Source: Octopus sinensis (taxonomy: Eukaryota). Taken from it: 64,000 nt of DNA. Both the position numbers and the translations under genes were made by a program. Within the stretch, counting starts at the first letter, position 1. The number at the start of each line of letters is the position of its first letter. The DNA lies in assembly GCF_006345805.1 (NCBI RefSeq), contig NC_043012.1, positions 52,762,001-52,826,000 on the forward strand, in the 5' to 3' direction. Positions 1 to 64,000 of this stretch are shown piece by piece. The notes beneath the pieces were generated by a model that did no database searches, had not been told where the DNA came from, and saw only the letters and a list, made by a program, of their open reading frames with translations.

Positions 1-214
1 CACACACACACACATAGATACACACACGCACACGTGCGAGTACGCACATATATTTGCAAACAAACACAGCCGAAATTAATACCCCCACACATGCGCACAC
101 GTACGTATCCATACTCCTTGACACAAGGTAGAGCAAATATTCACACACACACATATACACAGACACAAGGCTACACACACAAACATGTACACACTCAAGC
201 ACACAAAGCTCTGT

Positions 215-261
<47 letters not shown>

Positions 262-405
262 TTCTCTCATACATAAATACACACACACACACACACACAC
301 ACGCATACGCATGCACACTCAGATATATGCAAATACATACATGTCCGTATACGTTAACAACGAACGTACACATATACATACAGAAGTATATATATATATA
401 TATAG

Positions 406-459
<54 letters not shown>

Positions 460-460
460 G

Positions 461-493
<33 letters not shown>

Positions 494-520
494 TATATAT
501 ACATATGCATGTATGTGTGT

Positions 521-584
<64 letters not shown>

Positions 585-780
585 GGGCATACATATACAC
601 ATAAAACCACATGTCAAAACATGTACACACGTACACACAAGCACCCACGTACTGCGCACATACAGACAGAAAAGGGCGCACACATATTTACACAGAAATA
701 CACACATAGACGTATATTACACATACTAAGGAATGTTTAAACAACGACACACAAACAGGGGAACACACAAACACACACTC
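1..780. repeat. Compound (CA)n/(CT)n/(TA)n microsatellites
   Basis: Direct inspection. Confidence 0.95.
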
Positions 781-1337
781 AAACACACAGTGATTCCAAC
801 GAACATACGATTTTAATATTCCTGACATGTTGGTTTAAAATTCTTGTCATCGTATTTTATAGCAACCGAATCCGAACAGATAAATTTCATGTGACTTGCC
901 CTGGCTGGCAGTAAATCTTCCAGTACTTGTTCTCAGAGCTGGTTCGCTGCCTGCGTTTAGAGCAACTTGCCCAACCCACTACAACTTATGCACTGAATTA
1001 TACGGTTTGCATTCATATATTTAGTCATTCATTCATTTCCCCCAGTTCTTATAGATTCGTTGTATTTGTTTTGAGGGGAGGGTGTTGGTTGATACCTTCG
1101 ACCCCAGTACTTCGGCGGTGCATTTCTTTAACAAATCCAGAAGAATGAAGGCAAAGTAGACCTCGACTGGATTTTAACCTTGAGCATAAAGAAACAAAAA
1201 CAAATACCGCAGGGCAGTCTGCCAGAAGCTCTAGCGATTTTGTCAATTTACCGTCGTTAGATGAAATGAGTTTGAATATTACACTTTTAATGACTTTAAC
1301 TATAGAGTGAAAGCAAAGACAAAATGAATATTTAATT

Positions 1338-1718
1338 CTTTATTGCCCACAAGGGGCTAAACATAGAGGGGACAAATAAAAACAGACAGATGGATTAAGT
1401 CGATTACATCGACCCCAGTGCGTAACTGGTACTTATTTAATCGCCCCCGAAAGGATGAAAGGCAAAGTTGACCTCGATGGAAATTGAACTCAGAAGATAG
1501 CGACAGAGGAAATACCAATTTCTTTACTACCCACAAGGGGCTAAACACAGAGGGGACAAACAAGGACAGACAAACGGATTAAGTCGATTACATTGACCCC
1601 AGTAACTGGTACTTATTTAATCGACCTCGGCGGAATTTGAACTCAGAACGTAGCGGCAGACGAAATACCGCTAAGAATTTCGCCCGGTGTGCTAACGTTT
1701 CTGCCAGTTCGCCGCCTT
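1338..1718 (-). mobile_element. SINE-B composite array (2 tails)
   Basis: Head GGCGGCGAACTGGCAGAAACGTTAGC; body-plus-tail unit repeated. Confidence 0.8.
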
Positions 1719-2008
1719 AATATGCGTTTCTCCATAAACACTATAGCTTTGATAATATATTAGCAGAAACCGTTGGAATTCCATGTTTCATGAATGTACT
1801 TCTTTAAATTTTGATTCATAATTTTATACGATTTCATAATATTGCCGAATGATCATAAAAATTTCCGCTGTGTTTTCGATGTTGTACTGTTGTCAACATC
1901 ATTAAAAGTGTAGCTGTCGATCTAGTTTCCTTATAGCTCTCTCTTTACTACAGGCACAAGGCCTGAAATTTTTCAGGGTGGCGGCTAGTCGATTACAGCG
2001 ACTCCAGT

Positions 2009-2313
2009 TTATTTGTCCTTCTCGAGCCATGCCTGGCTCGTAAGGGCCGGTTTCCCAGTTTCCTTGGCGTATAGGTTCCCCACCTGGACGGGACGCCGGT
2101 CCGTCGCAGGTGAGCTGCAAGATGCAGGAGGAAAGAGTGAGAGAAAGTTGTGGCGAAAGAGTCAGCAGAAGTTCGCCATTACTTTCTGCCGGAGCTGCGT
2201 GGAGCTTAGGTGTTTCGCTCATAAACACACACATCGCCCGGTCTGAGATTCGAACCCGCGATCCCTCGACCGCGAGTCCGCTGCTCTAACCACTAGGCCA
2301 TGTGCTTCCACAA
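2009..2313 (-). mobile_element. SINE-C (tRNA-derived) with 10-bp TSD
   Basis: Head GGAAGCACATGGCCTAGTGGTTAGAGCAGCGG...GGGTTCGAATCTC; TSD CGACTCCAGT at 1999-2008 and 2314-2323, inside an older SINE-B. Confidence 0.88.
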
Positions 2314-3036
2314 CGACTCCAGTACTCAACTGGTACTTATTTTGTCGACCCTGGAACGATGAAAGGTAAAGTCGACCCCTGCTGAATAATGAACTCAAAC
2401 CATGAAGCTGGAAGGCATCCTGCTATAAATGTCTCCCGACACTCAGACAATTCAGTTAACTCACAGCCTTCTTGTTCGTTTGCTTTTCATATGAAAGTTT
2501 TCAAGGGCAGAAGATCATCAAGCAAGTTGCATGGTGGTATTTGTTCTGGCTCTTTACGTTCCGAGTTCAAACCCTGCTGCAGTCAAATTTGCTTTGCCAG
2601 TGCCTTTAGGTAGTCGCCCAGATTACTTCTTCCGCGAAAATTGCTGTCTTTGTTCCTAAATCAGAAAACATTTGAGTAAATATTTCGATTTTTGCTGCGT
2701 GACTAACGTTAACAAAACTGCAGTAGACAGACTCATGACGTGAGAAGCAAAATGATAGTAATGTAGATGCTGTTACGAGGTAGTAACCAAGTATCTATGC
2801 GATTACTTAACCTTCTAAAAATAGCAGCCAAATATTCCTCGAGTAACAAACTACCATCTGTAAAAGAAAAACATTATATGATGTTGTCCTAGACATACTT
2901 AAGTCTGATTAAAATCAAAGATGGTCAAAGTTAGAATGCCTTTGATCATAGGCTTCTTTAATTAGAGCTTTCGGCTTGTAGCACTTGCATGTACAATAGG
3001 TTTGCAAAACAACATGTATGTGTGTGTGTGTTTGTG

Positions 3037-3078
<42 letters not shown>

Positions 3079-3139
3079 TACATACATACACAAACATAAA
3101 TAAATATATATTCCTTATTCTTTTACTAGTTTGAGCCAG

Positions 3140-3382
<243 letters not shown>

Positions 3383-4369
3383 ACTGTTTCATTGTATGAA
3401 GCAGACTATCGGATGTAGTTATTCACCGCTATTCACAATGCACTTCCTCGCATTGTTGTAGCATCCGATTGATGCCACCTCGCTGGCTAAGCGCACAAAC
3501 CACCACTCTCCTTAAATGGTTCGCTTTTCCGTTGCAGAGTTACCAATTTACTGCTGAGCGGGCTGGAGTGAAATGAAATAAAATATTTTACTCAAGAACA
3601 CAACACAAAGAGGGTTTGGTGGGGTGGATGCAACTATCTTGCGAATGTGAATGCAGCATCGTAACCATTAGGCCAAGCACCTTCACACACGCACGCACAC
3701 GCACACGCACACATGTCTGTCTGTATTTATATATGTATAAATACTCGTACATACATACATACATACATGCATACATACGTACATACGTACGTACATACAT
3801 ACATACATACATACATACATACATACATACATACATACATACATACATACATGTAATTATTGGGGCCCTGCCTAAATACTAATCTTGAGAAATTGGGTTT
3901 CTCAAAACCAGAATGGAGAAAGCTGATTCGAAGACTATAGATCCAAACCATCACTGGAACTGTAAAACTGTAAAACTTTCCAGAAGTGTATCATTTAAAT
4001 ATATATATATATTTCTTTACTGCCCCGAAGGGGCTAAACATAGAGGAGACAAACAAGGACAGACGAAGGGATTGAGTCGATTATATCGCCCCCAGTGCGA
4101 AACTGGTGCTTTATTTATCGACCCCAAAAGGATGAAAGGCAAAGTTAAATATATATAAGCATGTCTCGACATGCAACTACATGCATGAGAATACATACAT
4201 AAAACAAAACGCCCAAATATGCACATAAATGTCAAAATGTATATACACGTAAATGTCAAAATACCTTGTTGATGTATTTAAAATTCCAATGAAGGAACCT
4301 TGTGTTTAGTTAGAAACTGGCCCATTTTGTATTGGAAAAAAATCTTGAAATAAAACTGAATAATGACTT

Positions 4370-4770
4370 AGGCGCAGGAGTGGCTGTGTGGTAAGTAGCT
4401 TGCTTACCAGCTACATGGTTCCGGGTTCAGCCCAACTGCGTGGCACTTTGGGCAAGTGTCTTCTACTATAGCCTCGGGCCACCAAAGCCTTGTGAGTGGA
4501 TTTGGTAGACGGAAACTGAAGGAAGCCCGTCGTATATATATGTATACATATATATGTGTGTATGAGTTTGTGTGTCTGTGTTTGCCTCACCCCCAACATC
4601 ACGTGACAACCGATGATGGTGTGTTTACGTCTCCGTAACTTAGCGGTTCGGCAAAAGAGGCCGATAGAATAAGTTCTAGGCTTACAAAGAATATGTCCTA
4701 GGGGCGATTAGCTCGACTAAAGGCGGTGCTCCAGCATGGCCGCAGTCAAATGACTGAAACAAAAGAGTAT
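4370..4770 (+). mobile_element. SINE-A (tRNA-derived, CORE-like; resembles octopus OR-type SINEs)
   Basis: A-box TGGCTGTGTGGT, B-box GGTTCAGCCC, CORE-like GGGCAAGTGTC, internal TA/TG microsatellite, (AAGAGTA)n-type tail. Confidence 0.85.
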
Positions 4771-4791
4771 ACATACATACATACATACATA

Positions 4792-5090
4792 CTAGGCTTC
4801 TCAAAACCGGAAAGGAGAACGCTAATTCGAATACTGCAGATACAATCCATCACTGGAACTGTAAAAATCTGAAAAAATATCCAGAAATTTAGTATTTAGA
4901 TATATATGACAATGTCTAGATATGCAACTATATGCATGAGAATACAGGCATGAAACAAAACATACAAATCTGCACATACGCATACATACATACATACAAA
5001 AATACCTTGTTACTGATGTTGAAATTCCAATAAAGGAATCTTAGATCTAGGTTAGAAACCGAATCTTTCTCTATTGAGAAAACTGAACAA
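4792..5090 (-). mobile_element. Probable non-autonomous Helitron-like repeat (a related copy lies at ~3895-4340)
   Basis: Minus-strand 3' end TTCTC...GAGAAGCCTAG|T (hairpin plus CTAG); ~300 bp is similar to 3895-4340. Confidence 0.5.
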
Positions 5091-5873
5091 TGATATATAT
5101 ACACACATACACACATACAAGCATACATACATGCATGCATGCATACATGCATGCATGCATACATACATGCATATATACACACATACATATATACATATAT
5201 ACATATATACACACATACACACATACATATATACATACATACATATATACATACATACATATACATACATACATATATACATACATACATATATGCATAC
5301 ATGCATGCATACATACATACATACATACATATATACATACATACATATATACATACATACATATATGCATACATGCATACATACATACATACATACATAC
5401 ATACACTCACACACATACATAAATACATACACACACACATACATACATACATGCATGCCTACATACATACATACATACATACATACATACATACACACAC
5501 ACATACATACATTCATACATTCATACATACATACATACATACATACATACATACATACATACAACATACATACATATATTCTTTGTGCATCATGGATATG
5601 AAAGTAAAATTTATGGATGTGGAGCAAAAAAACCCACCTAAAACAGTTTCTTGTAAATCATTAAATATATTCTATTTATATTTTGGTAGTGCACCCATTA
5701 TCAAGTTAAGATTTAAGGATTTCTTTTCAATTCCCTGGGTTCTTACGTGATGCAATTTTTACTAGTGGTGGTGGTGGTGGTGGTGGTCTTGTTGGCCTTC
5801 ATTGCGATTGGGTTTCTTTTAGTTTTCAAATTGAGATACAATGTTCTCTCACATCTTAAGGTAGCCTATAATA

Positions 5874-5937
<64 letters not shown>

Positions 5938-6957
5938 CATATATATATATATATTCATATATACATATATATATATTCATATATATATGTATGTATATTT
6001 GTATATATATGTAACTATATATATATTCATATATACATATATATATATATATATATAATTATATATATTATATATATATGCACACTTATGTAGATTATTT
6101 ATATGTATATGTGTGCGTGTATGTGCGTGCGTGTGTGAGTGTGAATGTGTTTGAATGTGTGTGTGAATGTGTTTGAATGTGTGTGTGAATGTGTTTGAAT
6201 GTGTTTGTGTGTGTAAATATATGTTAGTAATATATTATTTACTTTCTATTTAAATAATTTCATATTTTTCATAGTATTTCTATGTATTTATTGTACTTTT
6301 ATGCAATTTTCATTTTGTTTTTTGTTAGGTTTTTTTATTTGTCCTTTACTTAGTTTTCTTTCAACTTGAAATATTTGGTCTATGAAATTTTTTTTTCGCT
6401 CTAATGTACATTCAAACACATACCCACACACACATATACACACACACACAGACATATATGTGTATACAGATATAGATACATATATACATATGCATACTCA
6501 CACATATATGAACAGATACGTATATATAGGTAGGTCAGTGTTTATCTGCGTGTGTGTGCGACAATATACATGTGTGTGTGTTTGCGCTCCGTGAACATAA
6601 ATATAACATACATATATAAAATATAGACTTATCTATATGTATAACTAAACAATATACACGTGGATATAAATATATGTATATATATTTATGCGTGTGTGTG
6701 TGTGTGAGTGTGTGTATGTATATATATATATAATATATATATATATATATTATATATATTCATATATATATGTATGTATATTTGTATATATATGTAAACT
6801 ACATATAAATAGTATTTCTTACACGCCCGCGTCTACACACACATATATACATACATATACATACATATATATATATATTATTATATATATATATATATGT
6901 ATGTATGTACATATATATATATATATATATATTCATATATACATATATATATAGTTG

Positions 6958-7005
<48 letters not shown>

Positions 7006-7459
7006 ATATATACATATAAATATATTATATGTAAATATATATTCATATTTTTACTGTTATATATCTTCTTAATGAATGTATTTTTCAATTTCCGTTCCTT
7101 GATCTTTGATTTAAATTTATTTTATTTTCTCTTAAAAGCTCTTTTCTTTTTTTTTGTCCTTCATTCTTTGCTTCAGTGTCATTTCTTTTGTGTACATTTT
7201 TCATGTACTCTTATACAAATTTACGTTCCAACCTTCTGCTTGTAGCCAAGACGCGCTAGAATGCTTAAAAACACGTAGATTATATATATATATATATATA
7301 TATACATATGTATGTTTATGTACATATATGTGTGTATATATATATATGTATATATATGTATGTATGTACATATATATATATATATAGATAGATATATATA
7401 CATTATGTATGTGTATATATATATATATATACATTATGTATGTATGCATATATATATAT

Positions 7460-7503
<44 letters not shown>

Positions 7504-7520
7504 TATGTATGTATGTAAGT
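5090..7520. repeat. (TACA)n, (TA)n and (TG)n low-complexity block
   Basis: Direct inspection. Confidence 0.95.
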
Positions 7521-7603
7521 AAGGTATGATTGGATATATGTATGCATGTAACTATACATACATATATAAGTACAAAGACAGACAGACAGACAGACAGACA
7601 GAA

Positions 7604-7735
<132 letters not shown>

Positions 7736-8651
7736 TCTCGCTTCTGCCATTGGCCTACAGTGACGTATCGCTTAAACTTATAGTTAATAATGTTTTCTAC
7801 TCTAGGCACAAAGCCCGAAATTTCGGGAGAAGAGGCCATTCGTCTCCAGTTTGCAACTGGTACTTAATTTATCGATCCTGAAAGGATAAAAGTCAAAGTC
7901 AACCTCGGCGGAATTGATGCATAAGAACCTTCATGAGATAAATCTCTAACATTCTCTTCAAAAGAATGAATGGCAAATGCCATTTATGTAAATCTATTAC
8001 AGAGGGTACCAGCTAAAATCTGTAGCACGTAATAGGGAAAATAGGCTACTAGCTCTAGATCTTGGTTTGCTGACGCAAGAGGCCGAGAATCTTTAGTTGA
8101 CGAGCTACGGGTAGCTCTCCGATCGTATCTTTTCGATCCTAACACGGTGGAAGTAACTGGCGTCCTGGGACCCAAACATCTGCCTAGTGAGTTTCATTGG
8201 GACAGAGATTGCTCACTGCTTACATGTATCCCGCAATTAGAATGTCTCTTTCATTGCACCTTTTTACGGAGTCACACTATTGCAATTTTGTCATCCGCAG
8301 CAACAATATTTTTGCACGACTCGCTGCAATATATTTACCAAGAAAACTAAAAAATTCAATTTTCAATATAGTGTCAAAGATTTATGTGAAAATAAATAGA
8401 TGTTTGTTATTTAAAGCCATTTATTATATTTACACAAGGTCAGTGTCTGTGAAAGATGTTTATATTCTGTTGAATTTACAGGTACAGGTTATTGATAGTT
8501 ATTTAACAGATGCCGAAATGATATAAGATAGAGGTCGACTGTACTGGAATTTGCAATTAGTTCGTAAAGGTACATGATTATTCTATAGAGTATGAAACGC
8601 TTTTGTTATCCACTAAATTAATATTCTTCAAACAGATGGGTAGATAAATAA

Positions 8652-8727
<76 letters not shown>

Positions 8728-8852
8728 AAGCTTTATGAAAATAGACAAAAGACGAAGGCAGGTTTACGGAATTAAACAAAAGACAAAGGCAGGTGGAATA
8801 CAAACAAACAATTGTATTAGTATGGCGCTCAGGAAATATAAATAAAACAAGT

Positions 8853-8888
8853 CTTTAACGTTTCGAGCCTACGCTCTTCAACAGAAAG
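8853..8888 (-). ncRNA. Minimal hammerhead-like motif (variant core)
   Basis: CUUU CUGUUGA A GAGC GUAG GCUC GAAAC GUU AAAG, inside a repeat (~8725-8930) abutting (TA)n. Confidence 0.55.
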
Positions 8889-9311
8889 ATACACAGAGAA
8901 AAAACACAGAAAGAAGGAGAGAAAAAAATGCGTGCAGAGGCTAGCGAATCGACATGGCGATCTGATTTCGGCCAGAAGTCAAAGATCAAACGTGAGACGC
9001 AAGAGCGAAATTAGGGGAGATAATAGGGTTAAATGACCTCGCTCCAACATAAGAGTGTGTGTGTGTATGAGAAGAGTGTGTGTGTGTGTATGAGAGAGTA
9101 TTAGTGCGTATGAGAGGTCTGGACGTGTGTATGTATATATGATGTGATGTGTAAAGTCGTATGGTGTAATATATATATATATATATCATAATTATTGTTT
9201 GAGAGAATAAAATCCAAACTTACAAGGAAAAAAATTCAATTTAGAAATACTATATCAAATTCACACAATATAATATACATATAAAAAATTGACAAAAGGT
9301 GTTTATTTCTA

Positions 9312-9384
<73 letters not shown>

Positions 9385-9386
<2 letters not shown>

Positions 9387-9548
9387 GCGCAGGAGGGGCT
9401 GGGTGGTAAGTAGCTCGCTTACCAACCACATGGTTCTGGGTTCAATCCCACTGCGTGGCACCTTGAGCAAGTGTCTTCTGCTATAGCCTCGGGCCACCCA
9501 AAGCCTTGTGAGTGGATTTGGTAGACGAAAACTGAAGGAAGCCCGTCG

Positions 9549-9587
<39 letters not shown>

Positions 9588-9781
9588 CTATATGTTTGTG
9601 TTTCTGACAACCGATGCTGGTGTGTTTACGCCCCCGTAACTTAGCGGTTCGGCAAAAGAGACCGATAGAATAAGTACTAGGCTTACAAAAAATAAGTCCT
9701 GGGGTCGATTTGCTCGACTAAATATGGTGCTCCAGCATGGTCGCAGTCAAATGACTGAAACAAATAAAAGAGAGTAAAAGA
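9385..9781 (+). mobile_element. SINE-A (duplicated at 11251-11645)
   Basis: Full-length match to the family. Confidence 0.85.
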
Positions 9782-9939
9782 TGTATATAATAAATTTAGG
9801 CATTTCAAGTAAATAAATTTTGAAAAACCGATAGTTAAAAATATTTAGTTTAATAAACCTACAATGAAGTAGGGTCATATAAAAGCAGAAATATGCTTAT
9901 AAACAACAAATATAGATTTTGTAAGAAGTACAAATAACC

Positions 9940-10222
9940 GACACTCCGAGGAGTGTTCCACTTGATCAGCTCAATGGAACAGCCTGCTCGAGAATTATCG
10001 CTCAAATAGCTAAACACTCCACAGAGATGCGTGCCCTTAACTTAGCCCTCAAGGAGATTCAGCGTGGCACAGAATATAAAGAAGCTTGTCCTTGGCAGTT
10101 GAGCGGATTGGAGCAACGTGAAATAAAATATCTTGTTGAAGGACACAACGCACCGACAGGGAATCGAACTCATGACTTTACGATCGTGAGTCGAATGCCC
10201 TAAACACTAAGCCACGCTCCTT
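9940..10222 (-). mobile_element. tRNA-derived SINE (duplicated at ~11805-12087)
   Basis: Minus-strand head GTGGCTTAGTGTTTAGGGCATTCGACTCACGATCG...GAGTTCGATTCC; body shared with SINE-D. Confidence 0.7.
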
Positions 10223-11175
10223 CACAAAATTACAAGTACCGCTGGCATAGTATGCTTATCGCGAGCATCTTCTATGTCGCCACACAAACAGTGAAAATAT
10301 TTGTTTGTTTTGTCAATACAAAAGGGAAACAAAACTACTGATGTTATAACTTTGATGTCTTTCCCAAGGCAAAAGTGATGATAAATATATTTCGAATGCG
10401 ATACGAAAACACATCGCAGATTCACTGGGAGATTATGGTTTGCATTTCTGTGCTCAAAACAAAAAGTGGATATATTCTATTCCGTACGAGAAGCCCAAGG
10501 TCAATGTATTATTATTTAGTGCTGAGTTCCCCGAATTAGTGATAAGTATGCCTCTGGCCAGCAGAGACTATGATACAATTTCATTTCCCAGTTTCAACTA
10601 TTTCACTCCATATCTGGTGTGTCTGCTTCTTTCTTTTCTGATCCGAAGACTATATAATATTGTTAAATAGAAAGGGTATTTTTTAGCTTAAGTCGTAATT
10701 TTCAATTCTCACTTGAAGTAAACTTCACATACATATCCTCACTGCCGCTTAAATATATAAGGTTTCCTGTGTCTACTCTTTTACTCTTTTAGTTGTTTCA
10801 GTCATTTGACTGTGGCCACGCTGGAGCACCGCCTTTAGTCGATCAAATCGACCGCAGGACTTATTTTTTGTAAGCCTAGTACTTATTCTATCGGTCACTT
10901 TTGCCGAACCGCTAAGTTGCGGGGCCGTAAACACACCAGCGATGTTGTGGGGACAAAGACAAACACATAAACACACACACACACACACACGCACACACAC
11001 ACACACACAGATATATATATTATATATATATATATTATATATATATATATCATAATTATTGTTTGAGAGAATAAAATCCAAACTTACAAGGAAAAAAATT
11101 CAATTTAGAAATACTATATCAAATTCACACAATATAATATACATATAAAAAATTGACAAAAGGTGTTTATTTCTA

Positions 11176-11249
<74 letters not shown>

Positions 11250-11250
11250 A

Positions 11251-11415
11251 AGGCGCAGGAGGGGCTGGGTGGTAAGTAGCTCGCTTACCAACCACATGGT
11301 TCTGGGTTCAATCCCACTGCGTGGCACCTTGAGCAAGTGTCTTCTGCTATAGCCTCGGGCCACCCAAAGCCTTGTGAGTGGATTTGGTAGACGAAAACTG
11401 AAGGAAGCCCGTCGT

Positions 11416-11452
<37 letters not shown>

Positions 11453-11645
11453 CTATATGTTTGTGTTTCTGACAACCGATGCTGGTGTGTTTACGCCCCC
11501 GTAACTTAGCGGTTCGGCAAAAGAGACCGATAGAATAAGTACAGGCTTACAAAAAATAAGTCCTGGGGTCGATTTGCTCGACTAAATATGGTGCTCCAGC
11601 ATGGTCGCAGTCAAATGACTGAAACAAATAAAAGAGAGTAAAAGA
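11251..11645 (+). mobile_element. SINE-A (duplicate copy)
   Basis: Near-identical to 9385-9781. Confidence 0.85.
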
Positions 11646-12639
11646 TGTATATAATAAATTTAGGCATTTCAAGTAAATAAATTTTGAAAAACCGATAGTT
11701 AAAAATATTTAGTTTAATAAACCTACAATGAAGTAGGGTCATATAAAAGCAGAAATATGCTTATAAACAACAAATATAGATTTTGTAAGAAGTACAAATA
11801 ACCGACACTCCGAGGAGTGTTCCACTTGATCAGCTCAATGGAACAGCCTGCTCGAGAAATTATCGCTCAAATAGCTAAACACTCCACAGAGATGCGTGCC
11901 CTTAACTTAGCCCTCAAGGAGATTCAGCGTGGCACAGAATATAAAGAAGCTTGTCCTTGGCAGTTGAGCGGATTGGAGCAACGTGAAATAAAATATCTTG
12001 TTGAAGGACACAACGCACCGACAGGGAATCGAACTCATGACTTTACGATCGTGAGTCGAATGCCCTAAACACTAAGCCACGCTCCTTCACAAAATTACAA
12101 GTACCGCTGGCATAGTATGCTTATCGCGAGCATCTTCTATGTCGCCACACAAACAGTGAAAATATTTGTTTGTTTTGTCAATACAAAAGGGAAACAAAAC
12201 TACTGATGTTATAACTTTGATGTCTTTCCCAAGGCAAAAGTGATGATAAATATATTTCGAATGCGATACGAAAACACATCGCAGATTCACTGGGAGATTA
12301 TGGTTTGCATTTCTGTGCTCAAAACAAAAAGTGGATATATTCTATTCCGTACGAGAAGCCCAAGGTCAATGTATTATTATTTAGTGCTGAGTTCCCCGAA
12401 TTAGTGATAAGTATGCCTCTGGCCAGCAGAGACTATGATACAATTTCATTTCCCAGTTTCAACTATTTCACTCCATATCTGGTGTGTCTGCTTCTTTCTT
12501 TTCTGATCCGAAGACTATATAATATTGTTAAATAGAAAGGGTATTTTTTAGCTTAAGTCGTAATTTTCAATTCTCACTTGAAGTAAACTTCACATACATA
12601 TCCTCACTGCCGCTTAAATATATAAGGTTTCCTGTGTCT

Positions 12640-12880
12640 ACTCTTTTACTCTTTTAGTTGTTTCAGTCATTTGACTGTGGCCACGCTGGAGCACCGCCTT
12701 TAGTCGATCAAATCGACCGCAGGACTTATTTTTTGTAAGCCTAGTACTTATTCTATCGGTCACTTTTGCCGAACCGCTAAGTTGCGGGGCCGGCCGTAAA
12801 CACACCAGCGATGTTGTGGGGACAAAGACAAACACATAAACACACACACACACACACACACGCACACACACACACACACA

Positions 12881-12940
<60 letters not shown>

Positions 12941-13111
12941 GTATGTACGACGGGCTTCTTTCAATTTCCGTCTACCAAATCCATTCACAAGGCTTTGGTT
13001 GGCCTGAGGCTATAGTAGAAGACACTTGCCTAATGTGCCACGCAGTGGGAATGAACTCGGAACCATATGGTTGGTAAGCAAGCTACTTACCACACAGCCA
13101 CTCCAGCGCCT
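12640..13111 (-). mobile_element. SINE-A, full length (its 3' half is duplicated at ~10775-11030)
   Basis: Reverse-complement match to the family. Confidence 0.85.
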
Positions 13112-15529
13112 AGATGACAAAAAAAAAGAAAAAGAAAACATATCTATATTGATATGATATAATTCCTTGTAATATATTGTGGCAAACGTAAATGAACTTG
13201 ATTGAACTTTGAAATACAGATACATATTGTCTGTGAGGAGAATTTTTTCCGGAGGCTCTTTCGCAGCGACAGGTCTTCCCGTGTCCAAGTGTACAATATG
13301 ATTACCCTCGAAGATTTGTGGGGTTTTTTTTTATCCTACAATATGAGGTACCATCGTGCTAATATTTTTCCAAGGTACTTAAATCTGATCTAGTTAACAA
13401 CGCACTTCTCAAAATTTGATTTTCTCTTTCTAGTACATAACACTCACTTGATTATTAACTTTGATTTTACGTATTTTAAGATAAATTACAAGTGAACGGT
13501 ACCAAATTTAATTTAAATTGTGAAATACGTAGACGTAACGATCACTCTGTCAGAGATTAAAAAAAAAGCAAACAAGAAAATAATATATATTTTCAATTCT
13601 AGAAGTAAATTTCACATACATAGCCTCACTACCGCTTAAATATATAAGGTTTCTGTATCTAGATGTATAAAAAAAAGAAAGAAAATATATCTATATTCAG
13701 CTATTAGGAGACATAGCTTCGTATATAATTCCTTGCCACCCAATTATCAATCGCAGAAATTCTTTAGAAACTTCTACTTCTTGGAGTCTAATTCCTTTTT
13801 GAAATGGAATATTTGCTCTTGTAATATATTGTGGCAAACGTAAATGAACTTGATTGAACTTTGATTAATAAATTCCAACATCCATTGCATTTCAGAATAA
13901 CAGAATTGAGAAAGCTTGTGTAACAAGTTGATATATGTAATTAAAGCTATCTCTAAGTGAAAGCCCTCGGGTATTATAGTTTGAAAGATTAAAAAGTAAA
14001 AGAGAAAGAAAGAAAAGGAAAGAAACAAATAGTTCATTGACAAATAATTCATTGTATTTACTTAGTGAAAGACAACTGGAAGTTTGTCTTTCGCTAGAAC
14101 AGTGACGACTCGAAATAACTTCATAACGATTGTGACATTCCAATCAGACATTTTACAAGAAAATCAGAACGAAGTGAAAAATCACGTGGGCGCTTTCGAA
14201 TTAGCTTCGTAAGAGAAACGATAATGGCTTTAAGCAAGACTCGAAAACGAGTCGTATCTTGACCTTCCAGAAATTTACCACTTTCTCTATCGATTATTGC
14301 ACTTTTTAAGTGTGTTCCATTAGCATTTAGTAATGAGTTCAAGTCTAACTACGGAATAGCTATCTTTTTTAATGTACTCTACATTAAATATGTTAAAGCT
14401 AACTTAACTCTTATTTTTAGCAATGGTGGTGTCCCTCACTTATTCTCTAAACAATTGTATTTGCCTACTCCAACCATTATATGTCATCATAAATTTATTT
14501 GCTTAATAAATCACTCAACACTATTCAATAACTACGGAAAGATTACATTTCACTGACGAAGTCATAATAATACCGAAATATTTGAGAAAGTTGCAGTCCA
14601 TATTTGTTGTGGTAATGAAGATGATGATGATAATGATAACGATAAAGTTGATGATGATGATGTTGACAATGATGATGGCGACGATGATAGTGATGGTGGT
14701 AGCTGCGGTCGGTGATGGGGGTAATGGTAAGCATAGTCTTAATAGTAAAAGTAATGGTAATGATGATGATGGTGGGAGGTGATGTAGGGGTCTTGGTAGC
14801 GTGACGACGACAATGACGACGGTCATCATCAACATCATCATCGTCATTATCGTCGTCGTCGTCATGATCATCATCATTATCCTCTTCACTACTATAAGTT
14901 AACATCTTAATAGTATGTTAGTTACAAAATTCTTTCTAGAATGAAAAACAAAAGAGTAAAAAAATAAAATAAAATACTGAAAAGAAAAAAAAATCAGATA
15001 TAAAACAAAAATGAAATAAAATAAAATCAAATCAAAACTCAGAAAGACTACTGTTTAACTGCTTAAAGAATTATTATTACCATCACTGGTTTGAATTTGG
15101 CATCAAATTGCAAATAAATAATATTTCTACGAGGAATGCTGGGTAAATTTCAAAGCTAGATTGCACTGAATGGACTCTCTTCTTTTGATGTTTTCAACGT
15201 TCCAATGGAGGCACCGTGTGAAGAAACGAGAAACAGTCACCAGTTTCGTTCGCTGCCTCGCTACTTTAAATAACTGTTTGAGGAACACATGTAGTGTCCC
15301 GCGTGCTTCCAAATGGCTACAAACGATATTGACGCTATCAACACGGCAAGCATTTAGATTGGAAGGTGCAACTGCACGCAGCGTTGAAATATTTTATCTA
15401 TTCCATACTTATATACCAACCCATCCAAACCTTGCCTTGTACTAACCTATCCTAACCCTGGTCGTATACACAAAACATACATGTGCACGCACGTACATAC
15501 ACAAACAGACAAACACAAACGCGTATGGA

Positions 15530-15533
15530 TCTT

Positions 15534-15600
<67 letters not shown>

Positions 15601-15855
15601 TACTGTGCATGTGTGAATGTGTGTGTGTGTAACTATAAATATATACGCGTACACAAACGCATATATGTGTGGGTATCTGTGTGTGTGTATATAGACATAC
15701 ATATATACATATGTATATATACAAACTTAAATATAAAAATATGGTTCTGTGTTCATACAGAATTATGTCCTAACGAATACACACACACACATACACGTAT
15801 GTATATATATCTACAGACACATATATATTTACATATGTATATGTATATATACATA

Positions 15856-15888
<33 letters not shown>

Positions 15889-16162
15889 TTATATGTATAC
15901 ATATATATACGCACATATATATACATGCATATATATATATGAATATATATATTTACATATAAGTGTGTGTGTATGTATGTATGTATGTATGTATTTATAT
16001 ACATATATATGTACATATTCATATATGTATTTACACATATATATACATATATATATATATAAACATGGATATATAAATATATATGCATATATATACATAT
16101 ATATGTATGCATATGTATACATACATATATAAATATATATATATAAATAAACGTATATATAA

Positions 16163-16218
<56 letters not shown>

Positions 16219-16252
16219 GTATATATATATATATGTATATATATATACATAT

Positions 16253-16298
<46 letters not shown>

Positions 16299-16532
16299 AT
16301 CTATATATATATATATATATATAAGATATGTAGCCTGTGTATTGACCCTTATGGAATGTAAATTGAATGAAGCGGTCATTAGGTGCATAGGAAATAAGAT
16401 TTTTCTCCATCACTGTGATTATAGTATCTGAAAAGTTACTATTATAAGAGAAAATTATGAAAAAATTATCATCATCGCAGTCCATGTAATATCAACAATA
16501 ATAATGATGAAGATGATGTCACTAATAATAAC

Positions 16533-16609
<77 letters not shown>

Positions 16610-16912
16610 TAATAATAATAATGATAATAATCAGAATAGCTATCTTAGTTGGTGTCTTTAGAGTTACTGTTATCTGAAACTCTGTAAGTTGGCTGTTTGT
16701 GAGATAAGAAAAGTGTCCATTCTTCGGAGACATTGTCAGAAAGAAAGCTTGAGATATTTGAAATGAAAACGTTGAAAATAACATCAACAGCAGCAACAGC
16801 AGCAGCAGGAACAGCAGCAAAATCTGTAACGGTATCACAATAACAAGGGCCACCACGACAACGACGACTACCACCACCAACACTACTGCTACTGCCGCAG
16901 CTGTTACTGCTA

Positions 16913-16944
<32 letters not shown>

Positions 16945-17159
16945 ACTGCTGCTGCTACTACTACTACTACTACTACTACTAATACTAATACTACTAGAGC
17001 CAGTGAGTAGCCTTTATGTCAAGAAGTGGGGATTTCTAAGGTTTCGTGGGAGAATTTGGAGCTCATATGCAATAAAGCGGAATGTCCTGTAGGTTATGTT
17101 CAATATGTGGAAATACAGCAGCAATGACAACCAGAACACGAAAATTAACCACCACAACC

Positions 17160-17194
<35 letters not shown>

Positions 17195-17200
17195 ACGCGA
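15530..17200. repeat. (GATA)n/(TA)n/(AAT)n/(CTA)n low-complexity block
   Basis: Direct inspection; (AAT)n at ~16520-16630. Confidence 0.95.
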
Positions 17201-17631
17201 CAGGGTTTCAAGGAAGACCAATACGAAATAAAGTGGGATGTCTCCAAGATTATGTACAATATATAGAATTACAGTTTGTTTATTTTTAATTTGACTAATG
17301 ATCTTCAGTAAGGTTTACTGAATGTTACAGATTCAGTTGAAAATATAGATAAATATTTCACTTTATTGTCTGTAATATTCCAGACTTTAGTTATATTTAT
17401 CGCTGACTTATCTTTTATTCACAGTGTTCTGAACCCATTGCAGTGTGTCGAACAAAGATGGTATGATGTTTCGTATATTTAAAATAGATTCGTAACTATT
17501 ATGATGAAAAGAGAAGAAAGGCGACAATTAGTTATTTGTATCAAAGCTTTCTCAAATGACTCTATGAACCAACTCATTTAAAGTAAATGCTAAAACTTCA
17601 CTAGTCTGAGAGGGAGAAGGAGCGAGTCGTT

Positions 17632-17939
17632 CGGTTTTTTTTCCCCTTTTCGAGCCATGCCTGGCTCATAAGGGCCGGTTTCCCGGTTTTCGTGGCGTAT
17701 AGGTTCCCCATCTGGACGGGACGCCGGTTCGTCGCAGGTGAGCTTCAAGATGCAGGAGAAAAGAGTGAGAGGAAGTTGTGGCGAAAGAGTCAGCAGAAGT
17801 TCGCCATTACCTTCTGCCGGAGCCGCGTGGAGCTTAGGTGTTTCGCTCATAAACACACACATCGCTCGGTCTGAGATTCGAACCTGCGATCCCTCAACCG
17901 CGAGTCCGGTGCTCTAGCCACTAGGCCATGTGCCTCCAC
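17632..17939 (-). mobile_element. SINE-C
   Basis: Close match to 2009-2313. Confidence 0.85.
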
Positions 17940-18164
17940 GTTCGTTTTTGTAAATGGCCTTTAAAAAGTTACCAAGGTTAACGCTGCAGTTTATTGTCAA
18001 GGATCAGCCCGCATATATTAAGAAGACTTTCTCATTTATGGAGGTTGCTACAAGATTTAATAATAGAAACATATAACTGTTCTTTGCCAGCACTTCTTTC
18101 TCCCTTTCCTGTTATATATATATATATATATATATAGATATATATATTATATATATATATATAA

Positions 18165-18240
<76 letters not shown>

Positions 18241-18397
18241 TTGAGTAGTTGAATGAATTATCTTATTAAGGATAATTCGATTTAACCGATACCTGGGTAG
18301 CAAATTCACATTAGAAAAAACACGGTTGAAGTTACGTGCCTAGGGCATAGATTACGTGCTTTCGTGTGGAAATTTGTATGTTTATTTTAAAAATGTA

Positions 18398-18695
18398 AAT
18401 ATATGAAAGAATGCAGCTGAACGACGAATTAGCAAAATTCCTTTATTTCGACATATGTTTCGAAGGCTGCATATTCCTAATTGCGAAGGAATAAGGAGTA
18501 CATTATGCCGCTTTCTCATCCGGAAAAGCAAGGAACTTATGTCAACATCAAAATGCACAAAAAACTTTTCGATGATGAGAAAGCGGCATAATGTACTCCT
18601 TATTCCTTCGCAATTAGGAATATGCAGCCTTCGAAACATGTCGAAAATAAAGGAATTTTGTTAATTCGTCGTTCAGCTCCATTCTTTCATATATT

Positions 18696-18696
<1 letters not shown>
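18398..18696. repeat. Near-perfect inverted repeat with ~125-bp arms, each a hammerhead-like cassette
   Basis: The arms give the same peptide start on both strands in the ORF track (MFRRLHIPNCEGIRSTLCRFLI). Each arm reads UUUC-core-long stem II-GAAAC..GUC-GAAA. Confidence 0.85.
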
Positions 18697-18789
<93 letters not shown>

Positions 18790-19043
18790 GTGTGTGTATG
18801 TATATATATATATATGTGTATATATATATATATATATATACTAATAAAAGGGTTCAGAAAAGATTTGCTTCACCACACACCGAAGTTTAGAAGTAGCAGC
18901 CAAAAATCTTAGCTATTTATTAGTATTACTTAAGTAATATTGTTATTGTGATATATACCGTGAAATGGTCCTTTTTTCATACCGAATTCTACTTGGTGAA
19001 ATTATTGATTACTTCTTAATTAATTAATTTTACCCTTTGTTAT

Positions 19044-19086
<43 letters not shown>

Positions 19087-19126
19087 GGGGAGAAATGTAT
19101 ATATAAAAATAATTTATATGTGTTTG

Positions 19127-19163
<37 letters not shown>

Positions 19164-19167
19164 ATGA

Positions 19168-19226
<59 letters not shown>

Positions 19227-19228
<2 letters not shown>

Positions 19229-19560
19229 GGCGCATGGCTCAGTAGTTAGAGCGTCGAGCTTACGATCGTGAGGTTGTGAGCTCGAATCCCGGACCGGGCT
19301 GCGTGTTGTGTTCTTGAGCAAGACACTTTATTTCACGTTGCTCCCGTTCACTCAGCTGTAGAAATGAGTTGCGACGTCACGGGTGCCAAGCTGTATCGGC
19401 CCTTGCTTTTCCCTTGGATAACACTGGTGGCGTGGAGAGGGGAGGCCGGTATGCATGGGCGACTGCTGGTCTTGCATAAACAACCTTGTCCGAACTTGTG
19501 TCTGGGAGGGTAACTTTCTAGGTACAATCCCATGGTCAGTGTCGTGACCGAAGGGGGTCC
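19227..19560 (+). mobile_element. tRNA-derived SINE with CTTGAGCAAGACACTTTATTTCACGTTGCTCC central domain
   Basis: A and B boxes; central domain shared with the 20161 and 9940 copies. Confidence 0.75.
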
Positions 19561-20160
19561 CGGATTCCCGGATATATATATATATATATACACACATACA
19601 TATATGCGTATGTCTATATACGACATGCTTCTTTCTGTCTGCAAGATCTACTCCCAAGGCTTTGGTCAGCCCGGGCCCTAGTAGAAGCGACTTGCCGAAA
19701 ATGGTACACAGTGGGATTGAACCCGGAACCATGCAGTTGGGGAGCAAACTTCTTGCCCACATCACACGGATGCTTTTAAAATGTTCATCTTTAACGTAAG
19801 GACAATGACAAGAAATATTTTTCTTTTTTTCCTTTTCTTTATTTTAAACGCCATGAGAATGTTCTCGAAAAGAAGAAGAAAGTTTGGGGGATGAGAAACA
19901 CTTCACGTTATAAACCAAAACCTTATTGAAACTTATAACACTAGACGATACTTTTAAAAATCGCATACAACTGAGGAAACTTGGATCAAATCTTTTGCCT
20001 TCAAATGGATGGAAATTGTGTAAGGAAGTGTTGTGAAAACTTGAAGTAATTTCTTCATCAAACTGTATTGTTCAAAGGAAGATAAGCGCCTTGACTTTTG
20101 ACATTAAGGATCACGTTGTACAGGAGATGAAGTCTGAAACATTTGGCCTATTTGCAATTC

Positions 20161-20420
20161 GTGGAGGCGCGTGGCTTAGTGGTTAGGGTGTCAGCGTCAT
20201 GATCGTAAGATTGTGGTTTCGATTCCTGGATCGGGCGACGCGTTGTGTTCTTGTGCAAAACACTTCATTTCACGTTGCTCCAGTCCACTCAGCTGGCAAA
20301 AATGAGTAACGCTGTGATGGACTGGCGTCTTGTCCACCTGGGGAACACATACGCCGTTGAAACCGGGAAACCGGGCCCATGTGCCTGGCTAGGCTTTAAA
20401 AGAGCACATTTATTTTATTC
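20161..20420 (+). mobile_element. tRNA-derived SINE inserted in the fossil hAT
   Basis: GGAGGCGCGTGGCTTAGTGGTTAGGG...GGTTTCGATTCC; flanking CAATTC is repeated. Confidence 0.75.
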
Positions 20421-21004
20421 ATTATTTTCAATTCAGTTTTATCGATTTATGAGGCATCATCTTTCCGGTTGATAGTATTTGCATATTTTCACTCAGCTTC
20501 TTTTACATTGGATTATCTCATTTATTCTCCTTTTGAAACAACAACCAAATCCTCGGATATTTTAGAGAAATTTCGTCTTTAACGAAAGTACAACATTTTT
20601 TGTGATCTAATGTGAGTATACAGATGGAGCACCAATTATGATGGGAACAAAATGTGGAATTCAAGGTCGTGTTGAAAACACGAGCCCAAGAAGAGAAAGT
20701 AAAATAAAATACACAAGATAATAAAAGTTCGATGACTTTCATGTAATTTAACGATTATTATTTGAGCTTAGAGATTAGCTCGAATTACTTTTTGAAGTCA
20801 TGATATGATGGAATATTTTGCCTGACTGAATGGATCATGCACTTCGCCTATTTAGTTGGTGTTTTTTGAGAAGCTAAAGAAATAGAATCTTCAAATGCAA
20901 AGCAGGAACACACATCGGAAATGCTATTTATTCCTTGAGCACTTTTATATGCGGATTGGAAAAATCGAAGAGAAAGATTGAAAATATTGTGACATTTCTT
21001 TTAT

Positions 21005-21435
21005 GTCTTATCTTTTACTTGTTTCACGCATTAGACTACGCCCATGCTGGGGCACCACCTTAAAGAATGTTCAGTCAAATGTATCGACCCCAAGGTCTGA
21101 TGCCATCAATGTCTTTTGCCAAACCGCTAAGTTACGGGGATGAAATTACACCAACACTGATTGTCAAACGTTGTGGTGTATGTCTGTGTGTATGTCTGTG
21201 TGTATGTCTGCGTGTGTGTGCTTGTGTATGTGTATGTGTGTGTGTGTGTGTGTGCGTGTGTATGCATATACATATGTAAGACGAGCTTCTTTCAGTTTCC
21301 GTCTACCAAATCCACTCACAAGGCTTTGGTCGGTCCGGGGCTATAGTAGAGGACACTTGCCCAAGGTGCAACGCAATGGGACTGAACCCCGAATCGTGTG
21401 GTTGGAAAGCAAGCTTCTTACCTCACAGCCACACC
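21005..21435 (-). mobile_element. SINE-A inserted in the fossil hAT
   Basis: Family match. Confidence 0.75.
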
Positions 21436-22774
21436 TTTAAAAAAAAACAAGCTGACATCAGCTCTTGTTGCGGGTAGTAGAGCCTACATGCTTGAAGAAT
21501 TTTACCCACAACAAATGAGAAAAAAAATATCCAGCATTTGATAGCAGGAGAAAATGAATTTGGTCGATATCTTCCTGAACTCAACGGTGAAAAGTTGGAT
21601 TTAGCTAGAAATCCATTAAGTTGTCAGTTGGGAAGTTCCTGATGATTGTCAAGATGCACTTCTAAAGCTGGAGAACATTTTAAGAGCAAGAAATATAGTC
21701 GATGAAAAATCAATCAATAGTTTGACTGTTGATGTGTGGTTCCTACCCAAAAGTGGCGGAAAGAGCAATACACGATTTGCTTCAATTTCTGTCAATATGT
21801 CACTGTGATTCAAGCTTTTCAACGGCATGGCTAGTGAAAGCAAATTCATAAAATAGACTGCGTTATGGCCTTTCAAGCACTCCTCAGCACATTTTCTTCT
21901 GTATAAAATTAAGCACAGTACCCTGGTATTTTGTTGAGGTTTTGCTTATTGAAGTATGTTTCAGTAATTATGCCAAGTAATCTATATATTATTCTGCAAA
22001 AGTTTACGCATGCAACGCTTTGAACAGACAATTTCTTAGTTATAGAACTTTTATATTATTCAAAAGGTCATTGACTGATAAAGCAAAAAAAGATAGAAGA
22101 CATCTATTTTCGATACAACATTGATATTATTTAAATTATTCAGAAGACTATTCAGTGGTAAATATTTTAAAACTAACTGTGATACAGGTCTTACTGACGT
22201 GTATGTACATACATACATACATACATACATACATACATCATTTTAGAATCCACAGCACTGTGCAGTAACTATGATACTTCGTCCACTGGGATTGTGGACT
22301 CATGTCCAACTATGTATTGCTTTTTCTGACAATAAGGATGTAGTACATCGCATTTACGAATTATAAAATATAACAAGATGGTTATCCCACAGCAGAAAAA
22401 AATTATAGATAGATAATTAAATTATTTTACTATGGCACAACTATGTTAATGACGTATAAACAAATCATAATGCGCTGTGCGACATGTTTTATTTTTTCGA
22501 CATAGGATTAAATTTGACAATATAGTTACGGTGGAAAGGCAAAGAAAAGCAGCGAGAAAACGGATTAGAAGATACAGCGGAATAGTAAATGAAGGAGGGA
22601 GATTTCAAATATATCATAAATTCTAAGACGTTCTAAGTTCAACAAATGAAAGAAGCTGGCTGAAACAAAACAAAAATTATCGAAAGAAAATAATATTTAG
22701 AAAAGAAAGAAGACAAAGAAACACAAACAGAATCCTCAAAAATAATTATCTAAATGTAATTAACGGATTTAATA

Positions 22775-23535
22775 TTCTTTTCTACTCTAGGCACAGAGCC
22801 TGAAATTTTAAAGGGAGGGGGCCAGTCGATTACATCGACCCCCAGAACGCAACTGGTTCTTAATTTATCGACCCCGAAAGGATGAAAGGCAAAGTCGACC
22901 TCGGCGGAATTTGAACTCAGAACGTAAAGACAGACAAAATACCTATTTCTTTACTACCCACATGGGGCCAAACACAGAGAGGACAAACAAGGACAGACAT
23001 AGGTATTAAGTCGATTACATCGACCACAGTGCGTAACTGGTACTTAATTTATCGACCCCGAAAGGACGAAAGGCAAAGTTGACCTCGGCGGAATTTGAAC
23101 TCAGAACGTAACGGCAGACGAAATACCTATTTCTTTACTACCCACAAGGGGCTAAACACAGAGAGGACAAACAAGGACAGACAAAGGGATTAAGTTGATT
23201 ACATCGACCACAGTGCGTAACTGGTACTTATTTAATCGACCCTGAAAGGATGAAAGGCAAAGTCGACCTCGGCGGAATTTGAACTCGGAACGTAGCGGCA
23301 GATTAAATACCTATTTTTTTATCACCCACAAGGGGCTAAACACAGAGAAGACAAACAAGGACAGACAAAGGGATTAAGTCGATTATATCGACCCCAGTGC
23401 GTAACTGGTACTTAATTTATCGACCCCGAAATGATGAAAGGCAAAGTCGACCTCAGCTGAATTTGAACTCAGAACGCAGCGGCAGACGAAATACCGCTAA
23501 GCATTTTTCCCAGCTTGCTAATGTTTCTCTCAGCT
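22775..23535 (-). mobile_element. SINE-B with internal ~184-bp tandem array
   Basis: Tail junction ACCTAT at 22941, 23125 and 23309 (period 184). Confidence 0.85.
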
Positions 23536-23559
23536 CGCCGCCTTATATCAGATTTAATA

Positions 23560-24300
23560 TTGTCCCTATGAATACATCATGCTCTCACTGTAAAGTAGTT
23601 TGCTTCAGGGACGAATTACACATTTTATTCAAAAATGGAAAAGTGGACATCGTGTCACTGCAGTTTTAACCACAAGTTCTTCATACTTTTCTTGGAGGAG
23701 ACACTAGTAAAAACATTAATTTCAGAAACAGTATTTGCAGTTACAATACAGCATTCTTGATTAAGTCAATTTGTGCAAAATATTCGGAAATCTCAAGGAA
23801 AAGATACCAATTGTTTTAAAATGCGAAGTCAAATGTATCAGTACACAATAAGCCTTCATCCACAAAATGAACAAGCAACCGAGAGAATTCAGGCAGATGA
23901 TACACATCTAATCGCATGATTCTAACTTGACAATGAAGATCCCAACGCACACTGTTATCAGTAGCCTTATATCCCTATTCATTATGTCTTCGTGAAAAAT
24001 AAAGACGCAGAGGATCTTACAGTTGTCTGTGAAATGTAAATAGTATCAGAAATTCAGAGAAATTTCATACAACTTCTACGAGTTCACGTTCCCGGTGCTA
24101 TAAATTTTGAATATTTAAAATCAGTTAATGGAATTCTCGGAAATACAATCAAAGATGCTTGCATGATGCGTTATCTATTAAGCAATGATGCTGACTGTAT
24201 TAATGCACTGAGGCATCTGTGTTTCAAGTGCTTCGACAGTTGTTTGCAGTATTTGCACAGTATTTGCAACAATAAGTGCTTATTGTCAACCAACCAATGC
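23560..24300 (+). pseudogene. Fossil Helitron Rep/helicase fragments
   Basis: Hand translation gives CSHCKVVCF...KNGKV; FRNSICSYNTAF; CFKMRSQMYQYTISLHP; LLRVHVPGAINFEYLKSVNGILGNTIKDAC; LRQLFA, all resembling conserved Helitron segments. Confidence 0.75.
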
Positions 24301-24475
24301 ACTCCAGCACTGCGAAATGTATAGACATGCAATGATCGAAAATTACTAAGAACAGGATCACGAGAGATTGGAAAATGAAGTTTCGCATTTAATCAATATT
24401 GTTCTCGTTGAAAATGGAAAGAGTTGTTCAAAAGTTGATTTATCTGAAATATCTGGAAATGTAAACGTAACCGAA

Positions 24476-24640
24476 GGATCTTTTCGGTTTGAACGGCAGT
24501 TTTTTAAAATAATTTCCACGTAACTAAACACTTTTAAACTTCGTATACTGGTAGAATGTGTTTATAAAACATCGTTTTCTCTTGGCTTTATTGAGAAAAT
24601 TCTGTAGTTTGTAAGATATTTTTGTTGTTTTTTCTTCAAT
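24476..24640. mobile_element. Truncated copy of the same MITE
   Basis: One TIR GGATCTTTTCGGTTTGAACGGCAG plus ~135 bp of interior, ending in (TA)n. Confidence 0.8.
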
Positions 24641-24673
<33 letters not shown>

Positions 24674-24692
24674 TATATATATTATATATATA

Positions 24693-24725
<33 letters not shown>

Positions 24726-24814
24726 CATACTTATACATACGTATATGTGTCTGTGTGTGTACGTGCTCATATCACATATGAAATCAGAAACAGAACTATT
24801 TCTCTATACCAATT

Positions 24815-25640
24815 CAGTAATATTGGTTTCAAATTTTGGTACAAGGCCTGAAAGACCGAGGTGGTGGTAAGTCAATTACATTGCCCCCAGTATTTGAATG
24901 ATACTTATTTTATCGACCCTAAAATGATGAAATCAAAGTCGATCTCGGCGGAATTTGAACTGAGAACATAAAAACGGACGAAATGCCGCTAAGCAATTTG
25001 TCCGGTTTGCTAACGATTCTTATTTCTTATTTCTTTATTGCCCACAAGGGGCTAAACATAGAGGGGACAAACAAGGACGGACAAAGGGATTAAGTCGATT
25101 ACATCGACCCCAGTGCGTAAGTGATACTTAATTTATCGACCCCGAAAGGATGAAAGGCAAAGTCGACCTCGGTGGAATTTGAACTCAGAATGTAACGGCA
25201 GAAGAAATACCTATTTATTTACTACCCACAAGGAGCTAAACACAGAGAGGACAAACAAGGACAGACAAACGGATTACGTCGATTGTATCGACCCCCAGTG
25301 CGTAACTGGTAATTATTTAATCGACCCTAAAAGGTCAACCTCGGCGGAATTTGAATTCAGAACGTAGCGGCAGACGAAATACCTATTTCTTTACTACCTA
25401 CAAGGGGCTAAATACTTTACTACCTACAAGGGGCTATATACAGAGAGGACAAACAAGGACAGACAAACGGATTAAGTCGATTGTATCGACCCCAGCGCGT
25501 AACTGGTAATTATTTAATCGACTCTAAAAGGATGAAATCAAAGTCGACCTCGGCGGAATTTGAACTCAGAACGTAGCGGCAGACGAAATACCGCTAAGCA
25601 TTTCGCCCGGTGTGCTAACGATTCTACCAGCTCACCGCCT
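24815..25640 (-). mobile_element. SINE-B array
   Basis: Three tails; one joins at AGAATCGTTAGC of a second SINE-B head (~25010-25020). Confidence 0.8.
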
Positions 25641-26155
25641 CACCAATTTAGTAATATTGCTCTAATGTGTATAAAGGCAGAAATATGTTCATAAATTATA
25701 CAGAAGCGAAGTTCAATAAACGGCAATGTTTATCATAGTATGGCAGACTATAAAAGTGAATGAAGTCAACGGAATAAATATTCTATTTGACTATATGGAA
25801 TTAATATAACAACACTGTGTAACACGATTTTTGTTCTTCAGTAGCAACTGTTATTTCTTATTTGCTTACCCCTAGAAAGTATGAAAAATAGCTAATAGTT
25901 CCTTCAAACTTCGCTCCACCACTTCTGCTCATGGCCAGAGATGCACATATTATCAGCCGCAAAGGGATATACTCAAGTGGTTAATGTCAAGCAACGGACG
26001 AGCAAATCTGTGGCATTGAGCAGAATGTTTGCTATAAAGATATTCCTGTTTCAGCAACCCAACGCTGAATTTGTCTGAAATATAATGGAAATTAGGTCAA
26101 TTTCAATATATTGAAGCCCAGGTCACAAAAGATTGAAGAAAATGGTAGACATTTC

Positions 26156-26579
26156 GGATCTTTTCCGTTTGAACGGCAGTTTTTTTCTAGCTGTGTCATA
26201 TGAAATTGTCACCCATAATTATGACCCTAGTATCGATCTATTGCATTTCAATCTATTTTAGGGTTAGGGTTAGGGTTAAGGGTGGGGGGAAGGGTATCTT
26301 TTTTTTCTTCACAAATGTAAATAAACCCAATCTGTTTCTTAAACGAGGGACATATTCATACGGCACAGAATGTTTTTTACCTCAAATACATCAGTGATTG
26401 GTTGAAATTGCAGAAATTGATGAAAAAAAACAACAAATATCTTACAAACTATAGAATTTTCTCAATAAAGCCAAGAGAAAAAGATGTTTTATAAATACAT
26501 TCTACCAGTATACGAAGTTTAAAAGTGTTTAGTTACCTAGAAATTATGTTAAAAACTGCCGTTCAAACCGAAAAGACCC
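26156..26579. mobile_element. MITE, same family, opposite orientation
   Basis: Same TIRs; TSD GACATTTC / GTCATTTC (7 of 8 match). Confidence 0.9.
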
Positions 26580-26764
26580 GTCATTTCTTTTGATTCCTGG
26601 ACAGAAACAAATAGGAAATTTGTAATTACTATGAATAGTTCTTCTGTAAAAAGAAGGTGACTTGGAAGATTGGATGAGATATTTTCAATGTGTTACTGTA
26701 TCCGCGATGACATCATTTGGCTCACGCTGGATTAGTCTCCATATTGTCAATACTTACTATATAT

Positions 26765-26926
26765 GCGTAGGAATGGCTGTGTGGTAAGTAGCTTGCTTAC
26801 CAACAATATGGTTCTGGGTTCAGTCCCACTGCGTGGCACCCTGGGCAAGTGTCTTCTACTATAGCCTCGAGCCGACCAAAGCCTTTTGAGTGGATTTGGT
26901 AAACGGAAACTGAAAGAAGCCCGTCG

Positions 26927-26971
<45 letters not shown>

Positions 26972-27205
26972 GTGTATATGTTTGTGTGTCTGTGTTTGTC
27001 ACCTCAACATTGCTTGACAACCGATGCTGGTGTGTATACGTCTCCGTAACTTTGCGGTTCGGCAAAATAGACCGATAGAATAAGTACTAGGCTTAGAAAG
27101 AATAAGTCCTGGGGTCGATTTCCTCGACTAAAGGCGGTGCTCCAGCATGGCCAAAGTCAAATGACTGAAACAAGTAGAAGAGTAAAGAGTAAAAGAGTAA
27201 AGAGT
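26765..27205 (+). mobile_element. SINE-A
   Basis: Family match with (AAGAGTA)n-type tail. Confidence 0.85.
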
Positions 27206-27570
27206 ATAGTACTATGTAAATAATTAGTTTGGTCGCTACATTCAAGCATGCAAACCATTTTAATTGCTTTACAATACTGATTATACTGACTGACCAAGAA
27301 CAGTAAAACTATTGAATCGTCAGATAAATAGGTTCGTTCCTCCCCACCCCACCTCCTTAAATTGGCACTCCATCGTCATCTGGTCATCGTCATCTGTCTA
27401 AAAAGAAGTTAAATTTATTCAGATTTCAAAAACGATAAACAAGAATTTTAGAAGAAAAAAAAAGAACTACAACAAAGAAAACAAGTAAAAAAAACCATGA
27501 ACACTCCTATAAAATCTTTTTGTGTCAGCTGAAATAACATTGGAAAGGTTAAAATGATTTTATCTTTTTA

Positions 27571-27928
27571 TCTTTTATTTGTTTCAGTCATTACCTTGCG
27601 GTCATGCTGAAGCACCGCCTTTAGTCGAGCAAGTCGACCCCAGGACTTATTCTTTGTAAGCCTAGTACTTATCCTATCGGTCTCTTTTGCCGAACCACTA
27701 GGTTACGGGGACGTAAACACACCACCATCGGTGTCTGTGTTTGGTCCCTCCAACATCGCTTGACAACCGATGCTGGTGTGTTTACGTCCCCGTAACTTAG
27801 CGGTTCGGCAAAAGAGACCGATAGAATAAGTACTAGGCTTACAAAGAATAAGTCCTGGGATCGATTTGCTCGACTGAAGGCGGTGCTTCAGAATGGCTGC
27901 AGTCAAATGACTGAAACAAGTAAAAGAG
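27571..27928. repeat. Head-to-head inverted pair of SINE-A 3' halves
   Basis: ~160-bp arms at 27571-27732 (-) and 27766-27928 (+). Confidence 0.8.
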
Positions 27929-28221
27929 TAACAGAGAGAGAGAGTGACTTCTGTATACATTTTTCGCTGTCACCAATACATTTACTGTAAAACTGTTTTG
28001 AATGCATGTCTATATAAATAACTTTCAATAATAAAGTTCTTTGATGAACTGTAATTAAATTAAATTAGATCTGTAGGCATGGCTGGTTGGTTAAGAAGCT
28101 TGCTTTGCAACCATGTCAATTCGGGATCAATTCCACTGCGTGGCACTTTGTGAGTGAATTTGATAGACAGAAAATGTGCGGAAGCCTGCCACATTTATAT
28201 ATATATATATATATATATATA

Positions 28222-28604
28222 CTAGCAGTATCGCCCGGCGTTGCTCAGGTTTGTAAGGGAAATAACTATAAAGCATTTTTAGAGAGTTATAGCCAAAAAA
28301 TAGCAAAAAAATGGAAAAAAAATGATGGTAAATTTTTTTGAGAGTTAAAAAAGGTGGAGTTGCGTCCCCTAGACGGTCTGTGGTTTGGGTTTCTGATTCT
28401 CGACCCCATGTCGAATTTATCGATTTTTTTCAGAACTGGGGGAACTTTTCAAAATTTTCGCTGCGTTAGTTTTGAATTATGACATTGGGCTATGTGTGTG
28501 TCAAGTTTCATCAGAATCGGTTGAAAGCCGTGGTCAGAGTGAGGGTACGAGAAAACAGACACACAGAAAACGCACAGACAAACTGCCGTTTATATAGAGA
28601 GAGA
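28222..28604 (-). mobile_element. Non-autonomous Helitron
   Basis: On the minus strand: A|TC 5' end, 3' end CTAG|T, with a subterminal GC-rich hairpin (CCTGAGCAACGCCGGG). Confidence 0.8.
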
Positions 28605-29051
28605 TATATGTATATATATATGTATGTATATATGTATATATGTATGTTTGTATGTATGTATGCATGTGGTGTGCGTATGTGAGTATATGTATGTGTGTTT
28701 GTGTGCGTGTGTGCGTGCGTGCGTGTCTAAGTTTTCACCCATGGCTAAATAACTGGCGTTCGTTTGTTTACTTCTCCATAACCTAACGGTTCAGCAAAAA
28801 AGTTTATATAATAAGTGCCAAACGTTAAAAAAAATAAGTGGTATGGTCGATTTATTAGACGAAACCCTTCCAAGTGGTGCCCCAGCATCGTCGCAGTCCA
28901 ATGACTGAGGCAAGTAAAAGTTTAAAAACCATACAGATTCTCCCTTCTGATTTAGCTAAGTCTACCTAAGGGTGTTTGTTACCAGGGTTCGTTTTCGAAT
29001 TACGGAATTCGTAAGTACTGCATAATCACCTGCTCCCTTTATATGCCATAA

Positions 29052-29280
29052 TATGACACGTCGTCCGTTTAAAAATGATACTGACAGGTTTATAATAAAT
29101 TTGGAGGGAATTTTATTATATCAAAGTACCCAAGAAACTTTACACATCACATTAGGAAGATTTATTACTCTTATTTCGGATGTATTTCGGATGTGCCATT
29201 AGTAATGAGGACAACATATGGGTGCCACATGTTTGTTGGTAAACTGTACTAGGAATTGATGAAAATTTATTTTTTCAATG
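29052..29280 (+). pseudogene. Fossil DNA-transposase N-terminus (possibly Chapaev-like)
   Basis: RNFTHHIRKIYYSYFGC, then an 11-bp duplication frameshift, then AISNEDNIWVPHVC, resembling the YFGxxxGDQDKxWxPHxCC motif. The superfamily assignment is from memory. Confidence 0.55.
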
Positions 29281-29764
29281 TGATGCAAATGTGTCAGAAT
29301 TTGGAGAGAATAAATAAATCACACCAGGCATTGTTACTTTTGTATGATCATGAGAAAAGGGGACACACACACACACACAGAAGCAAGAAGAGTATTTCTT
29401 ATCCAAATTAGCATCCCATTATTTGTCATGAGCTCAGATTACCTCATCAAATCATCTACCATTTTTCTGATAATGACTTTAATGTTATATCGGATCAACG
29501 GAAAATCAAGAACTGAGTTTGAACGAGATAACGAATTCTAGGAGAGGTTACATTTTAGCACTTAAATGACATTAACACAACAAATAACCTTGTACGTAGT
29601 TTAAACTTAAAATTAAAAATGGTACCTCATGGCATCACACCTACAAGGGTGGACTTACTGGGTACAATGACCAAGATAACAACACACCATCATCAAAAAT
29701 CGTAATAGCTAGACACATTCTTTCTGTAGGATGGTGATCTCTGTCTCTGTACCAGTCATTTCTT

Positions 29765-30345
29765 GGGGTGAACTGGCAGAAATTTTAGCACGCCGGACGA
29801 AATGCTTAGCAGTATTTCGTCTGCCGCTACGTTCTGAGTTCAAATTCCGCCGAGGTTGACTTTGTTTTTCATCCTTTCGGGGTCGATTAAATAAGTACCA
29901 GTTACGCACTGGGATCGATACAATCGATTTAATCCGTGTGTCTGTTCCTGTTTGTCCCTTCTGTGTTTAGCCCCTTGTGGGCAATAAAGAAATAGGTATT
30001 TCGTCTGTGTTTACGTTCTGAGTTCAAATTCCGCCGAAGTCAACTTTGCATTTCATCCTTTCGGGGTCGATTAAATAAGTATCAGTTACGCACTGTGGTC
30101 GATATAATCGACTTATTCCGTGTGTCTGTCATTGTTTGTCCTCTCTGCGTTTAGCCCCTTGTGGGTATTAAAGAAATAGGTTGGTATTTCGTCTGTCTTT
30201 ACGTTCTGAGTTCAAATTCCGCCGAGGTCGACTTTACCTTTCATCCTTTCAGAGTCGATAAATTAAGTACCAGTTGCATAATGTGGTCATTGTAATCGAC
30301 TGGTCCCCTCCCCAAACACTTCGTGCTTTGTGCCAAGAGTAGAAA
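29765..30345 (+). mobile_element. SINE-B array
   Basis: Head, two body-plus-tail units (…AAAGAAATA|GGTATTTCG), then the native SINE-B end. Confidence 0.85.
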
Positions 30346-30692
30346 AATATACGTCATTATGTGGAGGCAGACTATGGCGGTGAGCTGACAGAATAATTAT
30401 CGCTCCGAGCAAAATGCTTAGCGGCATTTCGTTCGTCTTTATGTTCTGAAGTTCACACTGCCCCGTGGCCGATTTTACCTTTCATCCTCCCTGGGTCGAT
30501 AAAATAAATACCCGTTGAACACGAGTCCATGCAATCGACTTATTATCCCTTCCTAGAAATTGCTGGCCTTGTGACCAAATTTGAAACCATTATTTGGAAG
30601 CAGATTTCGATACCAGTGACAGGATATATTTTTTAAATGTCTCGAAACAAAGCATTGAAGTTCTGGTGATTCATAATATTGTTCGCAATCGT

Positions 30693-31120
30693 AGGATTGG
30701 CTGTGTGGTAAGTAGCTTGCTTACCAATCACATGGTTCCGGGTTCATTTCAAGTGTGTGGCACCTTGGGCAAGTGTCTTCTACTATAGCCTCGGGCCGAC
30801 CAAAGCTTTGTGGGTGGATTTGGTAGACAGAAACTGTGAGAAGCCCGTCGTATATATGTATATATGTATATATATATATATATATGTGTGTGTGTATATG
30901 TTTGTGTGTCTGTGTTTGTCCCCCCAACATCGCTTGACAACCGATGCTGGTGTGTTTACATCCTCGTAACTTAGTGATTCGGCAAAAGTGACCGATAGAA
31001 TAAGTACTATGCTTACAAAGAATAAGTCCTGGGGTCGATTTTCTCGACTAAGGGCGGTACTCCAGCATGGCCACAGTCAAATGACTGAATCAAGTAAATG
31101 AGTAAAGAGTAAAAAGTAAG
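30693..31120 (+). mobile_element. SINE-A
   Basis: Family match. Confidence 0.85.
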
Positions 31121-31442
31121 TGTATATTCGCATATATGTCGTTGGTAAGCAACCTACTTACCACACAGCCACTCCTGCGCCACTTATATATATTTTTTTC
31201 AAATATAACCACATGTGAATCGCTGGCGATTTCCTTCCTCCGTCTTTACTTCTATTGGACTTCTCTGTTTCCGAAGAAGAGCGTCTGCTAATACTTTACA
31301 TGTACCACGTCCTTACGTTGTTATGTTTTTTTCTGGTATTTATTATATATATATGTGTGTGTACGTGTTTGTGTGGCCGCGTGTGTATCGTTGGCGATTT
31401 TTTTCCTCCGTCTTCCCTTCCTTGGATCTTTCCTTTTCCTAT

Positions 31443-31477
31443 GTTTCTGACGAAGAGCTCCGCTCGAAACGTTAAAC
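31443..31477 (+). ncRNA. Minimal type I hammerhead-like motif
   Basis: GUUU CUGACGA A GAGC UCC GCUC GAAAC GUU AAAC: canonical core and palindromic ACGU stem III. Lies in a ~370-bp repeat (31216-31580) that runs into (TA)n. Confidence 0.65.
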
Positions 31478-31576
31478 CCTCCTTCCTTTCTTCTTTCCTG
31501 AGCGTCCAATAATACTATACTTGTTCCACATCTTCGCGTTGTTGTGTTTTCTCTTTGTGTTTTCATGTTTGGATTA

Positions 31577-31656
<80 letters not shown>

Positions 31657-32318
31657 ACTATCATAGCATAAAATTTCAAGTTAGCAGAGAATGAGAAAAA
31701 TGAATAGAAACATATAGAACAAAAAAAACATTTACTATTGTCTTGTCTACGTACGATTATCACAGCCACTGGCAAGTCAATAGCTGAATCATTTACCTGT
31801 CAATTTAAATGTCATCTGACATCATGTCTTATATCATTTTTACAATTTATGTATGTATGTATGTATGTATTTCTTTGTTTTATCGGATATCAATGCTACT
31901 TATAAAAACAGAAATAAAATTTGTTGATTAAACATATTGCATAAATATTTATATGCTAAAGAAAAAATATCAAATACATTATAAGCTAACGAAAAAGCGA
32001 TCTGCTAGCGAGGGCAGAGAAATCTACCGCAAATAACACCGTACTGACATTAAAAAGTGTATATATTGGACAATGTCGTTGTAGATATGCTTAAGAATAA
32101 GAAATTATTCCATAGGGAATGCATTTGGTAATTCGGTTCGCTCAGCTGAGGTTGAGCTGTGGCTAGATAACATCAAAATTTGCAAAAGCGTTAGAAATCT
32201 CATCTTTCTTGAAAGGAAACTGAATAATGTCATACATACATACACTATTAAACTATATATGGACTGCATACATGCATACATAAGTACACTATTTAAAACT
32301 GTGCATACATGTACACTT

Positions 32319-32710
32319 ACTCTTTTACTCTTTTACTTGTTTCAGTCATTTGACTGCGGCCATACTGGAGCATCGCCTTTAGTCGAGCAAATCGACCCCA
32401 GGACTTATTCTTTGTAAGCCTAGTACTTATTCTATCGGTTTCTTTTGCCGAACCGCTAAGTTACGGGGACGTAAACACACCAGCATCGGTTTTCAAGCGA
32501 TGCTGGGTGGGGAGACAAGCACAGATACACAAACATATACACACATACATATATACGACGGGCTTCTTTCAGTTTCCGTCTACCAAATGCACTCATAAAG
32601 CTTTGGTCAGCCGAGGCTATAGTAGAAGACACTTGTCGAAGGTGCCACGCAGTGGGACTACATGAGACCATGTGGTTGGTAAGCTAGCTACTTACCACAC
32701 AGCCACTCCT
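32319..32710 (-). mobile_element. SINE-A
   Basis: Family match. Confidence 0.85.
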
Positions 32711-33129
32711 ACACTATTAAACTATATTTGGACTGAGTGATTCAGAAGTTCGCGTTGGAATAATGAAGCTCCAGGTTCAATCCCCTTTCATGGATTGTCG
32801 GATAAGTGTCATAGGGTCACCCAAAACTTAGGAACCGGACTGAATTGACCGAAACACGAATGGAAACCTATTGGTTGTTAGATCCGACCTATAATTCAAA
32901 GAGGCAGGTTTGTCATACACTACGACGTCCTAATTCTACTTGAGGATTATATTAAGAGTACACATGCCTGTAGAATACTCAGCCCCTTTATATCCTGATT
33001 TAATAATTAAGTAGTTTTGTTGATCGAACATAGGACATCCATCGTCGAAACCAACGGAGATCCATTTTATAATACGTGGTGAAAAAAAAGGCATACGTTT
33101 AGAAAGTGTTTGATCATAGGTCTACGTTT

Positions 33130-33487
33130 GTAACCGCTGATATTGTTGCAGATGTTATTGTTGTTGTGATTGCTGCTGCACTCGTTGGTGATGGTGGTGG
33201 TGATTGTAGTCTTACTTTGTTCTTGCTTTTTTGTTTTGTTATTTGTTTATTTTGGATATTTTTGTTGCTGCTGTTGTTGTTTTATTGCTATTAGAGTTAA
33301 CTGTTACAGTTGTTATTTCTTAGATGCTGTTGCTAGTGCTTTTGTTGTTGCTTTTGTTGTTGTTGTTGTTGTTGATATTGTTATTGCTGAAGATGTTATT
33401 TGCAAACTGCACCTGACATTATACAGCCTTTTGTTGTTGTTCTTTTTTTACGCATGTTTCACAGTTTCCTCAGCTTCCCCCTCTCGC

Positions 33488-33526
<39 letters not shown>

Positions 33527-34343
33527 CTCTCTTACTCACTCTCTTATTCACTCTCTTACTTGCTCTCTCCTTGTCTTATTATTCCATCAGATTTTTAATC
33601 TTGTCACAGTTTATTTTTATTCCTTCCTTTATCTTCACCTCTTTCTCTCTTTCGCTCTCACTCTCTCTCTTCTCACTTTCTCTCTCTTCTCACTTTCTCT
33701 CTCTCTCTTTCTCTCTCTGCCATTCACCCACTCTAGATTTTCTGACACCTCTTCCTTCAGCCCCATTGCCTCTATCTGTCTGTCTCTCTCCCCTTTCTCC
33801 CTCTCCCTCTATCTATCTATCTATCTATCTATCTATACATATATTAGATGTAATCTTACGCTTTCATATATGAATCGCATCTTACTTTTGTCCCTCACAT
33901 TTTTCACTCTCTCTCTCTCTCTCTTTCTCACTGCCTCTCACTCTCCTTCTCTGTGCTATGATGTAACACTACACTTTCACACATCTCCATCACCTCCTTC
34001 TACATCATCTCTCATTTTTTTTAAGAAAAAATTCTAAAAAAGTATTCCAATTAATACTTCACGTGATTTTTTTTTCTTCTTTCTTTTTTTCTTCTTTTTT
34101 TTCTTCTTTTTTGTTGGTTTTTGTTTTTTGTTTTAGGTTTTTCTGCTTTTCTTTTGTTTGTTTTTGCTCTTTGAGTATCATGATATTATTCTCGCACCAC
34201 CCACTCCTTCATCTCTATCATCATCACCACCTTCAACAAACCTTATCATCATCACCAATACTACCATCATCATCAACATCATCATCACCTTCAACACCCT
34301 CATCATCGTCACCAACGTCATCACTCTCACCCAAACCAACGTT

Positions 34344-34374
<31 letters not shown>

Positions 34375-34700
34375 ATACCTACTCTTTTACTAGTGCTTAT
34401 AATCATACATCCTTTTTTCTTCTCCCCCCCCCTCTTATCTCCTAACATTTTCTTTTCTCTCTAATTTTTCACATTACCTTCCTCTCTTTCTTTTCGTATT
34501 TATTTTACTTTTTTACAGCTGTCTTTATATTTTATTTAATTATTATTATTATTATTATTATTATTATTTTACATTTTTTTCCTGTTTTTAATTCTTCAGT
34601 TTCTTCTCACCTCCACCTTCTTCTTGTTCTTTATCTTCGTAATTTCCTTTTACAATTTTTCCTCTCCTCTTACTTCTCCTCCTCCCACGTCTTCTTCTTT
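33130..34700. repeat. (GTT)n/(CT)n/(CAT)n low-complexity block
   Basis: Direct inspection. Confidence 0.9.
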
Positions 34701-34814
34701 TCCATGACTTGCACTTATTTTATCGGAAAGGAAAGTTGACACAGGCACGATTTGAACATAAACAGACTTAACTAAGTACCAAAGGTTATTCTACCTGGCC
34801 ATCTACCGATTCTA

Positions 34815-35374
34815 TTGGGTTGTCCGGAAAGTTCGTGCCGATTTAGAGTAGCTTACCTTTCGACTTATTTTAGAACATGGTTGAGTTCATAAAATAGGAT
34901 TTGACTACACCTCCATTTAGAGCACAGTTTAAGCTATCTTTTCGTGGAAGAAGGTTTATGTTCCTATAACCTGTGTCAATTCTGTAACCTTTTAAAATGG
35001 AAGATAAGAAAGTTCATTTTCGGCACTTGATGCTTTAGGAACCAGACAAAAATTGCTGCAGTTCGACTGTGATGTGTTACCTCACCCTCCATATTCACCA
35101 GGTATTGCTCCTTCGGATTTCCACTTATTCAGGTCTCTGCAGAATAGTCTTAATGGTAAAAATTTCAATTCCTTGGATGACGTAAAAAGATACCTTGATG
35201 AATTCTTTGCCATGAAACCACCTGAATTCTGGGAAGAGGGTATTTTCAAGTTAAAGGAAAGATGGAGACACATTGCGCAACAAAATGATTCATATTTGGT
35301 TGATTAAAAATGTAACGGCAAGTTGACCGTTTTCTTTCCTTTAAAAATCGGCAAGAACTTTCCGGACAACCCAA
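34815..35374 (+). mobile_element. Mariner internal-deletion derivative
   Basis: TA followed by TIR TTGGGTTGTCCGGAAAGTTCGTGCCGATTT. Transposase start MEDKKVHFRHLML is joined to the C-terminus VLPHPPYSPGIAPSDFHLFRSLQNSLNGKNF...KLKERW (mariner YSPDLAPSD motif). Confidence 0.92.
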
Positions 35375-35975
35375 AAGTTGCCATAATTATGTCTAACAAA
35401 GGCTCGTGACCAGGATTTTAAGAAGTGCTTAGTGACCCCTAGCGGTTGGGGTGTTGTATTTATGATCGCAAGATCGTGAATTCTATTTCTGAACCGGCTG
35501 TGTAATGTGTATTTGAGCAAAACACTTCATTTCCTGTTGTGAAGTTACGTGACTGCGTGGCTAAGGCTATTCGGCTCACGATTGTATGAACGTGAGTTCG
35601 ATTTCCTGCAGGCCTTTCGGTCCTTGAGCAAGACACTTTATTTCACGTTGCTCCAATCCACTCAACTTTCAAAATAAGTAATATCCGTATTTTAAAGGAC
35701 CGGCCTTGTCACATTCTTTGTCACGCTGAACCTTTTTTGAATTAGCAAAGGAAACAAACAAAGTTGCTAGTTAGAAAAGCTCTATAAGAGATGAAAGCTG
35801 TAACTATAATGAGAAGTAGTGGTTATTGCCACTTAAACGTGGCTGCTCTGTAAGAACCGACTTTACTAACATTTTAACCCCAGGAGGGATGTTGATTAAT
35901 CAGCTGGTTATTCGATGCAACTCGCACCCGATATAAATTGCAAGCAGGGAAATAAACAATATTCCAGCCTCGAAA

Positions 35976-36024
35976 CCACCAGACCATACGGTTTCGAGCT
36001 CTTCGTGCTCATCTTCGGTGGTGG
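35976..36024 (-). ncRNA. Type I hammerhead-ribozyme-like motif
   Basis: CCACCA CCGAAGA U GAGC ACGAAGA GCUC GAAA CC GUAU GG UC UGGUGG: 6-bp stem I, 4-bp stem II, 3-bp stem III, GUC cleavage triplet, U4C core variant. Confidence 0.7.
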
Positions 36025-36117
36025 ATACCTGTCCGCTAGAGAAAGCAGTAATTTACTCCAACTCACAATATAAAGAAAATGTGGTTGTTGTTGTTGTTGT
36101 TGTTTGTTCTTTCTCGA

Positions 36118-36475
36118 GCTGGCAGAAACGTTAGCGAAATGCTTAGCGATATTTCGTCTTTACGTTCTGAGTTCAATTTCCGCCGAGATCGACTTTACCT
36201 TTCATCCTTTCGGGGTCGATTAAATAAGTACCAGTTACGCACTGGGGTCGATATAATCGACTGAATCCATTTGTCTTACCTTTTTTGTCCCCTCTGTGTG
36301 TAGCCCCTTGGGGGCAGTAAAGAAATAGGTATTTCGTCTGTCTTTACGTTCTGAGTTCAACTTTACCTTTCATCCTTTCGGGGTTGATTCATTAAGTATC
36401 AGTTGTGTACTGGGGTCGATCTAATCAACTGGCCCCCTCCTCCAAAATTTCGGGCCTTGTGCCTAGAATAGAAAG
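36118..36475 (+). mobile_element. SINE-B with one composite unit
   Basis: GGGCAGTAAAGAAATA|GGTATTTCG junction. Confidence 0.8.
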
Positions 36476-37034
36476 GGATCAGCTTTAACCCACGTCGTCC
36501 TAACCGAAGGCATGTCAGTTTCATTTCACTCAGTTGCTCCAGTTCATTCAGTAGTACATAGGTGACCCTACGACGGAGTGGCGTCTCGTTCCGGACGGAG
36601 ATGTTGTGACCCTAGTTTTTATTTTATCAAACTTTGGTTAGATGAAAAGTTGACATCAGTGGAATTTGAACTCAAAAAGGGGTGAACGGTAACTAAATAC
36701 CATAAGACATTATGTTTAGACCTCTAATAATTCATAATAATTTACAACGTAGGTAGCATGTGAGAAATTTGGGAGAAGCGGAATAGTCGATAGCATCAAC
36801 CACCTCAGATGTTGATTTATTGAAGTTGTCTCGGCCTCCAGAGAATGTCATAATTACTAAAAGCTAGTTAATCTCAAGAATCAAGAATTCTCCAAGTTGA
36901 CATGCAATTAAATAAGAAAATAGGCTTTATTATCAAGAGATAGTGGAGAGTCGCGGACAAGTGATTCAAGTCAAATCGCTGCTATCTGCTCAACAGTTGT
37001 CCGATCTTCTCTCTCTCTCTCTCACACACACACA

Positions 37035-37100
<66 letters not shown>

Positions 37101-37179
37101 ATATTCATCTGTTTATATATATATATATTATATATATATATATATTCATCTGTTTATATATATATATATATATATATAT

Positions 37180-37245
37180 ATTCATCTGTTTTTATTTTAC
37201 ACGCACACACACAAACGTGTGCGTGTAAAATAAAAACAGATGAAT
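37180..37245. repeat. Perfect 29-bp inverted repeat with 8-nt loop
   Basis: ATTCATCTGTTTTTATTTTACACGCACAC-acacaaac-GTGTGCGTGTAAAATAAAAACAGATGAAT. Confidence 0.9.
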
Positions 37246-38264
37246 GGGTTATTTTTTATTCCTACAAATGTTTCATTAAGAATCTTTATTGTGATGTAAG
37301 CATAATACAGTCATGTATGCATTATGCACAGCTTCCATAAGATTACAGAATATGTTAAGTAAATCCCAACTCATCAGGAGGCTGATCTGTTAATTAATCA
37401 ACATGGTAGTTTATTTGGTTGACATATTTACATTTTTATTGTGTTTTTACGCCACCTTTTCGTGCTCAATTCATCGCTCAGTACATTTGGATACCATTGG
37501 AATGGTGGGTTACCGCACAACAGTGAACTTCTCTTCATCGATGCATTCCGTGTTATGATAATAGATTGCTTGACTGTTCTGCATCATCCTGCCTCGCCAA
37601 TTAGTGGCGTGTTTTGCTTTGATATATATGTGTACGTGTGTGGTAAAGGGTTTTGCATGTAACTGCGTGCAAATGATGTGAAACCATCTTGCGAACATTT
37701 AGTATTAAATTTTGTTTCACCATAAAAATAATTTTCGTGTGTGTCATGAATTAGAAAGTTGAAACATCAAGTCAACACAGTTGTATATATGACTCTGTAC
37801 CTATCGCAAATAGTCGATTACAAAAGCTCCGTACATAAGCTTGCCAATTCAAGAGAAAATATGCTCATGGGATTCATATCGGCCAACTATAAACGACGTA
37901 TCAAGGTTGAGACGGAGCCGTATAAACAACTACGGTTACAGCACGTGAGTGGGTAAAGCTGAACCGCGAGTTGCCACGCACTAAAAGGTTGACGCTAAAA
38001 ACAAACCTTTTTATGACTTTTGAGCAGAGACGTTCCAGAAGGATCTAGAATGACTTCTCAGGCGAAGTCTGGTGTTTGGTCTATAACTCGGCCTCTTATA
38101 TGAACAAGGTGTTGCCATGCCATGATTTCATCTTCGCAATCTGACGACTCGGTTTCGAGTCTTGTTACATACACACACACACACATATGTGTGTGTATAT
38201 ATACATACATTATATATATATGTGTGTGTGTGTGTGTGTATACATTATATATATATATATTATA

Positions 38265-38304
<40 letters not shown>

Positions 38305-38569
38305 ATAATAACAATAATCCTACGATGGAAATTATGGCGGCATAATGGAATAGGAGCCTTATTGTATATTTAAAAATATATAGACAGACAGATAGATAGA
38401 TAGATAGATATGCATGTACATATATACATATACGTTATATAAGGTGTCCCCAAAAACGTATACATACTTTAATAGCCGATAACGTGCATAATTATCATTG
38501 TTTTTTAGATCTAACCTTTAAGAAATAAAGAAGGGAGCCATACTAAGCTTTAATATAAAATGCTGTTTT

Positions 38570-38885
38570 ACCATCCATTAACAACCGGTGTTGTTTTGTT
38601 TACGTCCCCGTATGGAGGGACAAGCACAGACACACAAACATATACACTCATACGTACATATATATATATATATATATGTACACACACACACACATATATA
38701 TATATACATATACACACACATATATACGACGGGCTTCTTTCAGTTTCCGTCTACCAAATCCACTCACAAAGCTTCGGTCGACCCGAGGCTATAGTAGAAG
38801 ACACTTGCCCAGGGTGCCACGCAGTGGGACTGAACCTGGGATCCATGTGGTTGGTAAGCATGCTACTTACCACACAGCCACTCCT
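38570..38885 (-). mobile_element. SINE-A (3'-truncated)
   Basis: Family match. Confidence 0.8.
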
Positions 38886-39719
38886 ATTCATTATTTCTTT
38901 CTTATTCTATCTTATTCATTACTTCTCTTTCCTTCAAGATTCTTTCTAATTTTTACTAATTCTTTCCTATTCTTTTCTTCTTAGTTTTTATTCTTTCCTA
39001 GTCTTTCTTATTCATTTCTTATTCATTCCTATTCTTACTTATTCCTTTCTTATAAGTTTCTACTTACATCTTTTTATTTCATCTCTTTCGTTCTTATACC
39101 TATATTTTCTTCTCTATAAGAATCTTTCCGATCTTTTTCTTCACTTAATCTGTCTCATTCCTCTTCTGTTATTTTTCTACTGTCTTCTTCCTTCTCCTTT
39201 CTTTCTCATTTTCCTCTCTCTCTCTCTCTCTCTCGCTCTTTATTCTTTATCCACTTTTATTAATCTCCTTTTCTCTTCTCCTGGTTCATTCCTTATTTCT
39301 TTTGTTTCCCCTCCACCTTCCTCTATTTCATTCCTGCTTACCTCCCTTTATATCCTTTCACTCGTCTTCCATCTTGCTTTTTTACTCATTCGTCTCCGTT
39401 CTTCCTCCAGCTTCTATTTTTCTCTTTCTTCACATGCATTCACAACATCAGTCTCCCTCATCAACAAGGTCTCCTTTACATTTTTTCCTCTTGTCAAATC
39501 CCAATCAACTAAAAATACGACCAAGTCTAAGTTTAGTAATAACTCATTAGTATTTACAAGGAATCTTAGCATATTACATTGATTTCCAACTATTTCTTTG
39601 TCAATTTATGTCGTTTTTATAGCTTTTATTTCATTTTATCAACATTTTCCTTTGCTAATCAATTCCGTAGTAACTATGTAACTATTCTTATTAGAAATGC
39701 AGACATTATTAAATGCATT

Positions 39720-39769
39720 TGTGTATGTGTGCGTATAAACACGCATACGTATGTGTGCATTCATGTATG

Positions 39770-39812
<43 letters not shown>

Positions 39813-39944
39813 GTTTATGCATATATGCATGCCTCCTGTCTCTTTCTAAGTGCATATATATATGTGTGTGTGAGTGTGTGTGTGTGTGTGTTTGTGTGTA
39901 CATGCATATAAAGTATGTATACATGTATATATACATATATATGA

Positions 39945-39983
<39 letters not shown>

Positions 39984-40400
39984 CGTGCATATATATATAT
40001 ATATATATACATATACGTCTATATGTATGTATATGTGCATATATGTATATGTGCATATATACATGTATACATGTATATATACATATATATACATATACGT
40101 GTATATATATATATATATGTATACGTGTATTATATATATATATATATATATATACGTATACGTATATACATATACGTATATATGTATGTATATGTGCATA
40201 TATAAGTATGTATACATGTATTTATACATATATATAAATATATACACATACGTGTGTATATATATATACATATACGTATATAAATATACCTATAATACCT
40301 ATATATGTATGAATATTTGCGTGTATGTGTGCGTGTGTGTATTCATAGATGTATGAATATATCTATGAATATATATGTTTGTGTGTGTAAGTGTGTGTTA
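39720..40400. repeat. (TA)n/(TG)n low-complexity block
   Basis: Direct inspection. Similar blocks at ~43920-44440 and ~46140-46520. Confidence 0.95.
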
Positions 40401-41074
40401 AAAAAAATAGCAGATTTGCTTCCATTAAACTGATTCCAGAAAGATATTCACCAATTATGATAAATATATCTATGGTAAGCTGCAATTGATGCTATATATA
40501 CTACATATGAATAAAGATTAATTTAAAACGGAGATAGAGAAGATGGTGATGAAGAGAGAGAGTGAGAGACTAGTGGGAAACATAGAAAAACGGAGCGGGG
40601 AAAACCGTTTCCCTCCCTTGAAAAAATACCAAGAGAATAAAACAGCTTCCAGATATTTCTCTAATATTTCCTTATTGAAATGGAAATAAAGAAAAATAGT
40701 AAATAAATAAGTGCATGAGTGAATAAGGAAAAGCAAAACAAATAATATTCCTAGGAATTTTTTCTTGCACCACGAAGATGCTAAAAATTCCTTATTAAGA
40801 GTCACTAAATAATTAAAGAGTCTAAAATAAATAATTATTGCTGATACGGAGCTTTATTTTTTTTATCTTAATTTTTATGTTGTTTTCATAGTTTTCTTCT
40901 CTTTTTTTTTGTTTTTTTTTTTTTTGTGCATATTCCGAAAGAATTTTCTGTTTGTGGATTGGCAGATTCGTTAGTGCGTCGGGAAAAAAAATCCCTTGAG
41001 ATATTTGTTTCAGCTGTTTACGCTTTGAGTTCAAATCCAGCTGATGCCAAGTTTTGCTTAACATCTTACCGGGT

Positions 41075-41445
41075 AATGAGTGAAAAAGTACGATCGCGAA
41101 TACAGGTGGCCGACATGGTTCGGAAACGGATCCGCCAATGGATCTCTGGAATAACATTACTTGGCAATGTAATGCGATCAGGAAATCCATCCAGATCGAG
41201 CCGCTACATCTCCGCACTGAGAAGCTACATGTGATTAAGAGAGAACCACAAATAGACTGCTAAATCGGAGCGAACCGGCAGGAGACCTAGGGGTAGACTA
41301 AGAACGAAATGGTTGGATAATATCCATATTTTCAGTTGGACACGCTTAACAATCCACCCGGAAAGAAAACGCATAAGAGGTAGAAGCGAGGAAGCTCTTT
41401 CGCGGGCGGTGGTGGCCACCGCTGCCTCGGCGGAAGGAAGGCGGA
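41075..41445 (+). mobile_element. RTE-clade (Expander/Rex3-like) LINE 3' fragment
   Basis: LGNVMR...GRRPRGRLRTKWLDNIHIFSWTRLTIHPE resembles the RTE C-terminal GRRPRGRPRTRW.D....W.RL motif. Confidence 0.65.
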
Positions 41446-41450
41446 AAGAG

Positions 41451-41686
41451 TTATTTCTTTACTTTACTACCCACAAGGGGCTAAACACAGAGGGGACAAA
41501 CAAGGACAGACAAAGGGATTAAGTCGATTACATCGACCCCAGTGCGTAACTGGTACTTAATTTATCGACCCCGAAAGGATGAAAGGCAAAGTCGACCACG
41601 GCGGAATTTGAACTCAGAACGTAACGGCAGACGAAATACCGCTAAGCATTTCGAACGGCGTGCTAACGATTCTGCCAGCTCGCCGA
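41451..41686 (-). mobile_element. Full-length monomeric composite SINE-B (head, body, tail)
   Basis: Starts GGCGAGCTGGCAG and ends with tail ...GTAAAGAAATA, abutting the RTE fragment. Confidence 0.8.
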
Positions 41687-42114
41687 CTTTAAAGGCGGAA
41701 AGAATTATTTCTTGTAGGATCCTGTATGTTAAAGACTGAAAAAGAACTCCATCGGGTCCAACATGGGTTGTTTCTTGTAGGACCCTATGGAGGTTCCTCT
41801 GATGACTCTGCACCAAAGTATCTCCCAGTAATAGCGCCAGAGAAAATGGGTGAATCTTTCCCGAGTAGATGAAATGAAGTATCGGAATCAATGTAATCGG
41901 CTAACTGCTCTGCCTCCTCTCCAATAATTCTAGCCTTATGCCTATTTGAAAAACAACTGAAGGATCTAACTGTTTTACTCGAACAGAACATTTTAACTTT
42001 GCAGGATTGTGGCATTCTACGAATTCTGTCGGTCTTATGTTTTACCTCCGTGCTGTTGTTATTATGTTTTTCAGAACACAAGTTTAATTAATTAATAATA
42101 ATAAGATGAAAAAA

Positions 42115-42278
42115 TTATTAGCTTGCTTACGAACCACATGGTTCCGTGTTCAGTCCCACTGCGTGGTACCTTGGGCAGGTGTCTTCTACTATAGCCTCAG
42201 GCCGGCCTTAGCCTTGTGAGTGGATTTGGTAGACGGAAACTCAAAGAAGCCTGTCGTATATATGTATATATATATGTA

Positions 42279-42335
<57 letters not shown>

Positions 42336-42545
42336 TTGTGTTTCTGTGTTTGGCCCCCAGCATCGCTTGACAAGCTAAGTTACGGGGACGTAAACACACC
42401 AGCATCGCTTGTCAAGAATAAACCCCTAGTATTTATTCTATCGATAGAATAAATACTAGGCTTACAAGTCCTGGGGTCGATTTTCTCGATTAAAGGCGGT
42501 GCTCCAGCATGGCCACAGTCAAATGACTGAAACAAATAAAAGAGT
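42115..42545 (+). mobile_element. SINE-A with internal inversion and palindrome
   Basis: Family match with rearranged 42370-42460. Confidence 0.8.
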
Positions 42546-42659
42546 AAGCTAACTGTATACCTAATATTTTTTATCTAATCTGTACTTGACAAGAACTGCC
42601 GACATCCCTAATATATTCTAATCTTATTAAACCCCCTCAAAAAAAAAAAAAAAAAAATT

Positions 42660-43415
42660 TCTAATATTGGTTTCAAACTTTGACACAAGGACAGTAATTC
42701 TAGGAGAGGGGTGAGTTTATTACATTGAACCCAATACCCAAATGGTTGCTTATTTTATCGACACCCTAAAGGATGAAAGGCTAATTCAAACTCGGCGTGA
42801 AATGATCTCAGTACGAAAAGACAGAAGAAATACCTATTTCTTTACTACCCACAAGGGGCTAAACACAGAGAGGACAAACAAGGACAGACAAAGAGATTAA
42901 GTCGATTATATCGACCCCAGTGCCTAACTGGTACTTATTTAATAGAACCCGAAAGGATGAAAGCACAGTCGACATCGGCGGAATTTGATCTCAGAACGTA
43001 GCGACGGGCGAAAAGACAGAGGAAATACCTAATTTTTTACTACCCACAAGGGGCTAAACACAGAGAGGACAAACAAGGACAGACAAAGGGATTAAGTCGA
43101 TTATACCGACCTCAGTGCGTAACTGCTACTTAATTTATCGACCCCGAAAGGATGAAAGGCAAAGTCGACCTCGGCGGAATTTGATCTCAGAACGTAAAGA
43201 CGGACGAAATACCTATTTCTTTACTACCTGCAAGGGGCTAAACACAGAGAGAACAAACAAGGACAGACAAACGGATTAAGTCGATTATATCGACCTCAGT
43301 GCGTAACTGGTACTTAATTTATCGACCCCGAAAGGATGAAAGGCAAAGTCGACCTCGGCGGAATTTGAACTCAGTACGAAAAGACAGACGAAATGCCGCT
43401 AAGCATTTGCTCCGG
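42660..43415 (-). mobile_element. SINE-B array (3 tails)
   Basis: Tails near 42832, 43025 and 43210. Confidence 0.8.
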
Positions 43416-43679
43416 CGTTCTAACGATTCTGCCTATATTAATATTAATACCAACACCACCGCCAGCAAACTAACGACAGCAACGCCATTATCAATGCCTG
43501 TTAACTTCTATGAACTAAGCGTCACTGTTTTATCTGTGACTGTTACTGCTGTCTTTGTTGCTTCCGATGTTTTATTGTTGCTATTGTTGCTATTGTTGAT
43601 TTTGCTATTTTGTTGTTCTTTTTTTTTGTGTTCAAGCCCAATCTAGAAGAGAGGAGTCATAAAACGTATATGCAACTAC

Positions 43680-43725
<46 letters not shown>

Positions 43726-43919
43726 GGTTGCTTATTTTATCGACACCCTAAAGGATGAAAGGCTAATTCAAACTCGGCGTGAAATGATCTCAGTACGAAA
43801 AGACAGAGGAAATACCTATTTCTTTACTACCCACAAGGGGCTAAACACAGAGAGGAGAAACAAGGACAGACAAAGAGATTAAGTCGATTATATCGACCCC
43901 AGTGCCTAACTGGTACTTA

Positions 43920-43979
<60 letters not shown>

Positions 43980-44030
43980 GTATATGTATGTATGTATATA
44001 TATGTAAGTATATATTATATATGTATTATG

Positions 44031-44075
<45 letters not shown>

Positions 44076-44271
44076 GTATATATATATGTATATATATATG
44101 TATATATATATATGTATTATATATATATATATATAATATTATATATATATATGTATATATATACATATATAATATATATATATATGTATATATATATACA
44201 TATACATACCTATGTATATATATATAAACATACATACTATATATATATTGTATGTATGTATTCATAAATAA

Positions 44272-44323
<52 letters not shown>

Positions 44324-44345
44324 ACATAAATACATACATAAATAA

Positions 44346-44388
<43 letters not shown>

Positions 44389-44530
44389 AGTATGTATACA
44401 TAAATACATACATACGTGTGTATGTGTATATATATATAGGGAGAATTCCCAAAAAGAAAACAAAAGACGAAGACAGGTGGTGTAGACAACAAACAGATGT
44501 ATTAGTATAGCGCTCGGGAAGTGAAAAAGT

Positions 44531-44566
44531 CTTTAACGTTTCGAGCCTACGCTCTTCCACAGAAAG
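44531..44566 (-). ncRNA. Minimal hammerhead-like motif (variant core)
   Basis: CUUU CUGUGGA A GAGC GUAG GCUC GAAAC GUU AAAG. Confidence 0.55.
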
Positions 44567-44907
44567 AAAAGGCAGAAAGTACAAAAATGTTTAAAAAGTA
44601 TGGAAAGGTTACGAAAAGTTCAAAAGGTTCAAAAGCTTCAAACGTCGTTGTGTATTGGAGCAATTTTTCATCAACAGAGGTGTCCAGTGTAATCCATAGG
44701 CAGGAGAGGTGCAGCTGAAGTGTAGAAAGTCCAGTAGAGAATCCGTAAAAGTTCGTGGATGGTGAGAGGAGACAGGATCAACTGATGCGACCACGTGAGC
44801 GTGTAATATATGGGGAGAATTCACAAAAGAAAAAAAGCAAAAGACGAAGACAGGTGGTGTAGACAACAAACAGATGTATCAGTATAACGCTTGGGAAGTG
44901 AAAAAGT

Positions 44908-44943
44908 TTTTAACGTTTCGAGCCTACGCTCTTCCACCGAAAG
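44908..44943 (-). ncRNA. Minimal hammerhead-like motif (variant core), tandem partner
   Basis: CUUU CGGUGGA A GAGC GUAG GCUC GAAAC GUU AAAA, 377 nt from the previous copy. Confidence 0.5.
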
Positions 44944-45105
44944 GAACATAGAAATAAAAAGCAGAAACTACAAATACACACACACATATATAAATTAAAT
45001 AATGAGGGTAGAAATTAATATTATTAAATAATATCAATTTAAACCAGTGGTCTAGCATACTTAAAATATATATATATTTATATATATTTATATATATATA
45101 TATAT

Positions 45106-45220
<115 letters not shown>

Positions 45221-45414
45221 TAGATATAGATATGAGTCAGTAAATGGTGGGGTTGTGTTACCGCACGTCGAGAAATGATAGGAAAGGAAACATAAGGCAT
45301 TATAAAATAATAATAATAATAGCATTCTGCCTTATTATTATTATTTTTCCTATATATATATTATATATATATATATATATATAGATATATATATATATAT
45401 ATATATAATATATA

Positions 45415-45450
<36 letters not shown>

Positions 45451-46209
45451 TACTTTGTCGAAAAATAAGAAATGATTCCATTACAGAACAGAATTGAACG
45501 ATAAAAATGTGGCCAAAGTTGTTTCCTTATTTCTTTTAAAGTTCCTGACGCCCTTTAAAGCGAACATAAACAGAGTACAATTCCTGAGATATCTAGCGCT
45601 TCACAATTGGCTGACTGATGAGGTACCATGCGTTAGAATGCTTTTTTGTAAATGGGGTCGTTTGCCCTTAATCATTTAATACTCGCTTGACAAAACTGAA
45701 GATGAGCCAGTAAACGTACTTTCTATGGTTTACATATACCAACAGCAAATGTTAGGGGTCTATAAATGGCTGATTTGTTACCTGCAACTGATGAAGCTTA
45801 CCCACGCAAAAATACGTGTCATAGAATCCAATGACGTCATTCATGGCTCTCTGTGCGCTTTTACACGAATAGTCTATAAAGGGAACTTACCTTCAGCGAG
45901 AGATATCTACATTTGAGTATACACGAACGTTTTAAATATAAATGCGCACGCCCTTGGTTTAATCATCGCTGTTCAATGCACCTTTGACACACACAAACAC
46001 ACACACACACACACACAGACACACACGAGTAAGAACATAAATGTAAAACAATGGGGAAAACTTGGTAGTCGATACCGAATGCTTTTTTATTAAAGCTGCA
46101 AAGGCAATTTTTTGTGATGTTTTTGCAGTTTTAATAAAAAAAGTGTGTATATATATGTATATATATATGTGTGTATGTATATGTATATATATATATGTGT
46201 GTGTGTGTG

Positions 46210-46315
<106 letters not shown>

Positions 46316-46336
46316 ATGTATATATGTGTGCGTGTG

Positions 46337-46373
<37 letters not shown>

Positions 46374-47003
46374 GTGTGTGTATATATATGTGTGTGTGTG
46401 TGTACGTATATATATATATGTGTGTGTGTGTGTAGTGTGTGTGTATATATGTGTGTGTGTGTGTGTATGTGTGTGTATATGTGTGTGTGTATGTGTGTGT
46501 TTTGTGTGTGTGTGTGTATTAATCTCTATAAAAGAGGGAAGTAGTAATCGTGTAACTTTCACAGAAATATCCTGTAACAGACCCCAAATAGTAATCCAAT
46601 AAGGCGGAGAGTAATGCGAAATTCCATGCAGCCGAAATCCAGGAGATTCGGATTTCTGACCCAGCAAGCTAATTTTACTTAGTTTGGGTCTCCTGTACAA
46701 TGTGTATACAAAGGGAAAATTTTATATGCATGCTTAGAGTTGAATCGTTGATGCAACCATAATGTTCTAGTGATCTGATGAGCCAGCTTCCTTTATTTGT
46801 ATTGATTTGTGAATATACAATAGTATTGTACAATGTGTAGGATGGATAATAATGCGGGCCTGTAAATATGATTTATATGTCTGCAGTATTTACTCAGGTA
46901 GGATGGAAATGGGCATGAACGAGAAAGCTCGGCTACTGACAATTTACACCGTCGTAAGTCGAGATTTTTTAGAAATAAATGTTTTATATGTACTGCATTC
47001 TTG

Positions 47004-47305
47004 TGGAGGCACATGGCCTAGTGGTTAGAGCAGCGGACTCGCGGTCGAGGGAGCGCGGGTTCGAATCTAGGACCTGGTGATGTGTGTGTTTATGAGTGAA
47101 ACACCTAAGCTCCACGCGGCTCCGGCAGAAGGTAATGGCGAACTTCTGCTGACTCTTTCGCCACAACTTTCTCTCACTCTTTCCTCCTGCATCTTGCAGC
47201 TCACCTGCAACGGATCGGTGACCCGTCCAGGTGGGGAACCTATACGCCAAGGAAACTGGGGAAACCGGCCCTTATGAGCCAGGCATGGCTCGAGAAGGAA
47301 CAAAC
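47004..47305 (+). mobile_element. SINE-C
   Basis: Close match to 2009-2313. Confidence 0.85.
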
Positions 47306-47574
47306 AAGTACTGCAAGAAATTATCGTCAAATGTAACGATATCGATAACACCACTAATAGACATACATAGTCAGTTGCCCTATTTAACGACAGCAGCACT
47401 TGGCTCTTAAACGCTTATTCGCCAGTCCATGTTGTTAGAAGCATTCGGGCCGAAACTCTGGTTTGAGGATAAGTAATCAGTCACGTGTTCATCATCCCTT
47501 TCTTTCTTCCTTTAGACAATCTATAAAAGATGTTCTCGGGTCACGACTAACCAGCAATAAAAATTACCGCAAGC

Positions 47575-48645
47575 TCTATAAATATTGGTTTCAAATTTTG
47601 AGTACAAGACCAGCAATTTAGGGGGACGAGGTAAGTCGATTAGATTATACCCAATGCTCAGCTGAGACTTATTCTTCGATTCTAAAGGATGAAAGGGAAA
47701 GTCGACTTCGGCAGCATTTGAACTCACAACGTTAATTCAGAAGAAACGCAGCTAAGCATCTTTTTTGTGGGGCGCTAGCGATTCTGCCAGCTCACTTGCA
47801 ATCCCTAAAAATATTGGTTTCAAAATTTAGCACAATGCCAGCAATTGAGGGGGAGGGGTAAGTGAATTTCATTGACTCCAGTACTCAGCTGGTACATATT
47901 TTATCGACTCCAATAGAACGAGAGAGGAAAGTCAACCTCGGTGGAATTTGAAGTCAGAACTTAAAGACGGACGAAATACTGCCAAGTATTTTTCCGGCGT
48001 GTTAAAGTTTCTTATTTCTTTATTGCCCACAAGGGGCTAAACATAGAGGGGACAAACAAGGAGAGACAAACTGATTAAGTAGATTATATCGACCACAGTG
48101 CGTAACTGGTACTTATTTAATTGACCCCGAAAGGATGAAAAGCAAAGTCAACCTTGACGGAATTTGAACTCAGAACGTAGCGGCAGACAAAATACCGCTA
48201 AATATTTCGCCCGGCGTGCTACCGATTCTGCCAGCTCGCCAATATTTATTTCTTCATTGCCCACAGGGGGATAAACATAGAGGGGGAAAACAAAGGAATT
48301 AAGTCTATCACATCGATCCCAGTGCGTAACTGGTATTTATTTAATCGACCCCGAAAGGATGAAAAGCAAAGTCGATCGCGGTGGAATTTGAACTTAGAAC
48401 GTAACGAAATACCTATTTCTTTACTACCCACAAGGGGCTACACACAGAGGGGACAAACAAGGACAGACAAACGGATTAAATCGATTATATCGACCCCAGT
48501 GCGTAACTGGTACTTAATTTATCGACCCCGAAAGGATAAAAGGCAAAGTGGACCTCGGCGGAATTTGAACTCAGAACATAATGGCAGACGAAATACCGCT
48601 AAGCAATTCGCTCGGCGTGCTAACGATTATGCCAGCTCACCGTTT
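47575..48645 (-). mobile_element. Cluster of SINE-B copies and composite units
   Basis: Several heads, bodies and tails; one tail joins at AGAAACTTTAAC of a head (~48005-48015). Confidence 0.75.
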
Positions 48646-49724
48646 TACAAATATTAACCCCAGATTACCAGCACTAATGCCGCTATTTCTTTTATTATCA
48701 CTAATGCATAAAGGCCACTACGTACACAGTTGCAACAAGCAATACTACTAACACCACTATCATCAATAAAACCACTCACCATACTACTATTAACACATCT
48801 ACCATCATGTATGCCACTTCTATCTCTACTACCACTAGGGGTTCAACGCTACTGCCTACGCAACAAAAATCGACTTACCCCTCCCCCGAAATTGCTAGCC
48901 ATGTGACAAAATTTCAAACCATTATTACATCTACCGTCACCATTACCACCACCAATAAGAACAGGAGTAGAGGTGCAATGACCCAGTGGTTAGGGCAGCG
49001 GATTTGCCGTCGTAAGAACACGGCTTCGATTCCCAGACCGGGCATTGTGAGTGTTTATTGAGCAAAAACACCTAAGCTCCTCGAGGCTCCGGCGGGGGTG
49101 GGGGGTGGATCCCGCTTTACTCTTTCATTACAACTTTCACTCTTTCTTCCTACTTCTGCTACAAAGCAGAGGAACCATGGTGTAACCCACAATGGTGTGC
49201 TAAACTTTCAGAACCTAGTCTAGATTGCGAATCCTCTGTACCCCAGGATGGTTCAGATCTCCACTCGTTAAAAGCCACTGTTTATGGAATGAGGATAACA
49301 ACGTAGCTTTCGCGCCTGTGCAACCACCAGTCTATCAGATGTGGTGGGTTGATCTTGAAGTAGCCACACGCATTCTTAGTAGCTTCGAGTAGGCTTGAAT
49401 TAGAGATTATTCTTTGTGGCTAATGGCGTGAGTCCTGATTGGGAGAAGAAGACAACAACGGGAACACCCTGCTTTCTTTGGAACTGTAACAGTTGTTCAA
49501 CAACTGACACTAACCGATAAACACTGTCATTGATAAGCAGACTACACGGAACCTATTGACAAAAATAGTATTCTTGTAGAATTCTTCTGGAAATTACAAA
49601 CAATCTTTATTGAATCAAAGTAGCAGTACTTCAACGCTAAATATCGAGCTTAAAGTATTTCTAAATATTTGCTAAGCAAATTATGATTAAATCTTAGACC
49701 TTTTGAAGTTATCTTTACATGCAG

Positions 49725-50070
49725 ATGAGGATATGTGGTAAGAAGCTTGCTTCTCAACCACATGGCTCCGAGTTCAATCCCACCGCATGGCATCTTAGGC
49801 AAGTGTCTTCTTCTATAGCCTCGGGCCGACCAAAGTCTTGTGAGTGAACTTAGTAACTGAAATTAGAAACTGAAAGAAAATGTGTTGGTGTGTTTATGTC
49901 CTCGTTATCTAGCGCTTCGACAAAATTGTCCGATAAAATAAGTACCAGGTTTTAACGAAAATAAGTACTGGGATAGATATTCTCTCGACTAAAGTTCCTC
50001 AAGGAGGTACTCTAGCATGGCCGCAGTCCAATGACTGAAATAAGTAAAAGATAAAGGATAAAGGATGCTT
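49725..50070 (+). mobile_element. SINE-A, degenerate, with an empty target site
   Basis: GTGGTAAGAAGCTTGCTTCTCAACCACATGG is uninterrupted at ~49735-49765. Confidence 0.75.
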
Positions 50071-50614
50071 CAAAGACAGTTTCTACGCGCTGGATTGATC
50101 TGCTAATAATACCAGCTAATCTTCTTTAGATCGCACTCCACCGTCTAATGTTATCTTGGATATACAATATAAGGGATGGCCAAAGCTGGAATATATTTCA
50201 TCATTATGTTCCATTCAGGCTAACTTAATATTAAACAAAAGCCTCTACGTTGTCGCTCGACTTGCTAGAAATAGAAGCCTAATCTACCTTATGATCGACC
50301 CTACTCTGTTTTTCTTTTTAAAGGAACACACTATACTTGAGATAGCTGAGATGGTTATGGCTGGAATGCTTGTAGTCATAGTTTTTGCTCGATGTGGGCT
50401 GGCATAGAGTTACAAACAACGAGAGAATATATTGAAAAAGATCTACGTTGATTGACCAGAGATCGTTTTGTCTGTCTACCTATATATTTTCATTCATTTA
50501 TCCGCTTCATAACACAACAGAGGTTGGACAGTAATTTCTCCAACAAATTGTTTTAATACGGTCGTATGAAGTAGTGTTTTCATGTTAAGGAATGACAGCG
50601 GTTAAGAAAAGCAC

Positions 50615-50689
<75 letters not shown>

Positions 50690-52205
50690 TAAGAGAAGGA
50701 GAGAAAGAAAGAGAGAGTATGTGTGTATGTGAAAGTGTGTCAATGAAATTGTGTGTGTGTGTGTGTGAAAGTGTAAGCGGGGAAAATGTGTGTACAAGAG
50801 AGATGGAGAGGTGAAGATGAGAGGTGGGAAAGAAGATTCGCTTCGTTTCAAGCTAGTCAATGATAACTAGAGAAAAATAACAACAAGCTGATTGATTTGT
50901 ATAAAAGATAACAAAGAATTGATTGCTTTCCATCATCGCTTAACAATCGGGAAAGGATTATAGATCAAAGAGACAGGATTTAGATATCAATTGGTCGAGT
51001 GAATAGGGTGCTAAACTCTGTAGACTATCAATGACACAATCAGACAGCTTGCCGTGCTAAACAGTAGCGGATCAAAGAAACTGGTCATTTTATATATCAC
51101 CTTGAAACAAGAGGCAGATTTTCAATCCATGAGGAAGCTTGTAATTATGAATTGTTAAGTAGCAGTAAATAGATCTCGTATAAACTGGCTAATTTCTAAT
51201 GATGGCTATCAGTACATTTTAGTGCGGCTGTGCTGCAAAACCTGACAATAAACTATATTTATTGACTTGCAGTCATTATCGATGATGTTAGCAATGTTAA
51301 CCACTTGCAATCGAATTATATAACTCTAGTTTACTCGGTCCTGGGTTACGGTGATAGAAAATGGTAAATGGATCCAATCATAAGCACAGCGTTTACAATA
51401 CGGGTTCCATAGAAAACTTGTTTTTTTGTTTTAAGAAAAGAGGGAAATGAAGTGTTGGTGTTGTTACGTTCTTTCTTCTACATAAGTTAATCGCTTCAAC
51501 ATTGTTCGATTATCATATTTATCCCCCATAACATCAATTCCCCCATTTTCAACGGATAATCAATGAGTCGAGTTAAGGACCTCTATACGGTCGTTCAAGC
51601 TTTTATAAAATGCAGTAAAATCTCTCCTATAACATATCCTAATGTCTTAAAACGAGAAGGATTCGTTTGATAACATGGACATGTGGATCTGGATGACCAT
51701 TAACTCAAAAAATATGAAATGGTCATAACTCACGTATCTTTAATCATATGACTGCTTGATCAGGTTCATTTGGAGCCTAATATTTACAAGATAGTACGTC
51801 ATCAGTTGTCGTGATCCATAGATTCCCAGATCTAAAGCTTTAGATATGCTTCGTAGATACGTCTTAGATATGAAATAATTGAGAATAAATATATGCGAGA
51901 TCTGTGGCAATTCTGCATTCTATAAACTTTCTCATTTCTGTTTTGATGCATAAATTAATATATTTTGCCGTTCCGTTGAGGGATGGACAGTACGATGAAA
52001 GGCAAGGTTTACGATATCGGAAGAATGCCGTCTACTTCCATCATCGTTTTCTTCTTCGTGTAGTTCAGGCTTCCGACAGGCGAAGAGAGAAGACTTCAAG
52101 TACAAATGCTATTTACAACTGGTTTATTTACAAGTTTTACAGGATAGGTGAAGTGTGCTGCTCTCAGCAACCATCTTAAGCTGTGTGCGTTGTGTAATTG
52201 CTCCG

Positions 52206-52580
52206 AAGGAGGTGCAATGGCCCAGTGGTTAGGGCAGCGGACTCGCGGTCATAGGATCGCGGTTTCGATTCCCAGACCGGGCGTTGTGAATGTTTATTGA
52301 GCGAAAACACCTAAAGCTCCACGAGGCTCCGGCAGGGGATAGTGGTGATCCCTGCTGTACTCTTTCACCATAACTTTCTCTTACTCTTACTTCCTGTTTC
52401 TGTATTTCAAAGGGCCGGCCTTGTCACTCTCTGTGTCACGCTGAATATCCCCGAGAACTACGTTAAGGGTATACGTGTCTGTGGAGTACTCAGCCACTTA
52501 CACGTTAATTTCACGAGCAGGCTGTTCGGTTGATCGGATCAACCGGAACCCTCATCGTCGTAACCGACGGAGTGCTTCCA
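52206..52580 (+). mobile_element. SINE-D (tRNA head similar to SINE-C, different body); related pieces at ~48968-49150
   Basis: GGAGGTGCAATGGCCCAGTGGTTAGGGCAGCGG...GGTTTCGATTCC. Confidence 0.75.
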
Positions 52581-52982
52581 CAATAGCTCCGATAGTGCGG
52601 GCGCAAATTGCCTCTGGAGGTACACATGCAGACAGATCCTGCCAGTGGTGGTGTTCAGCCAGCGCTGCTCTGAAGTGGCGCCAAAAAGAGAGATATTTCT
52701 TTATTTACCTATAAAAAGGCCTACATAGAGGGGACATTACAAGGACAGACAAGGGACATTTAGGGTACAAACACGCTTCTTATATACACTATGAAAAAAC
52801 GGATGGATTTATATATATTTTGCGGATGGGAGTTAAAAATATGAATGATGGTTGGATGAAATTTGGGCCCGGGTTAGTGAATTAACCCGCCGGTTCGTTA
52901 TCCCTTTTGGTAATCTTTTTTCCTTCTTTTATGCTCCGACCGACCGTGCAAGCACAGCCTCATGCATTTTCATCTTTCTTAC

Positions 52983-53220
52983 CACTCGCCAAAAAGAGAG
53001 AGAGAGAGAGATCCGAACAGGGTTTTCCCTTTATATAGTTTTCCATCGCGAGCCTCGTTGTGATCTCGCGCATGGCAAATGGATGCAGGTGAGGTCTCGC
53101 TCCAGTCTCGGAGATGGCAATGGCAGCCGCGAGATCTCATCCAATATGGCGCTGACTGCTTGTGCCGCTACAACGGCATCTGTGATGCCTTATTTCTTCG
53201 AAGTCTCCGACACCGGTGAG
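52983..53220. promoter_or_regulatory. Candidate CpG-rich promoter / first-exon region
   Basis: Local CpG enrichment, TCTCGCG and CGCGAGA motifs, CCAATATGGCG (YY1-like); plus-strand ATG 53146 to donor CCG|GTGAGA at 53216; minus-strand TATATAAAG (53029-53037) and donor GTG|GTAAGA at 52982. Confidence 0.35.
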
Positions 53221-54841
53221 AGATAGTGAAGCTTGATAGGAAGAGAAAAGAAAATTATCGTCAAACCGTAGTTCTGGCCTGAATGCCTTGTACCAGAGTG
53301 GTGACTGTTAAAAGTACCAAAAAATCAGATGATAGTACTAAACCAAGTGATGGATAGTGTCGACCACTCAAGAACTCAGAATGCAAAGAAATCTTTTACA
53401 ATGCTCTGGCAATTCCACCACTCACGACTGCGACTTTATTTTATGGATTTCGAAGAATCGAAAGGAAAAGTTGGCTTCTGTAGAATTTGAACTCAGAATA
53501 CAGAGAACAGTAAACAAATACCACGAGGTACTTTTGTCTTACACTCTAACGACTGCCAATTCTCCGCCTTGATAATTTTCATAAAAATTGCTTCATTATG
53601 GAGACGACTTCAATTATGACTTACATATAGTTTCATTGTTAAGGTTTTTTAAGGTAGAACGCTGGAACTTGTTTCGTTGTGTTAAAAATAGCGAAGGCAG
53701 CGAGTTGGCAACATTGTTAGCGTGTCAGAAAAATACTTAGCCGCTTGCTTTTCTTCCAGCTTTTTACGTTCTGAGTTCAAATTCCACCGAGGTCGACTTT
53801 ACCCTTAATTTTTTCAGCATCGATAAAATAAGTACCAGTGATAGTACTGGAGTCGATGTAATCGAGTTACCTCCTTCTCCAAAAATTGCTGGCATTGTGC
53901 AACATATTTGAAACAACTATGTTTAAAATATCGATTATGTCTTCGATTTCATTCTATCACAAATTACATTCTATGATCTTCAATCAAGAAGGTTACACTG
54001 GACAATGTGATTCCCGTTACAAAAAAAAAAAAAAAGAAAGAAAGAAAGACAGGACGGTCACGAGTGGACTGCTTTTGATCGTAGGTCTGCTCGATCAAAG
54101 AGATGGCAGAGAGTAAGACAACAACAATTACATAACATCTTCGATAACAGGCTTCTTACGTTTTCCGAAAAACGTCTATCACAGATAGTGATTGTGATTA
54201 TAATATTCTAACTCTTGTGATGTCAGACAATTTTCAAAACTAAAAAAAAAATTGTCCAAAACCAGCCAAAAGCTGCCATTAGAAGTAAGTGACCAGAAAT
54301 CTGTAAACAAGACTCCAATTACATCGTTACATTCAACAGCACAAACACCAATGCCACCGCCGCCGCCATTACTGCCGCCGCTCATCACTTGTATACGTCT
54401 ATATAAAACCAATTCGACAGAGATGGCTGTATAGAATATAAACAGTTTAAAAGTAGTTTAAACCGGCAGTTTGAGGAGAATGATTTAAAATTCTCTAAAC
54501 AGACCATTTCCAAGGAAAATAAAGGGAGAGAAAATAACAATATATCTCTTGTTAAAAGTTGTTGACGCTATCGCTGGAGACTTCCTGGAAATATGTTGGT
54601 AAACAGCTGCTACCATTCCGAAATAGAGATACACTGAGGAGATACCTGGAAAGATTTTAACCAATGCAAGACACCCAGGTGGATAACAAAGCTGAAGAAA
54701 AATTTCTACAACCTACTCGCAGAATCGGATCTCTAGATATCATTAAACGATACATAGTAAAGAATAAGTTCAATGTACACAAACTAGGCTTTTAAAATAG
54801 AAATGTTTAGGCGCAGGCGTGGCTGTGTGGTAAGAAAATTG

Positions 54842-55263
54842 GGATCTGTTCGGTTTGAACGGCAGTTTTTAACATAATTTCTAGGTAACTAAAAAATTTT
54901 AAACTTCGTATACTGGTTGAATGTGTTTATAAAACATCTTTTTCTCTTGGCTTTATTGAAAAAAATTCTATAGTTTGTAAGATATTTGTTGGGTTTTGTT
55001 TTTCTTCAATTTCTGCAATTTCAACGAATCAATGACTGTCTATTGAGGTGAAAATATTCTGTGCCGTATGAATATGTCCCTCGTTTAAGAAACAGATTGG
55101 GTTTATTTACATTTGTGAAGAAAAAAAGATACCCTTCCCCCACCCCTAACCCTAACCCTAAAACAGATTGAAATGCAATAGATCGATACTAGGGTCATAA
55201 TTATGGGTGACAATTTCATATGACACCGCTAGAAAAAAACTGCCGTTCAAACCGAAAAGATTC
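54842..55263. mobile_element. MITE with ~29-bp TIRs and 8-bp TSD
   Basis: TIRs GGATCTGTTCGGTTTGAACGGCAGTTTTT and AAAAACTGCCGTTCAAACCGAAAAGATTC; TSD GAAAATTG at 54834-54841 and 55264-55271. Confidence 0.9.
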
Positions 55264-55271
55264 GAAAATTG

Positions 55272-55559
55272 TATTTTTGATACCTAAATGGAATTGAGTA
55301 AGAGGTTCATTGCCTCAAAGCGGCTTCATATGTTATCAATGTAAGAGGTCTATTGCCTCCTTAATGTTTTTGTAAGAGGTTTATTGCCTCAAAATGTTTT
55401 ATAAAAGAACAATGTGATCGGGTATAGAGCAATCAGTGGGCGTTACTGCTGCCCTCATTTTTCACCATTTCATTTGTCATTCATATCATTATGTGTGTGT
55501 GTGTCCAGCCCGCAGCTTCCTTTCTGTGTAAGGCCAATGTGGCCAATTAAATGAAATAA
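55272..55559 (+). mobile_element. 5'-truncated relative of the Gag-only element (3' UTR only) inside a SINE-A head
   Basis: Ends TCTGTGTAAGGCCAATGTGGCCAATTAAATGAAATAA|AGAAGATTG, compared with copy 2 TCTGTGTAAAGCCTTTATGGCAATTGAAAAGAAATAA|AGAAGCTTG. Shares a TTTTCAT(T/G)TGTCATTCATA motif with copy 2. Confidence 0.65.
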
Positions 55560-56476
55560 AGAAGATTGTTTCCCGACCACATAGTTCTGGGTTCAGTTCC
55601 ACTATGTGTTAACCCCTTGGGCAAGTGTCTTCTACTATAGCCCCAAACCAACCAAAACCTTGTGATAGACAGAAACTAAAAGAAGCCCGTCGTATTGTGT
55701 GCGTGTCTTTGTGTCTGTGTTTGTTCACCCACTATCACCACCGCTTGACAACTGGTGTTGGCGTGTTTACGCCCCCCCCCCGTAACCTAGCGGTTCGGTG
55801 AAACAGAGCGATAGAATAAATACTAAGCTTTAAAACATAAGTCCTGAGGTAATTTTTTCGATTAGAACCTTACAGGCTGTACCCCAGCATGGCTGCAGTT
55901 AAATGACTGAAATAAGTACAAGATTAAGGTTCAAAGAATACTTTAGAATACTTAGATTCTGCACTCCAGATGTGGAACACGAAGCTCTGAGTTCGATTAT
56001 AGCATGGGGAATAGTGAGTAAGTACTTTCTTTTACCAAAACTTCGGATTGATTCAATTCTTATGAGTGAAAAAAATGGGTGAACAGAAACTGCGGAATCT
56101 TGTCAGATAGATTGATTCTGCAATTCAAAGGCCCATGTTACAGACTACGTCATGGAGGTGTTACTTTAGGATTATATTAAGGTACACATGCGTGCGGAAT
56201 ACTCATCCACGTGTATCTCAGTTGCTTAGATAAGTGAATATTCGTTGTCGAAACCGATAGAGATCCAATTATCCAACATCAGTTTCCTCTTATTACTATG
56301 GCCGGGCTCCAGCCTGGGGCCGCAGCAACAAAGTCCAGCCGTCACGCTTTTCGGTCCATCATCACTGCCCCGAGGCCCTGGATAAATTCCAGGCCAGTAT
56401 CTGCAATCAAGTTGTAAGTGTGACGACGTTTTCCTCTTCTTATATCACCATGAAGTGGGTTCCACAAGGCTAATTA

Positions 56477-57042
56477 TTGGGTTGCCTGGAAAGTTCTTGC
56501 CAATTTATAGTAGCTTACTTTTCGACATATTTTAGAACATGGCGAGTCCATAAAATAGGATTTGACTACACCTCCATTTAGAGCACAGTTTAAGCTATCT
56601 TTTCGTGGAAGAAGGTTTATGTTCCTAAAACCTGTATTAATTCTTTAACCCTTTAAAATGGAGGATAAGAATGTTCATTTTCGGCACTTGATGCTTTGGG
56701 AAAGAGACAATAATTGTTGCAGCTCCGCTGGGATTAGTTACCTCGCCCTCCATTTTTACCAGATATTGCTCCTTCGGATTTCCCCTTATTCAGGTCTCTG
56801 CACAATAGTCTTAATGGTAAAAATTTCAATTCCTTGGATGACGTAAAAAGATACCTTGATGAATTCTTTGCCATGAAAGCACCTCAATTCTGGGAAGAGG
56901 GTATTTTCAAGTTAAAGGAAAGATGGAGACGCATTGTGCAACAAAATGATTCATATTTGGTTGATTAAAAATGTAATGGCAAGTATTTCTTGACATTTTT
57001 CTTTCCTTTAAAAATCGGCACGAACTTTCCGGACAACCCTAA
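56477..57042 (+). mobile_element. Mariner internal-deletion derivative, second copy
   Basis: Same TIRs, TA flanks and deletion junction as 34815-35374; more decayed. Confidence 0.9.
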
Positions 57043-57110
57043 TAACTCTAAAACACAAATTGAAAGAGACTCCAGCATAGAATATAAGTTTGCCTCTAAC
57101 CTATAAGATA

Positions 57111-57154
<44 letters not shown>

Positions 57155-57909
57155 GAGAATAAATGAATCAGTAAGACTAGCTTATTCTCAAGATCTTAAA
57201 TATATCAAATATCTGGAATGGAAACGAAGAATTTTCACCACAATCATATTATTGTACCAATATTGATAGTAAAATGTGCATTATCACCACTTCAGCTTTA
57301 TCTAACCGATGGAAAGCTGCTTTATGGAAAAGCTTCAGGAAGGGGCCTAATACAAATTGTTGGCATTTTTCTTAAGATCGTTTCTACTTTAAATTTAAAA
57401 GAATATGGAATATTGAATAGACAGAGTATACTGGCTTGCCATAAGGCAAGTACAAATTGTGTATCCAAAAATAAAACCACCCACTTGGTAGAAAACCGTT
57501 GGTCAATTGCTAATTTAAGAATTATGTAGAAACCCAACTGCAGCTATTTCAAATGATTTCTCTAAGGGCATTAAGAATTGGACATTGAGGGCTACAAAAA
57601 CCTAACAATTAATAAAAAATATAGCGTTCTTGTAAAAAAGCAAGAATAACAAACGAGTAATTTTTACTTTTTATATCGTTTACTTTTTCAGTCCTTAGAA
57701 TGCGGCCCTGCTGGGGCACTGCCTCGAAGAATTTTTAGTCGAATGGATCAACCCCAGTACATATTGTTTTAAGCCTAGTACTTATTCTATTGGGCTCTAT
57801 TGTCGGACTGGTAGGTTACGGAGACGTAAGCACATCACGGTTAACATGCAGTGGTGAGACACATACACACACATTGACACATACATACATACACGCAAAC
57901 ACATACATA

Positions 57910-57965
<56 letters not shown>

Positions 57966-57969
57966 TATA

Positions 57970-58042
<73 letters not shown>

Positions 58043-58128
58043 ATGTGTGTGTGTGTGTAGTTGAAATTTATAGAAAAACACAAGACAGAACAGGTGCGAT
58101 AGTTTGACGTTCGGGAAACGGAAAATTT

Positions 58129-58164
58129 CTTTTACGTTTCGGGCCTACGCTCTTCAACAGAAAG
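58129..58164 (-). ncRNA. Minimal hammerhead-like motif (variant core)
   Basis: CUUU CUGUUGA A GAGC GUAG GCCC GAAAC GUA AAAG. Confidence 0.5.
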
Positions 58165-58366
58165 GAATAAGAGAAAATAAACAGAGAGAGAATAAAAAAT
58201 AAACTTGTAGATTTAGCGGGCAAGCATGGCGGGCTTTTTTCAGCTTCCATCTACCAAATCCATTCACAAGGCTTTGGCCAGCCCGAGGTTATAGTAGAAG
58301 TCACTTGCCCAAGGTACTACGCTATGGGGCTGAACTGGGGACCACATGGCTGGGAAGCAAGCTTCT

Positions 58367-58780
58367 TATTTCATTACTACCCACAAGGGGCAAAACATAG
58401 AGGGGACAAACAAGGACAGACAAAGAGTTAAGTCGATTAGATCGAACCCAGTGCGAAACTTGTACTTAATTTATCGACCCCGAAAGGATGAAAGGCAAAG
58501 TGGACCCCGGCGGAATTTGAACTCAGAACGTAACGGCAGACAAAATACCTATTTCTTTATTACCCACAAGGGGCTAAACATAGAGAGGACAATCAAGGAC
58601 AGGCATAGGTATTAAGTCGATTACATCGACCCCAGTGCGTAACTGGTACTTAATTTATCGACCCCGAAAGGATGAAAGGCAAAGTCGACGTCGGTGGAAT
58701 TTCAGCTCAGAACGTAACGGCAGACGAAATACGGCTACGCATTTCGCCCGGCGTGCTAACGTTTCTGCCAGCTCGGCGCC
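58367..58780 (-). mobile_element. Composite SINE-B dimer inserted into the SINE-A target site
   Basis: Tail ...GTAATGAAATA joins AGAAGCTTGCTTCC; the head abuts the SINE-A head remnant. Confidence 0.8.
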
Positions 58781-60011
58781 CTTACAACACTGCTACGCCT
58801 ATATATATATTTTTTTTTTATGTCCTTCAGTCGGGAGAGAATGGCGATACCCATGAATACATGGTCTCTGAAACTGAAGCGAAAGAAGAAGGGAAGTTAC
58901 TTTCAAACAGAAAACCGGATATAATAGATTCTACATAGCCGCAAATTTCCTGGCACTGTGACTAGGTTAGAGATCAGTTTTACGATGTTCCTACTACAGC
59001 TGCTTAGTAAACTGATCGCCCCCATTCTGCGGTACTTAATTTCAGCTAGGGAGCCTGGCGCATTTATGAGTTAAATAATCTAGCTCCGGATAACTAGATA
59101 TAAACTATAAACAATATGGGTGTCCGTCACACTTTCTCCTTGGCCTATCTATCATTGATTTCAAATTTTGGCACCAGGCCTGCATGTTCGTGAGTGGTGG
59201 GTAATCGATTATTCCAACCCCATTACTCAACTGGTCCATATTTTATCGACTCTAAAAGAACGAAAGGCAAAGTCGACCTTGGTGGAATTTGAACTCAGAA
59301 CGTAAAGACGGACGAAATGCCATTTAGTATTTCGCCCGTCGCGGTAACGATTTTACCTGCTCGCCATCTTCTGCTATCGATCATTGAATGTACGAGTGTA
59401 TTGGTCAAATAAAATTGAAAACGTTTCTTTCTTTTCTTTCTCCAAAATCTTTTTGTCGCAGACACTTTTGAATAAAACTGTTAAGATCCTGGTAAGTCCA
59501 GACTCGTAATTCAATTTTAATGATTCTAATGATCATCTTAATTTCTTTTATTTCACTAATTATCTTGGAAACCAAATGATGGTCATAATATTTCACTTCA
59601 TATTTCCGGCAAGACATAGAGCTCTTACAGGCGGCGGCGATTTGGCAGAGCCGTTAGAGCCAGATGTCAACTTTGCCTTCCATCTTTTCAGATAAAAACG
59701 AAGCACTTAGGCAGAAGATTGGTAGAATTGGTAGAATTGTAAGAACTAAAAAACCGGATACTTCGCAGTATTTCAGATTTTTGCGTTCTGAGTTCATATC
59801 TTGTCGCAACCTACTTGACTAAAGCGCTTAATCCTTAGTTGCATTTCAGAGAGTCCTCCCTGTTGCAACTATTCGGATCAGGCTTCTGCAGTGAGGAACG
59901 CTTCATCTCTCTCACAAGTCTCAGAAGCTCCGTGAAGTGTCATGGATACTGCCTCTGAATGAAAGATTTTCATAAGCGCAGGCGTGGCTGTGTGGTAAGA
60001 AACTTGCTTCC

Positions 60012-61463
60012 GTGCTGTGTTATTTGCTGTGTTGATTTTTGACGAGACGGACGGAATTTTTTGAGCTGCTTGCCAGCGGTTTGTTGGTGAGTGTTGTACT
60101 AGTGGAAAAGAGTGTATTCGGACCTTAGCGAGTATGAACTATCCTCAGCAGAGGAGGAGCTCTTTAAGGCGGTAAACAGAATGGACGAGCATTTGGAAAG
60201 ACTAAAGAGTTTTGCTGAGGAGGCAGAGGTAAAGGAAAAGGAAGTACACCTAACCGGACTGAAGGAGCCGAGTAAGATGACACAGAAGGTGGGAAGTAAT
60301 GTAAAGTTATTACTCCCGAAAAGGGTTATGGTAAATATGGAAAAGAAGACTATTACCTACAAGGTACACTCAGTGGAGAGTAGAAGGTGGAGCGGATGGA
60401 GATGGAAAAAATTGAAAAAGCTCTGAAGGGGCTTTCGAAGGAAGTAAGGTAAATAGGAAGAGGACATGGGACGGTGGTTGTCCAGTTTAGGACAGAAGAA
60501 GAGGCAAAGAGGCTGGCGAGTACGACTGTAAAAATTGAGAAACTAGTACTTCTACCCACCTGCCTTGGAAGAAAGACTTCTAAGGTGAGGGTAGAAGGAA
60601 TTCCACCTGACACAGAAGTGGCTTGGGTTGCGGCAGTCGTCTTTGTTGGAAGTGAGGAGGAGGTGGCTGTCCTTCAAGCCACAGAGAAGAAGGAAGCTAT
60701 AAAGGAAAAATACTGGAAATGATCATACAAGCGGAGGCGAAGGAGCTGGAAAATTTGGCGGAAACGGTGACGATGGGAGAAATAGTATTGAGAGTATGGG
60801 TAGAGGGCAGAATTCCGCGATGCTTTAAATGTGGCCAAAAAGGCCACATTAGAGCACACTGCCCTCTACAGAAGAAAACAATAGAGGAAACAACAGATGA
60901 ACCAGTTGTGGAGACGGAAGAGAAAAAAAAAGGAAGAAAAGAAAGACGGACGAAAGGAGGAAGAATGGATAGTAACAGAGAGTAGAAGGAAGAAGAGGAA
61001 GAAAAGAAAGAACACTGAGTGTGATGTGGTACCCCAGTCCAACTCCATCCCACCCAAGACCACTCGGACCCACCCACTCCCTTTCCCCACAAGAAAAGGA
61101 AAAAAGTGCAGACACCACAGAATTTAGAAGACCCCTCCCCCGGTGAAAAAGGTTACGGAAGAATGTTGTCTTTGAGCGATAGCGAAAGTGAAAATAGAAC
61201 AACTAGGCCAAAGACTAAAGACGAATTGGGACTCAGAGGTAGCGAGTGGTGTTACTCAGTGTGGGGTGAGTAGCACACTCTTCATATTTTCATTTTCAGA
61301 TATCATTCATGTTATCATAACCTTAATATATTTTCTCATGTTCATTTTCATGTCACTCACGGTATCATATTTTTTTTTTACATATTTTTAATTGTTATAT
61401 GTCCCCACATGTTTTGTAGTGTCCCCTCTATGTTATGCCTTTATGGCAATTTGAAAGAAATAT
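60012..61463 (+). mobile_element. Gag/ORF1-only (HAL1-like) non-LTR retroelement of L1/Tx1 type, copy 1
   Basis: Bounded by AAGAAACTTGCTTCC (59997-60011) and AGAAGCTTGCTTCC (61464-61477). Frameshifted ORF pieces at 60112-60426, 60474-60722 and 60719-60985 include the zinc knuckle CFKCGQKGHIRAHC. No APE or RT motifs seen. AT-rich 3' UTR ends ...GGCAATTTGAAAGAAATAT. Confidence 0.8.
60112..61127 (+). pseudogene. Frameshifted Gag/ORF1-like protein with CCHC zinc knuckle (copy 1)
   Basis: YSDLSEYELSSAEEELF...; MVVQFRTEEEAKRL...LGRKTSKVRVEGIP...; IPRCFKCGQKGHIRAHC. The start ATG is lost by a 1-nt deletion relative to copy 2, and there are several frameshifts. Confidence 0.7.
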
Positions 61464-61477
61464 AGAAGCTTGCTTCC

Positions 61478-62927
61478 GGTTACCCAGAGTGCATTTGGTT
61501 TGTTGTTTGTGTGCGAGTCGGAAGTTTTTTTTTTGTTTTGCTCTTTGAGGTTAGAGATGTACTCAGACCTTAGCGGGTCTGAGCTGTCTTCTTCAGAGGA
61601 GGAGCTGCTGAGAGTAGTAGAAGGTATGGACGAATATTTGAAGAAAATGAAGAATTTTGCGGAGGCTGTGGAAGTGAAGAGAAAAGAGGTGGATCTATCA
61701 AGAATGAAGGAGCATGGAAAAATGGTGCAGAAAGTGGGCGGCAACGTGACGTTGTCATCCCAACAAAGAATAATGGATGGCATAAAAAGAAGAACAGTCA
61801 TATACAAAGTTTACTCGATAAAGAGTAAGAAAGTCGACCAAATAGAAATAGAGAAAATAGAAAAGGCAGTAAAGGAGGAATCCAACGGAGTAATATACAT
61901 GACAAGAGAATGCCAATATGGGACAATGGTAGTGCAGTTTAGAACAGAGGAGGAGGCAAGGAGGCTGGCGGGTAAAAATGTAAAAACGGAGGAAATGGTC
62001 CTTCTACTCACGTATCTTGGAAGAAGGAATTCCAAGATAAGGGTAGAAGGAATCCCGCTTGGGTTGCGACAGCCGTCCTCATTGGAAGAGAAGAGGAAGT
62101 GACTGTCCTCCAGGCCACGGAAACGGAAGAAGGAAGATTTAAAGGGAAGTCGCTTGAACTTATCATTCAGACCGTGGAAAAACAACTGGAAAATTTGGCA
62201 GACAGTATCATTGGGAGAGATAGTTCTAAGAACGTGGGTGGAGAACAGAATTCCACGCTGCTTTAAATGTGGCCAAAAGGACCACATTAGAGCGCACTGC
62301 CCTCTTCAGAGGAAAATGACAGAAGAAGCGGCGGTGGAGACGGAGGAGGAGGAAAAGGAAGAATTACAGATAGATGGAAGGAACAAGGAGGATGAATGGA
62401 CAGTGACCGAGAACAAAAGGAAAAAGAGAAAGAAGAGGAAGAACAGTCAGTGTGATGTGGGACCCCAGACCAACTCCATCCCACCCAAGACCACTCAGAC
62501 CCACGCTCCCCATATGATACCAAACCTACCCACCTCCCTCTCCTCACAGGAAAAAAAAGAAGAAAGAACAGACACCACAAAATTTAAAAGACCCCTCCCC
62601 CGGTGAAAAAGGTTACGTGTACATGGAGGAGAGAGTGTTGTCACTCAGCGATGGGGGAAAAGGAAAGACTAGATTAAAGACTAAAGAGGATTTAGGACTC
62701 AGAGGTGGCAATTGGTGTTACTCAGTGTGGGGTGAGTAACACACTTTTCATATTCTCATTTCTCAAGTTATCATTCATGTATCATTATTTTAATATTTTG
62801 ATTTTAATGTTTTTCATGTTCATTTTCATGTGTCATTCATAGCCTCATATTTTTATTGTTATATGTCCCCACATGTGTTGTAGTGTCCCCTCTGTGTAAA
62901 GCCTTTATGGCAATTGAAAAGAAATAA
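61478..62927 (+). mobile_element. Gag/ORF1-only (HAL1-like) non-LTR retroelement of L1/Tx1 type, copy 2
   Basis: Diverged paralogue of copy 1, bounded by AGAAGCTTGCTTCC (61464-61477) and AGAAGCTTGCTTC (62928-62940). Contains CFKCGQKDHIRAHC; 3' end is ...GGCAATTGAAAAGAAATAA. Confidence 0.8.
61557..62606 (+). pseudogene. Frameshifted Gag/ORF1-like protein with CCHC zinc knuckle (copy 2)
   Basis: ATG at 61557 (MYSDLSGSELSSSEEELL...), an RRM-like segment (MVVQFRTEEEA, YLGRRNSKIRVEGIP), frameshifts, then IPRCFKCGQKDHIRAHC and the basic EWTVTENKRKKRKKRK. This layout matches L1/Tx1-clade ORF1 proteins. Confidence 0.75.
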
Positions 62928-63549
62928 AGAAGCTTGCTTCTCAATTACATGGTTCCGGGTTCAAGCCCATTGCGTGGCACCTTGGGCAAGTGTCTTTTAC
63001 TATAGCCTCAGAACGACCAAAGGATGAAAGAGAAAGTCGACCTCGACGGAATTTGAACTCAGAACGTAACGGCAGACGAAATATGGCTATGCATTTCGCC
63101 CAGCGTGCTAACGATTCTGCCAGCTCGCCGCCTTGCTCACACAATATATATGTACGTACACACAATATGTATGTGAGTGGATTTGGTAGACGGAAACTGA
63201 AAAGAAGCCCGTCGAATATATATGCTTATATGTGTGCCTTTCTGTCTGTGTTTGTCTCACCCCCACGCCACCATCGCTTGACAACCGATGTTGGCGTGTT
63301 TACCACCCCCGTAACTTAGCGGGTCGGCCAAAGAGACCCATAGAACAAGTACCAGGCTTACAAAGAATAAGTCCTGGGATCGATTTCTTCGATTAAAAGG
63401 CAGTACTCTAGCATGCCCGCAGTCAAATGATTGAAACAAGTAAAAGAATAAAAGAATAAAATAAATAGGATATCCAGCTTTTTGAAAATCCATTTGCAAT
63501 TGTTTGTGAGACAAATCAGAGAAGGCGAAGAAGTGGAAGTGTCCTAAAT

Positions 63550-64000
63550 ATCGATTTCAAATTTTGGTACAAGGTCGGCAATTTTGAGGGAAGTGGCTAG
63601 TCGATTGTATTGAACACAATGTTCAACTGGTACTCAATTCATCGACCCCGAAGGAATGAAAGTCAAAGTCGACCTGAGCGGAATTTGAACTCATAACGTA
63701 AAGACAAACGAAATGCCGCTAAGCATTTTTGCTTTACGTGCTAACGATTCTGCCATCTCGCAGCTTTTAAGAACGGAATAGTTTCGTTTCAAAATTTGGC
63801 ACAAGGCCAGCAATCTCGGGGGAAGGGGGTAACTCGATGGCATCAACTCCAGTGCTCATCTGGGACTTATTTTATCGACCTCAAAAGGATGAAGGTAAGT
63901 CGACCACGGCGGAATTTGAACTCGGAACGTAAAGACGAACGAAATGCCGCTGTGCAATTTTGCCTGGCATGCCTACAAGTCTGCCAGCTCGCCGCCTTAG
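63550..64000 (-). mobile_element. Two SINE-B monomers (native tail)
   Basis: Family match without the composite tail. Similar monomers lie at ~53695-53925 (+) and ~59155-59370 (-). Confidence 0.75.

What the first reader, a model, noticed from the sequence alone, without database searches (positions are those of the whole stretch)
59974..62990. Tandem Gag-only (half-L1-like) retroelements inserted at one 14-bp site in a SINE tRNA head
Seen: two ~1.45-kb elements (60012-61463, 61478-62927) are separated and flanked by three copies of AGAA(G/A)CTTGCTTC(C) (59998, 61464, 62928). This is the SINE-A sequence just after the A-box; an empty site is visible at ~49740 (GTGGTAAGAAGCTTGCTTCTCAACCAC). 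Each element carries only an ORF1-like frame with a CCHC knuckle plus a 3' UTR ending GAAATA(A/T), with no endonuclease or RT motifs. The copies are clearly diverged (MYSDLSEYELSSAEEELFKAV vs MYSDLSGSELSSSEEELLRVV), so this is not a recent tandem duplication. Known: Tx1-group L1-clade elements are often sequence-specific and regenerate their target as a TSD; HAL1 elements encode only ORF1 and are mobilised in trans. Inference: a non-autonomous, target-specific half-Tx1 family that uses a high-copy SINE head as its landing site and builds tandem arrays by repeated insertion.
Basis: partly seen in the sequence, partly recalled or inferred. Interest (0 to 1): 0.88.

Follow-up and report, generated by a model that had tools for sequence, protein, structure and literature searches.

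The report
Gag-only retroelements targeting a SINE head
Two decayed copies of a small octopus jumping gene, which keeps only the RNA-binding first gene of its parent LINE, sit head-to-tail at the same nucleotide inside another repeat; this combines two known behaviours (site-specific LINE relatives and half-LINEs) and is not a new kind of element.

Summary
Elements A (60011-61463) and B (61477-62927) are flanked and separated by AGAA(A/G)CTTGCTTC at 59998, 61464 and 62928. Joining the outer flanks rebuilds an intact copy of an abundant octopus SINE.

- **Independent insertions.** A and B are not a local duplication. Identity rises from about 46% in the 5'UTR to 91% in the 3' tail, and dN/dS is 0.21 over 326 codons (1.07 and 1.09 in the wrong frames).
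- **What the ORF is.** It is a LINE ORF1 homologue, 35% identical (E=6e-42) to the ORF1 upstream of an APE+RT ORF2 in an O. vulgaris LINE. The model shows a helix, two RRM-like domains and a CCHC knuckle.
- **Architecture elsewhere.** An intact 384-aa ORF1-only relative sits in O. sinensis, inserted in a second SINE at the equivalent head position.
- **Shared tail.** The last ~45 nt occur in full-length LINEs and two SINE families.
- **Same SINE position.** It is used by a short relative (55559), a SINE-B (58366) and an element in another sample (5' junction only).
- **Relatives.** Other lineages use other targets and also form tandems around a TSD.

Tx1-clade membership and a tRNA origin of the SINE head were not demonstrated. 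Verdict: new variant of known kinds (target-specific Tx1-type elements plus HAL1-like half-LINEs), moderate interest.

The parts
59976..59997 (+). Left part of the host SINE-A copy: its head, including the A-box-like TGGCTGTGTGG, up to the insertion point GGTA|
   Evidence: Matches the heads of at least 15 other SINE-A copies in the window.
59998..60010 (+). Target-site duplication copy 1, AGAAACTTGCTTC (plus C at 60011)
   Evidence: (family D20).
60011..61463 (+). Element A, an ORF1-only non-LTR retroelement, decayed. 5'UTR 60011-60111. ORF remnant 60112-61146 with GTG in place of ATG, an in-frame TAA at 60450 and at least 3 frame changes. CCHC knuckle 60821-60862. 3'UTR 61147-61463. Conserved tail 61416-61463 ending GAAATAT.
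61464..61476 (+). Target-site duplication copy 2, AGAAGCTTGCTTC (plus C at 61477), sandwiched between A and B
61477..62927 (+). Element B, the same family but a diverged lineage, decayed. 5'UTR 61477-61556. ORF 61557-62606 in three frame pieces (a 16-bp deletion near 62052 and a frame change near 62204). CCHC knuckle 62259-62300. Basic KRKKRKKRK stretch 62415-62432. TGA at 62604. 3'UTR 62607-62927. Conserved tail 62880-62927 ending GAAATAA.
62928..62940 (+). Target-site duplication copy 3, AGAAGCTTGCTTC, continuous with the rest of the SINE
62941..63480 (+). Right part of the host SINE-A copy. It contains a nested reverse-oriented SINE-B head fragment at 63019-63134 and a short TG/TA-rich tract.
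   Evidence: joined flanks match other SINE-A copies at 75-86% identity; family D1.
49727..50062 (+). Example of an unoccupied SINE-A copy. The empty target AGAAGCTTGCTTC is at 49741-49753.
55277..55559 (+). Element C, a short element with a related 3' end (...GGCCAATGTGGCCAATTAAATGAAATAA) inserted at the same SINE-A position. Right TSD AGAAGATTGTTTC at 55560-55572. Degenerate left TSD AGAAAATTGTATTT at 54833-54841 plus 55272-55276, interrupted by a MITE. The 5' extent of C is uncertain.
58354..58830 (-). A full SINE-B plus one partial SINE-B unit. Its tail (...GGGTAGTAATGAAATA) abuts AGAAGCTTGCTTC (58366-58354) of a SINE-A copy whose head is missing.

Best explanation
**What it is.** A and B are two independently inserted, now dead, copies of a roughly 1.45-kb non-autonomous non-LTR retrotransposon of octopods.

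**What it keeps and what it lost.** The element keeps a ~100-nt 5'UTR, an ORF1-type RNA-binding/chaperone gene and the LINE 3' end. The ORF1 protein has an N-terminal helix, two RRM-like domains, one CCHC knuckle and a basic stretch. The 3' end is a ~45-nt conserved tail with a small hairpin, ending GAAATA. The element has lost the ORF1 C-terminal domain and all of ORF2 (endonuclease and reverse transcriptase).

**How it moves (inferred).** Its own protein coats its RNA. The APE-RT protein of a related autonomous L1-superfamily LINE, probably Tx1 clade, recognises the shared tail and copies the RNA into the genome by target-primed reverse transcription.

**Where it lands.** Insertion is aimed at one position in the head of an abundant SINE. 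The bottom strand is nicked at GGTA|AGAAGC and the top strand 13-14 bp downstream, after CTTGCTTC(C). The target is therefore duplicated on both sides.

**Why a tandem.** Each insertion regenerates the target, so a second element from a diverged lineage landed in one of the two copies. That gives TSD-A-TSD-B-TSD.

**Shown versus inferred.** Shown: the anatomy, ORF1 homology, tail sharing, purifying selection, repeated use of the site and independence of A and B. Inferred: trans-mobilisation, which enzyme does it, and that the endonuclease sets the specificity.
For: - **Anatomy.** Three TSD copies and an intact SINE after joining the flanks. No LTRs or TIRs.
- **ORF identity.** Pfam zf-CCHC. 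A profile of the ORF finds 403 relatives at E<=0.001. All 13 whose source organism was looked up are from octopods: O. bimaculoides, O. vulgaris, O. sinensis and Argonauta hians.
- **ORF1 homology.** 35% identity over 224 aa, E=6e-42, to the ORF1 that precedes a 1132-aa ORF2 in O. vulgaris locus L002. That ORF2 has Exo_endo_phos + RVT_1 + zf-RVT. Its best solved relative is human LINE-1 ORF2p, E=2e-71 across EN+RT, against 1e-24 for R2.
- **Fold.** The AlphaFold model has pLDDT 85.7. Its best PDB matches are tandem-RRM proteins.
- **Selection.** dN/dS = 0.21 over 326 codons (z=10), against 1.07 and 1.09 in the two wrong frames.
- **Divergence gradient.** Identity is 46% in the 5'UTR, 75% in the ORF, 87% in the 3'UTR and 91% in the last 70 nt.
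- **Architecture elsewhere.** An intact 384-aa ORF1-only element of 1.58 kb lies in O. sinensis (L001 5479-7057) with a 19-bp TSD in a SINE-B head. A shorter derivative lies in O. bimaculoides (L005).
- **Tail sharing.** The tail is shared with LINEs of L002 and L003, with SINE-B and with SINE-C. It forms a 4-bp hairpin with compensatory changes.
- **Site reuse.** A, B, C and one SINE-B lie at the same SINE-A nucleotide. L008 has the same 5' junction. One ORF1-only element and two SINE-B copies lie at the equivalent SINE-B head position.
- **TSD length is normal for this machinery.** TSDs are 14-15 bp at unrelated sites.
- **Related LINEs behave the same way.** They form tandems sandwiching TSD-like spacers or target a microsatellite.
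- **Published precedent.** Sequential tandem insertion around a TSD by Tx1-type elements and their SINEs is described in PMC4494074.
Against: - No autonomous LINE with this exact 3'UTR and this SINE target was found. The LINEs recovered share only the terminal ~45-60 nt and sit at other targets.
- The insertion sample is small: about 8 junctions in roughly 140 kb of octopod DNA.
- Other carriers of the tail (SINE-C and some SINE-B copies) sit at unrelated sites, so the machinery is not uniformly site-specific.
- The SINE-B at 58366 lacks the upstream half of the SINE-A, so that case is not a clean TSD-flanked insertion.
- Tx1 membership rests on indirect evidence.
- Both window copies are dead, so they say nothing about present activity.
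Confidence: 0.8

Rival explanations
1. The element and its history are the same, but the site choice is made by RNA-DNA homology and not by endonuclease specificity. Source copies sit inside SINEs and give read-through transcripts ending in SINE sequence. That sequence anneals to a nicked SINE copy, so the product looks like a precise insertion at the same position.
For: Carriers of the same tail insert at unrelated sites with ordinary 14-15-bp TSDs, so the enzyme can cut elsewhere. SINE-B arrays always have the form [full copy][unit from one fixed point]n, which suits homology-assisted resolution. Annealing of read-through 3' ends is established for R1/R2-type elements (own knowledge).
Against: The 5' junction is identical in A, B and L008 (after CTTGCTTCC). 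This fixes the second-strand break too, which homology alone does not predict. A SINE-B, whose sources are mostly not inside SINE-A, used the same site. Different LINE lineages of the group each have their own target, as expected if specificity is encoded in each endonuclease. Tx1L endonuclease has been shown to be target-specific (cited in PMC4494074).
Confidence: 0.2
2. One insertion was followed by local tandem duplication (unequal crossing-over or replication slippage) of element plus TSD. A and B then diverged in place.
For: This would also give TSD-element-TSD-element-TSD. The host SINE is itself old, at about 75-86% identity to other copies.
Against: In-place decay is neutral and uniform, but identity runs from 46% in the 5'UTR to 91% in the tail. 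dN/dS is 0.21 in frame against about 1.08 out of frame. The three TSD copies differ by 0-1 of 13 bases, while the ORFs differ by 25%. The 5'UTRs are unalignable and differ in length.
Confidence: 0.03
3. The junctions are RNA-level chimeras. The reverse transcriptase copying a SINE-A RNA switches template, at a fixed stop or processed 5' end (AGAAGC...), to the 3' end of another tail-bearing RNA, so no site-specific integration occurs.
For: The 58366 case has the SINE-A starting exactly at AGAAGC with no upstream head. Template-switch chimeras such as U6-L1 are known for L1 (own knowledge).
Against: In A/B, C and L001 the upstream SINE head plus a duplicated target is present on the 5' side. 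A chimeric cDNA does not produce that. The copy of the target between A and B is also unexplained by template switching.
Confidence: 0.04
4. The ORF is a host (domesticated) zinc-knuckle gene or an LTR-retrotransposon Gag, and the copies are processed pseudogenes or solo fragments.
For: Two O. bimaculoides gene models contain this sequence (P0002, P0003).
Against: P0002 is a chimera with a C2H2 zinc-finger part, and P0003's C-terminal half does not resemble the ORF. There are no LTRs. There is no poly(A); the 3' end is instead the LINE/SINE-type conserved tail. The closest full-length relatives are ORF1s immediately upstream of APE-RT ORF2s. Multiple diverged lineages share the same discrete TSD-flanked unit.
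Confidence: 0.02

Closest known systems
Tx1-clade target-specific LINEs and their dependants: Tx1L in Tx1D (Xenopus); Tx1-Mar with SINEU-3 in Mariner-N4_AMi (crocodilians); Keno, Kibi, Koshi
   Same: An APE-type LINE group in which each lineage has its own target, and the targets include other transposons and microsatellites. TSDs are about 13-19 bp. Non-autonomous partners use the same target. Tandem copies sandwiching a TSD are explained by sequential insertion (PMC4494074). All of these behaviours are seen here.
   Different: The target here is the head of a SINE, at equivalent positions in two SINE families. The dependant is a protein-coding ORF1-only element and not a SINE. A conserved 3' tail is shared by the LINEs, the ORF1-only elements and the SINEs. 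The host is a cephalopod. Clade membership by RT phylogeny was not tested.
HAL1 (half-L1) of mammals
   Same: A non-autonomous LINE derivative that encodes only ORF1p and arose repeatedly (PMC5753468). Here the ORF1-only architecture is under purifying selection, and at least two or three deletion derivatives of different extent exist.
   Different: HAL1 derives from mammalian L1, whose ORF1p has a coiled coil, RRM and CTD (Transposase_22). It ends in poly(A) and inserts without sequence specificity. Here ORF1 has two RRM-like domains plus a CCHC knuckle, with no Transposase_22 hit. The 3' end is a specific tail and insertion is site-directed.
Stringent LINE/SINE pairs with a common 3' tail, such as eel UnaL2/UnaSINE1 and a stringent L1 lineage of monocots (PMC3472496)
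   Same: A short conserved 3' stem-loop plus terminal motif is shared between the autonomous LINE and its dependants. This is the presumed recognition signal for the reverse transcriptase.
   Different: In those systems the dependants are SINEs and insertion is not site-specific. The hairpin here is only 4 bp and its role is untested.

Membership tests
Non-LTR (LINE-type, TPRT) retroelement | Discrete unit flanked by target-site duplications, with no LTRs or TIRs | tested here: met
   13-14-bp TSD in three copies around A and B. 19-bp TSD around the O. sinensis relative. No long terminal direct or inverted repeats.
Non-LTR (LINE-type, TPRT) retroelement | 3' end shared with an autonomous element that encodes EN and RT | tested here: met
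   The ~45-nt tail aligns with the 3' ends of the L002 and L003 LINEs, whose ORF2 has APE + RVT_1 + zf-RVT. Only the terminal part of the 3'UTR is shared.
Half-LINE (HAL1-like, ORF1-only non-autonomous LINE) | Encodes an ORF1 homologue and no endonuclease or reverse transcriptase | tested here: met
   ORF1 homology at E=6e-42 and profile E=1.5e-49 to P0004. No EN or RT in 1.45 kb. An intact example is in L001.
Half-LINE (HAL1-like, ORF1-only non-autonomous LINE) | ORF1 kept functional while the family spreads | tested here: met
   dN/dS = 0.21 between A and B, with wrong-frame controls at 1.07 and 1.09.
HAL1 proper (mammalian L1 derivative) | ORF1p of the L1 type (Transposase_22: coiled coil, RRM, CTD) and a poly(A) 3' end | tested here: not met
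   No Transposase_22 hit. The model shows two RRM-like domains plus a CCHC knuckle. The 3' end is GAAATA with no poly(A).
Half-LINE (HAL1-like) | Mobilised in trans by the ORF2 protein of an autonomous relative | not testable with these tools
   Inferred from the shared tail only.
Tx1 clade of LINEs (for the partner and parent LINE) | RT groups with Tx1 references in a phylogeny or in RTclass1 | not testable with these tools
   No labelled Tx1 references were available. The ORF2 belongs to the L1 superfamily. In O. vulgaris, L1-Tx1 is the only L1-like class listed among recently active LINEs (PMC13282606).
Tx1 clade of LINEs | ORF1 with RRM-type domain(s) and a CCHC knuckle; ORF2 with APE, RT and a C-terminal zinc-binding motif | tested here: met
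   This feature is also found in plant L1s, so it is not exclusive to Tx1.
Tx1 clade of LINEs | Sequence-specific insertion, with tandem copies sandwiching the TSD | tested here: met
   The SINE-A site is used 5 times and the SINE-B head site 3 times. Other targets are (ATT)n in L003 and TSD-sandwich tandems in L002, L005 and L006. The sample is small.
tRNA-derived SINE (SINE2) as the target | Head recognisably tRNA-like | tested here: inconclusive
   ARAGORN found no tRNA in the window. Rfam found none at gathering score, nor at E<=10 on the two heads tested. A-box-like TGGCTGTGTGG and B-box-like GGTTCAGTCCC are visible. Octopus SINEs are reported as tRNA-derived (Ohshima & Okada 1994, cited in PMC4824008).
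LTR retrotransposon Gag | Flanking LTRs, with PBS/PPT | tested here: not met
   No LTR-like direct repeats apart from the A-B homology itself.

The most novel reading that the evidence does not exclude
One octopod L1/Tx1-like LINE group, marked by the conserved ...TGTCCCCTCTnTGT..GCCCYTTRTGGGC..AAAGAAATA tail, could be the engine behind a large part of the octopus repeat landscape. It would mobilise a very abundant SINE (SINE-B), further SINEs, and a selected lineage of ORF1-only 'parasites of the parasite' that use SINE heads as safe harbours. Its site-directed nicking inside SINE-B, with the 5' end resolved by homology, would also be the mechanism that builds the many ~184-bp SINE-derived tandem arrays.
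Probability: 0.3. Interest if true: 0.6.

Novelty: new variant of a known kind. Interest (0 to 1): 0.45.

Why it matters
- **A natural experiment on ORF1.** The element shows ORF1 kept under purifying selection in an element that has no ORF2. This bears on how far ORF1 proteins act in cis while ORF2 proteins can be borrowed.
- **A new target class.** The head of a high-copy SINE joins the list of landing sites used by site-specific LINE relatives.
- **A candidate LINE partner for octopus SINEs.** Octopus SINEs make up about 8-12% of these genomes. The shared tail links them to a concrete LINE group, which is a step toward explaining octopus repeat expansions and SINE-derived tandem arrays.
- **Annotation.** Such elements produce chimeric gene models (for example A0A0L8GU38) and nested SINE fragments that repeat annotators may misread.

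Tried and rejected
- Exact-sequence look-ups of P0001, P0002 and the window ORF found no contigs.
- ARAGORN and Rfam (gathering score, and E<=10 on two SINE heads) gave no tRNA match, so the tRNA origin of the heads stays unverified.
- A second word-indexed homology search with an 8-sequence profile returned only O. bimaculoides UniRef and MetaClust entries without contigs.
- A PDB sequence search with the ORF profile gave only knuckle-level hits at E>0.05.
- ZCCHC3 papers were checked for a stated Tx1 origin, because fish relatives carry Pfam RBD_ZCCHC3 domains. Nothing usable was found.
- I first read the ORF through to ...WCYSVWGE (61271 / 62737) and thought this resembled the start of the LINE ORF1 C-terminal domain. 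I dropped this. A, B and P0001 share the upstream TGA, the 39 downstream codons are not significantly constrained (dN/dS 0.58, z=1.0), and BLASTP shows no such match.
- Priming by microhomology between the tail (AGAAATA) and the target (AGAAGC) was considered and rejected. Insertions at unrelated sites show that the element ends at GAAATA, and the full tail is present at the SINE junctions.

Full report
**Observation**

AGAAACTTGCTTC lies at 59998-60010, and AGAAGCTTGCTTC at 61464-61476 and 62928-62940. These three copies bracket two co-linear elements, A (60011-61463) and B (61477-62927).

The motif with up to one mismatch occurs 7 times in the window against 0.14 expected. The other occurrences lie in copies of the same SINE, here called SINE-A. 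Joining 59960-60010 to 62941-63480 gives a continuous SINE-A that matches at least 15 other copies in the window. An unoccupied site is at 49741-49753.

There are no LTRs or terminal inverted repeats, and no other full copy of the element in the window. The window contains no ORF with RT or endonuclease character. It is a repeat-dense stretch of an Octopus genome, and the closest database proteins are from O. bimaculoides.

**A and B are independent insertions**

- Identity between A and B is far from uniform. It is about 46% in the first ~100 nt (effectively unalignable, and of different lengths), 75% over the ORF, 87% in the 3'UTR and 91% in the last 70 nt. The TSD copies differ by 0-1 of 13 bases.
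- In the conserved reading frame dN/dS is 0.21 over 326 codons (pS 0.55, pN 0.18, z=10). The same columns read in the two wrong frames give 1.07 and 1.09 (first pass).
- Most of the divergence therefore accumulated while the protein was under purifying selection, in two separate active lineages. It did not accumulate after a local duplication.
- Both copies are now dead. A has GTG for ATG, a TAA at 60450 and several frame changes. B has a 16-bp deletion near 62052 and a further frame change.

**What the ORF is**

- Pfam finds only a CCHC knuckle.
- A profile search of 1.84 billion representative proteins gave 403 relatives at E<=0.001. All 13 whose source organism was looked up are octopod: O. 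bimaculoides, O. vulgaris, O. sinensis and Argonauta hians.
- Fetching their loci was decisive. In O. vulgaris (L002) the homologous ORF lies directly upstream of a 1132-aa ORF2 with Exo_endo_phos, RVT_1 and zf-RVT domains. It is 35% identical over 224 aa, E=6e-42.
- That ORF2's best solved relative is human LINE-1 ORF2p, E=2e-71 across endonuclease and RT. R2 proteins reach only 1e-24.
- Similar full-length LINEs occur in O. sinensis (L003) and O. bimaculoides (L006).
- The ORF of A and B is therefore a LINE ORF1 homologue.
- An AlphaFold model (pLDDT 85.7) shows an N-terminal helix, two RRM-like domains and the knuckle. Its best PDB matches are tandem-RRM proteins.
- Compared with the LINE ORF1s, the element lacks the C-terminal domain (the '...F.DVG...' region seen in P0006, P0009, P0032 and L002) and all of ORF2.
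- The ORF most likely stops at a TGA shared by A (61144) and B (62604), which is also where P0001 ends. That leaves a 3'UTR of about 320 nt.

**The ORF1-only architecture is a propagating form**

- O. sinensis locus L001 carries an intact 384-aa ORF1-only element of 1.58 kb (5479-7057). It has a 5'UTR, an ORF, a ~330-nt 3'UTR and the same kind of tail.
- O. bimaculoides L005 carries a still shorter derivative.
- A and B share their ORF-to-3'UTR layout despite their deep divergence.
- This parallels mammalian HAL1, the ORF1-only L1 derivative that arose several times (PMC5753468).

**Shared 3' tail**

The last ~45 nt of A and B (TGTCCCCTCT[A/G]TGT..GCCTTTATGGCAAT..AAAGAAATA) align with several other 3' ends:

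- the full-length LINEs of L002 and L003;
- the O. sinensis ORF1-only element;
- an abundant second SINE, SINE-B, with about 22 tails in the window;
- a ~310-bp SINE-C.

RNAalifold finds one small hairpin, a 4-bp stem with a YTTRT loop. Three of its four pairs show compensatory changes. This is suggestive only.

It is the classical signature of dependants that borrow a LINE's reverse transcriptase through a common tail. I found no LINE sharing more than this terminal segment with A and B, so the exact partner is still missing.

**Target choice**

In about 112 kb of octopod DNA, a tail model found 31 tails.

- *ORF1-only type.* All four tails of this type abut a SINE head. Three are at GGTA|AGAAGCTTGCTTC of SINE-A: A, B, and the short element C ending at 55559, whose left TSD is degenerate and split by a MITE. 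One is at GG|CAGAAACGTTAGC of SINE-B (L001, 19-bp TSD).
- *Relation of the two sites.* They align as equivalent positions just after the A-box-like motif of the two SINE heads.
- *SINE-B copies at these sites.* One SINE-B abuts the same SINE-A nucleotide (58366). Two abut the SINE-B head site.
- *Another sample.* A Logan contig (L008) shows a further ORF1-bearing element whose 5' junction is ...CTTGCTTCC|GG, identical to those of A and B.
- *Chance.* There are about 17 SINE-A heads in 128,000 strand-positions, so a random hit on that nucleotide has probability of about 1e-4.
- *Subfamily bias.* Only the AGAAGC-type SINE-A subfamily is occupied (3 of 7), against 0 of about 10 AGTAGC-type heads (Fisher p about 0.05).
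- *Unrelated sites.* Tail carriers there have ordinary 14-15-bp TSDs, so the 13-14-bp duplication here is the normal product of this machinery.

**Behaviour of the wider group**

- The L002 LINEs form a tandem array of at least 3 copies, 98.6-99.6% identical, separated by ~11-bp spacers that resemble the left flank.
- L006 and L005 each show two different elements sandwiching a duplicated target, TTTTTCAAACAGCTGGTCG and ACACAAC[A/C]CAGTT.
- The L003 LINE is flanked on both sides by (ATT)n.
- Lineage-specific targets, transposons and microsatellites as targets, and tandems around a TSD are the published hallmarks of Tx1-clade LINEs and their SINEs. One example is Tx1-Mar and SINEU-3 in a Mariner element with a 16-bp TSD, where the tandems are explained by sequential insertion (PMC4494074).
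- RepeatMasker-based studies list L1-Tx1 among cephalopod LINEs. In O. vulgaris it is the only L1-like class among recently active families (PMC13282606; PMC8967140).
- I could not run an RT phylogeny with labelled references, so 'Tx1' remains probable rather than shown.

**Mechanism**

Shown: the anatomy, ORF1 homology, selection, tail sharing, repeated use of one site and the independence of A and B.

Inferred:
- The element's RNA, bound by its own ORF1 protein, is reverse-transcribed at the target by the APE-RT protein of a related LINE that recognises the tail.
- The bottom strand is nicked left of AGAAGC and the top strand 13-14 bp downstream.
- The regenerated target then received a second element.

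Whether specificity lies in the endonuclease (my preference) or in annealing of read-through RNA is open. I prefer the endonuclease because the 5' junction is also fixed and because different lineages have different targets.

The rivals of local duplication, template-switch chimeras and a host or LTR Gag are contradicted by the selection and gradient data, by the upstream SINE head plus TSD, and by the ORF1-ORF2 context of the relatives.

**Novelty and verdict**

Site-specific Tx1-type elements, tandem TSD sandwiches and half-LINEs are all known. I found no description of any of the following in the searchable literature, and Repbase and Dfam could not be checked:
- the combination in one family;
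- a SINE head as the target;
- a cephalopod LINE-SINE tail partnership.

I rate this a new variant of known kinds, of moderate interest (0.45).

Noticed in passing
window 22790-23544(-), 24920-25640(-), 29767-30250(+), 42838-43433(-), 48250-48640(-), 58370-58830(-): SINE-B forms short tandem arrays with a period of about 184 bp. Each array is one full-length SINE-B followed by units that all start at GGTATTTCG and end at AAAGAAATA. This fits repeated target-primed insertion at one nick site inside SINE-B, with the 5' end resolved by homology to the target copy.
   Followed up: partly
window 52693-53005 (-): A ~310-bp SINE-like element (SINE-C) carries the same 3' tail. It is inserted at a non-SINE site with a clean 15-bp TSD, TCTCTCTTTTTGGCG.
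   Followed up: partly
window 54842-55263: A MITE with ~29-bp terminal inverted repeats (GGATCTGTTCGGTTTGAACGGCAGTTTTT) and an 8-bp TSD, GAAAATTG (54834-54841 and 55264-55271), which is hAT-like. It sits inside the left TSD of element C.
   Followed up: no
L002 (O. vulgaris OX597840.1) 441-13026: A tandem array of at least three full-length LINEs with a period of about 5.28 kb, 98.6-99.6% identical. Copy 1 has intact ORF1 and ORF2. The ~11-bp spacers differ at 2-3 positions (CACTGATAAGG, CACCCGATAGG), which is more variable than the copies themselves and is unexplained.
   Followed up: partly
L003 (O. sinensis CM016872.1) ~7790-13347; L006 and L005 (O. bimaculoides CM046605.1): Related LINEs and derivatives use other targets. 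The L003 LINE is flanked by (ATT)n on both sides. In L006 a LINE is followed by a second element across a 19-bp TSD, TTTTTCAAACAGCTGGTCG. In L005 a ~0.9-kb truncated-ORF1 derivative is followed by another element across ACACAAC[A/C]CAGTT.
   Followed up: partly
window, SINE-A heads listed: SINE-A has two head subfamilies, GGTAAGAAGCTTGCTTC and GGTAAGTAGCTTGCTTAC. All occupied sites belong to the first (3 of 7 against 0 of about 10).
   Followed up: partly
window 63019-63134: The host SINE-A carries a reverse-oriented SINE-B head fragment that lacks its 3' tail, followed by a TG/TA-rich tract. This is an odd, 3'-truncated nested piece.
   Followed up: no
proteins P0002 (A0A0L8GU38) and P0003, O. 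bimaculoides: Two gene models begin with the N-terminal ~150-215 residues of this ORF1-only family. P0002 continues into C2H2 zinc fingers and P0003 into unrelated sequence. They are either annotation chimeras or exonised copies.
   Followed up: no
protein P0014 (1135 aa, source not looked up): A Helitron-like protein (Helitron_like_N plus PIF1 helicase) contains an internal segment, residues 476-640, homologous to the ORF1. This may be gene capture by a Helitron.
   Followed up: no
L008 (Logan SRR11869390) 1056-2305: An ORF1-bearing element whose 5' junction with a SINE-A head (GGTAAAAAAAACTTGCTTCC|GGTATAGCG) is at the same nucleotide as in A and B. The contig ends before the 3' junction.
   Followed up: partly
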